From Candidatus Oxydemutatoraceae bacterium (GTDB lineage Bacteria > Pseudomonadota > Gammaproteobacteria > Poriferisulfidales > Oxydemutatoraceae), in contig OZ244779.1 of NCBI GenBank assembly GCA_965219575.1, forward strand, positions 364,769 to 428,768: 64,000 nucleotides of DNA, read 5' to 3'. The notes beneath the pieces are model-generated. The model was not told the origin of the DNA. It ran no database searches and saw only the letters and a list, made by a program, of their open reading frames with translations. Positions 1-64,000 of this stretch are shown here, piece by piece (position 1 is the stretch's first letter; each line of letters opens with the position of its first letter). Made by a program: the position numbers and the translations under genes.

Positions 1-320
1 ATCTTTTTCTCCACATCGACCGGTCCGGCCTCGTCTATCGGGCGACCCAACACATCCATAATGCGACCGAGCGTCGGTTCGCCGACCGGCACCGACACCG
101 GCGCACCGGTGTTGACGACATCGGAGCCTCGTTTGAGACCTTCCGATGAACCCAATGCAATCGTGCGAACCACGCCGTCGCCTAATTGCTGTTGCACTTC
201 CAATGTTAAATCGCTTTCACCTTCAACATTCAATGCATCGTATATTTGGGGTATGTGTTCACGCGGAAACTCCACATCGACCACAGCACCGACGATTTGT
301 ACGATTTGCCCAGAACTCAT
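1..320 (-). CDS. atpD: ATP synthase F1 beta subunit, N-terminal part (runs off the window edge)
   Basis: Manual minus-strand translation from ATG at 320: [30 protein letters not shown]...[28 protein letters not shown]; GGAGG RBS; follows atpG. Confidence 0.97.
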
Positions 321-346
321 GTTTTCCTCCGACATCTATCTATGGG

Positions 347-1207
347 TTAAATTGCAGCAGCGCCTCCGACAATCTCGGAAAGCTCCTGTGTAATCGCTGC
401 CTGACGCGCTTTGTTATAAGCGAGTTGCAGCTCGTCAATCAGTGAACCGGCGTTCTCCGATGCGCTTTTCATCGCAACCATGCGCGCCGCCATCTCGCAG
501 GCGACATTCTCCACGACCGCCTGATAAACTTGTGATTCGATATAACGCTTAAGCACAAAATCAAGCACACCGTGCGAATCCGGTTCATAAATATAATCCC
601 AATAATGCTTCATGCTCTCGTCCTCTATCGGCGGCACCGGCAACAACTGCAGGGCTTGCGGCTTTTGGGTCATTGTATTTATGAAACGGTTCTCTATTAA
701 AAACACTCGGTCTATTTCCTCCTGCTCGTATGCGTCGAAGATCACCTTCATCGTGCCTAGTAATTGGGTGAGTTGCGGGGAGTCGCCCAGATGAGAGGTT
801 TTGGAAATAATCTTCGTATAGCGTCTGAAAAAGCCTGCGCCTTTGCTACCGATCGTCGTCACCTTAATATCGACACCTTTATCTTTCCATTCGCGCATCG
901 ATGCGAGTGCGGCCTTGAACAGATTGACATTGAGACCACCGCAGAGCCCGCGGTCGGTAGAGACGATGATGTAGCCGACATTTTTTACCTCTGCCCGTTT
1001 CGTCAAAAAGGGATGCTGATATTCAAAATGCGCTTGCGCAATATGCCCGAGTAGGGCGCGCATGCGATCGGCATAAGGACGGCTGGCAGCCATTTTATCT
1101 TGGGCACGACGCATTTTACTGGCAGCGACCATTTCCATCGCCTTAGTAATTTTCTGCGTATTTTTAACGCTCGCTATTTTGGTTCTTATTTCTTTGCCGA
1201 CTGCCAT
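347..1207 (-). CDS. atpG: ATP synthase F1 gamma subunit
   Basis: [19 protein letters not shown] and [18 protein letters not shown] motifs. Confidence 0.98.
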
Positions 1208-1235
1208 ATTCTTTGCTTAAATAATTGCTCGGTTG

Positions 1236-2774
1236 TTACCACGAACCGTTTGCTTTGAAGTCTTCAACCGCTTTTTTCAGTACACCTTCTATGTCTTCGT
1301 TGAAGTCGCCTTGGTTCATCTGCGTCATCAAGTCGGCATGCTCGGCGCGCATATGCGAGTGTATCGCCGCTTCGAATGCACGGGTTTTCTTAACCTCTAT
1401 ATCGTCGAGATAACCGCGGTCGGCAACGAATAGCGAGACTGCCATCTCGGCAACCGACAACGGCGAGTATTGGTTTTGTTTCATCAATTCCATCACCCGT
1501 TCGCCGCGCTCAAGCTGTTTTCTGGTCTGTTCGTCCAAGTCCGATGCAAACTGCGAGAAGGCAGCGAGTTCTCGGTATTGTGCAAGCGACAGACGCACAC
1601 CGCCGCCGAGCTTTTTGATAATCTTGGTTTGCGCAGACCCCCCGACTCTAGACACCGATAGCCCGGCGTTCATCGCCGGTCTAAAGCCGGCATTGAACAA
1701 ATCGGTCTCGAGAAAGATTTGCCCGTCGGTGATCGAAATCACGTTGGTCGGCACAAATGCCGAGACATCGCCGGCTTGCGTTTCAATAATCGGTAGTGCG
1801 GTCAAAGAACCGGTCTTGCCCTTAACCGCCCCTTGGGTTTTCTGTTCGACATAGTCGGGGTTCACCCGTGCGGCGCGCTCCAGCAGGCGCGAGTGCAGAT
1901 AAAAGACATCGCCCGGATAGGCTTCTCGCCCCGGCGGGCGGCGTAGCAACAGGGAGATCTGACGATACGCCCACGCCTGTTTGGTGAGGTCGTCGTAAAT
2001 AATCAGTGCATCTTCGCCACGGTCGCGATAATACTCGCCCATCGCACAGCCCGAAAAAGGTGCCAAGAACTGCATCGCTGCCGGGTCCGAAGCACTGGCG
2101 GCGACGACAATCGTATGTTCCATCGCACCGTGTTCTTCGAGTTTGCGCACCACGGCGGAAATCGACGACTGCTTCTGCCCGACGGCAACATAAATACACT
2201 TCAGATTGCCGCCTTTTTGGTTGATGATGGTGTCGACCGCAACCGCAGTTTTGCCGACTTGGCGGTCGCCGATAATCAATTCGCGCTGCCCGCGTCCGAT
2301 CGGCACCATAGAGTCGATTGCTTTCAGACCGGTTTGCACCGGTTGCGAAACCGATTGTCGGGTGATGACACCCGGGGCCACTTGTTCGATGGGCGCAGTC
2401 TGTTCGGTTGCAATCTCACCTTTGCCGTCTATGGGCTGGCCGAGTGCATCGACGACGCGTCCTTCCATAGCAGGACCTACCGGCACTTCCAAAATGCGGC
2501 CGGTGCATGTGCAGGTCTGCCCTTCACTAACACCCAAGTAGTCGCCCAGCACAACTGCGCCGACCGAGTCGCGCTCTAAGTTCAACGCCATTCCGAAGAT
2601 CCCGCCTTCAAACTGGATCATCTCTCCGTACATTACGTCTTGTAATCCATGGATACGCACGATGCCGTCGGTTACACTAACGACTACGCCTTCGTTGCGA
2701 ATCTCCGGCGATGTGCTGAATTCTTCTATTTTCTCTTTGATTAAACTACTAATCTCTGTTGGGTTGAGTTGCAT
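1236..2774 (-). CDS. atpA: ATP synthase F1 alpha subunit
   Basis: GDRQVGKT Walker [24 protein letters not shown]. Confidence 0.99.
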
Positions 2775-2849
2775 TTCAAAATCCTCTGTTATTAAATATC
2801 GGTTAAACGAAGTGGTTCTCTATTCGGGGTGTGGTTTGTCCTAAAGCGA

Positions 2850-3383
2850 TTATGCGTTGAGTGTGTCGGATAGTTTTTGCAGGCGGGATTTAAGCGAACC
2901 GTCTATCGATAAACGACCGGCGTGGATCACTGCACCCGCCAGCAGGCTCTTATCCAAACTACAATTCAGTACTACTTTTGCATTCAATCGGCGGCTCAAT
3001 GTCTCGGTTAGCGATTTCTGCTGTGCTTCGTCCAACGGCATTGCCGAGACAACCTGCGCCTCGATACGCTGCTCGCTTTGCGCACGATATTCCTCGAACA
3101 ACGCGGTGATATGCGGGATCAACATCAGTCGGTGGTTCTCGGCAAGCAACGACACGAAATTCTGCACCTTGGCATCCAAGCCGTCTATCTTTGTGATTAT
3201 AAATCGAGCAACTCTATGCGCAGGGAGCAACGGATTGCCGGCGATGCGCCGCACGGCTTCGTCGGCAAGACAGGTCTTTATTGCTGCAAGTGCTTTAGAC
3301 CAAACCGCAACATTATCGTGCGCACACGCCACCTCAAAGGCAGCTTTGGCATAGGGTCGGGCAATGGTTGTCGGCTCGGACAT
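2850..3383 (-). CDS. atpH: ATP synthase delta subunit
   Basis: TIARPYAKAAF N-terminus, IDGSLKSRL C-terminus, operon position. Confidence 0.96.
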   Translation of the reverse strand: MSEPTTIARPYAKAAFEVACAHDNVAVWSKALAAIKTCLADEAVRRIAGNPLLPAHRVARFIITKIDGLDAKVQNFVSLLAENHRLMLIPHITALFEEYRAQSEQRIEAQVVSAMPLDEAQQKSLTETLSRRLNAKVVLNCSLDKSLLAGAVIHAGRLSIDGSLKSRLQKLSDTLNA

Positions 3384-3388
3384 GAGTC

Positions 3389-3868
3389 TTATTCGCTTTG
3401 CATTTTAGTTTCAATCGCTTTGAGTGCTTCGTTGTGCGCAGCCGCATCGACCTCTCTGCCGAGTACCTGTGCGGCACCCAGCAATGCAAGCTGAGCGACT
3501 TCTTGGCGTAGTTGTTCGCGGGCTTCCTGGGTGCGCCGAGCGACATCGCTCTCTGCGGAACGCCGTATGTTGTCGGCTTCCTCGCGCGCTTTCACTTTGG
3601 CTTCCTCTTTAATCTCGGTTGCTCGCTTCTCGGCTTGTGCGATAATCTCACCGGCACGCGTCCGGCTTTGTGCGAGTTCTTCTTCCACCGTCTCTTGTGC
3701 TTGTTGAAGGTCTTGCTTGCCTTGTTCTGCTGCCGCCAACCCTTCGGCAATCCGCTTTCGCCTTGCCTCCAGTGCGTCTATCATCGGCTTCCACAACAGG
3801 CGGCTCACCATCCATATCAGGATTAGGAATGCCAAAACTTGAGCCAGCAGTGTTATATTGATATTCAC
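3389..3868 (-). CDS. atpF: ATP synthase Fo subunit b
   Basis: MNINITL plus one TM helix, then a charged coiled coil; operon position. Confidence 0.96.
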   Translation of the reverse strand: MNINITLLAQVLAFLILIWMVSRLLWKPMIDALEARRKRIAEGLAAAEQGKQDLQQAQETVEEELAQSRTRAGEIIAQAEKRATEIKEEAKVKAREEADNIRRSAESDVARRTQEAREQLRQEVAQLALLGAAQVLGREVDAAAHNEALKAIETKMQSE

Positions 3869-3907
3869 TTCAATCCTCGCCTGTGATACCCTAGGTGCGA
3901 CACTCGC

Positions 3908-4186
3908 TCAGAGTGCCGCTTGTAGCGCACCGACAAATGGATTGGCAAACAAAAACCACATCGCAAATGCCAAGATAATAAACGGAAAAGATTCCATCAG
4001 TCCGGCAAAGATGAACATATTGGTCATCAGTTGCGGACGCAATTCCGGTTGTCGGGCAATGCCTTCCAGGGTCTTTGCGCATATCAATCCCCAGCCTATC
4101 GCCGAACCTAAACCAGCAGCCGCTAGTATTACGCCGACGCCGACGGCGGTGTATGCATATATCATTGCAATCATATCAGGTGTCAT
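3908..4186 (-). CDS. atpE: ATP synthase Fo subunit c
   Basis: GxGxxxGxG helix, ARQPE loop, ion-binding Glu in GLMESFP. Confidence 0.96.
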
Positions 4187-4330
4187 ATTATTTCTCCCAA
4201 TTTCTCCAAGTTAATCAATCTAATCATCCGTTAAGACGGTTACGCTTTCGTCAAAACAGAATGTCACTATTCGGCACACAAAGTTTCTTGAAAGAATTTT
4301 CACTCCGCATATCCGCTACTCTATCGATGT

Positions 4331-5553
<1,223 letters not shown>

Positions 5554-5590
5554 TTTATATCTGTTTGGATTTAGACTGATTGATACTTAA

Positions 5591-5800
5591 TTAACTAGCT
5601 AATAATTTGCAGACCCGAATTGCTGCGCCGACAAAACCAAGCCCTGCGAATAATAACATAAAAACAGGTCTGGTATCAAGCCAAGCATCGACCCAATACC
5701 CCAGTAAAAAGCCACTGAGCACCATAGAACTGAGTATCGTGCCTACCCCCAACAGGATAATACGCGGGGATTTTTTAGGAACTTGTGCGGGTTCTGACAT
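5591..5800 (-). CDS. AtpZ/AtpI-family small membrane protein (first gene of atp operon)
   Basis: Two TM helices with GFLLGYWVDAWLDTRP (GxxxGxxxD...TxP) pattern. Confidence 0.75.
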   Translation of the reverse strand: MSEPAQVPKKSPRIILLGVGTILSSMVLSGFLLGYWVDAWLDTRPVFMLLFAGLGFVGAAIRVCKLLAS

Positions 5801-5937
5801 AACATGGCTTATTTTAGCGTATGCAAGGCATATCCGATAATAATGTTGGAGATTTCCACAAATTCGTAAACGAATACCTTGTTTGTACGATTAACGCGTG
5901 TTTGTTGGTCAAGCGATTAAGTTTGTACAGATACGAC

Positions 5938-6244
5938 GGGGCTGTTGAAAAAGTATTCCATAGAGTGGTAGGGGCGGACTTGCATGTCCGCCCGTAACGC
6001 TCTGGTTGGCAAGATTTATACATTCATTCACCCGATTTATGGAAACCAAAACCATACGGCGCAAGCGGTTACGGCTGTGCAGAACGGCACTTAAGGGCAG
6101 ACATATAAGTCTGCCCCTACAGGTGGGTTGGATAATTATGTGGCGCAAGCGGTTGGATTTATGCAGTGCCAATACTTTTTCAACAGCCCCACCACACAAC
6201 CACCCCGTCAGGCGAAGCCTGCCACCCCTCCGAAGGAGGGGAAT
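5938..6244. mobile_element. Modular MITE/REP element family 1, copy 1: TIR-bounded 5938-6190 followed by the CACCCC...GGAGGGGAAT hairpin module
   Basis: GGGGCTGTTGAAAAAGTA ... TACTTTTTCAACAGCCCC 18-bp inverted termini enclosing two inverted GTAGGGGC(G/A)GAC..GTC(C/T)GCCC REP hairpins. Confidence 0.85.
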
Positions 6245-6322
6245 GATCGGCGGTTCTATATGTATGCCTATCGGAATATAATAGGCTTTCGATCCCCCCG
6301 TATTTATTTGATGCAATCGTAG

Positions 6323-9247
6323 TTGAGGATGTTGGCAAAAGTTTTAGTGATATTGCTTTTAGCGGCAGGCACGCAGTCTGTCGTCGCCCAGCAACGAGAA
6401 CCGGGCGATCCGCTATATCCTCAGCAATGGCATCTGAACAATACCGGGCAAAGCGGTGGTATTGCCGACGAGGATATCAACGTAGAACCGGTTTGGAATA
6501 CAACGCTTACGAATGGGGTAAAAATAAGAGGACAAGGAGTATATATCTCCATAGTAGACGGAGATATGCAGCTCGATCACACCGATCTAAGAGAGAATGT
6601 ATCCACTACCCGCACGCACGATTACTATCCGGGTATTACCGATAATAGTTCTCATGCCACCAGTGTCGCCGGCATTGCCGCAGCACGCGGTTATAACAGC
6701 ATGGGTGTTCGGGGTGTGGCACCTTGGGCGACAATTTATAGTTTGAATCTTTTAGCAGATATACGACAAAGACCGGGCGGAGGCTCTTTTTCTTTTATAA
6801 CAAACGACGACCTCATGAATGCAATGCAACGTAATCACATAATAACCGCAGCTTCCAATAATAGCTGGGGTCCTGAGAATCCTTTTGCATCGGTATCAGG
6901 CTCGTGGGCGATGGCAATAAACACCGGGCTTGCGAACGGATTTTACGGGAAGGGAACCATTTATGTATGGGCCGCCGGAAACAATCACTGTCCCGTGGTA
7001 GCGATAGATGCAATGACCAGAAGGGAAGTTTGTGGTGGAGATAACGCAAATTACGACAATTATGCAAACTATCATGCCGTTGTTACCGTCTGTGCGGTGG
7101 ATCATAAAGGGGAACACAACGGTAGTTCGGAGTTCGGAGCCAATTTATGGGTTTGTGCACCGTCGAGGAGGAGTGGGAGTAGTGGTAGAGATGGGATTGT
7201 AACAACCCTTACACGCAATTTTTATACGACCGGATTTGGCGGAACTTCTGCGTCAACCCCGATGGTCAGTGGTGTGGTGGCATTGATGCGGCAAGCCAAT
7301 CCAAGTCTTAGTTGGCGCGATGTGAAACTTATTCTAGCTAATTCCGCAAGGCAAAACGATCCCGGAGACAGCGACTGGGCGCGAGGTGCCATAAAGCATG
7401 GTTCGTTCAACGATGGCTCCGGGGAGCGATACCATTTTAACCACAAATATGGATTCGGTGTCGTCGATGCCGACAAGGCGGTCGAAATGGCGCGCAGTTG
7501 GATTAATGTTCCCGGTAGGATAACAAGGACGGTGACGAACAACAGCCCTTTGGTTGACAACACGATTAGTAGAAATATATCGGTGCAATCCGATATTAAC
7601 TTTACGGAATATGTCGATGCTAGAATTCGATTAAGAACATCCAGATACTCCGATTTAAGTGTTAAGTTAATATCACCGTCTGGTGCGATCTCCGAACTTG
7701 CAATACCGGCTGCTTCGGATTTTAGCAGTGGCTTTTTCAGCAGTGCCTCGTTTAGACCGTGGCGTTTCGGTTCTGCCAAGCATTTAGGCGAGGATCCGTC
7801 GGGAGTATGGAGATTAGAGATTGATAATATTAGAGCAACCGAAGATATCGTATTATTCTCTTCGGAGCTTAGAATACGCGGCTATCAAATAAAAATGGAT
7901 GCCGTCCCCGTTGCAGAGTTATCAAACACAAACCTAGCCGAAACCCCGCTGATTTTATCTTTAATCGGTGCAAAGTGGGCAGAGGATTTGCAGCCCAGCG
8001 ATTTTAATTTGAAAAATTTGCGACCTAGCGATCCCCAATTCAAAAATACGCCGGCGGGATTGCGCATTGCGAGTGTCAACCGTACTTCCGATACGCAAGT
8101 CCGATTAGAGCTTGCCTTGACGGGCGACCTTTTAGAAAACTATCTCTTCCAAGTTGAAGCGACGACGGGCACCGTCTCAAGCCTCGGCGGTCCTCTTGCC
8201 GGCAACGACATACCGATCGTGTCAAATACGCGGATAACGGTGCGCAAAGATATAGTATTGAACGACGCTACCGTTAATCGAAATTATCGCTTTAGTTTGG
8301 ATGATATTTTTGCAAGCGCGCAAGCATTGACCTACACGGTGAGCGGTCTACCACCCGGTCTGGAAATAAACGGCTCCATCATCGGTGGCACGCCGAGTAT
8401 CGCCGGCGATTATCGTATTGAAGTGGTTGCGACTAGAGCAGACGGGGTTAGCAGAACGGAGTTTTTTGATTTACAGATCCCTCTTGCTTTTCAGGTGCAA
8501 CTGAGAGTCTTACTGGAAGGTGCGCTCGCAACCTTCATCGATGTATGCGACCGCACCGAACAAGTGCGAAATATCATCGTCTCTAGTATCGGAAGTAGCG
8601 ACTGTGCTGCTGTTCCTCAACATCTACTCCGCTCAGTTGCCGACATAGGCCTTAGCAATAGCGGAATTAGTTCTTTAGCGACGAATGATTTCGATGATTT
8701 TACGGGTTTGGAAACATTGAACCTAAGTGCCAACAGCCTGACCGACTTGCCGGAAGACGTTTTCAGAGACTTAACAAGTCTGAGAACACTGAACTTGAGC
8801 AACAACGATTTGACCACGCTAACAGCGGTTATTTTCAACGGTCTGCCGAGTTTGGAAACATTGAACTTAAGTGCCAACGAATTGACCGATCTGCCGGAAG
8901 ACGTTTTCAGAGGCTTAACAAACTTGAGAACACTGAACTTGAGTAACAACGATCTGACCCTCTTACCGACAACTATTTTCGGTAGCTTAACAAATTTGCG
9001 TACCTTAAACTTATCAAACAATAGGTTATCTGTAAGCCTATCAGATCCTCGGCTATCTGCCAATAACAACGAGCTATTCAATAGAACTTTCAACAGAAAA
9101 ACTTTCGGCATAGGAAGATATATAACAATGCTACACTTAAGTGGAAACGGCATTGCCTCTGCAGATTGCACCACACTTCGGGACTCATTTCCTACCTTTA
9201 CTCGCGCTGGTTTTATCATTTCCTCCGCCAATTTTAGTTGTTCTTAA
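6323..9247 (+). CDS. Secreted kexin/furin-like S8 serine protease with P-domain, putative Ig domain and C-terminal LRRs
   Basis: Signal peptide; catalytic IVDGD, HATSVAG, AAGN, GGTSAS; P-domain GEDPSGVWRL; SGLPPGL..GTP Ig repeat; 24-aa LRRs (LETLNLSANxLTDLPEDVF). Start is TTG 6323 or ATG 6329. Confidence 0.9.
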   Translation: MRMLAKVLVILLLAAGTQSVVAQQREPGDPLYPQQWHLNNTGQSGGIADEDINVEPVWNTTLTNGVKIRGQGVYISIVDGDMQLDHTDLRENVSTTRTHDYYPGITDNSSHATSVAGIAAARGYNSMGVRGVAPWATIYSLNLLADIRQRPGGGSFSFITNDDLMNAMQRNHIITAASNNSWGPENPFASVSGSWAMAINTGLANGFYGKGTIYVWAAGNNHCPVVAIDAMTRREVCGGDNANYDNYANYHAVVTVCAVDHKGEHNGSSEFGANLWVCAPSRRSGSSGRDGIVTTLTRNFYTTGFGGTSASTPMVSGVVALMRQANPSLSWRDVKLILANSARQNDPGDSDWARGAIKHGSFNDGSGERYHFNHKYGFGVVDADKAVEMARSWINVPGRITRTVTNNSPLVDNTISRNISVQSDINFTEYVDARIRLRTSRYSDLSVKLISPSGAISELAIPAASDFSSGFFSSASFRPWRFGSAKHLGEDPSGVWRLEIDNIRATEDIVLFSSELRIRGYQIKMDAVPVAELSNTNLAETPLILSLIGAKWAEDLQPSDFNLKNLRPSDPQFKNTPAGLRIASVNRTSDTQVRLELALTGDLLENYLFQVEATTGTVSSLGGPLAGNDIPIVSNTRITVRKDIVLNDATVNRNYRFSLDDIFASAQALTYTVSGLPPGLEINGSIIGGTPSIAGDYRIEVVATRADGVSRTEFFDLQIPLAFQVQLRVLLEGALATFIDVCDRTEQVRNIIVSSIGSSDCAAVPQHLLRSVADIGLSNSGISSLATNDFDDFTGLETLNLSANSLTDLPEDVFRDLTSLRTLNLSNNDLTTLTAVIFNGLPSLETLNLSANELTDLPEDVFRGLTNLRTLNLSNNDLTLLPTTIFGSLTNLRTLNLSNNRLSVSLSDPRLSANNNELFNRTFNRKTFGIGRYITMLHLSGNGIASADCTTLRDSFPTFTRAGFIISSANFSCS

Positions 9248-9364
9248 ACCGCTTGTAGCCCGACATTCCAATGTCACCCGGCGCAATGCAAGGCGGGAAA
9301 TAATACTTATGGGAATATAATAGATGTTTTACATCCCCCCGCATTTATTTAACACAAGCCACAG

Positions 9365-11668
9365 TTGAGTATTTTTATTTTGAGAGCTTTAGTAAAAGTT
9401 CCGATGATATTGTTTCTAACGGCAGGTATGCAGTCTGTCGTCGCTCAGTCGGATTTTTTTTATGACCGGCAGTGGCACTTGAGCGGTCAGGAAACCTTCG
9501 GACCTGTAACTGCGTTTACCATAGATATTAATGTAGAACCGGTATGGGAAAGAACGCTCGAAGATGGACGGACGAGAATAAGAGGGCAAGGCACATACAT
9601 TGCCATAGTAGACGGAGATCTGCCGATTGCGCTTCAGTCTGCCACAACCCAGACATTGGCTCACCCGGATCTAATAGCAAACATATCAACCCAACATAGC
9701 GTTGATTATTATCCTTCCGTGATTGATCCCAGCGGGCATGCGACCGCCGTAGCGGGTATTGCTGCGGCGCGCGGTTATAACCGAATAGGCGTTAGAGGGG
9801 TGGCACCCTCGGCAAAAATTTATGGTTTGAATGCATTGGGAATACCCGATGGAAACAGGAATATTTCGCCAATTACTAGAGATATAGTTACCTTAGATGC
9901 CATGGTTCGCCATACCACGATAACTGCGGTTTCCAATAACAGTTGGGGGAGCGTGTTTCCCTTTCAACCGTCCGGTTCTCGTCTTAGGGCATGGGAAATG
10001 GCAATAGAAACCGGCATTGAGGATGGATTCCACGGCAAAGGGGTAGTTTACGTCTGGGCTGCCGGAAATGAACGTTGTATTAGCAGAAAAACATCGTCTA
10101 ACCGCTACGAACAAGTTTGCAACATAGATAATTCAAATTATGAGGCCAGGACAAATCATTATGCAACCGTTGCCGTATGTGCGGTGGATTATCGGGGAAG
10201 ACATGCTACCTATTCGGAACTGGGTGCCAATTTGTGGATTTGTGCGCCATCACGTGATGCTAATTTCAATCCCACATTCGGGATAAACCAATACCTACGA
10301 GGGATTACTACAACCTATAGAGGAATCTTTAGGGGAGGGGTCTACGACAATGACTTTTACATTCCTAGTTTCGGCGGAACCTCTGCGGCAACTCCGATGG
10401 TCAGCGGTGTGGTGGCATTGATGCGGCAGGTCAACCCGAGTCTTAGCTGGCGCGATGTGAAACTCATTCTGGCTAATTCCGCAAGGCAAAACGATCCTAG
10501 TGAAGACGGCTGGGCACAAGGTGCCGTAAAGTATGGTTCGTCCAGTGATGACTCCGAGGCACAATATAATTTTAACCACAAATATGGATTTGGTCTTGTT
10601 GATGCGGAAAAAGCGGTTGAAATGGCGGAGGGGTGGATTAATCTTCCCTCCGTAGCACCGTACACGGAAGCAAGCACCAGCAATCTAAGCCTGATGTTAA
10701 GTGCCGATAATCCGGTTATCAATAGCGATATATCCGTCCAGTCCGATATCAATTTTATAGAATATGTGGAGATCCCTATCAGATTAATACACCCCCTAGT
10801 TCAAGATTTAAGCGTTGAATTGATATCGCCTTCAGGTGCTATTTCAAACCTCTTTATACCCTCCACGCATCCCATTAGTAGTACCGGTTCATACGCAGTC
10901 CGTACTAGTAGTAGGGGTGCCTTTTGGCGTTTCGGTTCGGCTCGGCATTTAGGCGAAGATCCGTCGGGAGTTTGGCGATTAAGGTTTGAAGACATTAGAG
11001 CCACAACCGGCACTTTGATCGCGTGGGGAGTTGGAATACGCGGCTATCAAATAAAAATGGATGCTACCGCTACCGTCGGGTTATCGGATTACAATGTAGC
11101 CGAAACTCCGCTGATGTTGTCTTTGATCGGTGCAAGTTGGGAAAAAGATTTGCAGCCTAGAGATTTTAGTTTAAGGAATGCGCCGGCAGGGTTGCGTATT
11201 GCGAGTGTCAACCGTACCTCCGACACACAAGTTCGGCTGGATCTTGCGTTGGATAGAGGCTTTGCGCAGGACCACCTCTTTCAAGTCGAAGCAACGACCA
11301 GTACCGTCCCAAACATCAGAAACTCGCTTATTAGCAACGACATACCGATCCTATCCGACACGCGGATAACGATACGCACCGATGTCGCAATTCCCGACGG
11401 AGCTAGTGGTTCGGATTACTCGTTTGCATTGGATGATATCTTTGCAAGCTCGCAGCCATTGACCTACACGGTCAGCGGCCTACCACCCGGTTTGAGAATA
11501 GATGGTTCCATTATCATTGGCACACCGACTACCTCCGGGAATTATCGCCTTGAAGTCGTTGCGACCAGAACAGACGGGGTTAGCCGAGCCGAGTTTTTTG
11601 ATTTTCGCATCCTTTCGACTATTCAAATACAACTCAGAGTCTTGCTGGAAGGTGCGCTGACACGCTAA
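9365..11668 (+). CDS. Secreted kexin/furin-like S8 protease, tandem paralog lacking LRRs
   Basis: Same triad, P-domain and Ig domain as the upstream paralog; ends QIQLRVLLEGALTR*. Confidence 0.9.
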   Translation: MSIFILRALVKVPMILFLTAGMQSVVAQSDFFYDRQWHLSGQETFGPVTAFTIDINVEPVWERTLEDGRTRIRGQGTYIAIVDGDLPIALQSATTQTLAHPDLIANISTQHSVDYYPSVIDPSGHATAVAGIAAARGYNRIGVRGVAPSAKIYGLNALGIPDGNRNISPITRDIVTLDAMVRHTTITAVSNNSWGSVFPFQPSGSRLRAWEMAIETGIEDGFHGKGVVYVWAAGNERCISRKTSSNRYEQVCNIDNSNYEARTNHYATVAVCAVDYRGRHATYSELGANLWICAPSRDANFNPTFGINQYLRGITTTYRGIFRGGVYDNDFYIPSFGGTSAATPMVSGVVALMRQVNPSLSWRDVKLILANSARQNDPSEDGWAQGAVKYGSSSDDSEAQYNFNHKYGFGLVDAEKAVEMAEGWINLPSVAPYTEASTSNLSLMLSADNPVINSDISVQSDINFIEYVEIPIRLIHPLVQDLSVELISPSGAISNLFIPSTHPISSTGSYAVRTSSRGAFWRFGSARHLGEDPSGVWRLRFEDIRATTGTLIAWGVGIRGYQIKMDATATVGLSDYNVAETPLMLSLIGASWEKDLQPRDFSLRNAPAGLRIASVNRTSDTQVRLDLALDRGFAQDHLFQVEATTSTVPNIRNSLISNDIPILSDTRITIRTDVAIPDGASGSDYSFALDDIFASSQPLTYTVSGLPPGLRIDGSIIIGTPTTSGNYRLEVVATRTDGVSRAEFFDFRILSTIQIQLRVLLEGALTR

Positions 11669-11694
11669 TAATAAAACCGCAATGTAGCAATGTA

Positions 11695-12067
11695 GGACTG
11701 TTGAAAAAGTACTGTTTTTGCACCACTGCAACCGCTTGCGCCGTATGGTTTTGGTTTCCATAAATTGGATGAATGAATAAATAGTGCAGATACGACGGAG
11801 CTGTTGGAAAAGTACCGTTCTGCACAAACCCAACCGCTATGCGCCGTATAATTATCCAACCCACCTGTAGGGGTGGGCGGACATACAAGTCCGCCCTACT
11901 ATGTCTGTCCTTAAGTACCGCTCTGCACGGCCGTAACCGCTTGCGCCATTTGGTTTTGGTTTCCATAAATTGGATGGATGAATGTATAAATCGTGTAGGC
12001 GCAACGCGTTACGGGCGGACATGCAAGTCCGCCCCTACATTGTATGAAATACTTTTTCAACAGCCCC
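11695..12067. mobile_element. Family-1 modular repeat, composite copy (two left termini)
   Basis: CTGTTGAAAAAGT-like termini at ~11695 and ~11797, right terminus ending at 12067, two REP hairpins, GGTTTTGGTTTCCATAAAT core twice. Confidence 0.85.
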
Positions 12068-12135
12068 ACAACCTAAGCTGCTTGTATAGGCTGTCGGTTA
12101 TAATGTGCTTTTCAGTTCAAATAGACGGAGGAAAA

Positions 12136-13065
12136 ATGAAAGTGCTTATTTCAAAGAATGGTAACAGGGCAGTGAACGGCATCGTTGCCGTGTCGTTTTT
12201 ATTATTGCTATCCGCGCTAACATCTGTCAATGCATATCAGGTGGGAGAAACTTTTCGTGATTGTGCAACCTGTCCGGAGATGGTCGTGTTACCGGCAGGA
12301 AAGTTCACGATGGGATCGCCCGAAGGGGAAAGAGCAAGATACGATGATGAGGGACCGCAACGTCAGGTTACTATTCGCAAACCTTTTGCGGTGGGTAAAT
12401 ATGAAGTGACCGTAGGGCAATATGCAGAGTTTATCAGAGAGACAAACCACAAAACCGGGACTTGTGATTTGCCGGAAGATAAATTATCTTGGCGTGATCC
12501 AGGGTTTAAGCAAACCAATAATCATCCGGTAGTATGTGTTAATTGGGATGATGCTTCAACCTATGCGCATTGGTTATCGACGAAGACCGGGCATAAATAC
12601 AGATTATTGACCGAGGCGGAGTGGGAATATGCGGCGCGTGCCGGAACCACGACGGCGTACTATTTCGGCAGAATGATTTTGGCAAATCAGGCTCGATATA
12701 ACAGTGAAGGCACTGTAGCGGTAGGGAGTTTTCCTGCAAATGCATTCGGGCTACACGACATGCACGGCAATGTATGGGAATGGGTGGAGGATTGTTGGCA
12801 CGATGATTACACTGCTGCACCGACGGATGGTAGTGCGTGGTTTAGCGGATGCAGGAGAGGCAGCGAGAATGATTGTGCCGGGCGTAGTGGAGATAACTTG
12901 AGGCTATGCGAAGAGTTATTGATCGGAAAGGAATTACGCGTGTTGCGCGGTGGCTCTTGGTTTGATGACCCAGGGGTTCTGCGCTCTGCGTCCCGCTACT
13001 TGATCAGCGCAACCATTCGAATCAGCGACGACGGGATTCGTGTTGCCCGCGACCTTAGCCGATAA
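12136..13065 (+). CDS. SUMF1/formylglycine-generating-enzyme-family (FGE-type C-lectin fold) secreted protein
   Basis: TFRDCATCPEMV, FTMGS, PVVCVNWDDA, RLLTEAEWEYAARAG, NAFGLHDMHGNVWEW, RGGSW. Start placed at ATG 12136 after GGAGG; the longer ORF-track 5' extension is repeat-derived. Confidence 0.9.
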   Translation: MKVLISKNGNRAVNGIVAVSFLLLLSALTSVNAYQVGETFRDCATCPEMVVLPAGKFTMGSPEGERARYDDEGPQRQVTIRKPFAVGKYEVTVGQYAEFIRETNHKTGTCDLPEDKLSWRDPGFKQTNNHPVVCVNWDDASTYAHWLSTKTGHKYRLLTEAEWEYAARAGTTTAYYFGRMILANQARYNSEGTVAVGSFPANAFGLHDMHGNVWEWVEDCWHDDYTAAPTDGSAWFSGCRRGSENDCAGRSGDNLRLCEELLIGKELRVLRGGSWFDDPGVLRSASRYLISATIRISDDGIRVARDLSR

Positions 13066-13104
13066 ATCCTTAAAAGGGGTTGTCAACTAACTTCAGGGCA
13101 AACC

Positions 13105-13338
13105 ATTCCTCTTCTTTGGAGGGGTGGCAGGCGCAGCCTAACGGGGTGGTTGCCGCATGGGGTTGTTGAAAAAATACTGTTTTGCAAAACCGTAAACGCT
13201 TTGCGCCACATAATTTACGATAACCACCGAGCCGTAGGGGCGGACTGGCATGTCCGCCCTAAAGTGTCGTTCTGCACAGCTGTAATCGCTTGCGCCGTGT
13301 GGTTTTGGTTTCCATAAATCGGGTGAAAATTGTGCAGA
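13105..13338. mobile_element. Family-1 modular repeat (hairpin module, one terminus, REP, core)
   Basis: Reverse GGAGGGGTGGCAGGC..GCCT.ACGGGGTGGTTG module, GGGGTTGTTGAAAAA at 13159, GTAGGGGCGGAC REP. Confidence 0.8.
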
Positions 13339-13414
13339 ACCCATAACATATATTACAAAATGTAAAGCCTTTCCATGGGATGGTTGTCAAATATGGAAAC
13401 CATAAAATTAGTGG

Positions 13415-14122
13415 CTAACGATGATCGAAAATTGTGCGGATTTGGGCTTGCATTTGTGCTGCCGCCTCGGCCGGTGATGCGGCTTCGCGTATCGGTCTGC
13501 CGACCACGACATAATCTGCGCCGTTCTCGAATGCTCGGGCTAAATCAACCGTGCGTTTTTGGTCGTCCACATTGGCAACCGGGCGTATGCCGGGGACGAT
13601 GATTAAGTGCTTGGAGCCGAGCACCTCTCTTAATGCCCGAGCTTCCAACCCGGATGCGATAACGCCGTCGCACCCTACGGCAAGCGAGCGTTGCGCACGC
13701 GACAACACCAACTCCCGCACACTGCACTTGAAACCGAGCACGTCTATGTCGCTTTGGTCTAAGCTGGTCAGTGCCGTCACCGAGAGTATCTTCAAATCAC
13801 CTTTCTCGGCGTTTGCCGCTTTCAGCATGTCGTCGTTGCCGTGAACGGTCACAAAACTATCCCCGAAATGTCGCAAGCCTTTAACCGTTGCGGCAACCGT
13901 GCGCGGCACATCGAATAGTTTTAGGTCTAGGAATATCTTTTTGCCTTGCGCCCGCAATTCCTCCGCCAATGCGAAGTATTCTCCGCATGCAAGTAACTCC
14001 AAACCCAGTTTGTAGAAACTCACTGTATCGCCTAAGATTGCAATCAGTTCTCTTGCCTGCTCCGCGGTTGTCACATCGAGGGCAAAAATTAGGCGGTCGG
14101 CAGTGGGGATTTCGTCGTTCAA
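13415..14122 (-). CDS. pyrF: Orotidine-5'-phosphate decarboxylase
   Basis: LIFALD, FLDLKLFDVPRT (DxKxxD), PGIRP, VVGRPI. Confidence 0.96.
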   Translation of the reverse strand: MNDEIPTADRLIFALDVTTAEQARELIAILGDTVSFYKLGLELLACGEYFALAEELRAQGKKIFLDLKLFDVPRTVAATVKGLRHFGDSFVTVHGNDDMLKAANAEKGDLKILSVTALTSLDQSDIDVLGFKCSVRELVLSRAQRSLAVGCDGVIASGLEARALREVLGSKHLIIVPGIRPVANVDDQKRTVDLARAFENGADYVVVGRPIREAASPAEAAAQMQAQIRTIFDHR

Positions 14123-14133
14123 TTGCTTTAGGT

Positions 14134-14628
14134 TCAGCTATCGATAACCTCTATGCGGAGCGGCGCGGGACCTCTGAGTTTAATATGTTGTCCTTCGCGC
14201 AAATCTACCGTTGTGCCGATGATGTCGGCACAAATCGGCATCTCTCTTCCGCCTCTGTCTATCATGATTGCCAAGCTGACGGTTGCGGCGCGTCCGTAAT
14301 CGGCAATTTCGTTCAGCGCAGCGCAGATCGTACGCCCGCTGTGTATCACATCGTCGACCAAAATAATGTGCCGGTCGTCAAGGTTCGTATTGATTGCCGA
14401 AGGTTTAACCTGCGGGAAAGAGCTTATCCTACTAAAGTCGTCTCTATAAAAATTAATATCCAGCAGTCCCATAGGTTCGTTGATTTTCAGTTGCTTGTGG
14501 ATGCGTTCGGCAACCCAAACCCCGCCGCTGCGTATTCCCAAAATAATCGGGTCGTCTAATTGTCGGTGCGCTATCAAATGCCGTAATTGTTCCGACATCT
14601 CTGCTATCAGTTTTTCCGGTTCCTTCAT
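14134..14628 (-). CDS. pyrR: PyrR / uracil phosphoribosyltransferase
   Basis: FYRDDF, ILVDDVIHSGRT PRPP loop, DRGGREMPI. Confidence 0.93.
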   Translation of the reverse strand: MKEPEKLIAEMSEQLRHLIAHRQLDDPIILGIRSGGVWVAERIHKQLKINEPMGLLDINFYRDDFSRISSFPQVKPSAINTNLDDRHIILVDDVIHSGRTICAALNEIADYGRAATVSLAIMIDRGGREMPICADIIGTTVDLREGQHIKLRGPAPLRIEVIDS

Positions 14629-14636
14629 TCTGTCAT

Positions 14637-15104
14637 TTAACGGGTTGTCGTTTGCTGCGCCTCAAACCAGCTTTCCAATATCAAGGCGGCAGCAACTTTG
14701 TCAATGTCCGAGCGTGCTATTCTACCAATTTCTCCTGCCGATCTTTGTTTTTTTAGTCTATGGTATGCTTCTAACGAGCTCAGGTATTCGTTGCCCTTGT
14801 CTACCGGCAGGCTAAAGTGCCGACCTAATCGGTTTATAAATCGGTTCAACTGATTCAGCAGTTCGGGCGGTGAGTCGGAATCGGGATAACCGACTACGAA
14901 GCGGCACGGTTGCCAAATTTGACATATTTTGTCTATCGCTTGCCAGTCGGCTTGACCCGCCTTGCACGCAATAGTCTGCAAGGGTTGCGCGGTTGCCGTT
15001 TTGATATTGCCTACCGCACTACCGATATACTTCAGCCCGTAATCAAAAGCAATCACATGTTCCGACGATACCGCTGCATCCCGTTTTGTCTGTTTATCGT
15101 CCAT
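14637..15104 (-). CDS. ruvX: Holliday junction resolvase-like RuvX/YqgF
   Basis: AFDYGLKYIGSAVG, VVGYP, E..SS.EA, IDKVAAALILESW. Confidence 0.92.
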   Translation of the reverse strand: MDDKQTKRDAAVSSEHVIAFDYGLKYIGSAVGNIKTATAQPLQTIACKAGQADWQAIDKICQIWQPCRFVVGYPDSDSPPELLNQLNRFINRLGRHFSLPVDKGNEYLSSLEAYHRLKKQRSAGEIGRIARSDIDKVAAALILESWFEAQQTTTR

Positions 15105-16078
15105 TAAACTTGGGACACTAGACGTTTTTCAATCGCATCGATGACATCGCTGCCGATGTCCAATGCGTATGCTTGGTTGATTTCCCTAACACAGGTAGGG
15201 CTTGTGATGTTGATCTCGGTTAAATAACCGGCAACCAAATCGATACCCACAAACAATAAGTCCAATTCTCGCAGGCGCGGGGTGATGCGCTCGCAAACCG
15301 CATAGTCGTGGTCGTTCAATGCCACAGCAACACCCTTGCCTCCGGCAGCCAAATTAGCTCTGAACTCGCCTTGTTGAGGCAGCCGGTTGAGGCCGTACGG
15401 CACCGGCGTGCCGTCTATCAATAGTACACGCTTATCGCCCTCGCTATAATTCGGGATCAACCCTTGGATTAGGAGGGTTTTTTGTCCATCGCAAAGCATC
15501 GTTTTGAGCAACTCGGACACACCGTCGTCGTTTCGGTTGACTCTGCATACCGAAGCCCCGCCCATTTCGTTCAGCGGTTTGACGACCGCTTGAGGATGCA
15601 ACTCTAAAAAGTTTAGTAAATCGTCCAATGAATTGCCGACTAAGGTCGGCGGTCCTAAATCGGAGAATTCCTGAGCGAGTATTTTCTCGTTGACCGACAG
15701 CAGACTACGCGGCGGGTTATACACCAATGTGCCGGCACGCTCGGCAAACATCAATATGTGGCAGGTATATAGAAACTCGGTGTCCACCGGCGGGTCGGAG
15801 CGCATTAATATCACATCCAGTTCGGATAAATCGATGTCTTTGGATGCCGACACTTCAAACCAGTGCCTCTGGTCTAGAGAGACCTTTAGACCTCGCGCAT
15901 GCCCCCTTGCCCGACCTTGATACAAATGCAGGTCTTCGGATTCAAAATAATAGAGTTGCCAACCTTTTCTTTGCGCAGCCTCCAGCAAGCATAGGGTGGT
16001 GTCTTTGAGCGGATTTATCTCGGCAATCGGGTTCATTACGACCCCTAGAGAAACCGACCGATCGTTTGAGTGATTCAT
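15104..16078 (-). CDS. gshB: Glutathione synthetase
   Basis: MRSDPP, NEK, GDKRVLLIDG, RANLAAGG, LTEINITSPT; start chosen at ATG 16078. Confidence 0.95.
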   Translation of the reverse strand: MNHSNDRSVSLGVVMNPIAEINPLKDTTLCLLEAAQRKGWQLYYFESEDLHLYQGRARGHARGLKVSLDQRHWFEVSASKDIDLSELDVILMRSDPPVDTEFLYTCHILMFAERAGTLVYNPPRSLLSVNEKILAQEFSDLGPPTLVGNSLDDLLNFLELHPQAVVKPLNEMGGASVCRVNRNDDGVSELLKTMLCDGQKTLLIQGLIPNYSEGDKRVLLIDGTPVPYGLNRLPQQGEFRANLAAGGKGVAVALNDHDYAVCERITPRLRELDLLFVGIDLVAGYLTEINITSPTCVREINQAYALDIGSDVIDAIEKRLVSQV

Positions 16079-16244
16079 AAAGAAAATAAGGCAAATGTCA
16101 TGCGTGCTTTGAAATTCCAATCATATAACATCATATGCTCAACTACAAGCGATATAATGTCGGACACACATAGTACAATGACATATTTCTAAACAATATC
16201 GGGAGAAACTGCTACACCAAGCATGCGCAAGTACAAGGAGAACA

Positions 16245-16880
16245 ATGTATAGGGTTGATAGAAACAACTTTTATCGGCAACCGAAAAAGGCAACAATATA
16301 CACGCCTGCCGGTGTGAGTCAATTCATTTATGATATCGTCTCGGACAAAATAGATACAACGAAGCCGGTATTAGATCCGTGTGTGGGCAGTGGTTCACTG
16401 CTGAAACCTTTCCAACAAAACGGATTTGAGGTGATCGGTATTGATATTGAATATCAGGGTTTCCCGAAGACAGAAGTAAGAAACTACTTGAATATTCAAA
16501 AAGGCGAGATCGAAACGCCCGGTTTAGTAATAATGAATCCGCCTTTTAATATAGACAAAAAAACCAAGCAATATATAACGGCGCATTATGGTGGGCGACC
16601 CCTACTCCCCGAAGTGTGGCTACAAAAAGCCATAGAATTGTTCGGAAAAGATATACCGATTGTATTATTCACACCCTACGGATTGCGGCTTAATCAAATG
16701 GTGACAAGTCGCCGTTGGCAGAAGTTTGTATGCGGCGAATACCCGGAAATTAAATCTATCATCAGCCTACCGAAAGATATTTTTGATAGTATCCTATTTC
16801 ATAGCGAAATCCTAATATTCAACATCGAAGGATTGAAAGGACACTATTTTTATCACGACGGCAAGCCCCTGAAACATTAA
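16245..16880 (+). CDS. Small orphan N6-adenine DNA methyltransferase
   Basis: YTP, LDPCVGSG (motif I), GIDI and MNPPF (motif IV) in gamma order. Confidence 0.8.
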   Translation: MYRVDRNNFYRQPKKATIYTPAGVSQFIYDIVSDKIDTTKPVLDPCVGSGSLLKPFQQNGFEVIGIDIEYQGFPKTEVRNYLNIQKGEIETPGLVIMNPPFNIDKKTKQYITAHYGGRPLLPEVWLQKAIELFGKDIPIVLFTPYGLRLNQMVTSRRWQKFVCGEYPEIKSIISLPKDIFDSILFHSEILIFNIEGLKGHYFYHDGKPLKH

Positions 16881-17059
16881 AAAGGGTGTATAGTGTTTTG
16901 AGATTGTAAAGTAAGATAGTTTTTATTTTTGAGTGAACATGATGTCTGACATAGCCTTGATGTATCCCATGAATAATCATACTACTATTTGGATGGCCTG
17001 TATTGGTTTGGCAATCGCTAGAGCAGTTAAGTATTTGTTTAGCACTAAATTTAGGGAGA

Positions 17060-20000
17060 ATGGAAATGCCTGATGGAATAAATCCCGATGAAGTAAATAG
17101 GGTTGTCTACCTTATTCAATATCTGCAAAGGCTGGCAACTCTTCGCACGAGGCCGGTCCGGGATGTCCGCACATACGAAAGGAAAGGGAAAGTGCTTTGG
17201 TTATCGGACTGTCCGCATGAGCAGGGAGTCTTCACACAGGCATGGGGAAACGATGAGGCACACAGTCAAGACAAATGGCTGGAAGTGCAAAACCAATCGA
17301 AACCGGAATTGCCTGCCGTTCCGGATGAATGTGAGGACTGGGTGAACCCTGAAGCCCTTCTGGACAATAATAATCTACCGGAACAACCGGAATTGCCTAC
17401 CGTTCCGGTTCAATGTAAGAAATGGGTAAATCTTGAAGCTCTCTGGGACACAAATGAGCCGCCTAAACTTCAGACAAAGATTACCCGGCAAATCCCGAAT
17501 CCCGACTGGCACGAGGATTCAGATCAGCCGGAAACTATCCCGAAAACCGAACATCTTAAGGATTATCCCAAAGTTGAGCAGGAATGGGATCGCTATATCC
17601 AAGACGAATGGTTGCCATGGACGGAAGAATATAATGAGTGGAAGATAGACTACATGCCTAAACTTTTGCCGGAAATTACTCGACAAATCCCAAATCCTGA
17701 TTGGCACGAGGATTCAGATCAGCCGGAAACTATCCCGAAAACCGAACATCTTAACGACTATCCCGAAGTTGAGCAGGAATGGGATCGCTATATCCAAGAC
17801 GAATGGTTGCCGTGGACAACACAACATAATGCATGGAAGAAAGTCCACGAGGTTTATTCCAAGCTCTTTGCTATCCGTCAGATACAACTTCGGTCTGATG
17901 AAGAATACGAACTTGTGCTTGGCGTGGGCCTGCTGACCTGGCAAACACCTAATAATCAGCACGTCCGTCGTCATCTGGTTGTTGCCGATGCCTTCTTGGA
18001 GTTTGAAGCCCACTTAGGAAAATTTACCGTCCGCCCTTCCACATCAGGTGCTAGACTACGTCTTGAACTAGATATGTTGGAGGAACAACCGGCACTAGCG
18101 GAGGGAGAAGCAAGAGGATTACTGGAACAAGCCGAAGACAATCCATGGAAAGGAGACCATGTTGAAGCCGCACTTCAAGCTCTGAGAAATACAATTCACC
18201 CGCAAGGCGAAGTGGAATATACTCCTGCCCTGATCCTGCGCCAGCGTCATGTCATAGGCCTTACCGAGACCTTAAGCCGAATCGGAGAGCAAATTGAGAA
18301 CAACGGAGTCATTCCTAGCGAATTCGCAAGACTTGCAGAAATCCAACCACAGAATGAACCTGATCTAGGCAATGAGCAGGGAGAGGCAAACGCTGCTTTC
18401 GATAACGCTAATTTTGATAGTGAGGTTTTCTTCCCCTTGCCATCAAATGATGAACAGCGTCGCATAGTGGGCAAAATATGAGAGTCAAACGGCGTGCTTG
18501 TAAAGGGTCCCCCCGGCACCGGGAAATCCCATACTATTGCTAACTTGATCTGCCATCTGCTTGCTAAGGGAGAGCGAATACTCATCACTGCCAAAAAACC
18601 ACGAGCACTTCAGGTGCTTCAAGGGCTTCTGCCCGAAGAGTTACGGCCTCTCTGCATTAGTCTGCTGGGCAACGGACCTGAAGAACGCCGCGCGCTCGAG
18701 GCAAGCGTCAATGGTATTCTTAATCAGAGGGAAAATTGGGAAAGCGATCTTGCTGAGCAACAGCTTAACGACAGAGAACATAACTTGCGCACTCTTAAGG
18801 ATAAGAAAGCCGAAATCGACCTGCGGATCCGTGCCATCCGGGAGTCCGAAACGCATCCACATACTATTGCGGAAGGTGCCTATCGAGGAACGGCGGCGAG
18901 AATTGCTCAAGCGGTGAACCGGGATCGTGCCAAATACAATTGGTTCAAAGATGATGTTCGCTGGGACGAGAATTGGCCACGTTGGATTTCCACCAACCAT
19001 TTACAAAGCGTACTTGCGGCGTTGCGCCGATTCACGCTGGAGATGCGAGAAGAACTGAGGCTTGCATGGCTCCAAACTTTGCCATCTGCTGAGTACTTTG
19101 CCAATCTTGTGCAGAATGAGAGAAGCGCAATCCAAGAAGAGCAAAGTGTGGCGGATGGAGCCGATGAACAACTTGCCGATCTGTTGGGAACAGACGACCC
19201 TCCGGTCGTTAAGGCGATTCGCAACGCTTTCTCATCTCTGCGGGACGCTCGTAAAAGACTTTCCGCGTCACCGTTTTCGTGGATGAATAATGCTGTGCAT
19301 GATGTTCTGGGTGGCAACTTGCGTCTGTGGCATGAAATCCTGCGTGTCACAGGCGATGTCGTTAACTCAGTTGAAAACCTCGTTGCGACTGCCGACGAGA
19401 CCACTATTGAATTCCCTGATACCCGCAACATTATATTGTTGCGCGACGATGCCCGAACACTGAAAGAGCATATAGAAAATGGTGGGAAGCTGGGCTGGGG
19501 ACCATTTCGGCCCAAACCGGTGAGAGATCGGCTGTACGTCATCAAGGATGTAAAGATTAATGGACACCCATGCTCTACGGTTGAGCATTTCACAAGCCTT
19601 GCCTATGCGCTATATGTTCGTATTGAATGTGAAAAAGCATGGGACTCCTGGGAAGGGCAAATTGAAGGGGTTGAAAAGAAGTATGCTTTTCAGTTGGTTA
19701 AACTGAAAGACTTGCGTGATGCACTTGAAGATGCCTTGGCATTAGAAGAGCGCATTGCCGAGTGTAGTGAAGCGATAAACCAATGTGCCGGCATAGTCGA
19801 ACCTACATGGGCGGACAAAGACCAAATTGAAAAGATCATCTCCTCGTGCCGCCTGGCTTTAGCTCGTAATAACAAGCAGCGTGCCAGTGAGGAGATTAAT
19901 CGCATTGAGAATTCCATTGCTCAGGTAGTCTCCGAAGAAGGTGTTTATCAGGTGACAAACAATTTGCTGAATGCCATTCGCAGCCGCAACACGGACGAGT

Positions 20001-22156
20001 TTACTCGGTGCGCGAACATGATTCAGGATTTTCAGAAGATAGACGAATCCCTCTCACAACTACGAGATGTACTTCCTCAGTTCACAACATCTATGGAGCA
20101 AACCTGGAACGAGGCTCATTGGGAGGAGCGAATCGAACACATTGGTGATGCCTGGCACTGGAGACAGGCGCGACACTGGATAGAAGATTACATTTACAAG
20201 GGAGATGTCCCTGCACTCAACACGCGTGCCAAACAAATTGAGGATGATATAAAAAACACCATTGCCGAGCTTGCCTCCCTTAACGCTTGGTCACACTGTT
20301 TCTCTCTCCCTGACCCTCGGCTTCAAGAGCATCATTGTCAGCACATGGTAGCCTGGCAGCAAGCCATGGGGCTGTTCGGGGCAGGGCAAGGAATACATGC
20401 AGCCCACCATCTTCACGTGGCTCAAAGGCATCTGAATCAATGTCGTGAGGCAGTTCCGGCGTGGGTGATGCCACTGCATCGCGTTTGGGACACGGTGACA
20501 CCCGCTCCCGAAATATTTGATGTGGTTATTGTTGACGAGGCTTCGCAATGTGGCATTGAAGCACTTCCTTTGTTCTATCTTGCCAAAAAGATAGTGATTG
20601 TCGGTGACGACAAGCAGATCAGCCCGGATACCGTTGGCCTAGACCAGGGCGAGGTACATCATCTTATGGCAGAGTTCCTTCATGATGTCGAATTTGGGGA
20701 CATGTTCCATATTAGGACTAGCCTGTTCGATCACGGGAGACGCCTGTATGCAGGTCGTCAAATTACATTGCGTGAGCACTTCCGTTGTATGCCGGAGATT
20801 ATCCGTTTCAGCAACGAACTTTGCTATGCGGATACATGGTTGATTCCGTTGAGGCAATATGGTTCGGACCGGCTACCGCCACTTGAGCATGTTTTTGTAG
20901 GCAACGGGTATGCTGAGGAGATACACGTACAGAAGATTAACCGACCGGAAGCCGAGAGAGTCGTCGAAAAAATCGCTGAAATATGTGACAACGAGCAGTA
21001 CGATGGCAAGACGATGGGTGTGATAGTACTTCAAGGAATAGAGCAAGCGAAGTTGATCGAGAGGCAATTACTTGAACATCTGGGAGCCGAGGTAATGGAA
21101 GAGCGACGCTTAGTCTGTGGCAATCCGTCCAGTTTCCAGGGTGATGAGAGAGATATCATGTTCCTGTCGCTTGTCGTAGCAAATAACCTAAATTTCAATG
21201 CACTCAGATCGGATACATATATAAGGCGATTCAATGTCGCTGCCAGCCGTGCTCGCGACCAGATGATTCTTTTCCACTCGGTCACCTGTGACAATCTCCT
21301 AGACCCAGACGACCTTCGGAGGAAGTTGCTTGATTTCTTCCAAAATACACAACCACAGCAGATTGCTGGTATCCCTTTGAACGAGCTGGAGCAGCTGGCG
21401 GCACAAGGTAATCAAGTGCATGGAGAGCAGCCCTCACCCTTTGAGAGCTGGTTTGAGGTTGATGTTGCCCTAGAGCTCCTTCACGCAAATTTCAGGGTAT
21501 TACCCCAGTACGAAGTCGCGGGCTACCGAATCGATCTGGTAGTCGATGGCGGACAGGCGCGACTGGCTGTTGAATGTGATGGCGATCGTTGGCACGGACC
21601 AGACCGTTACGATGCCGATATGCGACGCCAACGTCAGTTGGAGCGATGCGGTTGGGAATTCTTCCGGGTTAGAGCGTCGACATTCTACTTCAACAAAAAG
21701 AACGCGCTTGCCGGACTTTGGCCGGCACTGAAAGCCCGAGGCATTTTTCCAGGGTAGCGGGGTGGTACCGAGCCTCATGAAAACGACTCGGATAGAGACG
21801 GTTTGAATGATCGCAAAGATGCTACCGAAAATAAGAATGAAGATTGCTCATCCGTCGACTCGGAAAATGAAGGCAGTCAATCAGGTCACCCATTAGAGAC
21901 AATTCCGGCAATAGAAATTCAAAATGCTATCATTTCTGCCTTATTAAAGTGCCCTAATCGGTCGTGTACGTTGCAATCCGTGACCTCACGCGTCCTTAGA
22001 GAAATGACTGTGCGAACTCGTGGAGGACCTCGAGCAAAATTCGAAAAGAGAGTGATGCAGAGCGTTGATTATCTTGAAGAATGCGGCCGCATCGAAAAAT
22101 ATACATCAAAGAATCAAAGGATCAAGCTCATAAATTCAATGACACCAAGCGGCTAA
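17060..22156 (+). pseudogene. SF1 (DNA2/NAM7-like) helicase plus DUF559/Vsr-like nuclease, interrupted by in-frame TGA (18479-81) and TAG (21755-57)
   Basis: ORFs 17003-18481, 18494-21757 and 21803-22156 share one frame and read through continuously: PSNDEQRRIVGKI*ESNGVLVKGPPGTGKS; DEASQ, GDDKQ, LREHFR, FQGDERD, NVAASRAR; ESWFE..YRIDL..LAVECDG. Confidence 0.8.
17461..17817 (+). repeat. Intragenic direct repeat (~160 bp, 195-bp period)
   Basis: ITRQIPNPDWHEDSDQPETIPKTEHLxDYPxVEQEWDRYIQDEWLPWT occurs twice with nearly identical DNA. Confidence 0.9.
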
Positions 22157-22354
22157 GGTTATGCAAAATATCACGCCACTTGTTTTTGATATACGAGAGG
22201 CTTACACAGGTATGTACCTGTACTCGCAAATATATCTTTTATAGTACAATCGGGCGTACGAGTACAGAGGAAAGTTTTCATGTCAAGTCATGATCGGCAA
22301 AGTTTAACGGTGGGATTATAATAGTAATTTACAGACAACAAAGGGAGATTAAAG

Positions 22355-22591
22355 TTGTTAGGAATAGCACTTTACAACGCATTAACAAAGCTAGGATTAA
22401 ACCATGAAGAAGCAAAGGAAGCAGTTGCAGATGTTGCGAGTACAAAGGATGTGGCAACTAAGACGGATATAGTGCGAATGGAAGGGGTTTTCAACGCGAG
22501 ATTAGCAAAGGTAGAAATCGAACTGAAAAATTTGCGATGGTTGATAGTGATAGTGGTAGGTATTGCCGTTGGAATAATCAAATATCTATAA
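22355..22591 (+). CDS. DUF1640/CCDC90-like coiled-coil membrane-anchored small protein, copy 1 (TTG start)
   Basis: Helical head, ATKxD neck, coiled coil, C-terminal TM helix; GGGAG RBS. Confidence 0.7.
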   Translation: MLGIALYNALTKLGLNHEEAKEAVADVASTKDVATKTDIVRMEGVFNARLAKVEIELKNLRWLIVIVVGIAVGIIKYL

Positions 22592-22674
22592 GGAAGTGGC
22601 AACGAAGTTGGATCTAGCAAAGTTTATCGGTGGGATTATAATAGTAATTTACAGACAACAAAGGGAGATTAAAT

Positions 22675-22914
22675 ATGTCAGAAATAGCACTTTATAACGC
22701 ATTTACGAAGTTAGGGCTAAGCCATGACGAAGCAAAGGAAGCAGTTGCGGATGTTGCGAGTACAAAGGATGTGGCAACGAAGGCAGACCTAAAAGAAGGG
22801 TTAGCAGAACTAAAGGCAGACAACAAAGCAATAAAATGGTTGTTAGGTTTATTAGTAGCGATAAATGTTGCTTTTATTGTGTCTGCTGTTAGTTTGCTGG
22901 TTAGGTTTTTATGA
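22675..22914 (+). CDS. DUF1640/CCDC90-like protein, copy 2
   Basis: MSEIALY..EAKEAVADVAS..ATKADL..KW plus TM helix; 320-bp tandem period with copy 1. Confidence 0.78.
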   Translation: MSEIALYNAFTKLGLSHDEAKEAVADVASTKDVATKADLKEGLAELKADNKAIKWLLGLLVAINVAFIVSAVSLLVRFL

Positions 22915-23070
22915 GTAGGATTGCCGGCAAAGAAAACCAAAAAATAAACTAATTAGCAATAATAAAAAACCTGTTTGTAAAAAGCGGGAGGCTGTAGCAG
23001 GGAAACCGACTTTGCAGGTGGTCCTGAATGGGGTAACGTCAGTACTAGTGCTATACTGGTGCAACTTTTG

Positions 23071-23422
23071 GGGACTGTTGAAAAAGTGTGGACATTGCAC
23101 AAATCCAACCGCTGTGCGCCGTGAATATTCGCAAACCACCGTAGGGGCGGACTGGCATGTCCGCCCGTAACGCGTTGGCCGGCATGATTTATACATTCAT
23201 TCATCCAATTTATGGAAACCAAACCAAATGGCGCAAGCGGTTGAGTTTGTACAGAACGGCACTTAAGGGCAGACATGTAAGTCTGCCCCTACAACTCAGT
23301 GGTTATCGTAAATTTAATGGCGCAAGCGGTTACGGTTGCACGCTGACGATACTTTTTCAGCAGCCCCACTTTTGCAACCACCCCGTCAGGCGAAGCCTGT
23401 CACCCCTCCGAAGGAGGGGAAT
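23071..23422. mobile_element. Family-1 element (TIR-bounded 23071-23367, flanked by ACTTTTG direct repeats) plus hairpin module
   Basis: GGGACTGTTGAAAAAGT...ACTTTTTCAGCAGCCCC; ACTTTTG at 23064-70 and 23368-74. Confidence 0.85.
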
Positions 23423-23427
23423 GTTAG

Positions 23428-24783
23428 TCACTTGCCGACGCAGAAGCGGGAAAAAATATCACCCAATAGTTCTTCGGTGCTGTATGCGCCGGTGATGTAT
23501 GCCAGTGCTTGTTGTGCGATGCGCAAGTTCTCGGCAATGATTTCCAGTTTTTGATCTTGCGCTGTTCCATCCTCCATAACGATTTCGGACAACGCTTTTT
23601 CAGCCGTATCCAATGCATCCAGATGCCGTCGGTTGGCAAAAAAAGTGCTACGCTCGGCATCCAAAAAGTCGCCTTGCACGATACGCGCCTTGATTTTCTG
23701 TTGTAGTGTTTCTATACCTTCGCCGGTTTTAGCCGATATCTGCACCTCTATTTCCGGATCGTCGACGGGTGTCGTGAGCAGATCTATTTTGTTAGATACC
23801 ACAAGAACGGGCTGGTCTGTGAATTGCTTTAGCATCGCTCGCTCGGCATCGTCGATTCCACTATGCGCATCCACCAACAGCAAAAGTAAATCGGATGTTT
23901 GCATTGCCAAGTGGGTGCGGCGCATACCTTCTTGTTCTACGGGGTCTACGGTTTCCCTAATGCCTGCGGTATCCGATATCCGAATCGGGATGCCACCGAT
24001 GACAATCTCTCGGCGTACTATATCCCTCGTGGTGCCGGGCTGTTCGTTGACGATCGCTTCCGCTCGCATTGCCAGTCTATTCAATAAGCTGGACTTGCCG
24101 ACATTCGCTTGACCGACGATTGCAAGCTCCGCGCCTTCATATAAACAAAGGCTTTGCCGACCTGCCGTTTTAACCCGACCAATCGTTTGGACGAGGTCTT
24201 GCAGCTGTCGTCTAAGCACTTGCCGGTCAAAGGTTTCTATATCCTCATCGGAGAAATCCAACTCCGCCTCTACCGGGATGCGCAATGCTTTTATGCGCTC
24301 GGCTATTTCTTCAAACCGAGCGGACATTTCTCCTTGCAAGGCGCGTTGTGCGCCGCGTGCGGCTTGACGGCTGGCACTATTGACCAAATCGGCAATCGCT
24401 TCCAACTGCACCAAATCGTATTTGTTGTTGAGAAAGGCGCGTTGGCTGAACTCTCCCGGTTGCGCAAGACGTGCGCCGAGCTGCAACACTCGTTCTAGTA
24501 TCAAGTCCAGCACGATCGGACTGCCGTGCGATTGCAGTTCCAAGACATCTTCTCCGGTGAAACTGGCAGGGGCTTTATACAAAATAGCGATGCCCTCGTC
24601 GATGATTTGACCTTGCGCGTCCATAAAGCGGCTGTAGCACGCGTTGCGTGGTTTTAATGTTGTATGCGTAATCCGTGATGCAATCTCAACCGAGGCTTTG
24701 CCGCTAACCCGCACAACCCCTATGCCGGCCTTGCCCGAGGCGGTTGCGACTGCGGCTATGGTGTCGCCGTCTTTAAGGTTCAT
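23428..24783 (-). CDS. mnmE: tRNA modification GTPase MnmE
   Basis: DTIAAVAT, SFTGED, GQANVGKSS, GTTRD, DTAG, NKID, FCVGK. Confidence 0.98.
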   Translation of the reverse strand: MNLKDGDTIAAVATASGKAGIGVVRVSGKASVEIASRITHTTLKPRNACYSRFMDAQGQIIDEGIAILYKAPASFTGEDVLELQSHGSPIVLDLILERVLQLGARLAQPGEFSQRAFLNNKYDLVQLEAIADLVNSASRQAARGAQRALQGEMSARFEEIAERIKALRIPVEAELDFSDEDIETFDRQVLRRQLQDLVQTIGRVKTAGRQSLCLYEGAELAIVGQANVGKSSLLNRLAMRAEAIVNEQPGTTRDIVRREIVIGGIPIRISDTAGIRETVDPVEQEGMRRTHLAMQTSDLLLLLVDAHSGIDDAERAMLKQFTDQPVLVVSNKIDLLTTPVDDPEIEVQISAKTGEGIETLQQKIKARIVQGDFLDAERSTFFANRRHLDALDTAEKALSEIVMEDGTAQDQKLEIIAENLRIAQQALAYITGAYSTEELLGDIFSRFCVGK

Positions 24784-26477
24784 GATTGCTCTATGCGTTT
24801 ATTGATTACATATTGTTGTGCAATTGAAAGGACATTGTTGATAAGCCAATAGAGTACCAAGCCCGACGGGAAAAAGGCAAAGAAGACGGTAAAGATAATC
24901 GGTAGCAAGGTCATTATTTTGGCTTGTATCGGGTCGGGTGGTGTCGGATTGAGCTTAGTTTGGATTAGCATCGTGGCACCCATCAGCAACGGCAAAACAT
25001 AGTACGGGTCGCGGGTGGAGAGGTCTTGTATCCAAAACATAAACGGTGCTTGTCTGAGTTCGACACTCTCCAACAGCACCCAATAGAGGGCTATGAAAAC
25101 CGGGATCTGAACCAAAATCGGCAGACAACCGCCCAAAGGATTGATTTTTTCTTTTTTATAGAAGTCCATCATCTCCTTTTGCATGCGTGATTTATCGTCC
25201 TTGAAACGTTCGCGCAATGTCATCAAGCTGGGTTGAAATTTGCGCATTCTTGCCATTGATTTATAGCTCATCTCCGACAGCTTATAGAACACCAGCTTTA
25301 TCAGCAAGGTCAGCAAAATGATTGCAACTCCCCAATTTCCGACGCTACCGTAGATTAAATCCAGCAGCCAAAACAGCGGCTTGGATATGATCGAAAAAAT
25401 ACCGTAGTCGGTGGTCAGTTCAAGGCCTTCTTGTATTTCCTCTAGTTGGTTTTGTAGCTTAGGACCGACAAACAGCCGGGTAATAAATCGTCCTTCCTGC
25501 CCCGGTTCCACGACGATCGGTTGTGAGCGCATCCCTATAATGTATTCCGGGCGCACACCGCCTTGCGCAACCCGAGTGTAAAAATCATTGCTTTGCCCGG
25601 CTTCCGGCAACAGTGCCGAGAGAAAATAATGTTGTAGCATCGCAACCCAGCCTTCGACGACTTCTATTCCGAGTTGCTCTTGCGCAATGTCGTCAAACGA
25701 CAATTTGTTGTATTTACCGTCGTAATAGGCGGCGCCGGTAAAGGTATATAACAAGCGAAAGTCCTCTTCGTCAATATGCCCGCGGCGTAATTGCCGATAT
25801 TGCCTCCCCACCCATGCCGTATCGCTATTGTTTTTCACCAAATGCTCGATGTCTAGCAGATAACTGCCGCGCTTGAAGGTGTATATCTTGTTGACCTCTA
25901 TGCCGTCTCCGCTATTCCAATACAGTGCCGTTCGCAAGACCTCGTCGCCGTCGTCCATCACCGCCTCTTGCTGTTGCGCTTGATATTCTTGGTGATGCGA
26001 GGGGGCTTTTTTTCTGAGTGTGTCCCTGTCAATGCCGGCGATCTGATCATGTAATAACCCCGATTGCATCACATAAAAGTTTGCACCTTCTTTATTGTTC
26101 AATAAACGAAAGGGTCGCTCCGGCGTATCTATGCTTTGCGGTTGTTTCAGCAAGTCGGCACGGATGATGTCTCCGCCTCGGGTGCTGATTTCAAGATCCA
26201 ACACATCGGTTATCACCTTGATGCGACCGCTCAACCCACGCTGTGGCGAGTCTTGTATCACGGCATTGGCTTGACCGGGGTCGTGAACAACCGCCTCGGG
26301 CAGATCGTCTTGGGGTGGTGGTGTTGCGGTGTCTCCGTATCGGTTGATTTCGGCTTGCGATGCCGGGGGTTCGGTCAATGCCGCAAGCTGTTCCGATTGC
26401 CAAGTTTGCCACCTTTCCCATAATAGAAAAAGCACCAATGCCAACGATAAATATAATATGAGGCGCGAATTCTCCAT
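24780..26477 (-). CDS. yidC: Membrane protein insertase YidC
   Basis: GNWGVAII, KEKINPLGGCLP, LRQAPF, DPYYVLP, PSGLVLYW. Confidence 0.98.
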   Translation of the reverse strand: MENSRLILYLSLALVLFLLWERWQTWQSEQLAALTEPPASQAEINRYGDTATPPPQDDLPEAVVHDPGQANAVIQDSPQRGLSGRIKVITDVLDLEISTRGGDIIRADLLKQPQSIDTPERPFRLLNNKEGANFYVMQSGLLHDQIAGIDRDTLRKKAPSHHQEYQAQQQEAVMDDGDEVLRTALYWNSGDGIEVNKIYTFKRGSYLLDIEHLVKNNSDTAWVGRQYRQLRRGHIDEEDFRLLYTFTGAAYYDGKYNKLSFDDIAQEQLGIEVVEGWVAMLQHYFLSALLPEAGQSNDFYTRVAQGGVRPEYIIGMRSQPIVVEPGQEGRFITRLFVGPKLQNQLEEIQEGLELTTDYGIFSIISKPLFWLLDLIYGSVGNWGVAIILLTLLIKLVFYKLSEMSYKSMARMRKFQPSLMTLRERFKDDKSRMQKEMMDFYKKEKINPLGGCLPILVQIPVFIALYWVLLESVELRQAPFMFWIQDLSTRDPYYVLPLLMGATMLIQTKLNPTPPDPIQAKIMTLLPIIFTVFFAFFPSGLVLYWLINNVLSIAQQYVINKRIEQS

Positions 26478-26494
26478 CTCGTTTTAGCTCGCTG

Positions 26495-26869
26495 TTACTC
26501 GGGACAATGTACCGCTTGCTGCTGCCAAAAATGCGCAAGTTTTTTGTGGAGCATCGGTGCGTCTATTCGGTTTTGTTCGCCTCTATAACTGACTAGATAA
26601 TCCCGTCCGGGTAGTTTTAGTCGGTAGATGCGAAAAGTCTCTTTGATAATTCTTTTAATTCGGTTGCGCTTCACTGCGTGTTTAACTCTTTTCTTTGAAA
26701 TAGCCACTCCTAAACGCGCATGACCACAACGATTGCCTACATGGCGGATTAAAAGATCGCTATCCTTAAATATCTCTGTTCGCTTAGCCGGAAAAATAAA
26801 ATCCGAGGCTTTGCGAAGGCTGAATACTCCTTTTAGATTTTTAACCGCTTTTGCTTCGTCGCCATCCAA
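26495..26869 (-). CDS. rnpA: Ribonuclease P protein component
   Basis: RLGVAISKK..KHAVKRNRIKR (RNR motif); lies between rpmH and yidC; start uncertain. Confidence 0.9.
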   Translation of the reverse strand: MDGDEAKAVKNLKGVFSLRKASDFIFPAKRTEIFKDSDLLIRHVGNRCGHARLGVAISKKRVKHAVKRNRIKRIIKETFRIYRLKLPGRDYLVSYRGEQNRIDAPMLHKKLAHFWQQQAVHCPE

Positions 26870-26890
26870 AATAGTTCTATTGCCATTGTA

Positions 26891-27025
26891 TTAAGGGCAA
26901 AGCGCAGATCGACCGCGACGACGACGGGCATTAAGAATCGCACGGCCGCTACGCGTTTTCATGCGCGCACGAAAGCCATGCGTTCGTTTGCGTTTAAGAT
27001 TACTGGGCTGAAATGTCCGTTTCAT
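26891..27025 (-). CDS. rpmH: 50S ribosomal protein L34
   Basis: Manual translation [44 protein letters not shown] (44 aa, below the ORF-track cutoff). Confidence 0.98.
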
Positions 27026-27337
27026 TGTTTGGTCTCTAAAATACTCGGTTCAGGGTGCTTAATGTAACACTTTTGCGCTTTTTTTTCAACTTCGGAGGTT
27101 GACACTTCGGGGTTTGACAGATTAATGTGTTTGCCCATTAATTGAAAATTAATATCAATGCCGTGCTACAACATGGCGAGTTTTTGCGTCAAGTGCAAGA
27201 GCATCAAACCAAATCTTGGATAAATGCCGACATGGGCGACCGTAAGCCATCTCAAACTACCGCATTGGACGCCATTCTAGAAATTGCACAAAAATACAAA
27301 AAAAAGGTTCTAGCAGCGGCGGGAAAAAGTTGGGAGA

Positions 27338-27366
27338 TTGACGAAGTTATGCACCGGTTTTATAAT
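27338..27366 (+). promoter_or_regulatory. Near-consensus sigma70 promoter for DUF1640-like copy 3
   Basis: TTGACG-N17-TATAAT. Confidence 0.7.
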
Positions 27367-27398
27367 AGTAATTTACAGACAACAAAGAGAGATTAGAT

Positions 27399-27662
27399 AT
27401 GTCAGAAATAGCACTTTATGACACCTTAAGAAAAATACCGGAAGTGTCCGATGCCGAAGCAAAGGAAGCGGTTGCCGATGTTGCGAGTTCAAAGGAAATG
27501 GCAACGAAGGCAGATATAGCAGAAGTAAAGGGAGAGCTAAAGGCAGATATAGCAGAACTAAAGGCGGACAACAAGGCGGTAAAGTGGATGTTGGGTTTAT
27601 TGCTAGCGATAAATGTTGCCTTTATTGTGTCGGCTGTTAGCTTGCTAGTTAGGTTTGCATAA
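27399..27662 (+). CDS. DUF1640/CCDC90-like protein, copy 3
   Basis: MSEIALYDTLRKI..ATKADI..ELKAD heptads..KWMLGLLLAINVAFIVSAVSLLVRFA. Confidence 0.8.
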   Translation: MSEIALYDTLRKIPEVSDAEAKEAVADVASSKEMATKADIAEVKGELKADIAELKADNKAVKWMLGLLLAINVAFIVSAVSLLVRFA

Positions 27663-27689
27663 CTAGATTTAGCTAAGTGTAGTACGAGT

Positions 27690-27765
27690 GGGGCTGTTGA
27701 AAAAGTACCGTTCTGCACGAACCCAACCGCTATGCGCCGAATAATTATCCAACCCACCTGTAGGG
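27690..27765. mobile_element. Truncated family-1 element, from the left terminus to the GTAG of the first REP
   Basis: GGGGCTGTTGAAAAAGTA...CCACCTGTAGG; absent at the equivalent site of duplicate unit 2 (~28387). Confidence 0.85.
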
Positions 27766-27949
27766 GTGATGTTCTACCTAAATTTAGTGCCAATGCTAAA
27801 GTTGGTTTTCCGATAAATTAGAGAAGTTAAAAACACTGGAGGCGAATAGAGCTATTGGAGCGGACCTTCTACTGCATTGGATACAATTCTAGAGATCACA
27901 TAAAAATACAAAAAAGAGGTTCTAGCAGCGGCGGAAAAAAGTTGGGAGA

Positions 27950-27978
27950 TTGACGAAGTTATGCACCGGTTTTATAAT
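27950..27978 (+). promoter_or_regulatory. Near-consensus sigma70 promoter for DUF1640-like copy 4
   Basis: TTGACG-N17-TATAAT. Confidence 0.7.
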
Positions 27979-28010
27979 AATAATTCACAGACAACAAAGG
28001 GAGATTAGAT

Positions 28011-28364
28011 ATGTCAGAAATAGCACTTTACGACACATTAAGAAAAATAGACGGAGTATCCGATGCCGAAGCAAAGGAAGCTGTTGCCGATGTTGCGAGT
28101 AATAAAGATGTTGCGACAAAGGCAGATATAATAGAGCTAAAAGCGGAAACAAAAACAGATATCAAAGATATGGCGACCAAGTCCGATATAGCGGAGGTAA
28201 AGACCGATATAGCAGAGGTAAAGACTGATATAGCAGAGCTAAAGGCAGATGTAACAGAATTAAAGGCAGACGGCAGGGCTATGAAGTGGATGTTGGGTTT
28301 ATTGCTGGCGATAAATGTTGCCTTTATTGTGTCGGCTGTTAGCTTGCTAGTTAGGTTTGCATAA
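28011..28364 (+). CDS. DUF1640/CCDC90-like protein, copy 4 (expanded stalk)
   Basis: Second ATKxD neck and 21-bp DIAEVKT heptad repeats. Confidence 0.8.
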   Translation: MSEIALYDTLRKIDGVSDAEAKEAVADVASNKDVATKADIIELKAETKTDIKDMATKSDIAEVKTDIAEVKTDIAELKADVTELKADGRAMKWMLGLLLAINVAFIVSAVSLLVRFA

Positions 28365-28475
28365 CTAGATTTAGCTAAGTGTAGTACAGGTGATGTTCTC
28401 CCTAAATTTAGCACCGATGCTAAAGTTAGTTTTTCCGATAAACTAGAGAAGTTAAAACATTGGAGGGGAATGGAA

Positions 28476-28985
28476 TTACTGGAGCGGACCCTCTAGAAAA
28501 ACTTTGCTGCGGATGAAAATAGCCGTGCCGGGGTAAAGTAAAGCAAAGTTATTAGGATCCCGTTGGAAACGATCATCAGCATCAAACAACTCAATTCTTA
28601 TAGTTTGACGCCTATCAAAAGGCCTATTCAATGTTAGTCTCAGGGTTATATCGTTTTCGCTAGCAGCAGCATCTATGCAGACGCGATACGTGAGTTGTCC
28701 TCTTAAGTTAGTGCGTGTGAGAGGATTTGTCTGTCCACAGGCAGTATAGCCCGGAGCATCTAAGATGTTTCCCTCTGCGAGAGAAACACCGAAAAATACA
28801 ATTGGATAATCTGCAAAGTTACTACCCGTAATTTGCTCGCTTAAGCTGATGCTGAAATTTATTGTGAAGGTCGTGGTTGATACCATTCCTAGGCTAGCCA
28901 TAACTTGCGCGGAAGCCCCATTTGCCGAGCAGATGAACAGTAAGCACAAACCGGCACGGATTAAGTAATATCGAAAGTATTTCAT
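28476..28985 (-). CDS. Secreted hypothetical beta-rich protein ending IRSKVFLEGPLQ
   Basis: Signal peptide MKYFRYYLIRAGLCLLFICSANGASA; C-terminal motif shared with the S8 proteases. Confidence 0.65.
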   Translation of the reverse strand: MKYFRYYLIRAGLCLLFICSANGASAQVMASLGMVSTTTFTINFSISLSEQITGSNFADYPIVFFGVSLAEGNILDAPGYTACGQTNPLTRTNLRGQLTYRVCIDAAASENDITLRLTLNRPFDRRQTIRIELFDADDRFQRDPNNFALLYPGTAIFIRSKVFLEGPLQ

Positions 28986-29088
28986 ATTGCGCAGTATTAT
29001 ATCAATGTTAGCTATTCCCCCTATGGAGTCCAATATGTATCCGGCATTGTACACCTCTTTCAATACAAAATGTTAAAATATAGATAAG

Positions 29089-30216
29089 ATGAGTATTTCT
29101 AGGGCGGCGCAAGCACGCTTAGATGCGATGCTAAAAGAATTTCAGACACTGGCGCAAAGTCAGGTCGGGTACCCTTGCAATCAGAAATTTGATTATTCGG
29201 AACTATCGTCTTTTATGCGCTATTGTCTGAACAATGTCGGCGACCCCTTTCACAAAAGCAATTTTCTCAGCAACACCCACCAAATAGAACGGGAAGTTGT
29301 CGCCGAGTTCGCCGACTTGATGCGTTTGCCGCAAGCACAGGCTTGGGGCTACGTTACCTCCGGTGGGACCGAAGGCAATATGTACGGTTTGTATTTGGGG
29401 CGCGAATTATATCCGAAGGGTGTCGTGTATTTTTCGCAGGATACGCACTACAGCATACTCAAGATTTTGCATGTGCTCAATGTGCGCAACATCATGATCA
29501 AAAGCCAAGATAACGGTGAAATAGATTACGACGATCTTTACGAGACCATACGCATACACCGAGATGTCCCGGTAATTTTCATGGCGAATATCGGAACGAC
29601 GATGAAGGGTGCGGTCGACGACTTAAGCAAAGTACGTAACATATTGAGTGATTTAACGGTCAACAATTTTTACATACATGCCGATGCTGCGTTAAGCGGC
29701 ATGATCTTGGCTTTCGTCGACGACCCGCAACCCTACGACTTTGATGCCGGCATAGACAGCATAGCAATCAGCGGTCATAAATTAATCGGTGCGCCGTTGC
29801 CGTGCGGCGTGGTGCTGACCCGCCGCGATTATGTCAACCGTATCGCCCGTGCGATTGAATATGTCGGTGTTTTAGATACTACTTTGCCGGGGTCGCGCAA
29901 CGCATTAACGCCGTTGATGTTGTGGTATGCGTTTGAGAAGTACGGTCGCGCCGGCTTTAAGAGCGTAGTGGCAGACATGCTTGCGGTTGCCGAGTATGCG
30001 GTGTTGCGTTTCAACAAATTCGGTGTCAAAGCGTGGCGCAACAAAAACTCGGTCACGGTCGTCATTCCTAAACCTTCGGACACATTTCTGCACAACTGGC
30101 AAGTTGCCTCGGAAGGAGACATTGCCCATATCATCACCATGCCCCATGTAGATCGGGTGCTGATAGACCGACTGGTGGATGAATATGTAAAAGATAGACA
30201 GACACAAGCGGCATAA
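29089..30216 (+). CDS. hdc: PLP-dependent histidine decarboxylase (group II; HDC/serine decarboxylase clade)
   Basis: GYP.N..FDY, NNVGDPF, GYVTSGGTEGN, DTHYS, HADAALSG, SGHK (PLP Lys), GSRN. Confidence 0.85.
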   Translation: MSISRAAQARLDAMLKEFQTLAQSQVGYPCNQKFDYSELSSFMRYCLNNVGDPFHKSNFLSNTHQIEREVVAEFADLMRLPQAQAWGYVTSGGTEGNMYGLYLGRELYPKGVVYFSQDTHYSILKILHVLNVRNIMIKSQDNGEIDYDDLYETIRIHRDVPVIFMANIGTTMKGAVDDLSKVRNILSDLTVNNFYIHADAALSGMILAFVDDPQPYDFDAGIDSIAISGHKLIGAPLPCGVVLTRRDYVNRIARAIEYVGVLDTTLPGSRNALTPLMLWYAFEKYGRAGFKSVVADMLAVAEYAVLRFNKFGVKAWRNKNSVTVVIPKPSDTFLHNWQVASEGDIAHIITMPHVDRVLIDRLVDEYVKDRQTQAA

Positions 30217-30230
30217 GGAGAACTCGTATT

Positions 30231-30623
30231 GTGAAAAGAATTATTATCATGGCCGAAAACAAGGTCGGGGTTATCGCCGATATCGGCAAAGCTCTAGCCG
30301 AGAACAAGATCAACATAGAGGCGTTGGATGCCGAAAGCACCGGAGACGACGGCATCGTTATATTGATGACCGATGACCCGGACGGTGCTTTACAAGCATT
30401 GACATACGCCGGGTTTAGGGCGGTGAGCGACGAGGCATTGATTCTCAAATTGAAGGACGAACCGGGGGCACTCGCTAAAATTGCCGAAAAATTCAAACAA
30501 TCCAATCTCAATATACGCAGTTTTCACATACTCGGTCGCAAAGCGGGCTATTCTATGGTTGCGTTGACTACCGACGATAGAGCAAAAGCACAAGCACTCA
30601 TAGACGACAGATACATCATATAA
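30231..30623 (+). CDS. Tandem ACT-domain protein
   Basis: ENKVGVIADI..LAENKINI and DEPGALAKIAEKF...NLNI repeats. Confidence 0.85.
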   Translation: MKRIIIMAENKVGVIADIGKALAENKINIEALDAESTGDDGIVILMTDDPDGALQALTYAGFRAVSDEALILKLKDEPGALAKIAEKFKQSNLNIRSFHILGRKAGYSMVALTTDDRAKAQALIDDRYII

Positions 30624-30629
30624 ACACAT

Positions 30630-30827
30630 GGGGCTGTTGAAAAAGTGTGGATATCGTGCAAATTCAATCGCTTGCGTCGTTCGGGTTTGGTTTCCATAAA
30701 TTGGATGGATGAGTATATAAACATAGTACAGATGCGACACAACCACCCCGTCAGGCTTCGCCTGCCACCCCTCCAAAGGAGGGGAATGTACCGTCCTACA
30801 GTTCGTGGATACTTTTTCAACAGCCCC
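30630..30827. mobile_element. Family-1 element, TIR-bounded, with the hairpin module inside
   Basis: GGGGCTGTTGAAAAAGT...TACTTTTTCAACAGCCCC enclosing CACCCCGTCAGGCTTCGCCTGCCACCCCTCCAAAGGAGGGGAAT. Confidence 0.85.
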
Positions 30828-30837
30828 ATATCATTAG

Positions 30838-31281
30838 ATGAAACAAACCAAAGAGTCGATTGACCCGTTTGCCGAAGTCAACCGCAACCGGTCTATTCTA
30901 GAGGTAAGTATGCAAATACAAAAAATCGCACAACACTATCGCTTTGATTGGCGCAATGCAAGGGGCGTGATTGCCAAACTCTACGAGGAACTGGAAGAAA
31001 TAATTGAAGCGGACACCGACACGCCCGAGCGGGAACAGCGCATTGAGGAAGAAATGGGAGACTTTTTATTTACCGCAGTAAGTCTGGCTCGGCACTATTC
31101 CATAAACCCCGAGATTGCCTTGGACAAGGCTAACCGAAAGTTTGAGCGTCGCTTTGAAAAAATGGTGGAGATTATAGAGGAGAACGGTTCAACGATCGGC
31201 TGTGCCACCAAAGAACAAATGGAAGACGCTTGGCACAAAGCAAAGGAACAGGAAAAAGCACCGGTCAAGGCGAACCCATAG
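30838..31281 (+). CDS. Single-domain MazG nucleotide pyrophosphohydrolase-family protein
   Basis: FDW, KLYEELEE, EEEMGDFLF, ANRKFERRF, W.KAK (resembles the C-terminal half of MazG). Confidence 0.85.
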   Translation: MKQTKESIDPFAEVNRNRSILEVSMQIQKIAQHYRFDWRNARGVIAKLYEELEEIIEADTDTPEREQRIEEEMGDFLFTAVSLARHYSINPEIALDKANRKFERRFEKMVEIIEENGSTIGCATKEQMEDAWHKAKEQEKAPVKANP

Positions 31282-31334
31282 GTTCGCCTCTGCGCAAACG
31301 ATTTTTGTTATGCTTACTTAACGCAAGTTTTGCC

Positions 31335-31859
31335 CTAAAAGGGCAGACCGTGTCCCGCGCCGCCGCCGATCATGCACAGTAGCATCGGTATAGAAAGCAA
31401 AGTGTTAGTACGAGATGCCATCAGTGCCTTCCGCTTGGCCGAGGCTTTCTCTTCGTCGCTAACCTGTATGCCGCCGATGCCCAATACCTTTTTTTGGTTC
31501 GGCCAAATAATGCCCCATACATTGAGCAACATAATGGTACCGAGCCATACACCTACGCCGATAACTTCATAGGGTGGATTGAGCAAAAACACTTTCGTGG
31601 TACTTCCGCCACCGTAGAGAATTTCTATTGCGGCAGCACCGGTGAGCCAGGTAAGCAAGGCACCGTAACGAAACCATGCAAGTGCTCGCGGCGCAACATA
31701 TTTATTGATTGCGGCCGGACCGGGACCGTCTTTGTCGCTCGTCGCCTCGGCAACCGCCGGCACTTGTACGAAATTAAAATAATAGAGCAAGCCTATCCAA
31801 ACAATTCCGACCAATACGTGTAGCCACACGATCAAAGAATTCATGTTCATCATTTCCAT
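31335..31859 (-). CDS. Urate hydroxylase PuuD-like (DUF989) membrane protein
   Basis: WLHVLVGIVWIGLLYYFNFVQ, NVWGIIWPNQK, SRTNTLLSIPM. Confidence 0.8.
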   Translation of the reverse strand: MEMMNMNSLIVWLHVLVGIVWIGLLYYFNFVQVPAVAEATSDKDGPGPAAINKYVAPRALAWFRYGALLTWLTGAAAIEILYGGGSTTKVFLLNPPYEVIGVGVWLGTIMLLNVWGIIWPNQKKVLGIGGIQVSDEEKASAKRKALMASRTNTLLSIPMLLCMIGGGAGHGLPF

Positions 31860-31885
31860 AGTGATATCTCCTTATGTCCGAGACA

Positions 31886-31963
31886 TTAAAGAATTAAGCT
31901 AATTATCGCTGCCAAAATAAAGCCGGCGATAATTGTTCCGGTAATAGAGTCAAGTGGGTTCAT
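31886..31963 (-). CDS. Small hydrophobic ORF (25 aa) upstream of the puuD-like gene
   Basis: GAGGAGG RBS, then MNPLDSITGTIIAGFILAAIISLIL*. Confidence 0.55.
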   Translation of the reverse strand: MNPLDSITGTIIAGFILAAIISLIL

Positions 31964-32082
31964 AACACCTCCTCTTCGTTAAGTGGGTTTAGCCGACGAT
32001 TATATCACAACACCGTAAATTTGATATTAAGAATGAAATTGTACAAAATAATGCCAACCTACTTTTGAGACGCTAAACTCTC

Positions 32083-32306
32083 GGGAATTATATAGCTAAC
32101 TTGACAACCCCATTAGACTTCCTCGCCACCCTATTTATTGACGCTTCGCAGACCATAATTGCAATCTCCATGTCCAGCTGTGGTATTTCCAACCCCCGAT
32201 CTGCACCCAAGCAAATGTGGAATGGCTGTTATTCGGATAGTTCATACTATATTACAAAATTTCTTTCCTGCGCTTTATTTTTTGCCAAGTTATCTATATA
32301 ATTGCC
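32083..32306. mobile_element. MITE family 2 (GG(G/C)AATTAT ends, IS1595/ISNwi1-like)
   Basis: GGGAATTATATAGCTAACTTGACA ... TGCCAAGTTATCTATATAATTGCC inverted termini; related to 57128-57267. Confidence 0.7.
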
Positions 32307-32333
32307 CATAGTTTTACATAGGAGGAATTAAAT

Positions 32334-32972
32334 ATGTACCCCAGAAAAATTTTTATTATGCTCATTTTAGTTGCAACGCTTGCCACAAGTGTCGTAGAGG
32401 CTCGGTTCGGTTCGGCACCCGAAGGCTGGCCGTGTGTACAAGGCTATGTTGCCGAAGTCTCGCCAGGTGCATTTTGGACCGGTGAATTGCCCGCTAGCGA
32501 AGCCGTAGAAAACAACGAGGCATTAATGAGACTGGTGGAGGAAGCGAGTGATAGGGCTATTTCTTATGAACAAAGCCTCGATAAGATAAAGACTTTCTTA
32601 GATCAACTTGAAGGAAGTAGCCCCGAACATAAGCAGGAACAAGCCGCCTTACTAATAGTCGCATTGACCGACTCAATCAACGGCAAACGCGTAAAAGTAT
32701 TAAAAGGAATAGACCGCTTCAGTAAACGCCAACAAATGATGATTACACGCATAGAAGACCAAGATAACAAGATAAGGGCTATTAAAAACGGTGAAACTTC
32801 GGAGAACGGTTCGGCACTTGCAGATTTAGAGGACCGTCAAATATGGGACATTCGTGTTTTTGAGGAGCGCGAGTTCCAGAAAAATTATCTTTGTGAGCAA
32901 GCAGTTTTACTCGAACAAAGATTTTTCTTTTTAGGACGCGATATTGTTGCTTGGCTTAAAGACAACGAGTAA
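32334..32972 (+). CDS. Secreted hypothetical protein (type often found near quinoprotein/PQQ genes)
   Basis: Signal peptide, WPCVQ N-terminal motif, C-terminal IWDIRVFEER..YLCE; GGAGG RBS. Confidence 0.6.
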   Translation: MYPRKIFIMLILVATLATSVVEARFGSAPEGWPCVQGYVAEVSPGAFWTGELPASEAVENNEALMRLVEEASDRAISYEQSLDKIKTFLDQLEGSSPEHKQEQAALLIVALTDSINGKRVKVLKGIDRFSKRQQMMITRIEDQDNKIRAIKNGETSENGSALADLEDRQIWDIRVFEEREFQKNYLCEQAVLLEQRFFFLGRDIVAWLKDNE

Positions 32973-33018
32973 TTTTCAACGTATAAAATTTTATAGGCGT
33001 ATGATACCGGCCAATTTA

Positions 33019-33501
33019 TTAATTGGATAGCTCTGGTTTGGGGTCATCGCTTGTAGCCGGAGGACACTTTATGCTTTCAAAGCCTACCAAAGCGTTATTA
33101 AATGCCGGGGTTCTTATCGGCACACGATTCTCGTAGAGCCAGTTATACTGTATGTTATACGCTTGCACTTCTCTTGCCTTCCAAGTCAGGCAGTCGTTTG
33201 CCAAAGCCGGTATGTTGCGTTTATACTGCACATAATGAACTAATTCGTGTAGCAAGATACCACGCGCCTCCATGTTGTTTTTAACATCCAGCGTATTTTT
33301 AAGATATACGGTCTGATCCTCATTGGAAAACCAGCCTAGTACATTTCCGCACTTATCAGCACCGCAGGCCTTTGCGGCGATTTGTGTTTGCGGTAAAAAC
33401 CGAACTTCCGGGGCACCAATTGGCGAATCGGTGATATACATGGCAGTATTGATATATACCATCAATGCACTGATGATTGCTTGTAGTGAGGTTACTCCCA
33501 T
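33019..33501 (-). CDS. Hypothetical HExxH protein (DUF6647-like)
   Basis: ILLHELVHYVQ ... REVQAY. Confidence 0.6.
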   Translation of the reverse strand: MGVTSLQAIISALMVYINTAMYITDSPIGAPEVRFLPQTQIAAKACGADKCGNVLGWFSNEDQTVYLKNTLDVKNNMEARGILLHELVHYVQYKRNIPALANDCLTWKAREVQAYNIQYNWLYENRVPIRTPAFNNALVGFESIKCPPATSDDPKPELSN

Positions 33502-33514
33502 TATTCCGACTCCT

Positions 33515-34324
33515 TTATGCAGTAATTACAGGCCATTGTGATTCGTATATTTTTTTTCTCGAATCTATCGCTTTGGCAAATAATACATCATCGTTTTCGG
33601 TGGCTAGATAAGAGAAATCAAAGCTGGGATTCTCGCTGAAAGATATATCACCTTCAATTGCAAACACGACTTCGTCGAGGCGATTTTTAATCTCCACGCT
33701 TTCAATATAGTGCGGAGGAATAAAAAGCAGTGTTTGCTGGTCTTTTTGCAGACCCGAATAATTAGGATGGGTGATGACAAGATGAAGGTTGCGCATTTTT
33801 GGATTGTCGGGCGCATCGTCTTGTATCAGTTGCATTTTGCCCATAGTCAGTTTAGACATAGGGTCAATTTCCATCGGCGGTGCGGAACACCCGCCGGAGG
33901 CTTTGACAAAAGTCCTAGTCATATAGAGTTTACCGTCGTTGGTTTCCGAGACTACACGAACATTACTATAAGCATTGACACGGATACGAGTTGATACGGT
34001 TGCCGTACCGTTTTTCGGTGATAAAGAAAACTTGGCTGCGACCGGAGACGGGTTCTCATCGACTATCAGGTGGTGAGTTTTAATAAACTGGTCTGTTTGT
34101 TGCGGAAAGCGCGAGGCAATAGTTATCGGCACATCGCCGCCGTTAGGAGGACGCTCGGGTGCTATAACCGACACCCATTGACTTCCGTCATCCACAGGAC
34201 GGTCCTGAAACAGAAAATTGCGAATATCCGTCCATGCTTGTTCTTGTTCTGCCCAGACATCTCCGAACTTGACGGCTATGCCCGTTGCAGCACTACACAT
34301 TAAAAATTTACGTCTGCTGATCAT
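33515..34324 (-). CDS. Quinoprotein dehydrogenase-associated SoxYZ-like carrier (Tat-exported)
   Basis: SRRKFL Tat motif, VDENPSP, VKASGGCSAP, HPNYSGLQ. Confidence 0.85.
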   Translation of the reverse strand: MISRRKFLMCSAATGIAVKFGDVWAEQEQAWTDIRNFLFQDRPVDDGSQWVSVIAPERPPNGGDVPITIASRFPQQTDQFIKTHHLIVDENPSPVAAKFSLSPKNGTATVSTRIRVNAYSNVRVVSETNDGKLYMTRTFVKASGGCSAPPMEIDPMSKLTMGKMQLIQDDAPDNPKMRNLHLVITHPNYSGLQKDQQTLLFIPPHYIESVEIKNRLDEVVFAIEGDISFSENPSFDFSYLATENDDVLFAKAIDSRKKIYESQWPVITA

Positions 34325-34396
34325 GCTGTTCTCCCTAATTATGTTAAAGTGAATAAAAACTTTTTCAAGTATATCATAAATAAAATGGATAAGGGG

Positions 34397-34734
34397 AGGG
34401 CTGTTGAAAAAGTATCCACGAACTATGGGGACGGTACATTCCCCTCCTCTGGAGGGGTGGCAGGCGTAGCCTGACGGGGTGGTTGTGCCGTGGGGGCCGT
34501 TGAAAAAGTATCTGTCTGCACGAACCCAACCGCTTGCGCCGTGAATTTATAATAACCACCAAGCCGTAGGGGCAGTATAAAGCCGCCGATTGAGCCGGTA
34601 GGTCAATCGGCAATTCCATTGTAGTCCGCCCCTACGGTTCGTGGATACTTTTTCAACAGCCCCGCCGTGTCCGTACGAGGTACAGTGTGGTACATTCCCC
34701 TAAATAGGAGGGGAATTAACTCGTGCAGAACCCC
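34397..34734. mobile_element. Composite family-1 locus; inner TIR-bounded unit 34493-34663 flanked by GCCGTG direct repeats
   Basis: Two left termini, hairpin module, REP, GCCGATTGAGCCGGTAGGTCAATCGGC palindrome; GCCGTG at 34487-92 and 34664-69. Confidence 0.85.
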
Positions 34735-34910
34735 AACATGGATGTGTAAGGCTAGATAGACACATATCAAAAAAGCAATCGCATTCCGATAGTTTGCTAC
34801 AATAACTACTCGGGCCCCTCTTTTGAGTTTCGCACCCGGCAGACTTGAATAATTAATAGGGGGTTTCGTGAAAATATATTTACTTTATCTTGATTACAGG
34901 AGGAAAGATC

Positions 34911-35324
34911 ATGTTGAATAAACACTACAAAATAGTTATAGCCCTAGTTTGTGCTTCTTTGTTATCGGTTGCCTGCATGCATTCCGAAAACAAAAAAACT
35001 ATCCCGAATTTGTACGGAGAGTGGAAAGGAGTCAATCAGACTGTATCCGACGCTAAAGGATATTCGGAATGGGATAAAACGGTGACGATTAGCGAGCAGA
35101 AGGATCGTCGGTTCAAAGGCTACTTTGAATATAGCGAAGGTACTATAAACTTCTCGGGTGTGATTTTCGGTGATAACACATCTTTTGCGTGGACATCCGA
35201 GAATAGCCAAGGCTACAATGTAGGAAGAGTACTCGGAGATAATAAAATCAGTGCGTGTTATGTAGAGTCCGGGGAGCAAGCAACCGCAGGCTGTGCCGAA
35301 CTGACTCGCACCTCCATGCGTTAA
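34911..35324 (+). CDS. Hypothetical lipoprotein
   Basis: AGGAGG RBS, lipobox-like SVAC, beta-rich body. Confidence 0.65.
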   Translation: MLNKHYKIVIALVCASLLSVACMHSENKKTIPNLYGEWKGVNQTVSDAKGYSEWDKTVTISEQKDRRFKGYFEYSEGTINFSGVIFGDNTSFAWTSENSQGYNVGRVLGDNKISACYVESGEQATAGCAELTRTSMR

Positions 35325-35359
35325 CGCAACAACCGAATCCGTATGGAACTACCGTGCAA

Positions 35360-35379
35360 GGGAGGGTGTTAACCCTCCC
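35360..35379. terminator. Putative hairpin terminator
   Basis: GGGAGGGT-GTTA-ACCCTCCC after the lipoprotein gene; no U-tract. Confidence 0.4.
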
Positions 35380-35473
35380 CTACACGCGTTGAGTAACGCA
35401 TATTAGCAATATCGGATTTGAAATAACTGCCGTAGATAAAATACGGTTGATATTCAAAGTGCGATGATAGGGC

Positions 35474-36463
35474 ATGAAGCGTAGAGCATTTCTGAGTGTC
35501 GGGGCGAGCCTACTCATGTTGTCTATGATCGACCTAAAGCGTGGTTTCGGTTCGCCTCGACCCAAAGTCGGCATGGTCTACGATCCGTTATTTTCGGAAG
35601 ATTGGCGCGTACACGACCATCCGGAATCACCTATGCGATACCGGTCGGTGATCGACGGTTTCGAGCAAAACGGCATATTGAGGCAAACTTCAAAAATAGA
35701 ATTATTGGACGAAATCGAGCCTTCATTGCTGACCGTGCATAATAAAAAACATATTGATACGATTAAAAAGTTTTATGTTTATGCGCACGATGTTGCGTCG
35801 GCTGCGGTTGGTGCCGGATTGGCTGCCGTCGATGCAGTTTGTAGCGGTACGCACAATAGTGTTTTTTGTGCCATACGCCCGCCGGGTCATCATGCCTTAA
35901 ATACCGGCAGGGAGGAGGGCTTTTGTTTTTATAACAATGTTGCCATCGCCGCGCGTTATGCACAAAACAAATATAAGCGTGAGAAAGTTTTAATCGTAGA
36001 CTGGGATTACCATCACGGCAACGGCACGGAGGCGGTATTTTACGACGATCCGTCGGTGCTTTTTTTCTCTACACACGATTATCGTGCTTATCCGGGAACC
36101 GGAAATCCGACCAGAGTCGGTGCCGATAAAGGCAAAGGATACAATATCAATGTGCATTTGGATTGCGGCGCAAACGATGAGGACATCATCGGTGCCTTCA
36201 ACGACATATTGCTTCCCGCTGCCCACCGCTTCAAGCCCGACTTGATATTGATATCGGCAGGATTTGATAGTCGCAAGGACGATCTATTGGGTTGCTTCGA
36301 CATTACCGATGAGGGTTTTGCTCGGTTGACGCATATCGTGCGTAACCTTGCGGACGAATACTGCGACGGATGTATGGTATCATTACTGGAAGGGGGGTAT
36401 AGTTTATCGGGATTGTCAAATGCCACGGTTGCACACCTGAAAGCGATGCTTGAGATGTCCTGA
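35474..36463 (+). CDS. Histone deacetylase-family (class II-like) amidohydrolase with possible Tat signal
   Basis: HPESP, RPPGHHA, GFC..NN, DWDYHHGNGT, SAGFD, LEGGY; N-terminal KRRAFL. Confidence 0.92.
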   Translation: MKRRAFLSVGASLLMLSMIDLKRGFGSPRPKVGMVYDPLFSEDWRVHDHPESPMRYRSVIDGFEQNGILRQTSKIELLDEIEPSLLTVHNKKHIDTIKKFYVYAHDVASAAVGAGLAAVDAVCSGTHNSVFCAIRPPGHHALNTGREEGFCFYNNVAIAARYAQNKYKREKVLIVDWDYHHGNGTEAVFYDDPSVLFFSTHDYRAYPGTGNPTRVGADKGKGYNINVHLDCGANDEDIIGAFNDILLPAAHRFKPDLILISAGFDSRKDDLLGCFDITDEGFARLTHIVRNLADEYCDGCMVSLLEGGYSLSGLSNATVAHLKAMLEMS

Positions 36464-36565
36464 CTAAATCTGATCGGTGCCTCTTTTCATTGATATATCC
36501 GACTGCCGAACACAACCGCAATGAGAAAATAGTACCGACTTTATAACGCTGATAAAGGAGTAAAG

Positions 36566-38263
36566 ATGAGTAGTTTTTTTTCAAAGGAGCGGATTGTCGC
36601 GAAAGAAGGGTTTAACCGCTGGCGCGTGCCACCGGCATCGATTGCGATACACCTCTGCATCGGTTCGGTGTATGCGTGGAGTATTTACAACCCTGCGTTG
36701 ACTAAAGTCGTCGGTGTCGTTGCCAGTTCCGCCGACGATTGGACCTTAACCGAAGTCGTCTGGATTTTCACCGTTGCTATTCTGGTTTTAGGGCTTGCTG
36801 CGGCGTTTGCCGGCAAATGGCTCGAGGAAGTCGGGCCGCGCACGGTCGGTATCGTTGCCGCCTTTTGCTGGGGCGGCGGTTATCTAGTAGGCAGTCTGGG
36901 CATCTATTTAAATCAAGTATGGCTACTGTATCTCGGCTATGGTGTGATCGGTGGTTGCGGTTTGGGTTTGGGTTATGTATCGCCGGTTAGTACTTTGATC
37001 CGCTGGTTTCCCGACCGGCGCGGAATGGCAACCGGAATGGCAATTATGGGTTTCGGCGGCGGCGCAATGCTGGGAACGCCCCTGAAAGAATATTTCCTTC
37101 AAAAATTTTACCTTGCGCCCGAATATCTAGGTTCAGTCGATAGTTTAGATTTGATTACCGAAGCCGGTAGACGTTTCGTACAGATAGGTGGCGAATTAAA
37201 AGAAGTGGTGGTGGTCGGTGCAAACGAAGTTTCCGGCATGATTGTTCCGGGAGATCCCGGTGTTTATCTACTCGGCACGGGTTCGGTCGGTGCATGGCAA
37301 ACATTTTTGTTTATCGGTTTAATTTATTTTATTGTGATGCTGATCGCAGCGTTGAGCTATCGCATTCCGCCCGAGGGTTGGACTCCCGAAGGTTGGACAC
37401 CACCGAGTAAATCCGTTGCCGATAAGAAAATGATAACGCGCGGCAATGTAGACATAGACCAAGCATTGAAGACACCACAATTTTATCAACTGTGGATCGT
37501 CTTATGTTTCAATGTCACCGCCGGTATCGGTGTTATCGGCGTTGCCAAGACGATGATTACTGACATCTTCGGCTCCGCTTTGCCGGGCATAGTAGACGGT
37601 GCTTTTGCTGCAACTTATGTCTTGATGATCAGCGTGTTTAATATGATCGGCAGGGTATTGTGGGCAGGTTCGTCCGATTTTATCGGGCGCAAAAATACCT
37701 ATTGGATATTTTTTGTCGGTGGCATAGTACTTTATTTGTCTATTCCGTTTGCTGCGCAACAAGTGAGTGTTCATCCCACGGTATTTTGGTTGGTATTTTT
37801 CTATGCGGCAACGATGATTATATTCACATTCTACGGCGGTGGTTTCGCAACCATTCCCGCTTATTTGGCGGATATTTTCGGCACCCACCATGTCGGTGGC
37901 ATCCACGGTAGACTACTAACCTCATGGAGCACCGCCGGCGTATTGGGGCCGCTTGCTATTACAACTTTGCGGCAAAACTCACTCAGCAATTCAATTCACG
38001 ATTTAGCTGCCAAAGTGGATCCTGCAAAATTTGCCGAAACCTTCGGGGCCGGAGTTGATAAACTGGACTTATTGATTGAAAAAAAGACCGTAACGCTTGC
38101 CAAGTTGCTCGAAATCTCGCCACCGGGAACCGTGGATCCCACACCCAGTCTATATAATACGACGATGTATTTGATGGCGTTTCTGTTACTCATAGCACTG
38201 ATATCAAATGCATTTATGAAGCCGGTGCATCCCAAACATCATATGAGTGACGGGGAAACATAG
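36566..38263 (+). CDS. OFA-family (oxalate/formate antiporter-like) MFS transporter
   Basis: GSVYAWS, GLGLGYVSPVSTLIRWFPDRRGMATG, YGGGFATIPAYLADIFG. Confidence 0.9.
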   Translation: MSSFFSKERIVAKEGFNRWRVPPASIAIHLCIGSVYAWSIYNPALTKVVGVVASSADDWTLTEVVWIFTVAILVLGLAAAFAGKWLEEVGPRTVGIVAAFCWGGGYLVGSLGIYLNQVWLLYLGYGVIGGCGLGLGYVSPVSTLIRWFPDRRGMATGMAIMGFGGGAMLGTPLKEYFLQKFYLAPEYLGSVDSLDLITEAGRRFVQIGGELKEVVVVGANEVSGMIVPGDPGVYLLGTGSVGAWQTFLFIGLIYFIVMLIAALSYRIPPEGWTPEGWTPPSKSVADKKMITRGNVDIDQALKTPQFYQLWIVLCFNVTAGIGVIGVAKTMITDIFGSALPGIVDGAFAATYVLMISVFNMIGRVLWAGSSDFIGRKNTYWIFFVGGIVLYLSIPFAAQQVSVHPTVFWLVFFYAATMIIFTFYGGGFATIPAYLADIFGTHHVGGIHGRLLTSWSTAGVLGPLAITTLRQNSLSNSIHDLAAKVDPAKFAETFGAGVDKLDLLIEKKTVTLAKLLEISPPGTVDPTPSLYNTTMYLMAFLLLIALISNAFMKPVHPKHHMSDGET

Positions 38264-38318
38264 GGTATACTAGCAATTTTTGATTCAACATACGATAACT
38301 CATGAGGAGAAAAACGAT

Positions 38319-38846
38319 ATGATATTTAGCAATAGCAAACAGCCACTTAAAAATATTCGCCGTTGTTTGATAGCGAGCCACGGATTGCTCATCGCAATAT
38401 TTGCAGCCGTTATATTCGCTTCACCGGCGGCTGCCGATGATCTTGCAAAAGGCGAAAAAACTTTTATCAAGTGCAAGGTGTGTCACGCAGTGGAGAAAGA
38501 TGTAAGCAAAATAGGTCCTAGCTTGTACGGTGTCTACGGACGCAAAGCAGGCAGCTTGGAAAGTTTTGCGAACTACTCCGATGCAATCAAATCGACGGAT
38601 ATAGTTTGGAGCGATGAGACCATACGCGCATTCGTAAAGGCACCGCGCACTTATATCGCCGGTACAAAAATGATTTTTTTAGGTATCAAAGACGATAAGG
38701 AAATAGATAATTTATTGGCTTATCTAAAATCGGTCACCGGGGCCGAAACCGGTTCCGAGACTTCGGATGCCGAGACTTCGAACACCGAGACCTCGGATGC
38801 CGGCTCCGCTGCCGAGATGTCTCCGACCGAAACGACCGTAGAATAA
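38319..38846 (+). CDS. Class I cytochrome c (c2-like) with a low-complexity E/T/S tail
   Basis: CKVCH, GPSL.GV.GR.AG, GTKMIF; signal peptide; ETSDA-like 15-bp repeats. Confidence 0.92.
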   Translation: MIFSNSKQPLKNIRRCLIASHGLLIAIFAAVIFASPAAADDLAKGEKTFIKCKVCHAVEKDVSKIGPSLYGVYGRKAGSLESFANYSDAIKSTDIVWSDETIRAFVKAPRTYIAGTKMIFLGIKDDKEIDNLLAYLKSVTGAETGSETSDAETSNTETSDAGSAAEMSPTETTVE

Positions 38847-38877
38847 TTTTTTATTGCTCAGGCGCAAGACCGATGAC

Positions 38878-38907
38878 CGCCGATTGACCTACCGGATCAA
38901 TCGGTGG
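38878..38907. repeat. Isolated family-1 palindrome module between convergent genes
   Basis: CCGATTGACCTACCGGATCAATCGG, also seen at ~34585, ~39740, ~46673, ~48303 and ~61950. Confidence 0.7.
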
Positions 38908-39450
38908 TTATCGGTATAGTGGTTCCGTGTATTCGTTTTTAAGCGATACATACATCTCTGCCGAATAAACAAGAAACTCCTTGTCCACTGCGCTGAGTTT
39001 GCGGATTTTCTTTATCGGTGAGCCCAACCATAAATAACCTCCCTCGATTATTTTGCCCGGTGGTACCAAGCTGTTGGCACCTATCATCGCCTCACTGCAA
39101 ACTACGGCACCGTCTAGAACCGTGCTACCCATACCGATCAACGCGGTATCTTCTATGGTACAAGCATGCAATATGCAGCGATGTCCTACCGTGACCTCGT
39201 TGCCTATCGTCAAATGATAACCGTCGGGAACATAAGAACTTTGATTGACGATATGCAAAACACTACCGTCCTGTATGTTAGTACGACTGCCTATCGTGAT
39301 AGTCATATCCATATCACCGCGCACCACGCTTGCATGCCACACCGAACTGTCTTCGCCGATAACGACATTACCGATGATATCGGCACTTTCGGCGATATAC
39401 GAGGACTCGGAAATACGCGGATAAATATTTTTATAAGATCTTATAGGCAT
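38908..39450 (-). CDS. Gamma-carbonic-anhydrase-family protein (YrdA-like)
   Basis: VVRGD, TNIQDGSVLH, VTVGH..ILHAC hexapeptide repeats. Confidence 0.92.
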   Translation of the reverse strand: MPIRSYKNIYPRISESSYIAESADIIGNVVIGEDSSVWHASVVRGDMDMTITIGSRTNIQDGSVLHIVNQSSYVPDGYHLTIGNEVTVGHRCILHACTIEDTALIGMGSTVLDGAVVCSEAMIGANSLVPPGKIIEGGYLWLGSPIKKIRKLSAVDKEFLVYSAEMYVSLKNEYTEPLYR

Positions 39451-39523
39451 ACCTACTATGCTAATGCATAATTTGCGTTGATGCAAAACATTATATGGGG
39501 CTGTAAGCCCAAAGTAGTAATGT

Positions 39524-39784
39524 GGGGCTGTTGAAAAAGTGCGGACATTGCTCAAACCCAATCGCTGTGCGCCATGAACATTTGTAAACCGCCGTAGGGG
39601 CGGACTTGCATGTCCGCCCGTAACGCGTTATGCATGGACGATTTATACATTCATTCATCTGATTTATGGAAACCAAAACCAAATGGCGCAAGCGGTTGGC
39701 ATCGTGCAGAACGGTACTTAAGGGCAGACATCAGAGTTGCCGATTGACCTACCGGCTCAATCGGCGGCTTTATACCGCCCCTAC
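39524..39784. mobile_element. Family-1 element overlapping the 3' end of dsrK
   Basis: Left terminus at 39524, REP, core and palindrome, ending in CCGCCCCTAC within the last dsrK codons. Confidence 0.85.
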
Positions 39785-41317
39785 GACTTGGCGGCTGTCT
39801 GATGTCTCTTCCGCTTCCTCGACGGCATCGGGTTCCAGGACGATGGCGTTGCTCACCAGTTGGTGGATACACACGACTTGATCCAGTGTCAGTCCGTAGT
39901 ATGGGAAGATTTTGGTAAATTGGCTCTTGCAGATTGCACAGATTGCTGCCATATGTGTGACACCGCAGTGATCAACGACTTCTTGCAGTGCTTCCATGCG
40001 AGGCAGTGCGCCTTTCACTCTTAGTTCTATCAGGTCGTCGGTTAGCAAGCCACCGCCGCCGCCGCAGCAATAGGTGCCTTCTTTGATTGTTTCCGGCGAC
40101 ATGTCGTAGAAATGGTTGCAACAGGCTTTGATAATCTCGCGGGGTATGGTGAATTGTCCGCCCGGCATATCTCCCATCCGTGAGGCGCGGGCGATATTGC
40201 ACGAATCGTGAAAGGTCAGCACCATATCGTCGTTTTGCGAGGGGTCTAGGGTGAGTTTGTTTTTCTGGATGAGGTCGTGAGTAACCTCGCAGATATGTTG
40301 CGGCACCGGATAATCGGGGTCTAGGAAGTCGAAGGGGCCTGCCAGTGTATTGAGGAAACTGTAGGCGACGCGCCAAGCGTGTCCACATTCGCCGAATATG
40401 ATGCGCCGCACGCCGAGTTTTTGTGCCGCTTCGCGTATTCTCAGTGCGAGTTTTTGCATATTCTCATAGTTGCCGATGAACATACCGAAGTTGGCTGCCT
40501 CGCTGGCATGGGAGCTCAGAGTCCATGATATGCCTGCTTGATGAAATACTTTTGCATAACCGATTAAGCCGTCGACATGGGGTTCGGCAAAAAAATCCGC
40601 CGAAGGGGTCACCAGCAATACTTCGGCACCTGCTTCGTCAAGCGGGAAGCGCACTTTTGCGCCGGTGTCCTCGAAGACTTCCTCTTCCAAGCCTTCGAGT
40701 GTGTCCGCCAATGCCGGTTCGGGCAAGCCTAAGTTGTTGCCGATAACATGGACTTTGCCGATGATTTCGTTGCAGTATTTCTGCCCCTTGCCGATGTGAT
40801 CCATAATCTCTCGGGCTGCCATAGAAATCTCTGCGGTATCTATGCCGTAAGGGCAATATACCGAACAGCGTCGGCATTGCGAGCATTGGTGGAAGTAGCT
40901 ATACCAATCATCGAGCATTTCCTTGTTCATGTCTTCGGCACCGACCAGCCACGGGAAATACTTGCCCGAGAAAGTGTAATAGCGGCGATAGACTTTGCGG
41001 AATAAATCCTGCCGTGCGACCGGCATATTTTTGGGGTCGGTCGTGCCCAGATAGTAATGGCACTTATCGGTACAGGCACCGCACTTGACGCATGAGTCTA
41101 AGAAGACTTGTAGCGAGCGGTATTTGCCGACCAACTCACCCATTTTATCGACCGCAACCTGCTCCCAGTTATCAACCAGTTCGCCCGGAAAGCCTAACGA
41201 TTTCTGAAACTCGGCTTTCGCGGTAAAGGGCTGGCTGTGCTTCATCACATCCTCTTGCAATTTAGGGATCGCTCGGTCTTCTCTATATTTGGGGGTTTTG
41301 AATTCTGTTGTTGCCAT
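39770..41317 (-). CDS. dsrK: DsrK, Fe-S subunit of DsrMK(JOP)
   Basis: CVKCGACTDKC, CSQCRRC..CP, GECGH, HDSC, CCGGGGG; start ATG 41317. Confidence 0.95.
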   Translation of the reverse strand: MATTEFKTPKYREDRAIPKLQEDVMKHSQPFTAKAEFQKSLGFPGELVDNWEQVAVDKMGELVGKYRSLQVFLDSCVKCGACTDKCHYYLGTTDPKNMPVARQDLFRKVYRRYYTFSGKYFPWLVGAEDMNKEMLDDWYSYFHQCSQCRRCSVYCPYGIDTAEISMAAREIMDHIGKGQKYCNEIIGKVHVIGNNLGLPEPALADTLEGLEEEVFEDTGAKVRFPLDEAGAEVLLVTPSADFFAEPHVDGLIGYAKVFHQAGISWTLSSHASEAANFGMFIGNYENMQKLALRIREAAQKLGVRRIIFGECGHAWRVAYSFLNTLAGPFDFLDPDYPVPQHICEVTHDLIQKNKLTLDPSQNDDMVLTFHDSCNIARASRMGDMPGGQFTIPREIIKACCNHFYDMSPETIKEGTYCCGGGGGLLTDDLIELRVKGALPRMEALQEVVDHCGVTHMAAICAICKSQFTKIFPYYGLTLDQVVCIHQLVSNAIVLEPDAVEEAEETSDSRQVVGAV

Positions 41318-41330
41318 AATGTCCTCAGTT

Positions 41331-41536
41331 GGGGCTGTTGAAAAAGTACTGGTGTCGCACAAATCTAACCGCTTGCACTATTTGATTTTGGTTTCCATAA
41401 ATTGTATGGATAAATGTATAAATCATGCGGGCGCAACGCGCTACGGGCGGACATATAAGTCCGCCCCTACGGTAAGTAAACATAAATTGGGTGGGTAAAC
41501 ACATTGTTCTTGCAAAACGGTATTTTTTCAATAGAT
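41331..41536. mobile_element. Family-1 element inserted between dsrM and dsrK
   Basis: GGGGCTGTTGAAAAAGTA, core, REP and a degenerate right terminus. Confidence 0.82.
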
Positions 41537-42280
41537 CTAGTGCTTTTGTTGTTCCAGTTTTAATGCCCACGCCGCGATATGCCGTTGTTCTCTCGGGTTA
41601 TCCACTTGGTTGCGTGTCGGGCTGAAGAACAAACCCGGTGCATGCAGTAGTTTGCTAAACGGGAATATAATCATCAGCAGGGCGACGAGTGCGAGATGCA
41701 CGACCATCAGTAAGTCCGACGGCAACGGTTGCGGGTCAAGGCGCATCAGCCCTAAAAAGAATATCTTCATTGTCACGATATCCACCGGGTAAAAGAATGT
41801 CATCAAAACGCCGGTTGCACCGATTGCCAATAACAAGATTAGCATCAGGTGGTCGGACGGAGATGAAATATAGCGTACGCGGTCAACGACGATACGCCGC
41901 AACAATAATCCCATCAATCCTATAATCATCATCCAGGACGCATACTTGCCGAAAGGTTGCAACCAATTAACCCAAAACCAAACGGGTTCGGTGAAATAGC
42001 GCAGATGGCGCAGTAAAACCAAGAACAAACCGAAGTGGAATAACCAGCCGAATAACCAAGTCCATTTATTGGACTTGAACAGACTTTCAAAGAAAACGGT
42101 TTCTTTGAACAGACGATAAACGACCCCGCTTTGGGTGGTCGGTGCCGGTGTCGTCGGTATCTTTAGCGGTGCCGGAACTTTCCAATAAAGCCAGATTTTA
42201 TAAGCCAGTCCGCCTATCAATACCGCGGTTGCAATATAAAAGAGCGCGGCATAAGCGATGCTGAGTGCATTCATCTGCAC
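41537..42280 (-). CDS. dsrM: DsrM (NarI-like cytochrome b)
   Basis: PLKIPTTPAP, FH...RHLRYF, H..FPFSKLLHAPG, PTRNQ. Confidence 0.95.
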   Translation of the reverse strand: MQMNALSIAYAALFYIATAVLIGGLAYKIWLYWKVPAPLKIPTTPAPTTQSGVVYRLFKETVFFESLFKSNKWTWLFGWLFHFGLFLVLLRHLRYFTEPVWFWVNWLQPFGKYASWMMIIGLMGLLLRRIVVDRVRYISSPSDHLMLILLLAIGATGVLMTFFYPVDIVTMKIFFLGLMRLDPQPLPSDLLMVVHLALVALLMIIFPFSKLLHAPGLFFSPTRNQVDNPREQRHIAAWALKLEQQKH

Positions 42281-42328
42281 GGTCGCTCAAACTTGGGTTG
42301 CCTCAATTCGGCTTAACTCAATCTGTCG

Positions 42329-42661
42329 TCAGACGCAACCTGTGGGCTTAGGCAAGCCGGCGTATTTACACGCTTGTTTGGCGGGACCGTAAGGGAACAG
42401 CTCGTACAAATACTTGCTATTACCTTTTTCCTTGCCCAATCTCTTCCCGATTGCTTTAGTCAAGACTCGAACCGCCGGGGCAATCTGATATTCTTCGTAG
42501 TACTCGCGAAGAAAATTGATGACCTCCCAGTGATTATCCGACAACTCGGCACCGTCGGCCTGTGCCATTGCTTCGGCAAGTTCGGGCTTCCAGTCGTTCA
42601 AGTTGGCAAGATAACCTTCTTCGTCGGTCTCGTATGTTTTACCATCAATATCTAAAGGCAT
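42329..42661 (-). CDS. dsrC: DsrC sulfur carrier
   Basis: DEEGYL, LFPYGPAKQACKYAGLPKPTGCV with both C-terminal Cys. Confidence 0.97.
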   Translation of the reverse strand: MPLDIDGKTYETDEEGYLANLNDWKPELAEAMAQADGAELSDNHWEVINFLREYYEEYQIAPAVRVLTKAIGKRLGKEKGNSKYLYELFPYGPAKQACKYAGLPKPTGCV

Positions 42662-42685
42662 GTTTCTATCTCCTGTTGAATATAT

Positions 42686-42991
42686 CTATAACCATGATTG
42701 TACATTATCGTGATCTGCAACCAGATCGACAAAATCTTCATAGCCGATTAATTTTACACCTTCCAGCACCTGTTTGTCGGAAAAACCGCGTGCTTTAAGG
42801 TCGGGGTTCAGCGCATAAACCGCTAGGTTTCGTTGCATCGCTTGTGTGATCGTATCGGCAAAACGACCACCGGCGGTTGCGCAAACCACGCCGTCTTCTA
42901 TCAGCAACACCGAACCGTCGTCTTGTGCGGTATCTAAACACGACGACAGGGCGTTGCGCTCAAAGGGTGATTTGTTGACGATATGGAGCAT
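42686..42991 (-). CDS. dsrH: DsrH (TusB-like)
   Basis: MLHIVNKSPF, LLIEDGV, DLKARG, QSWL. Confidence 0.94.
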   Translation of the reverse strand: MLHIVNKSPFERNALSSCLDTAQDDGSVLLIEDGVVCATAGGRFADTITQAMQRNLAVYALNPDLKARGFSDKQVLEGVKLIGYEDFVDLVADHDNVQSWL

Positions 42992-43008
42992 AGACACGAC
43001 GGCATCCC

Positions 43009-43431
43009 TCAAAAACTTAAGATGACATCTTGCTCGGCCATGATCTCGGCTAACTTTTTGCGGTCCACAAAGTGCATCGCACTTTTCTCTTCCCAGTCGT
43101 CGTCTTCGTCCTCGTAGACCAAAGCCTGCAAGTCGTCGGCGGATAGTCCGCGCTCGCTTAACGATTCGGTATCCACATAAATAGTTTTGATATCGTAGTC
43201 GCCCAAAGCACTATAGGTGGGTGAGAAGTTTTTCATTTCTATATCGTCGGTGTCTTGAGATTTCATCAGCTGGTAGACGCCGTCGTCCATAAACACCAAA
43301 CTGACTTGCTGGTCGAAGGCTGCGGCAATCAAGACAACCTCCAGAGATTCCAAAGCATAAATCGTGCCGTAGGGTGCTTTGCGGTTGACATACATAAACT
43401 TCTTAACGGTACCTTCGGGGGCATCACTCAT
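43009..43431 (-). CDS. dsrF: DsrF (TusC-like)
   Basis: APYGTIYALESLE, FMDDGVYQL. Confidence 0.95.
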   Translation of the reverse strand: MSDAPEGTVKKFMYVNRKAPYGTIYALESLEVVLIAAAFDQQVSLVFMDDGVYQLMKSQDTDDIEMKNFSPTYSALGDYDIKTIYVDTESLSERGLSADDLQALVYEDEDDDWEEKSAMHFVDRKKLAEIMAEQDVILSF

Positions 43432-43441
43432 GGTTTGTTCC

Positions 43442-43834
43442 TCAATCTCCGAAAGTAATCAGGCGATCCGACTGTATGCCCGCCTCTATCAACTGACCCA
43501 AGCCCGAGATGCGAAAGCCCGGGGCGATATTATCGGTATCCTTGCCACCACGCTTTGCCTCGCCCTCGTCCAGCACACCACGCCGTTGCGCTGCTGCCAC
43601 GCAGACCACTAAATCGAGCTGGTATTTGTCGGCTAACTCCGACCATCGTTGCGATATGTTGCGGTCGTCCTGCGGCGGCACCGATAGGCGGGTGCCGTTA
43701 TAAACCCCGTCGTGATAAAAGAACACTCGGTAAATCTCGTGTCCCTTATCCAGCGCGGCTCTAGTGAACTGGTATGCGGTATCCGACGCTTGGTGCGTAT
43801 AGGGACCTTCGTTTATTAGTACGGAAAACTTCAT
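43442..43834 (-). CDS. dsrE: DsrE (TusD-like)
   Basis: FFYHDGV, CVAAAQRRG, SGLGQL. Confidence 0.96.
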   Translation of the reverse strand: MKFSVLINEGPYTHQASDTAYQFTRAALDKGHEIYRVFFYHDGVYNGTRLSVPPQDDRNISQRWSELADKYQLDLVVCVAAAQRRGVLDEGEAKRGGKDTDNIAPGFRISGLGQLIEAGIQSDRLITFGD

Positions 43835-43855
43835 GCCAGTGCCTCAACATTGCGA

Positions 43856-44123
43856 GGGAATGTTGAAAAAGTACTGTTTTCGCTCAACTGCAACCGCTTG
43901 CGCCATGAATATTTACAAACCACCCGTAGGGGTGGGCGGACATGTTAGTCCGCCCCTACTATGTCTGCCCGTACCGTTCGGAATAACCGAAACCGCTTGC
44001 GCCATTTGGTTTTGGTTTCCATAAACTGGATGAATAAATGTGTAAATCGTGCAGGCGCAACGCGTTACGGGCGGACATGCAAGTCCGCCCCTACGGTGCA
44101 TCAAATACTTTTTCAACGGCACT
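43856..44123. mobile_element. Family-1 element between dsrB and dsrE
   Basis: Degenerate termini, two REPs, GGTTTTGGTTTCCATAAA core. Confidence 0.82.
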
Positions 44124-44129
44124 GCGAGA

Positions 44130-45203
44130 CTAAAAGCGGATATGCGTTGAAGCATTGAGACTCCGGCGGGCACCTAACCAGTTGTCGATATGAAACTTCG
44201 TGAACGGCAGTTCGGTCAGCTCAAAGAAGCGCGGCCAACCGATGCGCTCCACCCAGTCGCTAATTCTTTCCCAGTCCTTGGCATCTTCTTTGTAGGTTTT
44301 CAAAATCTTTTTCACCACCGCAGTCGCCTCGGGCCAGCGCGGCGGGTTGTTCGGTATTCCTGCTGCAACCAATTTTTGGAAAGACGGCTTGCCGCGGGCG
44401 TTGGAATGATTGCCGCCGACCCATATCGCAAGTTTGGTATGCTCGGGGTCGTTGATCTGCATCGGCGGGCAAGGCGGATAACAAGCACCGCAACAGATAC
44501 ACTTCTTCTCGTCGACTTCGAGCGAAGGTTTGCCGTTGACCATCGCCGGGCGTATTGCAGCAACTGGACAACGTGCCACCACCGAAGGTCGTTCGCAGAC
44601 ATTGGAAACCAAGTCGTGGTTGATTTTAGGGGGTTTGGTGTGCTGGACATTGATTGCGATGTCGCCTTGTCCTCCGCAATTAATTTGGCAACACGAAGTG
44701 GTGATGTGTACGCGGTTCGGCATGTTCCAATTCTTAAACTCTTCTATCAGTTCGTCCATCATCGCCTTGACCACACCGGAGGCATCGGTGCCGGGAATGT
44801 CGCAGTGCAACCAGCCTTGGGTATGCGAAATCATTGCCACCGAGTTCTTGGTTCCGCCGACGACAAAGCCGGCATTTTCAAGGGCATCGATGAGCGGCAC
44901 GACTCGCTTCTCGTCGTCGAGCATATACTCTATGTTGCTACGGATCGTAAAACGGACATAGCCGTCGGCATATTTGTCGCCGATATCGCATAGCTTGCGT
45001 AGCGTGAACACATCCAAAATGCGCTGGGTGCCGGCGCGCACCGTCCAGATCGCTTCGCCTTCGTGCGATACATGTTTTAGCACACCGGGACGCGGGTCGT
45101 CGTGGTATGCCCAGTTGCCGTAATTCTTGCGCATCACCGGATGCATATATTGAAACCCGTCGGGACAACCCGACTCAATCGGAGAACGATGCTGTTGTGC
45201 CAT
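44130..45203 (-). CDS. dsrB: Dissimilatory sulfite reductase beta subunit (oxidative type)
   Basis: HTQGWLHC, SCCQINCG, CICCGAC, NNPPRWPE. Confidence 0.98.
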   Translation of the reverse strand: MAQQHRSPIESGCPDGFQYMHPVMRKNYGNWAYHDDPRPGVLKHVSHEGEAIWTVRAGTQRILDVFTLRKLCDIGDKYADGYVRFTIRSNIEYMLDDEKRVVPLIDALENAGFVVGGTKNSVAMISHTQGWLHCDIPGTDASGVVKAMMDELIEEFKNWNMPNRVHITTSCCQINCGGQGDIAINVQHTKPPKINHDLVSNVCERPSVVARCPVAAIRPAMVNGKPSLEVDEKKCICCGACYPPCPPMQINDPEHTKLAIWVGGNHSNARGKPSFQKLVAAGIPNNPPRWPEATAVVKKILKTYKEDAKDWERISDWVERIGWPRFFELTELPFTKFHIDNWLGARRSLNASTHIRF

Positions 45204-45231
45204 TCTTATTCCTCTATGTTGTGTGTTGATC

Positions 45232-46512
45232 TTAGGCAGTTTCTGCCTGCTTTTCTTCGGACTTTTTCTCGGCTCTGTTCTCGAACCACTTCTTGGCTTC
45301 CTGCTCCCATTCGTCCATGCGAATGTAGGAACTCGTGCGGGGGTCGCTCACCATGTTGGGGTCAACCTCCACGCCGATGCCGTCCAAGAAATTGATCAAG
45401 CCGATACGCTCTATCATCTCGCCGCAGCGCTCGTGTTCGAGACCGTTCTCGGCCCAGAAGTCTATCGTTTCCTCGGCAATCTCAACCAAGCGTTCGTAAT
45501 CCTCTTCGCTTTCCAGCTTCATAAAAGGCACGATGACGGTGCCCATCAAGTCGCCGATTTTCAGCGTGCGCTTGCCGCCGATTAAAATGGAGATGCCGGT
45601 GTCGTCGCCCGGAGATAGAGCTTTGGGCATCACATTCAAGCAATGCATACAGCGGACGCAGTTGCGGTTGTCCACATCCAGCGTGTCGTCGTCTTTCAGC
45701 GACAGTGCTTGGGTCGGACAGCGTGAAATCACATTGTCAACGATATATTGGCGCCCTTTCTTGGCGACATATTCCTTGACTTCGTTTTGATCTACTTTCA
45801 TGTCGTCGCGCCAGGTGCCTATGATGGCAAAATCGGCACGCTCTATGGAATTCATGCAGTCGTTCGGACAACCCGAAACCTTAAACTTGAACTTGTAAGG
45901 TAGCGACGGACGATGCACATCGTCGGTGAAGTTGTTGAGCAAGGTGCGGTGTATACGCATCTCGTCTATGTTGGATTGCTCGCAACGGGCAGCACCTACG
46001 CATGATTGTCCGGTGCGCACGCAGGGACCGGCACCGCCTAGGTCCCAACCGTATTCGTTGATATCGTCAAAAAAGTGTTGTGTGTTTTCGGTGCTGGCAC
46101 CTATAAACATAATGTTGCCGGTCTGACCGTGAAAAGTGACCAAGCCGGAACCCCACTTCTCCCAGCTATCTGCGAGCTTGCGAAGCATGTCGGTCGTATA
46201 GTAATTACCCGACGGCGGCTGCACTCTTAAGGTATGAAATTCTTTGGAAGCAGGGAACGCTGCACCGACTTCCGAAAAGCGCGGGATAATACCGCTACCA
46301 TAACCGAAGACACTCACCGTGCCGCCTTTCCAATAACCCTTGCGGGTCTCGTACGAATGTTCCAGCTGACCCAGTAAGTCGTTTGCTACACCGCTTACGC
46401 GGTCATCTTCGTGTTGATCTCTAAGCCGTTTGATGCCGGAAACAAAACTAGGCCAAGGCCCTTTTTCCAGTTCGTCCAACATCGGTGTGTCATGTGGTTG
46501 TTTTGTTGACAT
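45232..46512 (-). CDS. dsrA: Dissimilatory sulfite reductase alpha subunit (oxidative type)
   Basis: TPMLDELEKGPWPSFV, WKGG, CVGAARCE, KFKFKVSGCPNDC, CVRCMHC. Confidence 0.98.
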   Translation of the reverse strand: MSTKQPHDTPMLDELEKGPWPSFVSGIKRLRDQHEDDRVSGVANDLLGQLEHSYETRKGYWKGGTVSVFGYGSGIIPRFSEVGAAFPASKEFHTLRVQPPSGNYYTTDMLRKLADSWEKWGSGLVTFHGQTGNIMFIGASTENTQHFFDDINEYGWDLGGAGPCVRTGQSCVGAARCEQSNIDEMRIHRTLLNNFTDDVHRPSLPYKFKFKVSGCPNDCMNSIERADFAIIGTWRDDMKVDQNEVKEYVAKKGRQYIVDNVISRCPTQALSLKDDDTLDVDNRNCVRCMHCLNVMPKALSPGDDTGISILIGGKRTLKIGDLMGTVIVPFMKLESEEDYERLVEIAEETIDFWAENGLEHERCGEMIERIGLINFLDGIGVEVDPNMVSDPRTSSYIRMDEWEQEAKKWFENRAEKKSEEKQAETA

Positions 46513-46669
46513 ATTCTTTTACCTCCACTATTTTCTGAAAATTACAATCTTTTATTACCTGAAGCGTTCTACGGTTCTATATGTCTTTTTTAACCAATAA
46601 AAGCTTTATTAGGACATGCTAATATAGCATAGCTTTGCTTTATGTCAAAATTGGAGGGAGGCGCATAGA

Positions 46670-46955
46670 GCCGCCGATTGAGCCAGTAGGTCAATCGGCG
46701 TAACATTGTACAGAAACTTAGTAGATAATTACAAAGTGTAAAGCCTGGGGCTGTTGAAAAAGTGCGGCATCGTACGAATCCAATCACTTGCGCCATTTGG
46801 TTTTGGTTTCCATAAATTGGATGGATGAATGTATAAATCGTGTAGGCACAACGCGTTACGGGCGGACATGCTAGTCCGCCCCTACGGGTGGTTTGCAAAT
46901 ATTCACGGCGCAAGCGGTTACGGTTGCACGCTGACGATACTTTTTCAACAATCCC
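46670..46955. mobile_element. Family-1 locus upstream of dsrA (TIR-bounded unit 46747-46955 flanked by AGCCT)
   Basis: Palindrome module, then GGGGCTGTTGAAAAAGT...TACTTTTTCAACAATCCC; AGCCT on both sides. Confidence 0.82.
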
Positions 46956-46973
46956 AGCCTTTCCATGGGGTGG

Positions 46974-47258
46974 TTAGCTACGCTTACTCTTAAAACGATC
47001 AATGAGATCCAAAATTTCATTTAGAAGTTTGACCACAATCCACCCCGCTGCCCCGTATGTAATAATCGTACCCAAAATAGAATCAATCAAACTGCCTGTG
47101 GCAGAGGCTAATTCCGATAAAAATATACCAAATAATCCTACAATTAGGACTGCTAAAAATTCAGAAAAACTAGCAATATTCTTATTTATCATTCTTTTCT
47201 GTGCGTCGACAGAAAAAAGCTGATTTTCTACTCCTATAGGTTCTTTCATTTCTTTCAT
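46974..47258 (-). CDS. Small hypothetical membrane protein (two TM helices)
   Basis: 94-aa AT-rich ORF with two hydrophobic stretches. Confidence 0.5.
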   Translation of the reverse strand: MKEMKEPIGVENQLFSVDAQKRMINKNIASFSEFLAVLIVGLFGIFLSELASATGSLIDSILGTIITYGAAGWIVVKLLNEILDLIDRFKSKRS

Positions 47259-47472
47259 CTATCGCTATTTCTCTATATTGAGAGTGGCAATAGCATCTCC
47301 ATATACTCTCCCGATTAGTTAATTAGCCCTTCTCGGACATTACTAAGTTACCACCTGAAACTATAGCATAGGTCGCAGTAGCATAGATTCCTCAAACGAT
47401 ACGACACCAAATACTTTTAGCGGTGCAGAGGCTCAATCGGATAAAATAGGTCGCACTGAGTAAATCAAGCAA

Positions 47473-48291
47473 ATGCAACAACGGTTAGAACTTAAACTGC
47501 AACGAGGCGCGATCGGTGTCGAGCAATTAATGGTTGAAATCCATAATCCGAATGCTCTGAGGAATTCGGAACATCGCCGGATTTTGGATAACTGTGAATT
47601 GTATAACCTCAGTTTTTATCGTAGTGTACAGCCTATATCGGACAGTGCCACCTTCAAGGCACTGGCGACGCAACTGGGTCTGCAGAGTCTATGCGATAAT
47701 CCAATGGCGGATACGCATAAAATCAGTCATATAACGGCTAGCCCGAACAGCCGCTATATCCCTTACACCGACCGTGCGCTTTCATGGCATACCGACGGTT
47801 ATTACAATGCCGACGCCGATATCATCAGGGCATTTATGATGCACTGCGTTCAACCGGCACTTGAAGGCGGGGTGAACGAATATTTGGATCACGAAGTGGT
47901 TTATATTCTGCTCTATCGGGAGAACGCAAATTATGTAGAAGCACTAAGACACCCGCACGCATTCACGATACCCGCCAACGAGGGTGAACGCGATGCACGA
48001 AGTTCGCCGGTATTCAGGGATGACCCGATAACAAACAAACTGCTCATGCACTACACCGAACGCTTGCAACACATAAAGTGGCATCCGTCGTGTGAAGAAG
48101 CTCTGGACTGTTTACGCAAACTACTACGCACAAGTCGGTATAAGATTTCTTATAAACTGGCTGCCAACGAAGGTGTGATTTGCAACAACATATTACACAA
48201 TCGCAATGCTTTTGATGACTCCGACGAACTCGCTAAACGATTACTCTATAGAGCCCGTGCTCGCGACCGGGTGGGTGGTTCTGAAACTTAA
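47473..48291 (+). CDS. TauD/TfdA-family Fe(II)/2OG dioxygenase-like protein
   Basis: WHTDGYYN (HxD), NNILHNR; this family is commonly found next to rDsr genes. Confidence 0.85.
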   Translation: MQQRLELKLQRGAIGVEQLMVEIHNPNALRNSEHRRILDNCELYNLSFYRSVQPISDSATFKALATQLGLQSLCDNPMADTHKISHITASPNSRYIPYTDRALSWHTDGYYNADADIIRAFMMHCVQPALEGGVNEYLDHEVVYILLYRENANYVEALRHPHAFTIPANEGERDARSSPVFRDDPITNKLLMHYTERLQHIKWHPSCEEALDCLRKLLRTSRYKISYKLAANEGVICNNILHNRNAFDDSDELAKRLLYRARARDRVGGSET

Positions 48292-48302
48292 GTGTTAGTG
48301 AT

Positions 48303-48368
48303 GCCGATTGACCCACCGGCTCAATCGGCGATTCTATTTCGCCTGCCGCCCCTACAAGGAGGGGAATT
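48303..48368. repeat. Partial family-1 repeat (palindrome plus hairpin remnant)
   Basis: GCCGATTGACCCACCGGCTCAATCGGC; GCCTGCCGCCCCTACAAGGAGGGGAAT. Confidence 0.75.
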
Positions 48369-48397
48369 ATGGTTTATAATTAAGCAAAACCCTTTAG

Positions 48398-49828
<1,431 letters not shown>

Positions 49829-50890
49829 ATGACTAAAGCGCATTCCAACACCCGCCTCTTGGATGCCATTGCACATCGCGCCGTAGATAGAACCCCGGTG
49901 TGGATTATGCGCCAAGCAGGCCGCTATCTACCGGAGTATCGTCGGGTGCGTGAAAAGGCGGGACATTTTCTGAATCTCTGCAAAACACCCGAACTTGCCT
50001 GCGAAGTCACATTGCAACCCGTTGAACGTTACCCTTTAGATGCGGCGATTATATTCTCGGATATCTTAACCATCCCGGATGCGATGGGGTTGGGACTTGA
50101 TTTTGAAGAGAACCGCGGCCCCTTTTTTAAGCATCCCATACGCAACGAGAAGCAAGCCGATGAGTTACGCATACCCGACGACGAAGACCTAGGTTATGTG
50201 ATGGAAGCCGTATCTATGGTGTGTAGGGAACTGGATGGGCGCATCCCGTTGATCGGCTTTACCGGTAGCCCGTGGACACTGGCAACTTATATGATAGAAG
50301 GCAGAGGCTCGCATAACTTTTCTTTGGTAAAGAAGATGATGCTCGATCATGCCGATTCGTTTAAGCGTATGCTGGATTTGCTTGCAACCGCGGGGGGTTC
50401 GTACCTTGCCGCACAGGCAAAGGCAGGTTGCCGATGCGTGATGGTCTTTGATTCTTGGGGTGGTGTGTTGGCGCACCAACACTATTTGGAATATTCTCTC
50501 GCACCTATGCAGCAGCTGATAACCGCATTTAAGAACCAAGGTTGCTCGGATGTGCCGATTATCTTGTTTACTAAAGGCGGTGGTCTGTGGCTGGAAAAGA
50601 TGGCAGAAACCGGATGCAATGTGATCGGCTTGGATTGGATGGTCGATATCGGTGAAGCGAGGCGCAGAGTGGGGAAACAAGTCGCATTACAAGGTAATCT
50701 AGACCCCTCGATCCTGCTTGCATCCGAACATGCGGTGCGCAGCGAAGTGCTTAAAGTGCTCGATGCCTTCGGGGAAGGCTCGGGACATATCTTTAACTTG
50801 GGACACGGAATTTATCCGGCAACCAATCCCGACAATCTACAAGTGTTAATAGAAACGGTTCACGAGTATTTCGCCGCGCACATATCCTAA
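49829..50890 (+). CDS. hemE: Uroporphyrinogen decarboxylase
   Basis: PVWIMRQAGRYLPEY, FSDIL, FNLGHGI. Confidence 0.98.
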   Translation: MTKAHSNTRLLDAIAHRAVDRTPVWIMRQAGRYLPEYRRVREKAGHFLNLCKTPELACEVTLQPVERYPLDAAIIFSDILTIPDAMGLGLDFEENRGPFFKHPIRNEKQADELRIPDDEDLGYVMEAVSMVCRELDGRIPLIGFTGSPWTLATYMIEGRGSHNFSLVKKMMLDHADSFKRMLDLLATAGGSYLAAQAKAGCRCVMVFDSWGGVLAHQHYLEYSLAPMQQLITAFKNQGCSDVPIILFTKGGGLWLEKMAETGCNVIGLDWMVDIGEARRRVGKQVALQGNLDPSILLASEHAVRSEVLKVLDAFGEGSGHIFNLGHGIYPATNPDNLQVLIETVHEYFAAHIS

Positions 50891-50940
50891 CAGTAAAAAC
50901 TTCATGGGTTATTTAATAACCCGATTAGTAGAAATACAAA

Positions 50941-52101
50941 ATGCAAACAATAACGGCACAAGAGTTGAAAAATGCAAGGAGTGTAGGAACAAGTGCACAA
51001 ATCGTAGATGTTAGAACACTCCGTGAATATATTAATTTCAGAATATCCGGGACGGCATTTCTACCGTTAAGACATGTTCATCAGCTAAAGGTGCCCTTAC
51101 ATAAAAATCTGGATGTTTACGCAATATCCGAAAAAGGTCATCGCGCAAAAGAGTTTTGTCAAACATTGGATGCTTTGGGCTATAGTACATTTTATTTAGA
51201 AGGTGGGCTAGAAGCGTGGGGTCGACAAAACTATCCTGTGCAATACTTCTCGAGGACGCGGTCTTTGAAACATCTAATGAACGCAGGATGGCGGCTTTTA
51301 AGAGCTCGGGAATCAAAAAATTCACAATCTCCGGGTGAAATTCAAAATGTGGATTTAAGAATGCCGCCAAAATCCGAGTTGGCATACTATTTCTATCACA
51401 TAATCCTTATTGCTCTGTTTTTCGAGCACTTAGGCATTAATATTAAATTTATATTCGCACCCCGACACAATTACTTTGAAAATTCGATACTTTCAACTTC
51501 GGGAGAGTACCAAGCTCAAAATTCCGTAACTTTTCCTTCCTCCGGATTATACAATCGTGTAATGCTACATCTTTTATTTCGTAAAGAAGACTTCCTCTGG
51601 AGATATGGACATAAGGTAATCTCACAATTATTGATCAGCCGAAGTTTACAAAAACAAGCAGAAAAATGGAGCCGCGAACACCTTGCAGGTAATTGGGTCG
51701 GAGTTCATTATCGGGGAACCGATCAATTGCAAAAAGAAAAATATCGTGCGCGAATTGAAACAGATTCTTATATTGCTTACTTAAAAACAGTTGTAGACGA
51801 AGACTGCAATATTTTTGCGTGTTCGGATCAAGCACAGTTTATAGAGCAACTACATCTCGCATTCCCGGATAGGGTTTTCTGCAGAGACATAACCCGTTCT
51901 TATGATGCACGAAACTTACACACGACTCCTAAATATTCAAGTTTTCAACAACGAAAAGATGCGATGATAGATCTTTTGATTTTGTCGAAAGCTAAGCTGA
52001 TATACAAAACAGGAGGAAACTTCCCATTCATTACTAAGTTCCTAAATCCTAAAATAAAAATTTTTGCGTTACATGAAGGTGGTGTTGTAAAGAACTACTG
52101 A
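50941..52101 (+). CDS. Fusion of a rhodanese-like domain and a fucosyltransferase-like (NodZ/GT23-type) domain
   Basis: VDVR..EY...RISG, LEGGLEAW (rhodanese); GVHYRGTD, IFACSD, AMIDLLILS (GT-B fucosyltransferase motifs). Confidence 0.65.
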   Translation: MQTITAQELKNARSVGTSAQIVDVRTLREYINFRISGTAFLPLRHVHQLKVPLHKNLDVYAISEKGHRAKEFCQTLDALGYSTFYLEGGLEAWGRQNYPVQYFSRTRSLKHLMNAGWRLLRARESKNSQSPGEIQNVDLRMPPKSELAYYFYHIILIALFFEHLGINIKFIFAPRHNYFENSILSTSGEYQAQNSVTFPSSGLYNRVMLHLLFRKEDFLWRYGHKVISQLLISRSLQKQAEKWSREHLAGNWVGVHYRGTDQLQKEKYRARIETDSYIAYLKTVVDEDCNIFACSDQAQFIEQLHLAFPDRVFCRDITRSYDARNLHTTPKYSSFQQRKDAMIDLLILSKAKLIYKTGGNFPFITKFLNPKIKIFALHEGGVVKNY

Positions 52102-52208
52102 AAAAAAATCATCTTTGACGATATTCTCGGATGATTGAGCAAATTACACTAACGCCGAAGCGGTTAACGAACAGGCGATTCTACTAAGCGACTGTATAGC
52201 AGATAGTG

Positions 52209-53195
52209 CTATTCCACCGGCCACAGCGGTTCATTTTCAATATACCACTGTGCCATCTTTTGGATGCCCGTTTTCAAATTGGTTTTAGGCTCATAGCCCA
52301 ACGCTTGTATGCGTGCAATATCCGGACAGCGGCGGTCGGTTTCCCCGGAGGGTGAATCGGACGGTATTATGTTGCCCTCCCTACCGAATACTTCCAGCAC
52401 GATAGAGACTACCTCTTTGATTTGCACTTCATCCATCGTGCCGATATGAAAAAAGGAACATTTTTCGGCTTGGGTAAAAGCCGCATAGCATCCTTCGGTG
52501 AAATCATCTACATATACAAAAGCTCGGGTTTGTGCGCCCGATCCACGAATCGGGAAATCGATGGTTTGCCCTTTAGGGGTCTCTCTATCCAACCGAGCGG
52601 CACGCATAATCATCTGCGGTAGAACATGCTCAAAACCCATGTCGGCTCCGTAGACATTGTGGGGGCGTACAATCGCTAATTGCCGGAACGCCTTGCGTCC
52701 ATAATTCACCGCCAGCAATTCGGTTGCGATTTTACCGCCACCGTAGCTATAGCGAGGGTTCAGAACATCGGGGATAATCAGTGCTGCCGTCTCGTCGGTG
52801 GGCACTTTCTTGGCTCGCTGATAAACTTCGGATGAACTCAAAATCCAATAGCGATCTATTTTATGTGCAATACAAGCCTCTATGGTGTTCAAAGCACCTT
52901 TGATGCCGACCTCTAAAATCTGTTCCGGCATGCTATAAAAAAACTCGGTACCGTTGATATAAGCCAAGTGCGCAACTACATCCATCCCTCTGCATGCTTT
53001 TTCAACAACGGCATAATCGCGCACATCGCCGACGATAAAATCAATATCGTCGATCACATCGGCAAGACGCCTCGCATGTCCTCTGGAATTATTATCTAAA
53101 ACGCTTACTTGCCAGCCTTCTCGCAACAGTTTTTTAACCAAAGCACTGCCTAAAAAGCCGCTGCCGCCGGTTACTAAAATTCGCTCGCTCGTCAT
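52209..53195 (-). CDS. NAD-dependent nucleotide-sugar epimerase/dehydratase
   Basis: TGGSGFLG, SSSEVY, YGGGK, R.HNVYG; start ATG 53195. Confidence 0.92.
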   Translation of the reverse strand: MTSERILVTGGSGFLGSALVKKLLREGWQVSVLDNNSRGHARRLADVIDDIDFIVGDVRDYAVVEKACRGMDVVAHLAYINGTEFFYSMPEQILEVGIKGALNTIEACIAHKIDRYWILSSSEVYQRAKKVPTDETAALIIPDVLNPRYSYGGGKIATELLAVNYGRKAFRQLAIVRPHNVYGADMGFEHVLPQMIMRAARLDRETPKGQTIDFPIRGSGAQTRAFVYVDDFTEGCYAAFTQAEKCSFFHIGTMDEVQIKEVVSIVLEVFGREGNIIPSDSPSGETDRRCPDIARIQALGYEPKTNLKTGIQKMAQWYIENEPLWPVE

Positions 53196-53253
53196 TAATT
53201 CAACTCTATGGATTTTGTACCAACTAATGCAATAAGTGTATAAAACTTTAATA

Positions 53254-54600
53254 TCAACTCGGGTTTGAACCGGAACCGTTGCCCAAGTGCATAAACTTGA
53301 GTTTGTCTTCGGAGTGTAGACCTCTGTAAGCAGGCAACACAGACCATATATCATAAATAGCGGCAGGGGTTGCCATAGACATCGTCAAAGCATCCAGATC
53401 TATCCACTCATATTTTTTATTGTTGTTTGCTACTATTACAACCGATGCACGGTCAAACGCCTGCTTCAGATCCACCGGGGTTATCCCTAGATTGGAAATC
53501 GCCCGACTACCGACGGCAAAATCGTGTCCACAAATCGTCGCTTCGGGATATCGCTGCCTCAAACATGCAACAATATCCAAACTCGACGAGGCACGAGTAT
53601 CATCGGTTTCGGGTCGTCCTTTGAATGCCATACCCAAAATACTTATTTTAGTGTCTTTACCTTTATGCGGAATAATTCCGGTGTGGTCAAGACGATCACA
53701 TACATAGCCGGGAAGAGATTCGTTCAGGGCTCTGCCCTGTTTAATCAACTGTGGCACATAATCATAAGCCTTCAGAGAGGCTTGCAGAATATGTGGGTCT
53801 TTATAGAGACAAGGCCCGCCTACAAAACCGGGATCCGAAATCTGTGTCCTCGCATAACCTATGTTTGCAGCCTTAATAATTTCCCTACTGTCTAACCCCG
53901 CTGCCTCACATAATAATGCAACTTCATTCCCTATCGCAAAATTTAAATCTCTATAACTGTTATCCAACAATTTAATAATCTCGGCACTCTCAAGAGAGGA
54001 AACCATAATAACCGTCGGCGTTATTCTTCTAAAGACCGCCTCTGCTTGCAATGCCGACGCTTCCGTCAAGCCACCGATAATTTGCGGTAAAACAGCTAGT
54101 TCGGCCATTGCATTGCCCTCGATGGTACGCTCGGGGCAATAGGCGAGGCCGAATTGTTTACCACTTTGCTCCAGAGTCTTTTTAACGATTTTACGGGTGG
54201 TGCCTAGTTGCACGGTCGAGCGCAATATGACCAGTGCATCGTCGCTCATATGATTTGCAATCTCTTTTGATACCGACTCTATCATATCCATACGAGGATA
54301 ACCTTCATCGCTAAGCGGCGTACCCACCGTGATGATATAAACCAAAGGTTTTTGTCTATCGTTATCGAGTTCGGATACTTTGGATAAAAAATGCAGTCTG
54401 CCTGCATTCAAGCCACCTTTGATGCGAGGTTCAAAACCTTTTTCTAAAAAGTGTGGTTTGCCTTGCATAAGCATTTTTAATATATCCGAATTTTTCTCTA
54501 CCCCCCAAACATCAAAGCCCCGATCGGACATAATCGCAGCTAAGGTTAGACCGACATAGCCCATACCCACAATACATATTTTTCTATGTTCTATTACCAT
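53254..54600 (-). CDS. UDP-glucose/GDP-mannose dehydrogenase-family protein
   Basis: GMGYVG, VGTP, RSTV, CPER, GGPCL.KD, AFKG..DD.R. Confidence 0.93.
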   Translation of the reverse strand: MVIEHRKICIVGMGYVGLTLAAIMSDRGFDVWGVEKNSDILKMLMQGKPHFLEKGFEPRIKGGLNAGRLHFLSKVSELDNDRQKPLVYIITVGTPLSDEGYPRMDMIESVSKEIANHMSDDALVILRSTVQLGTTRKIVKKTLEQSGKQFGLAYCPERTIEGNAMAELAVLPQIIGGLTEASALQAEAVFRRITPTVIMVSSLESAEIIKLLDNSYRDLNFAIGNEVALLCEAAGLDSREIIKAANIGYARTQISDPGFVGGPCLYKDPHILQASLKAYDYVPQLIKQGRALNESLPGYVCDRLDHTGIIPHKGKDTKISILGMAFKGRPETDDTRASSSLDIVACLRQRYPEATICGHDFAVGSRAISNLGITPVDLKQAFDRASVVIVANNNKKYEWIDLDALTMSMATPAAIYDIWSVLPAYRGLHSEDKLKFMHLGNGSGSNPS

Positions 54601-54865
54601 AGTTTTATCCTTAAAGTATCAATAAAAAATTTCGGCTTTTCAGGAAAATCAATCGCATATATTGTATAGATAATTTCGATTTTCCGGCATCATCATACTA
54701 ATAGATATAGAACACGGAACTCTCTCCTGTTCATAATAGGGAGCATTATATGCTTTCTGCCTGTCTACTTCAATTTATAGTGTCATTTGTTCGTACAATG
54801 TCGCTAGAAATATGGTAAACTATGAGTTTCGTAACCCCCTCATAAATTTACAAGGAGATGTAATT

Positions 54866-55417
54866 ATGAACCAAAACTTCAAACTCAAAAAGTCCATCAG
54901 ATTGATAACCGCTATTTTAGCAGGAAGCATGATGATGGCGGGAGCCGTATCTGCTGACGACTGCAAAATGCGCTCGGCACAGAAAATGTCCGGCGACTAT
55001 ATAATGGCAGCTGGCCACATGAAAGGTGAAGATCATCATCACGGTGATGGCATGATGAAAGATGCCGATCATGGCGATGGCATGATGAAAGATGCCGATC
55101 ATGGCGATGGCATGATGAAAGATGCCGATCATGGCGATGGCATGATGAAAGATGCCGGACACGGCGATGGCATGATGAAAGATGCCGGACACGGCGATGG
55201 CATGATGAAAGATGCCGGACACGGCGATGGCATGATGAAAGATGCCGGACACGGCGATGGCATGATGAAAGATGCCGGACACGGTGACGGCATGATGAAA
55301 GATGCCGGACACGGTGACGGCATGATGAAAGATGCCGGACACGGTGACGGCATGATGAAAGATGCCGGACACGGTGACGGCATGATGAAAGATGCCGGAA
55401 GCATGAAAAAGTATTAA
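54866..55417 (+). CDS. Secreted His/Met-rich repeat protein, paralog of the adjacent HvfA-like peptide
   Basis: AAGGAG RBS and ATG 54866; signal peptide; 12 x HGDGMMKDA(D/G). Confidence 0.85.
   Translation: MNQNFKLKKSIRLITAILAGSMMMAGAVSADDCKMRSAQKMSGDYIMAAGHMKGEDHHHGDGMMKDADHGDGMMKDADHGDGMMKDADHGDGMMKDAGHGDGMMKDAGHGDGMMKDAGHGDGMMKDAGHGDGMMKDAGHGDGMMKDAGHGDGMMKDAGHGDGMMKDAGHGDGMMKDAGSMKKY
55040..55399 (+). repeat. 12 x 30-bp coding tandem repeat
   Basis: CATGATGAAAGATGCCG every 30 bp from 55051 to 55381, in three variant blocks (3+4+4) plus a terminal partial unit. Confidence 0.97.
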
Positions 55418-55440
55418 AAACCTTTAATCTGCTAACAGGT

Positions 55441-55470
55441 ATAGGGGTGGGTCACATACCCACCCCCTAT
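55441..55470 (+). terminator. Hairpin terminator after the His/Met gene
   Basis: ATAGGGGTGGGT-CACAT-ACCCACCCCCTAT. Confidence 0.65.
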
Positions 55471-55569
55471 ATCATGCGCCTGTTGAATGATTGCCACAAT
55501 CAAAACATTTCGACTTAATTGCGATACCCACCCGCAGGGTCGGCCCCTCTACTATTAAGCAAGGGGATA

Positions 55570-55614
55570 CTAGCTCTCCCCTACAACACATATTTCTCTA
55601 GGCTCTGTTGCCAT
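55570..55614 (-). pseudogene. Remnant of the duplicated 5' end of the NDP-sugar dehydrogenase gene
   Basis: MATEPREICVVG..* versus MVIEHRKICIVG at 54600; the upstream ~85 bp is also homologous. Confidence 0.7.
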
Positions 55615-55770
55615 AGTTTTATCTTTCAAATATCAATAGAAAAATTTCGGTTGTTATCAAGAAAATCAACTGATATATTTTATAAATAATTGCGATTTTC
55701 AAATGTCGCTAGAGATATGATAGACTAGGGTTCTAAAAAACCCCTATAATCATATTAAGGAGACGTAATC

Positions 55771-56271
55771 ATGAACAAAAACTTCAAACTCAAAAAATCC
55801 ATCAGATTGGTAACCGCTACTTTGGCGGGAAGTATGACGATGGCGGGAGCTGTGTCTGCCGAAAGCAACATTTTCTCGGTGCAAGAACTACCCGGCGGCT
55901 ACATGCTGGCAGGTTCTCACATGGAGGGTAAATGTGGTGAAGGGCACTGCGGTGAAGGCATGAAAGGTGCCGAAGGGCAATGTGGTGAAGGCAGTTGCGG
56001 TGAAGGCATGAAAGGTGCCGAAGGGCAATGTGGTGAAGGCACTTGCGGTGAAGGCATGAAAGGTGCCGAAGGGCAATGTGGTGAAGGCACTTGCGGTGAA
56101 GGTATGAAAGATGCCGAAGGGCAATGTGGTGAAGGTCAGTGTGGTGGATCCATGAAAGATGCCGAAGGGCAATGTGGTGAAGGTCAGTGTGGTGGATCCA
56201 TGAAAGATGCCGAAGGGCAATGTGGTGAAGGTCAGTGTGGCGGATCTATGAAAAATGCCGAAAGGCGGTAA
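55771..56271 (+). CDS. HvfA-like EGxCG-repeat (oxazolone/thioamide RiPP-type) precursor
   Basis: Signal peptide, F..QEL.GGYMLA linker, 7 x EGxCGEGxCG units (14 Cys). Confidence 0.85.
   Translation: MNKNFKLKKSIRLVTATLAGSMTMAGAVSAESNIFSVQELPGGYMLAGSHMEGKCGEGHCGEGMKGAEGQCGEGSCGEGMKGAEGQCGEGTCGEGMKGAEGQCGEGTCGEGMKDAEGQCGEGQCGGSMKDAEGQCGEGQCGGSMKDAEGQCGEGQCGGSMKNAERR
55924..56250 (+). repeat. ~7 x 48-bp coding tandem repeat
   Basis: ATGAAAG(G/A)TGCCGAAGGGCAATGTGGTGAAGG at a 48-bp period. Confidence 0.92.
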
Positions 56272-56305
56272 ATAGAGACTTTTAGCATACTTGCTTAGTC
56301 CGCAT

Positions 56306-56338
56306 AGGGGTGGATATTCGGTCCACCCCTGATTTTTT
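56306..56338 (+). terminator. Rho-independent terminator
   Basis: AGGGGTGGA-loop-TCCACCCCT followed by a T-run; resembles the 55441 hairpin. Confidence 0.75.
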
Positions 56339-56366
56339 GCGAAACACTCTATAAGAAATAGGCTGA

Positions 56367-57023
56367 TTATTGGTAGCGTAGTTCTACCCGCCTGTTCATG
56401 GCATTCGCATAGGCACTATCTCCCTCTACAGCCAGTTCGCTTTTACCACGACTCTCTGTGCTGATACTGGAAGGAGAGACTCCCATTTGAACCAATATCT
56501 CGGCGACGGCTTGTGCTCTTCTTAAGGCAAGTTCCTGGTTATAACGACTGGACGCTATCGCATCGGAATGTCCCACTAAAATAACGGAAGCACCACTGTT
56601 GATTAGATATTGAGAATGTAACTGCAACAAATTAAGGCTCGTTGCCGGAACGATAATACTTTTATAATCAAAATAGACAATAGCGCGTGGTAGAGCAGAC
56701 CCGGGCGAAGGTCTTCTGACCGGCTCATCCCCATATTCCTCACCGAACTCATCTTCAAATTCCTCTGCGAACTCCTCGTCGAACTCGTCTTCAAATTCCT
56801 CTGCGAACTCTTCATCGAATTCGTCGGCGAATTCTTCGTCAAATGCTTCGTCAAACTCTTCATCGAATTCGTCGGCGAATTCTTCATCCATTTCCTCTTC
56901 CATGGAAATTTCAACGACTTCCTCGTCGTCTTCAAAAAACCAATCCCATGTATTAGACATGGTAGAACAGCCGGACAAAGCGAATACTGCCGATAGACCG
57001 ATTAAAAATAGCTTCAATTTCAT
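56367..57023 (-). CDS. OmpA/Pal-like peptidoglycan-binding lipoprotein with a long acidic (D/E)EEF linker
   Basis: Lipobox LSGC; VYFD, GHSD, YNQELALRRA, NRRVE; start ATG 57023. Confidence 0.88.
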   Translation of the reverse strand: MKLKLFLIGLSAVFALSGCSTMSNTWDWFFEDDEEVVEISMEEEMDEEFADEFDEEFDEAFDEEFADEFDEEFAEEFEDEFDEEFAEEFEDEFGEEYGDEPVRRPSPGSALPRAIVYFDYKSIIVPATSLNLLQLHSQYLINSGASVILVGHSDAIASSRYNQELALRRAQAVAEILVQMGVSPSSISTESRGKSELAVEGDSAYANAMNRRVELRYQ

Positions 57024-57127
57024 TTTATTTCCTTCCCGATAAGTCTGTTTCCCTGCTGGATCGGTCAACCGACCGATTCAAATTATAGGCGATAGTATAA
57101 CATCTATTTTTGTATTCTATAAAAGGC

Positions 57128-57267
57128 GGGAATTATATAGTTAACTTGACAAAGGAATGTTAAATTAAATCAAGCGACAGTGGCAACACAAGTCGGTCAA
57201 TGAAGCGTCAAAAAGATAGGGTGGGCAAGGCAGGTTCAAAGTCTGTCAAGTTACCCATATAATTCCC
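57128..57267. mobile_element. MITE family 2, 140 bp, with target-site duplication
   Basis: GGGAATTATATAGTTAACTTGACA ... TGTCAAGTTACCCATATAATTCCC; flanks TAAAAGGC / CAAAAGGC. Confidence 0.8.
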
Positions 57268-57320
57268 CAAAAGGCAAATGATGTTTCCCCTGTGCTATAA
57301 TCCGTGCAAAAGTAAGCCCG

Positions 57321-57980
57321 ATGAGACTGGAAATCCCTGATAATAACCGCATTTTTGTAGTGTCTGCGCCATCGGGTAGCGGTAAAACCAGTCTAATCAA
57401 AAAGGCACTGGCAGAGTTAAAAAGTCTAAAATTATCTATATCACACACAACTCGCCCTCCTAGACCCGATGAAATAGAGGGGCAAGATTATTATTTTGTC
57501 GATAAAAATACCTTTAGAGCGATGATTGCACGGAGCGATTTTATTGAATATGCGCTGGTCTACAATGAATACTATGGTACATCAAAATCCTACATAGAAA
57601 ACACATTAGACCGAGGATACACTATCGTAATGGAAATAGATTGGCAGGGTGCGAGACAAATAAGAACTTATTATGACAATATTTTTTCTATATTCATTTT
57701 GCCTCCTTCGTTGCCGACTCTGCGCACACGTCTGGAGAAACGCGCACAAGATACGATAGCAGTGATCGATGCACGCATGGAACGAGCGATTTCCGAAGCA
57801 GCACATTTCAACGAATACAACTATACTATTGTCAACGATGACTTTGTGCGTGCCGGTGCCGAGTTTATCGCTGTTTTAGCCGGGTGCATAAACCAAACCG
57901 AGATTACGGCATCAAGAAAGTTGCTCCGCAAAACGATTTCGGCATTAAATTTGAACGACGAAGGAACGAACGATGAGTAG
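57321..57980 (+). CDS. gmk: Guanylate kinase
   Basis: SAPSGSGKT, SHTTR.PR, YYGT, EIDWQGA. Confidence 0.96.
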   Translation: MRLEIPDNNRIFVVSAPSGSGKTSLIKKALAELKSLKLSISHTTRPPRPDEIEGQDYYFVDKNTFRAMIARSDFIEYALVYNEYYGTSKSYIENTLDRGYTIVMEIDWQGARQIRTYYDNIFSIFILPPSLPTLRTRLEKRAQDTIAVIDARMERAISEAAHFNEYNYTIVNDDFVRAGAEFIAVLAGCINQTEITASRKLLRKTISALNLNDEGTNDE

Positions 57981-58311
57981 AGACGACAACATTATAAAAA
58001 TCACCGATATTGCGGCGCAACAAATACGGAAAGCTATAAAACCGGACGAGGCGAAAACGGTAAGTCTAAGATTGGCGGTGATGCGCAATGCGGACGGCAG
58101 TTTTCACTACGCAATGGGTATAGACGATCAAAACTACGAAGACGATCTTAAGTTGCAAAGTAATAATATCAATATCGTCGTCAATAGTGCCATGCTCGGC
58201 ATGATCAAGAATATGACCTTAGATTATGTGGAATTGGAAAAAGGACAATACAACTTTATCTTTCTAAACCCCAACGACCCGTCCTACGTGCCGCCGACCG
58301 ATATGGATTAG
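57973..58311 (+). CDS. dsrR: DsrR-like Cys-less IscA/HesB-family protein
   Basis: IscA-like size with no Cys; LRLA..N.DGS..Y.MG.DD and TLDYVELE.GQ.NFIFLNP.DP.Y.PP. Confidence 0.72.
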   Translation: MSRDDNIIKITDIAAQQIRKAIKPDEAKTVSLRLAVMRNADGSFHYAMGIDDQNYEDDLKLQSNNINIVVNSAMLGMIKNMTLDYVELEKGQYNFIFLNPNDPSYVPPTDMD

Positions 58312-58376
58312 CTTGCCGCATTTCGGGCCGACCATTCCTTGTCATGGGAGGCGGCTTTCGTAAATAGGTGAATAAC

Positions 58377-58715
58377 CTAGAAGTAGTGCTTTCTATGTTT
58401 ACGCCGAGTGCCCGCTCGTTGTGTAACGACACCTTTGATGTTCGGCTTATCGGTTATATCCAATGTAGGATAACCGGGGTTTAATGCTTTAATAAGATAT
58501 TTTCCTTCCTCTATGCAAAGCTGCCTAAAAATAAATTCCCCCTTCACTTCGGCAATAACATAATTGCCATCCTGCGCGTTATCGGCGGGGTCTATGATAA
58601 TAATAGAACCATCCGGAAACTCGGGGGACATACTGTCTCCCAAGACGCGCAAAGCAAACGGCTCGCTTACTTCGCATCCGCTACCCTCTAGTGGAATTTT
58701 AGGTACATCGCTCAT
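58377..58715 (-). CDS. S24 peptidase-like protein (UmuD/LexA C-terminal type)
   Basis: FALRVLGDSMSPEF.DG, ALNP.YP. Confidence 0.8.
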   Translation of the reverse strand: MSDVPKIPLEGSGCEVSEPFALRVLGDSMSPEFPDGSIIIIDPADNAQDGNYVIAEVKGEFIFRQLCIEEGKYLIKALNPGYPTLDITDKPNIKGVVTQRAGTRRKHRKHYF

Positions 58716-58784
58716 CTATGTGTTCCTCTCCTTAGTTATCCGTTCGTTATCCCGACTGCGATTGAAATTTCGTGTGCTTACTTT

Positions 58785-59402
58785 CTAGGCAAACACGATC
58801 CAAGTCGTAGCAATGTATTTTACACCCTTCTGCAAAATCACACCTCTATGTTCGTGGGTCCAAAAAGGAGGAAATAAAAGTAATTTGCCTTGCTCGGGTT
58901 TGATGCGAACTTGTTGAATCAGAAACTCGGTCTCGCCGCCGGGTCCCGGCACATCGTTCAAGTACCAAATAGCAACCAGTTGACGATTGCTGAAATCATG
59001 GCTGCCGCCGTCTATATGCCAATGGTAGTATTCGTCGTTGCGGGTGCGCTGCATACCGTAACCCATATCCTTGAAGCGACCGGAAAAATAAGGGAATGTA
59101 GCCCTAAATTCTCTCATTGCGCAAGCCAAGGATTGAAACAATGCTCGATCTATATCTTTCCATTGTTGTTTGCCGCTAATCAACAAGTCGGTTGACCGTT
59201 TGACGGCTGAATTTTGCACCGCAACTTGACCGACGCATCCGACGAATTGCTCGTCGGTGCTTTCTTCAAAACGATGAATCATCTGCTCGCATAACGATCC
59301 CGAAAGCGCGTTATGCTTCTCAAAAATAAAGGAATTGGGTTTGACCTCGGATAGGGTTTTGAGCGGTATTATAGTTTTTTGACTACACATCGTATGAGGC
59401 AC
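58785..59402 (-). CDS. 2OG-Fe(II) oxygenase
   Basis: YHWHID, WYLNDV..GGETEF, FPP.WTH.HRG, KYI.T.W. Confidence 0.88.
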   Translation of the reverse strand: MPHTMCSQKTIIPLKTLSEVKPNSFIFEKHNALSGSLCEQMIHRFEESTDEQFVGCVGQVAVQNSAVKRSTDLLISGKQQWKDIDRALFQSLACAMREFRATFPYFSGRFKDMGYGMQRTRNDEYYHWHIDGGSHDFSNRQLVAIWYLNDVPGPGGETEFLIQQVRIKPEQGKLLLFPPFWTHEHRGVILQKGVKYIATTWIVFA

Positions 59403-60448
59403 TAGAAAGCGTATCGGGTTATTAAATCTTCGGTGTTTTGCTTGTTTCTATTATTTCCCTCTGCGGATAATTCTAATAGATCGCACACTTTCTCCTGCCA
59501 ATGCTTCTTCGCCGGTAACAATGATGACTCTAATAATGAAAAGTCATTGCTTTGTGTCCAGTTTCGATAGGCATCTATCAACACCGGGCATAACGCTTTG
59601 CGCATAACACTCATGTTCGCTATATAAAAATGTATAGAGGCCGACTTTTGTTGCGAGACTAATGCGGGTAACAGCGCAATGCTGTCGGCTAAATTGTCCT
59701 TCATTGCGCGGATTAGCGGTTCCATTCTCGAGGCACTGCATCGGTGCAATATCCGATGCCAGCCGTCGGGAAGATAACGGTGTGCTTCTAGTTCCCCTAT
59801 CTCGTGCAAAAGAACCGTTTCTGTTTCAACCTCGGTCATCCGCTCGAGGGCATCTTCCAGATTATTGTCAAAATCGTAATACGAGAGTGCCGCCGCCATC
59901 GCATTTTGGGGACGATTCCAGTACCATTCGTTGAGCTTCTCCCAAATCATTCTTTTAAGTGACTCTTTTCTGATGAAAATTGTCTTTGCCAAAGACATGC
60001 CGGGTGGCGCAGTTAGATCCCGGGCGTATTCCTTCGAGGATATCAGCACTCGATAATCTTTATAAAAACTTTGAGATTCATACTCGGCAATAAAAAAGTG
60101 CGGTATTGATTTTGCCCCTATACCACCCGAATAGATATAGCCTTGAGAGAGTAAATGCTCGTTAATCGCCTCGGTATCGAAGGGGTTGAATGTTCGATCG
60201 TTGATACACAAAGGTTGAAAATCTTCATGTTTGATAGACTCCCATTCGGTCTCCCGGCTACATAGCCACGCACCTAACTCCGATTGATCCAGAGATGTAT
60301 CGAAACCGTAGCCTTTCTCCCAACGAAAGTACTCTCGCATTTTCAAAAGATAAACACACATCGTGTAAGTGCCGGCATAACACGCATCGGAGATGTCGCA
60401 GTTATGCTGCACGACATCGCGCAGATTTTTAATAGAGTGATCCATCAT
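59402..60448 (-). CDS. Conserved hypothetical protein (Sfum_1244-like)
   Basis: VQHNCDISDA, C.YLLKMREYFRWE, LHEIGE. Confidence 0.7.
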   Translation of the reverse strand: MMDHSIKNLRDVVQHNCDISDACYAGTYTMCVYLLKMREYFRWEKGYGFDTSLDQSELGAWLCSRETEWESIKHEDFQPLCINDRTFNPFDTEAINEHLLSQGYIYSGGIGAKSIPHFFIAEYESQSFYKDYRVLISSKEYARDLTAPPGMSLAKTIFIRKESLKRMIWEKLNEWYWNRPQNAMAAALSYYDFDNNLEDALERMTEVETETVLLHEIGELEAHRYLPDGWHRILHRCSASRMEPLIRAMKDNLADSIALLPALVSQQKSASIHFYIANMSVMRKALCPVLIDAYRNWTQSNDFSLLESSLLPAKKHWQEKVCDLLELSAEGNNRNKQNTEDLITRYAF

Positions 60449-60549
60449 CCCGTAAAGAATTGATAAAAAGTTTATATAATATCTCTGTGTTCATCAAACA
60501 TGGTGATCTAAAGGTCGGAAAAAACTTATAATACTTTATTTTTGAAAGA

Positions 60550-61110
60550 ATGGTTGTTAGATTAAAAACTAATTGGAACTTGGACAGAGGTGTTAGAACG
60601 CACCGCGAGACCGCAAGTGTTATCAGCACCAATATATGGCGCATTATCACCGAGTCATTGTTGAACATGGAAAACGAGGGGTTTGCTACCGAAAGTAACT
60701 CGCAACGACTGGATATACTCTGCGAATTTGCAGCGTATGCCATTCATTTATTGGATAGATATATGTATAATTCGTCACAAGTAGCCGAAAGACAAAAAAT
60801 GGTATCTCAAACCGCACAACATTTAGCAGGAATTATTCAAGATAATCGTCTAGATGCAAAAGCTACAATAAACGGAAAGATGCCTTTCATGACATTGTTG
60901 AACGATCGGACGGATAATTATTCCGAATGTAAATACGACCGAGAACCCGGCTTTGACATGCGGCGTGTATTAGGAGACTATGTGAGCGAAATAATGCGCA
61001 GTGCGCATCGCAGGTGGACTGCTACCTATATATTGGATATAGCGGCTTATAACATACACTCTAATCTGCTAAAGGTTTTGAACAATTTTCTCTCCGATCC
61101 AAGGTCATAA
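60550..61110 (+). CDS. Hypothetical protein of sulfur oxidisers (possibly related to the DsrS C-terminal region)
   Basis: R.K..W, IWRI, EF.AY.IH..DR pattern; family link is recalled, not verified. Confidence 0.5.
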   Translation: MVVRLKTNWNLDRGVRTHRETASVISTNIWRIITESLLNMENEGFATESNSQRLDILCEFAAYAIHLLDRYMYNSSQVAERQKMVSQTAQHLAGIIQDNRLDAKATINGKMPFMTLLNDRTDNYSECKYDREPGFDMRRVLGDYVSEIMRSAHRRWTATYILDIAAYNIHSNLLKVLNNFLSDPRS

Positions 61111-61118
61111 ATTCTAAG

Positions 61119-61862
61119 ATGAGTACGAATATAAACAAACTGGTGTTTACGGCTAAATCGGTTCTAAAGTCGCGAAACCCTACGCAATCGATGAAAATTG
61201 CTACCTACTCGGATCAATATCGACTGATATACTATTCGGTCCCTAAGGTGGCTTGCACGACGATTAAAACATGTATGGCAAAATTGGACAATGTAGAAAC
61301 CAAAGACTTAGGCGTACACCAAAAAAACACGGCAATAAAACGCCTCACTATAAAGGCATCGAATGCAGCTTGTTATGCCGATTATTACCGCTTCTCTTTT
61401 GTCAGAAACCCATGGGATCGGCTATTCTCTTGTTATAAAAATAAAGTTTACGACCCCCCGAGATTTTTCCCGAAAAGTAATCCGTACTATAACGAGAAGG
61501 GAGAGTTCAAGGATTTCATAAGACGATACGGTAACTTAAAATTCAAGGATATGCAATTTGAGGATTTTGTCGATTTTGTAATAGGAATACCGGATTATCG
61601 GTGCGATCCGCACTTTCTACCTCAGCATTATTTTTTTGAATTGAAAAAACTCGACTTTATAGGAAGATTTGAGAATTTTCAATCGGACATGCGCATCGTT
61701 CTTAAAAGAATAGCCCCGGATTTTGATGCCTCGGAAATTATCTCCGAAAAAAAACAGCGTAGTAGTCCCGGCAATTATAAAGACGCTTACGACGACCAAA
61801 CGCGCAAACTTGTAGCCCAAAAATACGAACAGGACATCGAGCTATTCGGCTATACTTTCTAA
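61119..61862 (+). CDS. Sulfotransferase family 2 protein
   Basis: VPKVACTT (5'-PSB), FVRNPWDRLFSCY (3'-PB), HF.PQ, D.ELFGY. Confidence 0.9.
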   Translation: MSTNINKLVFTAKSVLKSRNPTQSMKIATYSDQYRLIYYSVPKVACTTIKTCMAKLDNVETKDLGVHQKNTAIKRLTIKASNAACYADYYRFSFVRNPWDRLFSCYKNKVYDPPRFFPKSNPYYNEKGEFKDFIRRYGNLKFKDMQFEDFVDFVIGIPDYRCDPHFLPQHYFFELKKLDFIGRFENFQSDMRIVLKRIAPDFDASEIISEKKQRSSPGNYKDAYDDQTRKLVAQKYEQDIELFGYTF

Positions 61863-61897
61863 ATAAAACCGCCGAGTGAACATTGTGCAGAGCCGCG

Positions 61898-62148
61898 GCG
61901 ACTGTTGAAAAAGTATCCACGAACCGTAGGGGCGGACTTCAATTGAATTGCCGATTGACCTACTGGCTCAATCGGCGGCTCTATTCTGCCCGTAGCGCGT
62001 TGGTCGGCACGATTTATACATTCATCCACCCGATTTATGGAAACCAAAACCATACGGCGCAAGCGGTTCCAGCCGTGCAGAACGGTGCTTTAGGGCAGAC
62101 ATGCAAGTCCGCCTCTACCACTCTATGAAATACTTTTTCAACAGCCCC
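61898..62148. mobile_element. Family-1 element, TIR-bounded
   Basis: GACTGTTGAAAAAGTA...TACTTTTTCAACAGCCCC with REPs, palindrome and core. Confidence 0.85.
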
Positions 62149-62170
62149 AAGTCTATCCGAAGACTGAAGC

Positions 62171-62362
62171 CTACAACCAAGACGAAAAATTATCTAAAGA
62201 TTTTTCCGAACCGTCTTTATAACCCGCCGTATAAGCATCGCTTGCGCGCTGCTCTTCGCGCTCGGGATGTCCCAAATAACCGATTTGCCAGCCGATGATA
62301 TAGTCGGGTTGAACACCTGCTTCCTCCATTTTAGCCGTAGCTTCTCTATAAAACTTGTCCAT
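62171..62362 (-). CDS. Alvin_2107-like small protein associated with sulfur oxidation
   Basis: YIIGWQ.GY..HP.REEQR..DAY.AGY.DG; AGGAG RBS. Confidence 0.75.
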   Translation of the reverse strand: MDKFYREATAKMEEAGVQPDYIIGWQIGYLGHPEREEQRASDAYTAGYKDGSEKSLDNFSSWL

Positions 62363-62379
62363 GTTTCTCCTTTTTTATA

Positions 62380-63492
62380 TTAATCAAGTGCCGCCTTAAA
62401 ACGAGCGTATGCCTCGCCGTTGTCGATTTGTTTAGCAATCGTTTTTGCAGCTTCGTTCAAAGATGTCTGCTTGCGCAAGTGAGACAATATAATAGCACCT
62501 CCGTAGATTAAGCTGTCAAGTGCTATGCCTTTTTCACCTTCTAAGGCACGGATGCCGACTTTTGCGGTAATCGCTGCCATGCTGTCTACGTCCAAAGCGG
62601 CACCGATATCGTCGCTCTGCACCGTTGCCTTAGGCAAATCGTCCGGAACCGGAACCGCTCTGACATTTTGTTTCCGCCCGCAACTATCGGGATCCAGATC
62701 CCGAGATTGTATCTCTGCATCCCCGTGATACTCGAACAGACGCGACGGCTGTTTTAACGAGGGTATGATTCCTCCCTCGTTGCCCTTCACCACCGCTGCA
62801 GAATCAAAAGACAAAAAGCGTGCTAAATCTAGATAGACGGGCGGGTATGCTTTATGAACATACCCGGTAACATAATGCGTTTTTTCCTTCCCTCTAATCG
62901 GACTTAGCAGAACTTCTATCGTCGTTAGCAGAGGACGTTTGACAATTCTGCTGCGTAGCGATTCGAGCTTATGCAGTGCGGGACAAAATTGACTCTGGTC
63001 AACATAAGCCCAACCCACATCGCCTAATAATTCGGCGGCATCGCGCGTCGTCCGATCGGTTTTTATGCCCGCAGCTCTCAAAATTTTAGCGTATGTTACA
63101 CCGTATTTGGGACCCACCAACTCTATGCCGTGAGCAAAAGTGGGGATTTCGCACGAGGCCAGCACCGCAGGCAAAAAAGGCGACATCGGCAAATGCCGCA
63201 GAAATCCATCGTACGGATCGGCAATATCCAAAACGGTTTTAACGCGAGCCGGAACAATATCCATTGTTTCTCGAATGGCTTGCAATGCACCTTTGTTCTC
63301 GTCTTGGGTTTCTCGCTTCATTCTCAGCGCAATCAAAAAAACACCCGCCTGCACCGGGTCTACCGCATCATCCAGTATTTGCCTCATTGCCGAATACGAC
63401 TCTTCAAAGTTCAAATCTTTGCTATATTCGGGACCTGTTGCAACCTTCTGGATGCAATGCCGCAAGGTTATTTCGGAAGTTTGTGTCGTCAT
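62380..63492 (-). CDS. Glycosyltransferase family 3 / anthranilate phosphoribosyltransferase-like protein
   Basis: IQKVATGPE.SKDL, FLIALRMKRET, GYVHKAY, KG.EG. Confidence 0.8.
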   Translation of the reverse strand: MTTQTSEITLRHCIQKVATGPEYSKDLNFEESYSAMRQILDDAVDPVQAGVFLIALRMKRETQDENKGALQAIRETMDIVPARVKTVLDIADPYDGFLRHLPMSPFLPAVLASCEIPTFAHGIELVGPKYGVTYAKILRAAGIKTDRTTRDAAELLGDVGWAYVDQSQFCPALHKLESLRSRIVKRPLLTTIEVLLSPIRGKEKTHYVTGYVHKAYPPVYLDLARFLSFDSAAVVKGNEGGIIPSLKQPSRLFEYHGDAEIQSRDLDPDSCGRKQNVRAVPVPDDLPKATVQSDDIGAALDVDSMAAITAKVGIRALEGEKGIALDSLIYGGAIILSHLRKQTSLNEAAKTIAKQIDNGEAYARFKAALD

Positions 63493-63527
63493 CTTTAATC
63501 TCTAAAACTTGTTAATTTCTCTACACG

Positions 63528-64000
63528 CTAAACACTTTTGAGCATGCTTATTTTTGCCAAAATGGTCTTAAACAGCTTTGCGTTCGCAGCCAATATGTTA
63601 CCAGAGCTTAAATGTTTTACACCCCCGCTGGTTTCCCCCACCAAGCCGCCCGCCTCTTTGACGATAATTTCTCCGGCGGCGATATCCCACGGCGATAAAC
63701 CAAACTCCCAAAATCCGTCGAAACGTCCGCAAGCGACATAAGCCATGTCCAAAGCGGCAGCCCCTGCACGACGCACATGCACATTTTCCTTCAGTAGCGT
63801 GTTCAGCACTTCTATATCGTGTTCTACATTTTGATCCAGCCTAAAAGGAAGACCGGTTCCCAACATCGCTCCTGCCAACCGTGTATGGTCGGAAACACGT
63901 ATCCTCCGTCTATTCAGGGTTGCACCCTCACCTTTTGCCGCTGCAAATAATTCATTCTTAAACGGATCGTATATTACACCCAGAATTACCAAGTCCTTAT
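63528..64000 (-). CDS. suhB: Inositol monophosphatase SuhB (5' end outside the window)
   Basis: GVIYDP, RRAGAAALDMAYVACGRFDGFWE, WDIAAG...EAGG. Confidence 0.92.
   Translation of the reverse strand, partial: KDLVILGVIYDPFKNELFAAAKGEGATLNRRRIRVSDHTRLAGAMLGTGLPFRLDQNVEHDIEVLNTLLKENVHVRRAGAAALDMAYVACGRFDGFWEFGLSPWDIAAGEIIVKEAGGLVGETSGGVKHLSSGNILAANAKLFKTILAKISMLKSV

Follow-up and report, generated by a model that had tools for sequence, protein, structure and literature searches.

The gene pair and its setting

The 64 kb stretch of DNA analyzed here (the window) carries two adjoining genes that have an export signal, a ribosome-binding site, flanks and a downstream hairpin in common (Table 1). 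The first, rich in His and Met, is termed HM and the second, rich in Cys, CY. The ORF list gives both reading frames at the coordinates that an earlier note on this DNA had assigned to them.

Table 1. Features of the HM-CY locus (window coordinates)
Feature	Coordinates	Strand	Remarks
HM upstream region	54601..54865	+	probably ancestral UDP-glucose dehydrogenase-HvfA-like intergenic region; AAGGAG at 54852-54857
HM gene	54866..55417	+	183 aa
HM signal peptide, codons 1-30 (MNQNFKLKKSIRLITAILAGSMMMAGAVSA)	54866..54955	+	79/90 nt identical to CY
HM mature N-terminus/linker (DDCKMRSAQKMSGDYIMAAGHMKGEDHH)	54956..55039	+	strongly diverged; Met, His and Lys gained
HM core, 12 tandem 30-nt units HGDGMMKDA(D/G)	55040..55399	+	
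HM tail GSMKKY and stop codon	55400..55417	+	
GC-rich hairpin after HM	55438..55473	+	-24.5 kcal/mol, z -4.15; without T-run
Dead UDP-glucose dehydrogenase 5' remnant (MATEPREICVVGES, then stop)	55573..55614	-	
CY upstream region	55615..55770	+	duplicated copy, ~112 nt deletion; AAGGAGA at 55757-55763
CY, HvfA/EGKCG-family protein	55771..56271	+	166 aa; NF050137 above cutoff
CY parts: signal peptide, then conserved linker ESNIFSVQELPGGYMLAGSHMEG, then 7 CGEGxCG pairs	55771..55860 (signal peptide)	+	
Intrinsic-terminator-like hairpin and T-run after CY	56305..56341	+	-30.5 kcal/mol, z -5.46

Over their N-terminal 65 residues the two proteins are identical at 38 positions (E 1e-22). At the DNA level the near-identity that the earlier note saw in the signal peptide holds (Table 1), and the likeness extends to the distal (84/104) and proximal (47/69) upstream regions, with AAGGAG lying 8 nt 5' of the ATG in both genes. 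By sequence comparison this likeness is far above chance, and synteny is an independent explanation of it. Read by eye, each signal peptide opens with an n-region rich in K/R, continues with a hydrophobic core and ends in VSA at the predicted cleavage site; signal peptidase I is predicted to cleave HM after this AxA-type end.

CY has 14 Cys in seven CGEGxCG pairs, in a repeat of period 48 (6.4 copies, 94% matches; Tandem Repeats Finder). The seven pairs had been described as seven full units MKxAEGQCGEGxCG(EG/GS); the pairs stand, but the full unit fits exactly in only six, and the first pair (EGKCGEGHCGEG) has no MKxA prefix. The HvfA-like identity proposed for CY is borne out by NF050137, matched in six stretches at 88.1 bits against a cutoff of 19.5. 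NF050188 scores 89.4 bits, below its cutoff of 95, aligned from profile position 8. A word-index protein search returned 184 relatives of CY at E<=1e-3.

HM repeats the unit HGDGMMKDA[DG] 12 times; these repeats contain 24 Met and 12 His but lack Cys, as previously counted (period 30, 12.0 copies, 97% matches; Tandem Repeats Finder). Counted over its full length, HM contains 33 Met, 15 His and one Cys, which sits at mature position 3, in the linker. Mature HM is 19.0% Met, 10% His, 20% Asp and 24% Gly, with a net charge of -14; D/E/K/R make up 32.7% of it, or 42.5% with His added. Variation among units is confined to three synonymous sites (His, Gly and Asp codons) and one D/G codon, and identical units are grouped in blocks, which points to recent local expansion of the array. 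The DNA-level sequence that the earlier note saw as common to the two kinds of repeat, ATGAAAGATGCCG, does occur in the repeat units of both HM and CY. A single-sequence AlphaFold2 model of mature HM has no secondary structure (pLDDT 47.5, pTM 0.13); the protein is accordingly predicted to be unstructured, which fits, if weakly, a role as a metal sponge.

Related GC-rich hairpins follow both genes, so that the shared terminator once proposed survives as a shared hairpin, but the T-run is found after CY only. The CY hairpin has 11 pairs, followed by ATTTTTTGCG; the terminator scan left the HM hairpin uncalled. A simple promoter scan found no sigma-70 consensus upstream of HM. A promoter-like site lies upstream of CY at 55721-55750, in a region whose count of such sites is not above that of shuffles (3 versus a mean of 4.8).

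Duplication and the direction of change

We compared the locus with three Candidatus Porisulfidus loci, L001-L003 (contigs OZ241323.1, CBDAVG010000002.1 and OZ244052.1). At the syntenic site all three genomes have a single gene, of the Cys type, and the closest database relatives of the pair are also Cys-type. The 5' and 3' flanks of HM are collinear with those of the orthologues. Its upstream region is 72-75% identical to theirs over ~260 nt, inside one 2.8 kb BLAST block, and its 3' end with the downstream 113 nt is 80% identical to L003, whose protein ends in MKAY. Hairpins homologous to that of HM also lie 3' of the genes in L001 and L003. Upstream of CY, ~112 nt of the HM upstream region are missing, and 14 codons of a UDP-glucose dehydrogenase remain, with counterparts in the intact gene start (MVIEHRKICIVGMGYVG) and in the orthologues (MATEHRKICIVGMGYVG); BLASTN aligns 55580-55702 with L001 9707-9827 at 80%. 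To judge by these alignments, the remnant is the left edge of the duplicated segment.

Because the relatives have a single Cys-type gene, and because the dehydrogenase remnant stands 5' of CY, we consider it highly probable that the pair arose by a lineage-specific tandem duplication, in which the His/Met state is derived and the Cys type ancestral. Non-coding identity is 81-83% between the paralogues and 72-78% between orthologues; accordingly, the duplication postdates the species split, yet is not recent, and HM is still an intact 183-codon ORF. The paralogy proposed in the earlier note is thus upheld by three syntenic single-gene loci out of three, collinear flanks and the remnant.

The two copies have changed in different ways. 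The signal peptides of HM and CY differ by four non-synonymous and seven synonymous codon changes, and the 25 aligned codons of positions 31-56 by 17 and two, respectively. The linker, which had been described as near-identical in the pair, is therefore not so. Between CY and the three orthologues the same linker shows 2-4 non-synonymous and 5-7 synonymous changes. Its NIFSVQELP block is invariant in CY, L001-L003 and the database relatives P0001-P0004, and is lost from HM. A signal peptide that was kept and a mature part that was rewritten fit the neofunctionalization that the earlier note suggested.

A highly probable course of events begins with a stand-alone HvfA/EGKCG-family gene, originally situated between the genes for UDP-glucose dehydrogenase and an OmpA-family lipoprotein, which would have been duplicated in tandem in the lineage of a Candidatus Porisulfidus-like sulfur oxidizer. 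CY would have retained the conserved linker and Cys pairs of the family. HM would have retained the Sec signal peptide, the ribosome-binding site and the ancestral flanks, and its mature part would have been remodeled into a tandem array of 12 HGDGMMKDA(D/G) units that lacks Cys.

Relatives and modifying enzymes

Captophorin-type peptides (HvfA, bufferins) are a newly recognized and very widespread bacterial copper-stress response. To our knowledge, every described member depends on Cys and an MNIO enzyme. These enzymes are described as turning the Cys of EGKCG-type motifs into copper-binding heterocycles (PMC11252979, PMC13097082), as the earlier note had it, although the product has since been reassigned in these accounts from oxazolone/thioamide to 5-thiooxazole; the latter chemistry is given as known for HvfA, FonA and NgoA only (PMC13097082).

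CY resembles the precursors of this group (HvfA, Buf_EGKCG, oxazolin-fontiphorin) in its Sec signal, conserved N-region and (E)G(K/Q)CGEGxCG pairs, while its inner residue is Q, S, T or H, not K. HM resembles them by way of the signal peptide and flanks that it shares with CY, and by origin; it differs in having no Cys motif, its single Cys lying outside the repeats, and no family match, with neither NF050137 nor NF050188 found in it at E<=1. On these features HM is a descendant of the HvfA family and not a member by the defining motif.

Most members are described as standing beside genes for MNIO, DUF2063 or DoxX, and stand-alone precursor genes as also existing (PMC12452194). Neither HM nor CY has such a neighbor. 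No match to PF05114 (MNIO, DUF692), PF09836 (DUF2063) or DoxX was found at E<=1e-5 among the 67 ORFs of >=90 aa in the window, nor was any found in the +/-10 kb flanks of L001-L003, where 25 of 54 ORFs were scanned; the other 29 are HvfA-like genes or counterparts of window ORFs, as judged by synteny, size and order. The MNIO pair with which the earlier note credited the genome has no match in either set.

In the word-index collection the whole HM protein drew 35 candidates, none at E<=1e-3, and residues 1-58 drew two at E<=10, neither of them scored. The blank for residues 1-58 reflects the index and not a true absence, because P0001-P0005 share the leader; the proteins of the source genome are apparently missing from this collection, since neither HM nor CY returned itself. 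Exhaustive phmmer against 1.84 billion representatives yielded 457 matches at E<=1e-3. The best 150 of these all align to the HM repeat region (query start >=29), and leader-only relatives could rank below them. Of these best 150, the 11 that were inspected are unrelated decapeptide-repeat proteins. MKDA occurs three times in just one of the 150 (P0126, 3280 aa), and MMKD, HGDG and GDGM are absent from all of them.

IcmE/DotG (PDB and NCBIfam; 99.6 bits, and 34 against a cutoff of 750) was rejected as having only K-D-A-G every ten residues in common with HM; Pfam 'Decapeptide' was also rejected, at 23.8 against a cutoff of 45. Besides the periodic IcmE/DotG matches, the PDB search returned only one match, at E 0.035. 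In the ESM Atlas the best score was 0.83, with low recognition, and its matches serve as leads only. The earlier note had looked to leader and core homologs as a check on HM; the protein searches returned no homolog of its core.

Relatives that bear Cys are informative in another respect. Met-rich segments recur inside them, and 10 of 120 have >=12% Met. Of the closest relatives, P0004 has a core of mixed His and Cys, and P0005 a Cys-poor core with GESMKDAD four times and two Cys. The make-up of these two cores indicates that ligands change readily in this clade.

Possible functions of HM

The reading we prefer joins the origin by duplication to a role for HM as an unmodified periplasmic Met/His metal sponge, and we hold this whole statement to be about evenly balanced between true and false. 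HM would be exported by Sec, cut after VSA and released to the periplasm without MNIO modification, where it may bind or buffer soft metal ions, Cu(I)/Ag(I) and conceivably Cu(II), at many sites along a disordered chain. Much as in SilE/PcoE, coordination would come from the thioethers of Met and the imidazoles of His, aided by carboxylates of Asp. If the genome encodes an MNIO at another locus, CY could be its substrate; alternatively, CY could bind metal through free thiols. Metal binding by HM, a His-directed modification and the suitability of a thiol-free ligand for a sulfide-rich periplasm, all raised in the earlier note, are conjectures.

SilE and PcoE are described as His/Met proteins of the periplasm that are unfolded when metal-free, take up several Ag(I)/Cu(I) ions, fold as they do so and act as Ag/Cu sponges (PMC5008109). 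HM is like them in being rich in His and Met, predicted to be unstructured, and of a composition suited to binding. It differs in showing no sequence homology (Pfam and NCBIfam at E<=1 and the PDB gave repeat artefacts only), in being a perfect decapeptide array, and in lying outside a sil/pco operon; its H-x3-M-M spacing departs from the HxxM/MxxH helical motifs reported for SilE. His/Met-rich tracts are also implicated in periplasmic copper capture in CopI and in the disordered region of an outer-membrane channel (PMC13308877, PMC12509749), but there they are appended to folded domains, whereas HM is a free-standing repeat protein.

A metal-sponge role is favored by the loss of the substrate features recognized by NF050137 and NF050188, and by the recurrence of Met-rich segments in Cys-bearing relatives. 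The parent family is itself reported to bind copper (PMC11252979, PMC13097082). Against the sponge stand the results of the neighborhood survey, in which no metal-homeostasis, MNIO or regulator gene was found near the pair in the window or in the relatives' flanks, and those of the protein searches, which gave no core homolog to demonstrate conservation. The near-identity of the units, which reflects recent expansion, leaves long-term constraint on the core unproven. The promoter scan upstream of HM is a further point on this side, and the plentiful Asp and Gly of HM could point to harder cations.

If this reading is right, the pair may show an enzyme-dependent metal binder becoming enzyme-independent, and would clearly exemplify the departure of a RiPP precursor gene from RiPP biosynthesis. 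A natural paralog that kept its export signal and swapped Cys for Met and His would also offer a side-by-side test of what enzymatic modification gains over plain side-chain ligands, be it in affinity, in selectivity for metals or in resistance to oxidants and sulfide. Should the genome have no MNIO at all, a stand-alone CY would raise the matter of a role for unmodified EGKCG proteins.

A serious if somewhat unlikely alternative is that HM is a functional analog of MrpX/BcrX, a periplasmic Met sink oxidized by hypochlorite or other oxidants and re-reduced by MsrPQ (YedYZ), with metal binding incidental. Like those proteins HM is small and Sec-exported, with ~20% Met, many charged residues and M-x-K-D-x repeats, of which it has 12 and CY none. 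It gives a weak global match to TIGR02953 (penta_MxKDx; E 4.3e-4, 20.2 bits, profile positions 7-77 of 78), and the third-ranked ESM Atlas lead is a 'Pentapeptide MXKDX repeat protein' (score 0.81). The oxidored_molyb and ferric-reductase domains are, we presume, those of MsrP and MsrQ. Genes for them are reported in small numbers of Buf_EGKCG/oxazolin clusters (PMC12452194), and a Brucella MXKDX protein, described as homologous to the Azospira scavenger, adjoins msrQP (PMC8315932). In composition, the 19% Met and 33% D/E/K/R of mature HM (42.5% with His) approach the 20% Met and 44% charged residues given for MrpX (PMC4436054), and, with the M-x-K-D-x unit, fit such scavengers as well as they fit a sponge.

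Against this analogy, the TIGR02953 score is half the curated cutoff of 41 bits, and the M-x-K-D-x units are non-contiguous, recurring with a period of 10 residues and interleaved with (G/D)HGDG. The likeness would be convergent, as HM descends from an HvfA-like gene; TIGR02953 has no match in CY and none at E<=1 in P0005. Its 15 His, regularly spaced, are needless for Met scavenging and typical of metal sites. The 64 kb window has no msrPQ or sigF-nrsF neighborhood: no PF00174, PF01794, sigma factor or ECF sigma/anti-sigma pair was found among its 67 ORFs, nor were MsrPQ genes found within 10 kb in the relatives. Finally, we know of no source of reactive chlorine for the host organism. The earlier note took membership of a described family unrelated to HvfA as grounds for refutation; the likeness to MrpX bears on this but does not amount to it, because HM fails the TIGR02953 cutoff and its descent from an HvfA-like gene is demonstrable. 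That the MMKDA unit fits the described MXKDX pentapeptide, and the likeness to MrpX generally, had escaped that note.

These likenesses hint that copper-binding peptides may be linked to oxidant scavengers rich in methionine. In a broader form, which we regard as unlikely, HvfA/EGKCG and MXKDX/MrpX would lie at opposite ends of a single continuum of low-complexity 'sulfur-ligand' proteins exported by Sec, with P0004 (His and Cys) and P0005 (MKDAD units, two Cys) as intermediates on the path and Cys-derived thiooxazoles tradable for Met/His. In a sulfur-oxidizing symbiont the pair might then operate jointly, and the Cys copy might serve as a tight copper binder and the thiol-free copy as an oxidant- or polysulfide-resistant buffer or a methionine redox shield.

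It is decidedly unlikely that HM is a functionless or near-neutral duplicate, whose mature part drifted and whose slippage-expanded repeat stays open only as its in-frame 30-nt unit is stop-free. HM does occur in one lineage only, with a core that no search found elsewhere, its young array has nearly identical units, no promoter-like consensus was called upstream, and the linker changes could reflect relaxation in place of positive selection; an open frame runs through the array on the opposite strand too, which a simple repeat would lead one to expect. However, although the non-coding DNA of the two copies has diverged by ~17-19%, HM still has an intact Shine-Dalgarno sequence, start codon and signal peptide. 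HM, moreover, sits at the ancestral site and is preceded by the ancestral upstream region that three other species conserve. The changes are also directional (Met, His, Asp) in both linker and core, and those among repeat units are synonymous but for the D/G codon.

We consider it very improbable that HM is the precursor of a new His, Asp or Met modification, introduced by an MNIO or some other enzyme whose gene lies elsewhere. In favor of it, some MNIOs modify residues other than Cys (in part PMC11252979), HM descends from a RiPP precursor family and retains its signal peptide, and the gene for a 2OG-Fe(II) oxygenase is situated 3.4 kb from the pair on the downstream side. Against it, no modifying enzyme is linked to the pair in the window or the relatives' flanks, the 2OG oxygenase/DUF6866 pair is apparently also present in L002 and L003 (ORF size and order match), which have no HM, and the block conserved after the signal peptide is destroyed. 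For bufferins, preliminary evidence is reported that the recognition sequence includes the signal peptide (PMC12452194); Met/His arrays, for their part, are described as binding metals unmodified (PMC5008109).

The gene pair and its families

HM, a gene for a His/Met-repeat protein, and CY, its Cys-type neighbour, are separated by 353 nt (see table). A longer HM ORF begins at 54812; the start used here is the one with AAGGAG ahead and is common to the orthologues. The HM array consists of 12 exact matches to HGDGMMKDA[DG] (30-nt DNA unit, 12.0 copies, 97% matches). It is free of Cys and accounts for 24 of the 33 Met and 12 of the 15 His of the protein, whose one Cys is the third mature residue. 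In the mature protein Gly makes up 24%, Asp 20%, Met 19%, Lys 11%, and His and Ala 10% each; its net charge is -14, and an AF2 model from single-sequence input shows it as unstructured (pLDDT 47.5). CY has 14 Cys as seven CGEGxCG pairs; an earlier note read these as seven MKxAEGQCGEGxCG(EG/GS) units, which holds for the pairs, while the full unit is fitted by six, the first pair lacking the MKxA prefix.

The two N-termini are identical at 38 of 65 positions (E 1e-22). At the DNA level the genes agree at 79 of 90 signal-peptide positions and, upstream, at 84 of 104 distal and 47 of 69 proximal ones. Related GC-rich hairpins lie 3′ of HM and CY (z -4.2 and -5.5), followed by a T-run at CY only. 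ORFs, repeats and alignments thus bear out the claim of twin genes with a common export signal and flanks but different cores.

CY scores well above NF050137, the NCBIfam HvfA-family domain model (88.1 bits, cutoff 19.5, in six stretches), and just under the HvfA equivalog NF050188 (89.4 against 95); it is an ordinary member of the HvfA/EGKCG family, though stand-alone. HM matches neither model at E ≤ 1, and its matches to other profiles are all below cutoff: IcmE/DotG (34 against 750) and Pfam 'Decapeptide' (23.8 against 45) were rejected, and TIGR02953, 'pentapeptide MXKDX repeat protein', reaches 20.2 where 41 is required (E 4.3e-4, spanning positions 7-77 of a 78-position profile). By the tests run HM belongs to no described family; it is descended from one and resembles two others in composition.

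Features of the window and of the syntenic loci L001-L003 in related genomes
Feature	Sequence	Positions	Strand	Remark
Subtilase-family pair	window	6323-11668	+	
Fused SoxY-SoxZ ORF	window	33515-34324	-	
dsr cluster	window	39770-46512	-	dsrAB-like NIR_SIR pair, DsrE/F/H, DsrC, nitrate-reductase-gamma-like, Fe-S proteins
Live dehydrogenase N-terminus	window	54541-54600	-	begins MVIE
HM	window	54866-55417	+	183 aa ORF
Dehydrogenase remnant	window	55573-55614	-	begins MATE
CY	window	55771-56271	+	166 aa ORF
OmpA-family lipoprotein	window	56367-57068	-	
2OG-Fe(II) oxygenase (PF13640) and DUF6866 pair	window	58785-60448	-	
OmpA-family lipoprotein	L002	10832-11500	-	
OmpA-family lipoprotein	L003	10751-11425	-	
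Transposase/IS gene	L001	11066-12364	-	
Transposase/IS gene	L002	1874-2803	-	
Transposase/IS gene	L003	11955-13030	+	

Origin and divergence of the pair

One genome-collection scan with two patterns from the leader (FKLKKSIRL; A[TI]LAGS[MI][TM]M) matched 85 stretches, of which three were confirmed (L001-L003), all from MAGs titled uncultured Candidatus Porisulfidus sp. Each has a UDP-glucose dehydrogenase gene on the minus strand and then one HvfA-like gene, of the Cys type, with leader and linker as in CY and above NF050137 (64-88 bits). An OmpA-family lipoprotein with acidic repeats comes next in L002 and L003, then guanylate kinase, which adjoins it in L002 but is set off by an inserted IS element in L003; L001 has a transposase downstream. 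By BLASTN, window positions 52217-55026 (dehydrogenase, intergenic region and first 160 nt of HM) align with L001 and L002 as a single collinear block at 86%, and 55580-55702, upstream of CY, repeats the match to the dehydrogenase start and intergenic region. The HM 3′ end and 113 nt downstream match their L003 counterpart at 80%. Minus-strand translation at 55614 gives MATEPREICVVGES and then a stop. This is the dehydrogenase N-terminus in a dead copy; its intact form reads MATEHRKICIVGMGYVG in L001-L003 and MVIEHRKICIVGMGYVG in the live gene of the window. Synteny, BLASTN blocks and dead copy together show that this lineage underwent a tandem duplication of a segment reaching from roughly dehydrogenase codon 12 past the hairpin, and the event, duplication and divergence of HM, is well supported. 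Non-coding identity is slightly higher between paralogues (81-83%) than between orthologues (72-78%), so the duplication postdates the divergence from the three MAG species, without being recent. The region upstream of CY lacks about 112 nt that precede HM and also occur in each of the three orthologous loci (54686-54797 against 55690-55700), and regulation of the two genes therefore probably differs.

The remnant has the MATE start of the three relatives, so the live dehydrogenase N-terminus was altered after the duplication.

Between HM and CY the 30 signal-peptide codons show four non-synonymous and seven synonymous differences, and the next 25 aligned codons 17 and two, so that the linker, the mature N-terminus directly after the signal peptide, is not near-identical as the earlier note had it; over the same 25 codons CY differs from its three orthologues by 2-4 and 5-7. 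A block NIFSVQELP, invariant in CY, L001-L003 and the database relatives P0001-P0004, is replaced in HM by CKMRSAQKMS, with G-x-Y-x-x-A-x-x-H-M-x-G retained. Among 120 CY relatives (the best 120 of 184 at E ≤ 1e-3, to which all composition figures below also refer), 48 carry a related motif, N.F...[EQ]L..GY. This block may aid recognition by a partner of MNIO (PF05114, DUF692), the enzyme modifying HvfA Cys; an intact N-region is reported only as 'optimal' for modification (PMC11252979). MNIO conversion of HvfA Cys to a copper-binding modification, as the note described it, stands, with the product reassigned from oxazolone/thioamide (PMC11252979) to 5-thiooxazole (PMC13097082; also two 2026 preprints). 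With no Cys in its core and a rewritten N-region, HM would no longer be a substrate for Cys-directed MNIO chemistry. Its array units vary at one D/G codon and three synonymous sites, and identical units stand together in blocks, the pattern that recent local expansion should leave. HM derives from an HvfA-like gene; it is intact, carries a Sec signal and has no Cys in its core.

Relatives of the core and possible roles

A word-index search of 5.8 billion clusters with whole HM (lengths 100-321 aa) gave 35 candidates, none at E ≤ 1e-3, and HM residues 1-58 gave two candidates and no relative in the same collection. Exhaustive search of 1.84 billion representatives returned 457 matches, the best 150 all to the repeat region and with no HGDG, MMKD or GDGM word among them; the 11 of these inspected were unrelated period-10 repeat proteins and were rejected. 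The 120 CY relatives contain at least 2 Cys each (median 7), up to 16.2% Met (median 3.25%) and up to 8.9% His; HM (1 Cys, 19.0% Met, 9.8% His) is outside all three ranges. The clade nevertheless holds core experiments related to that of HM: P0005, with the common leader, has 2 Cys beside its four GESMKDAD units, P0004 combines HHD/HCGHH and MKDGEG, and 10 of the 120 reach at least 12% Met with at least 4 Cys kept, Met-rich examples including GMMKKGMEGQCGEMMKG tracts and KMMMMME tails.

Four relatives (P0073, P0099, P0043 and P0090) have a common C-terminal tail of type KMHMRMRMMEQKIDKMMMMMEDMQKKMK after the CGEGxCG pairs, a Met module fused to a Cys module in a subgroup of HvfA-like proteins. 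The literature texts searched yielded no comment on this tail, and 15 of 60 papers matched in a literature search included none on Cys-free captophorin/bufferin paralogues, which supplementary precursor lists might hold unremarked; the main texts of PMC12452194 ('methionine', 'His') and PMC13097082 ('methionine', 'histidine') contain these words 0 times.

We prefer the reading in which HM would bind soft metals multivalently in the periplasm through Met and His, because its His are regularly spaced, as is typical of metal sites, and Met tracts recur inside Cys-bearing relatives. It also draws on the parent family, which binds Cu(I) (PMC11252979, PMC13097082), and on SilE/PcoE, disordered periplasmic His/Met proteins that bind metals in this manner (PMC5008109); HM is His/Met-rich, predicted unstructured and putatively exported. 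The main rival would make HM an MrpX-like oxidant sink, since its MMKDA unit fits M-x-K-D-x 12 times and two weak, partly independent look-alike signals, TIGR02953 included, point to MXKDX proteins, although that score is below cutoff and HM differs in ancestry from MrpX-type proteins. The 'methionine-rich MXKDX repeat protein' has been equated (PMC8315932) with an exported Azospira scavenger, 20% Met (close to the HM figure) and 44% charged, which hypochlorite oxidises and YedY recycles (PMC4436054). Oxidored_molyb and ferric-reductase genes are reported in a few EGKCG clusters (PMC12452194), but no msrPQ is near HM among the 67 window ORFs, and an oxidant sink leaves the His content unexplained. 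Metal binding, the preferred role, and an oxidant sink are not mutually exclusive.

Gene neighbourhood

The Pfam scan of the 64 kb window (67 non-overlapping ORFs of at least 90 aa, E ≤ 1e-5) detected no MNIO, DUF2063, DoxX, MsrP- or MsrQ-type domain and no sigma factor or copper-resistance gene. The same families were absent from the 25 ORFs scanned among 54 of at least 110 aa in L001-L003, the other 29 being HvfA-like genes or window counterparts by synteny, size and order. The MNIO pair assumed for this genome is thus in neither set, and without such partners around the locus this clade has a 'stand-alone' HvfA-like gene, whereas most Buf_EGKCG/oxazolin genes are reported to adjoin MNIO, DUF2063 and DoxX genes, stand-alone precursor genes also occurring (PMC12452194). 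The window encodes dsrAB, dsrEFH, dsrC, dsrMK-like genes and a fused SoxYZ, which makes the host a sulfur oxidiser; the suggestion that a thiol-free ligand suits a sulfide-rich periplasm would rest on these genes and is conjecture.

The next gene downstream of CY encodes the OmpA-family lipoprotein (LSGC lipobox-like signal), which also neighbours the HvfA-like gene in L002 and L003, whereas L001 has a DDE transposase there; the long acidic repeat tract of the lipoprotein (EEFDEEFDE...) could itself bind cations. Transposase or IS genes adjoining the locus or close to it in the relatives (DDE_Tnp_1_4, IS3-type rve integrase, IS1595) mark a neighbourhood prone to rearrangement. The oxygenase/DUF6866 pair, 2.5-4 kb downstream, has ORFs matching in size and order in L002 and L003, both without HM, and probably has nothing to do with the twin. 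Far upstream, two large tandem subtilase-family proteins combine a P-domain with He_PIG Ig-like domains; leucine-rich repeats in the first of them, unusual in a free-living bacterium, suggest host interaction.
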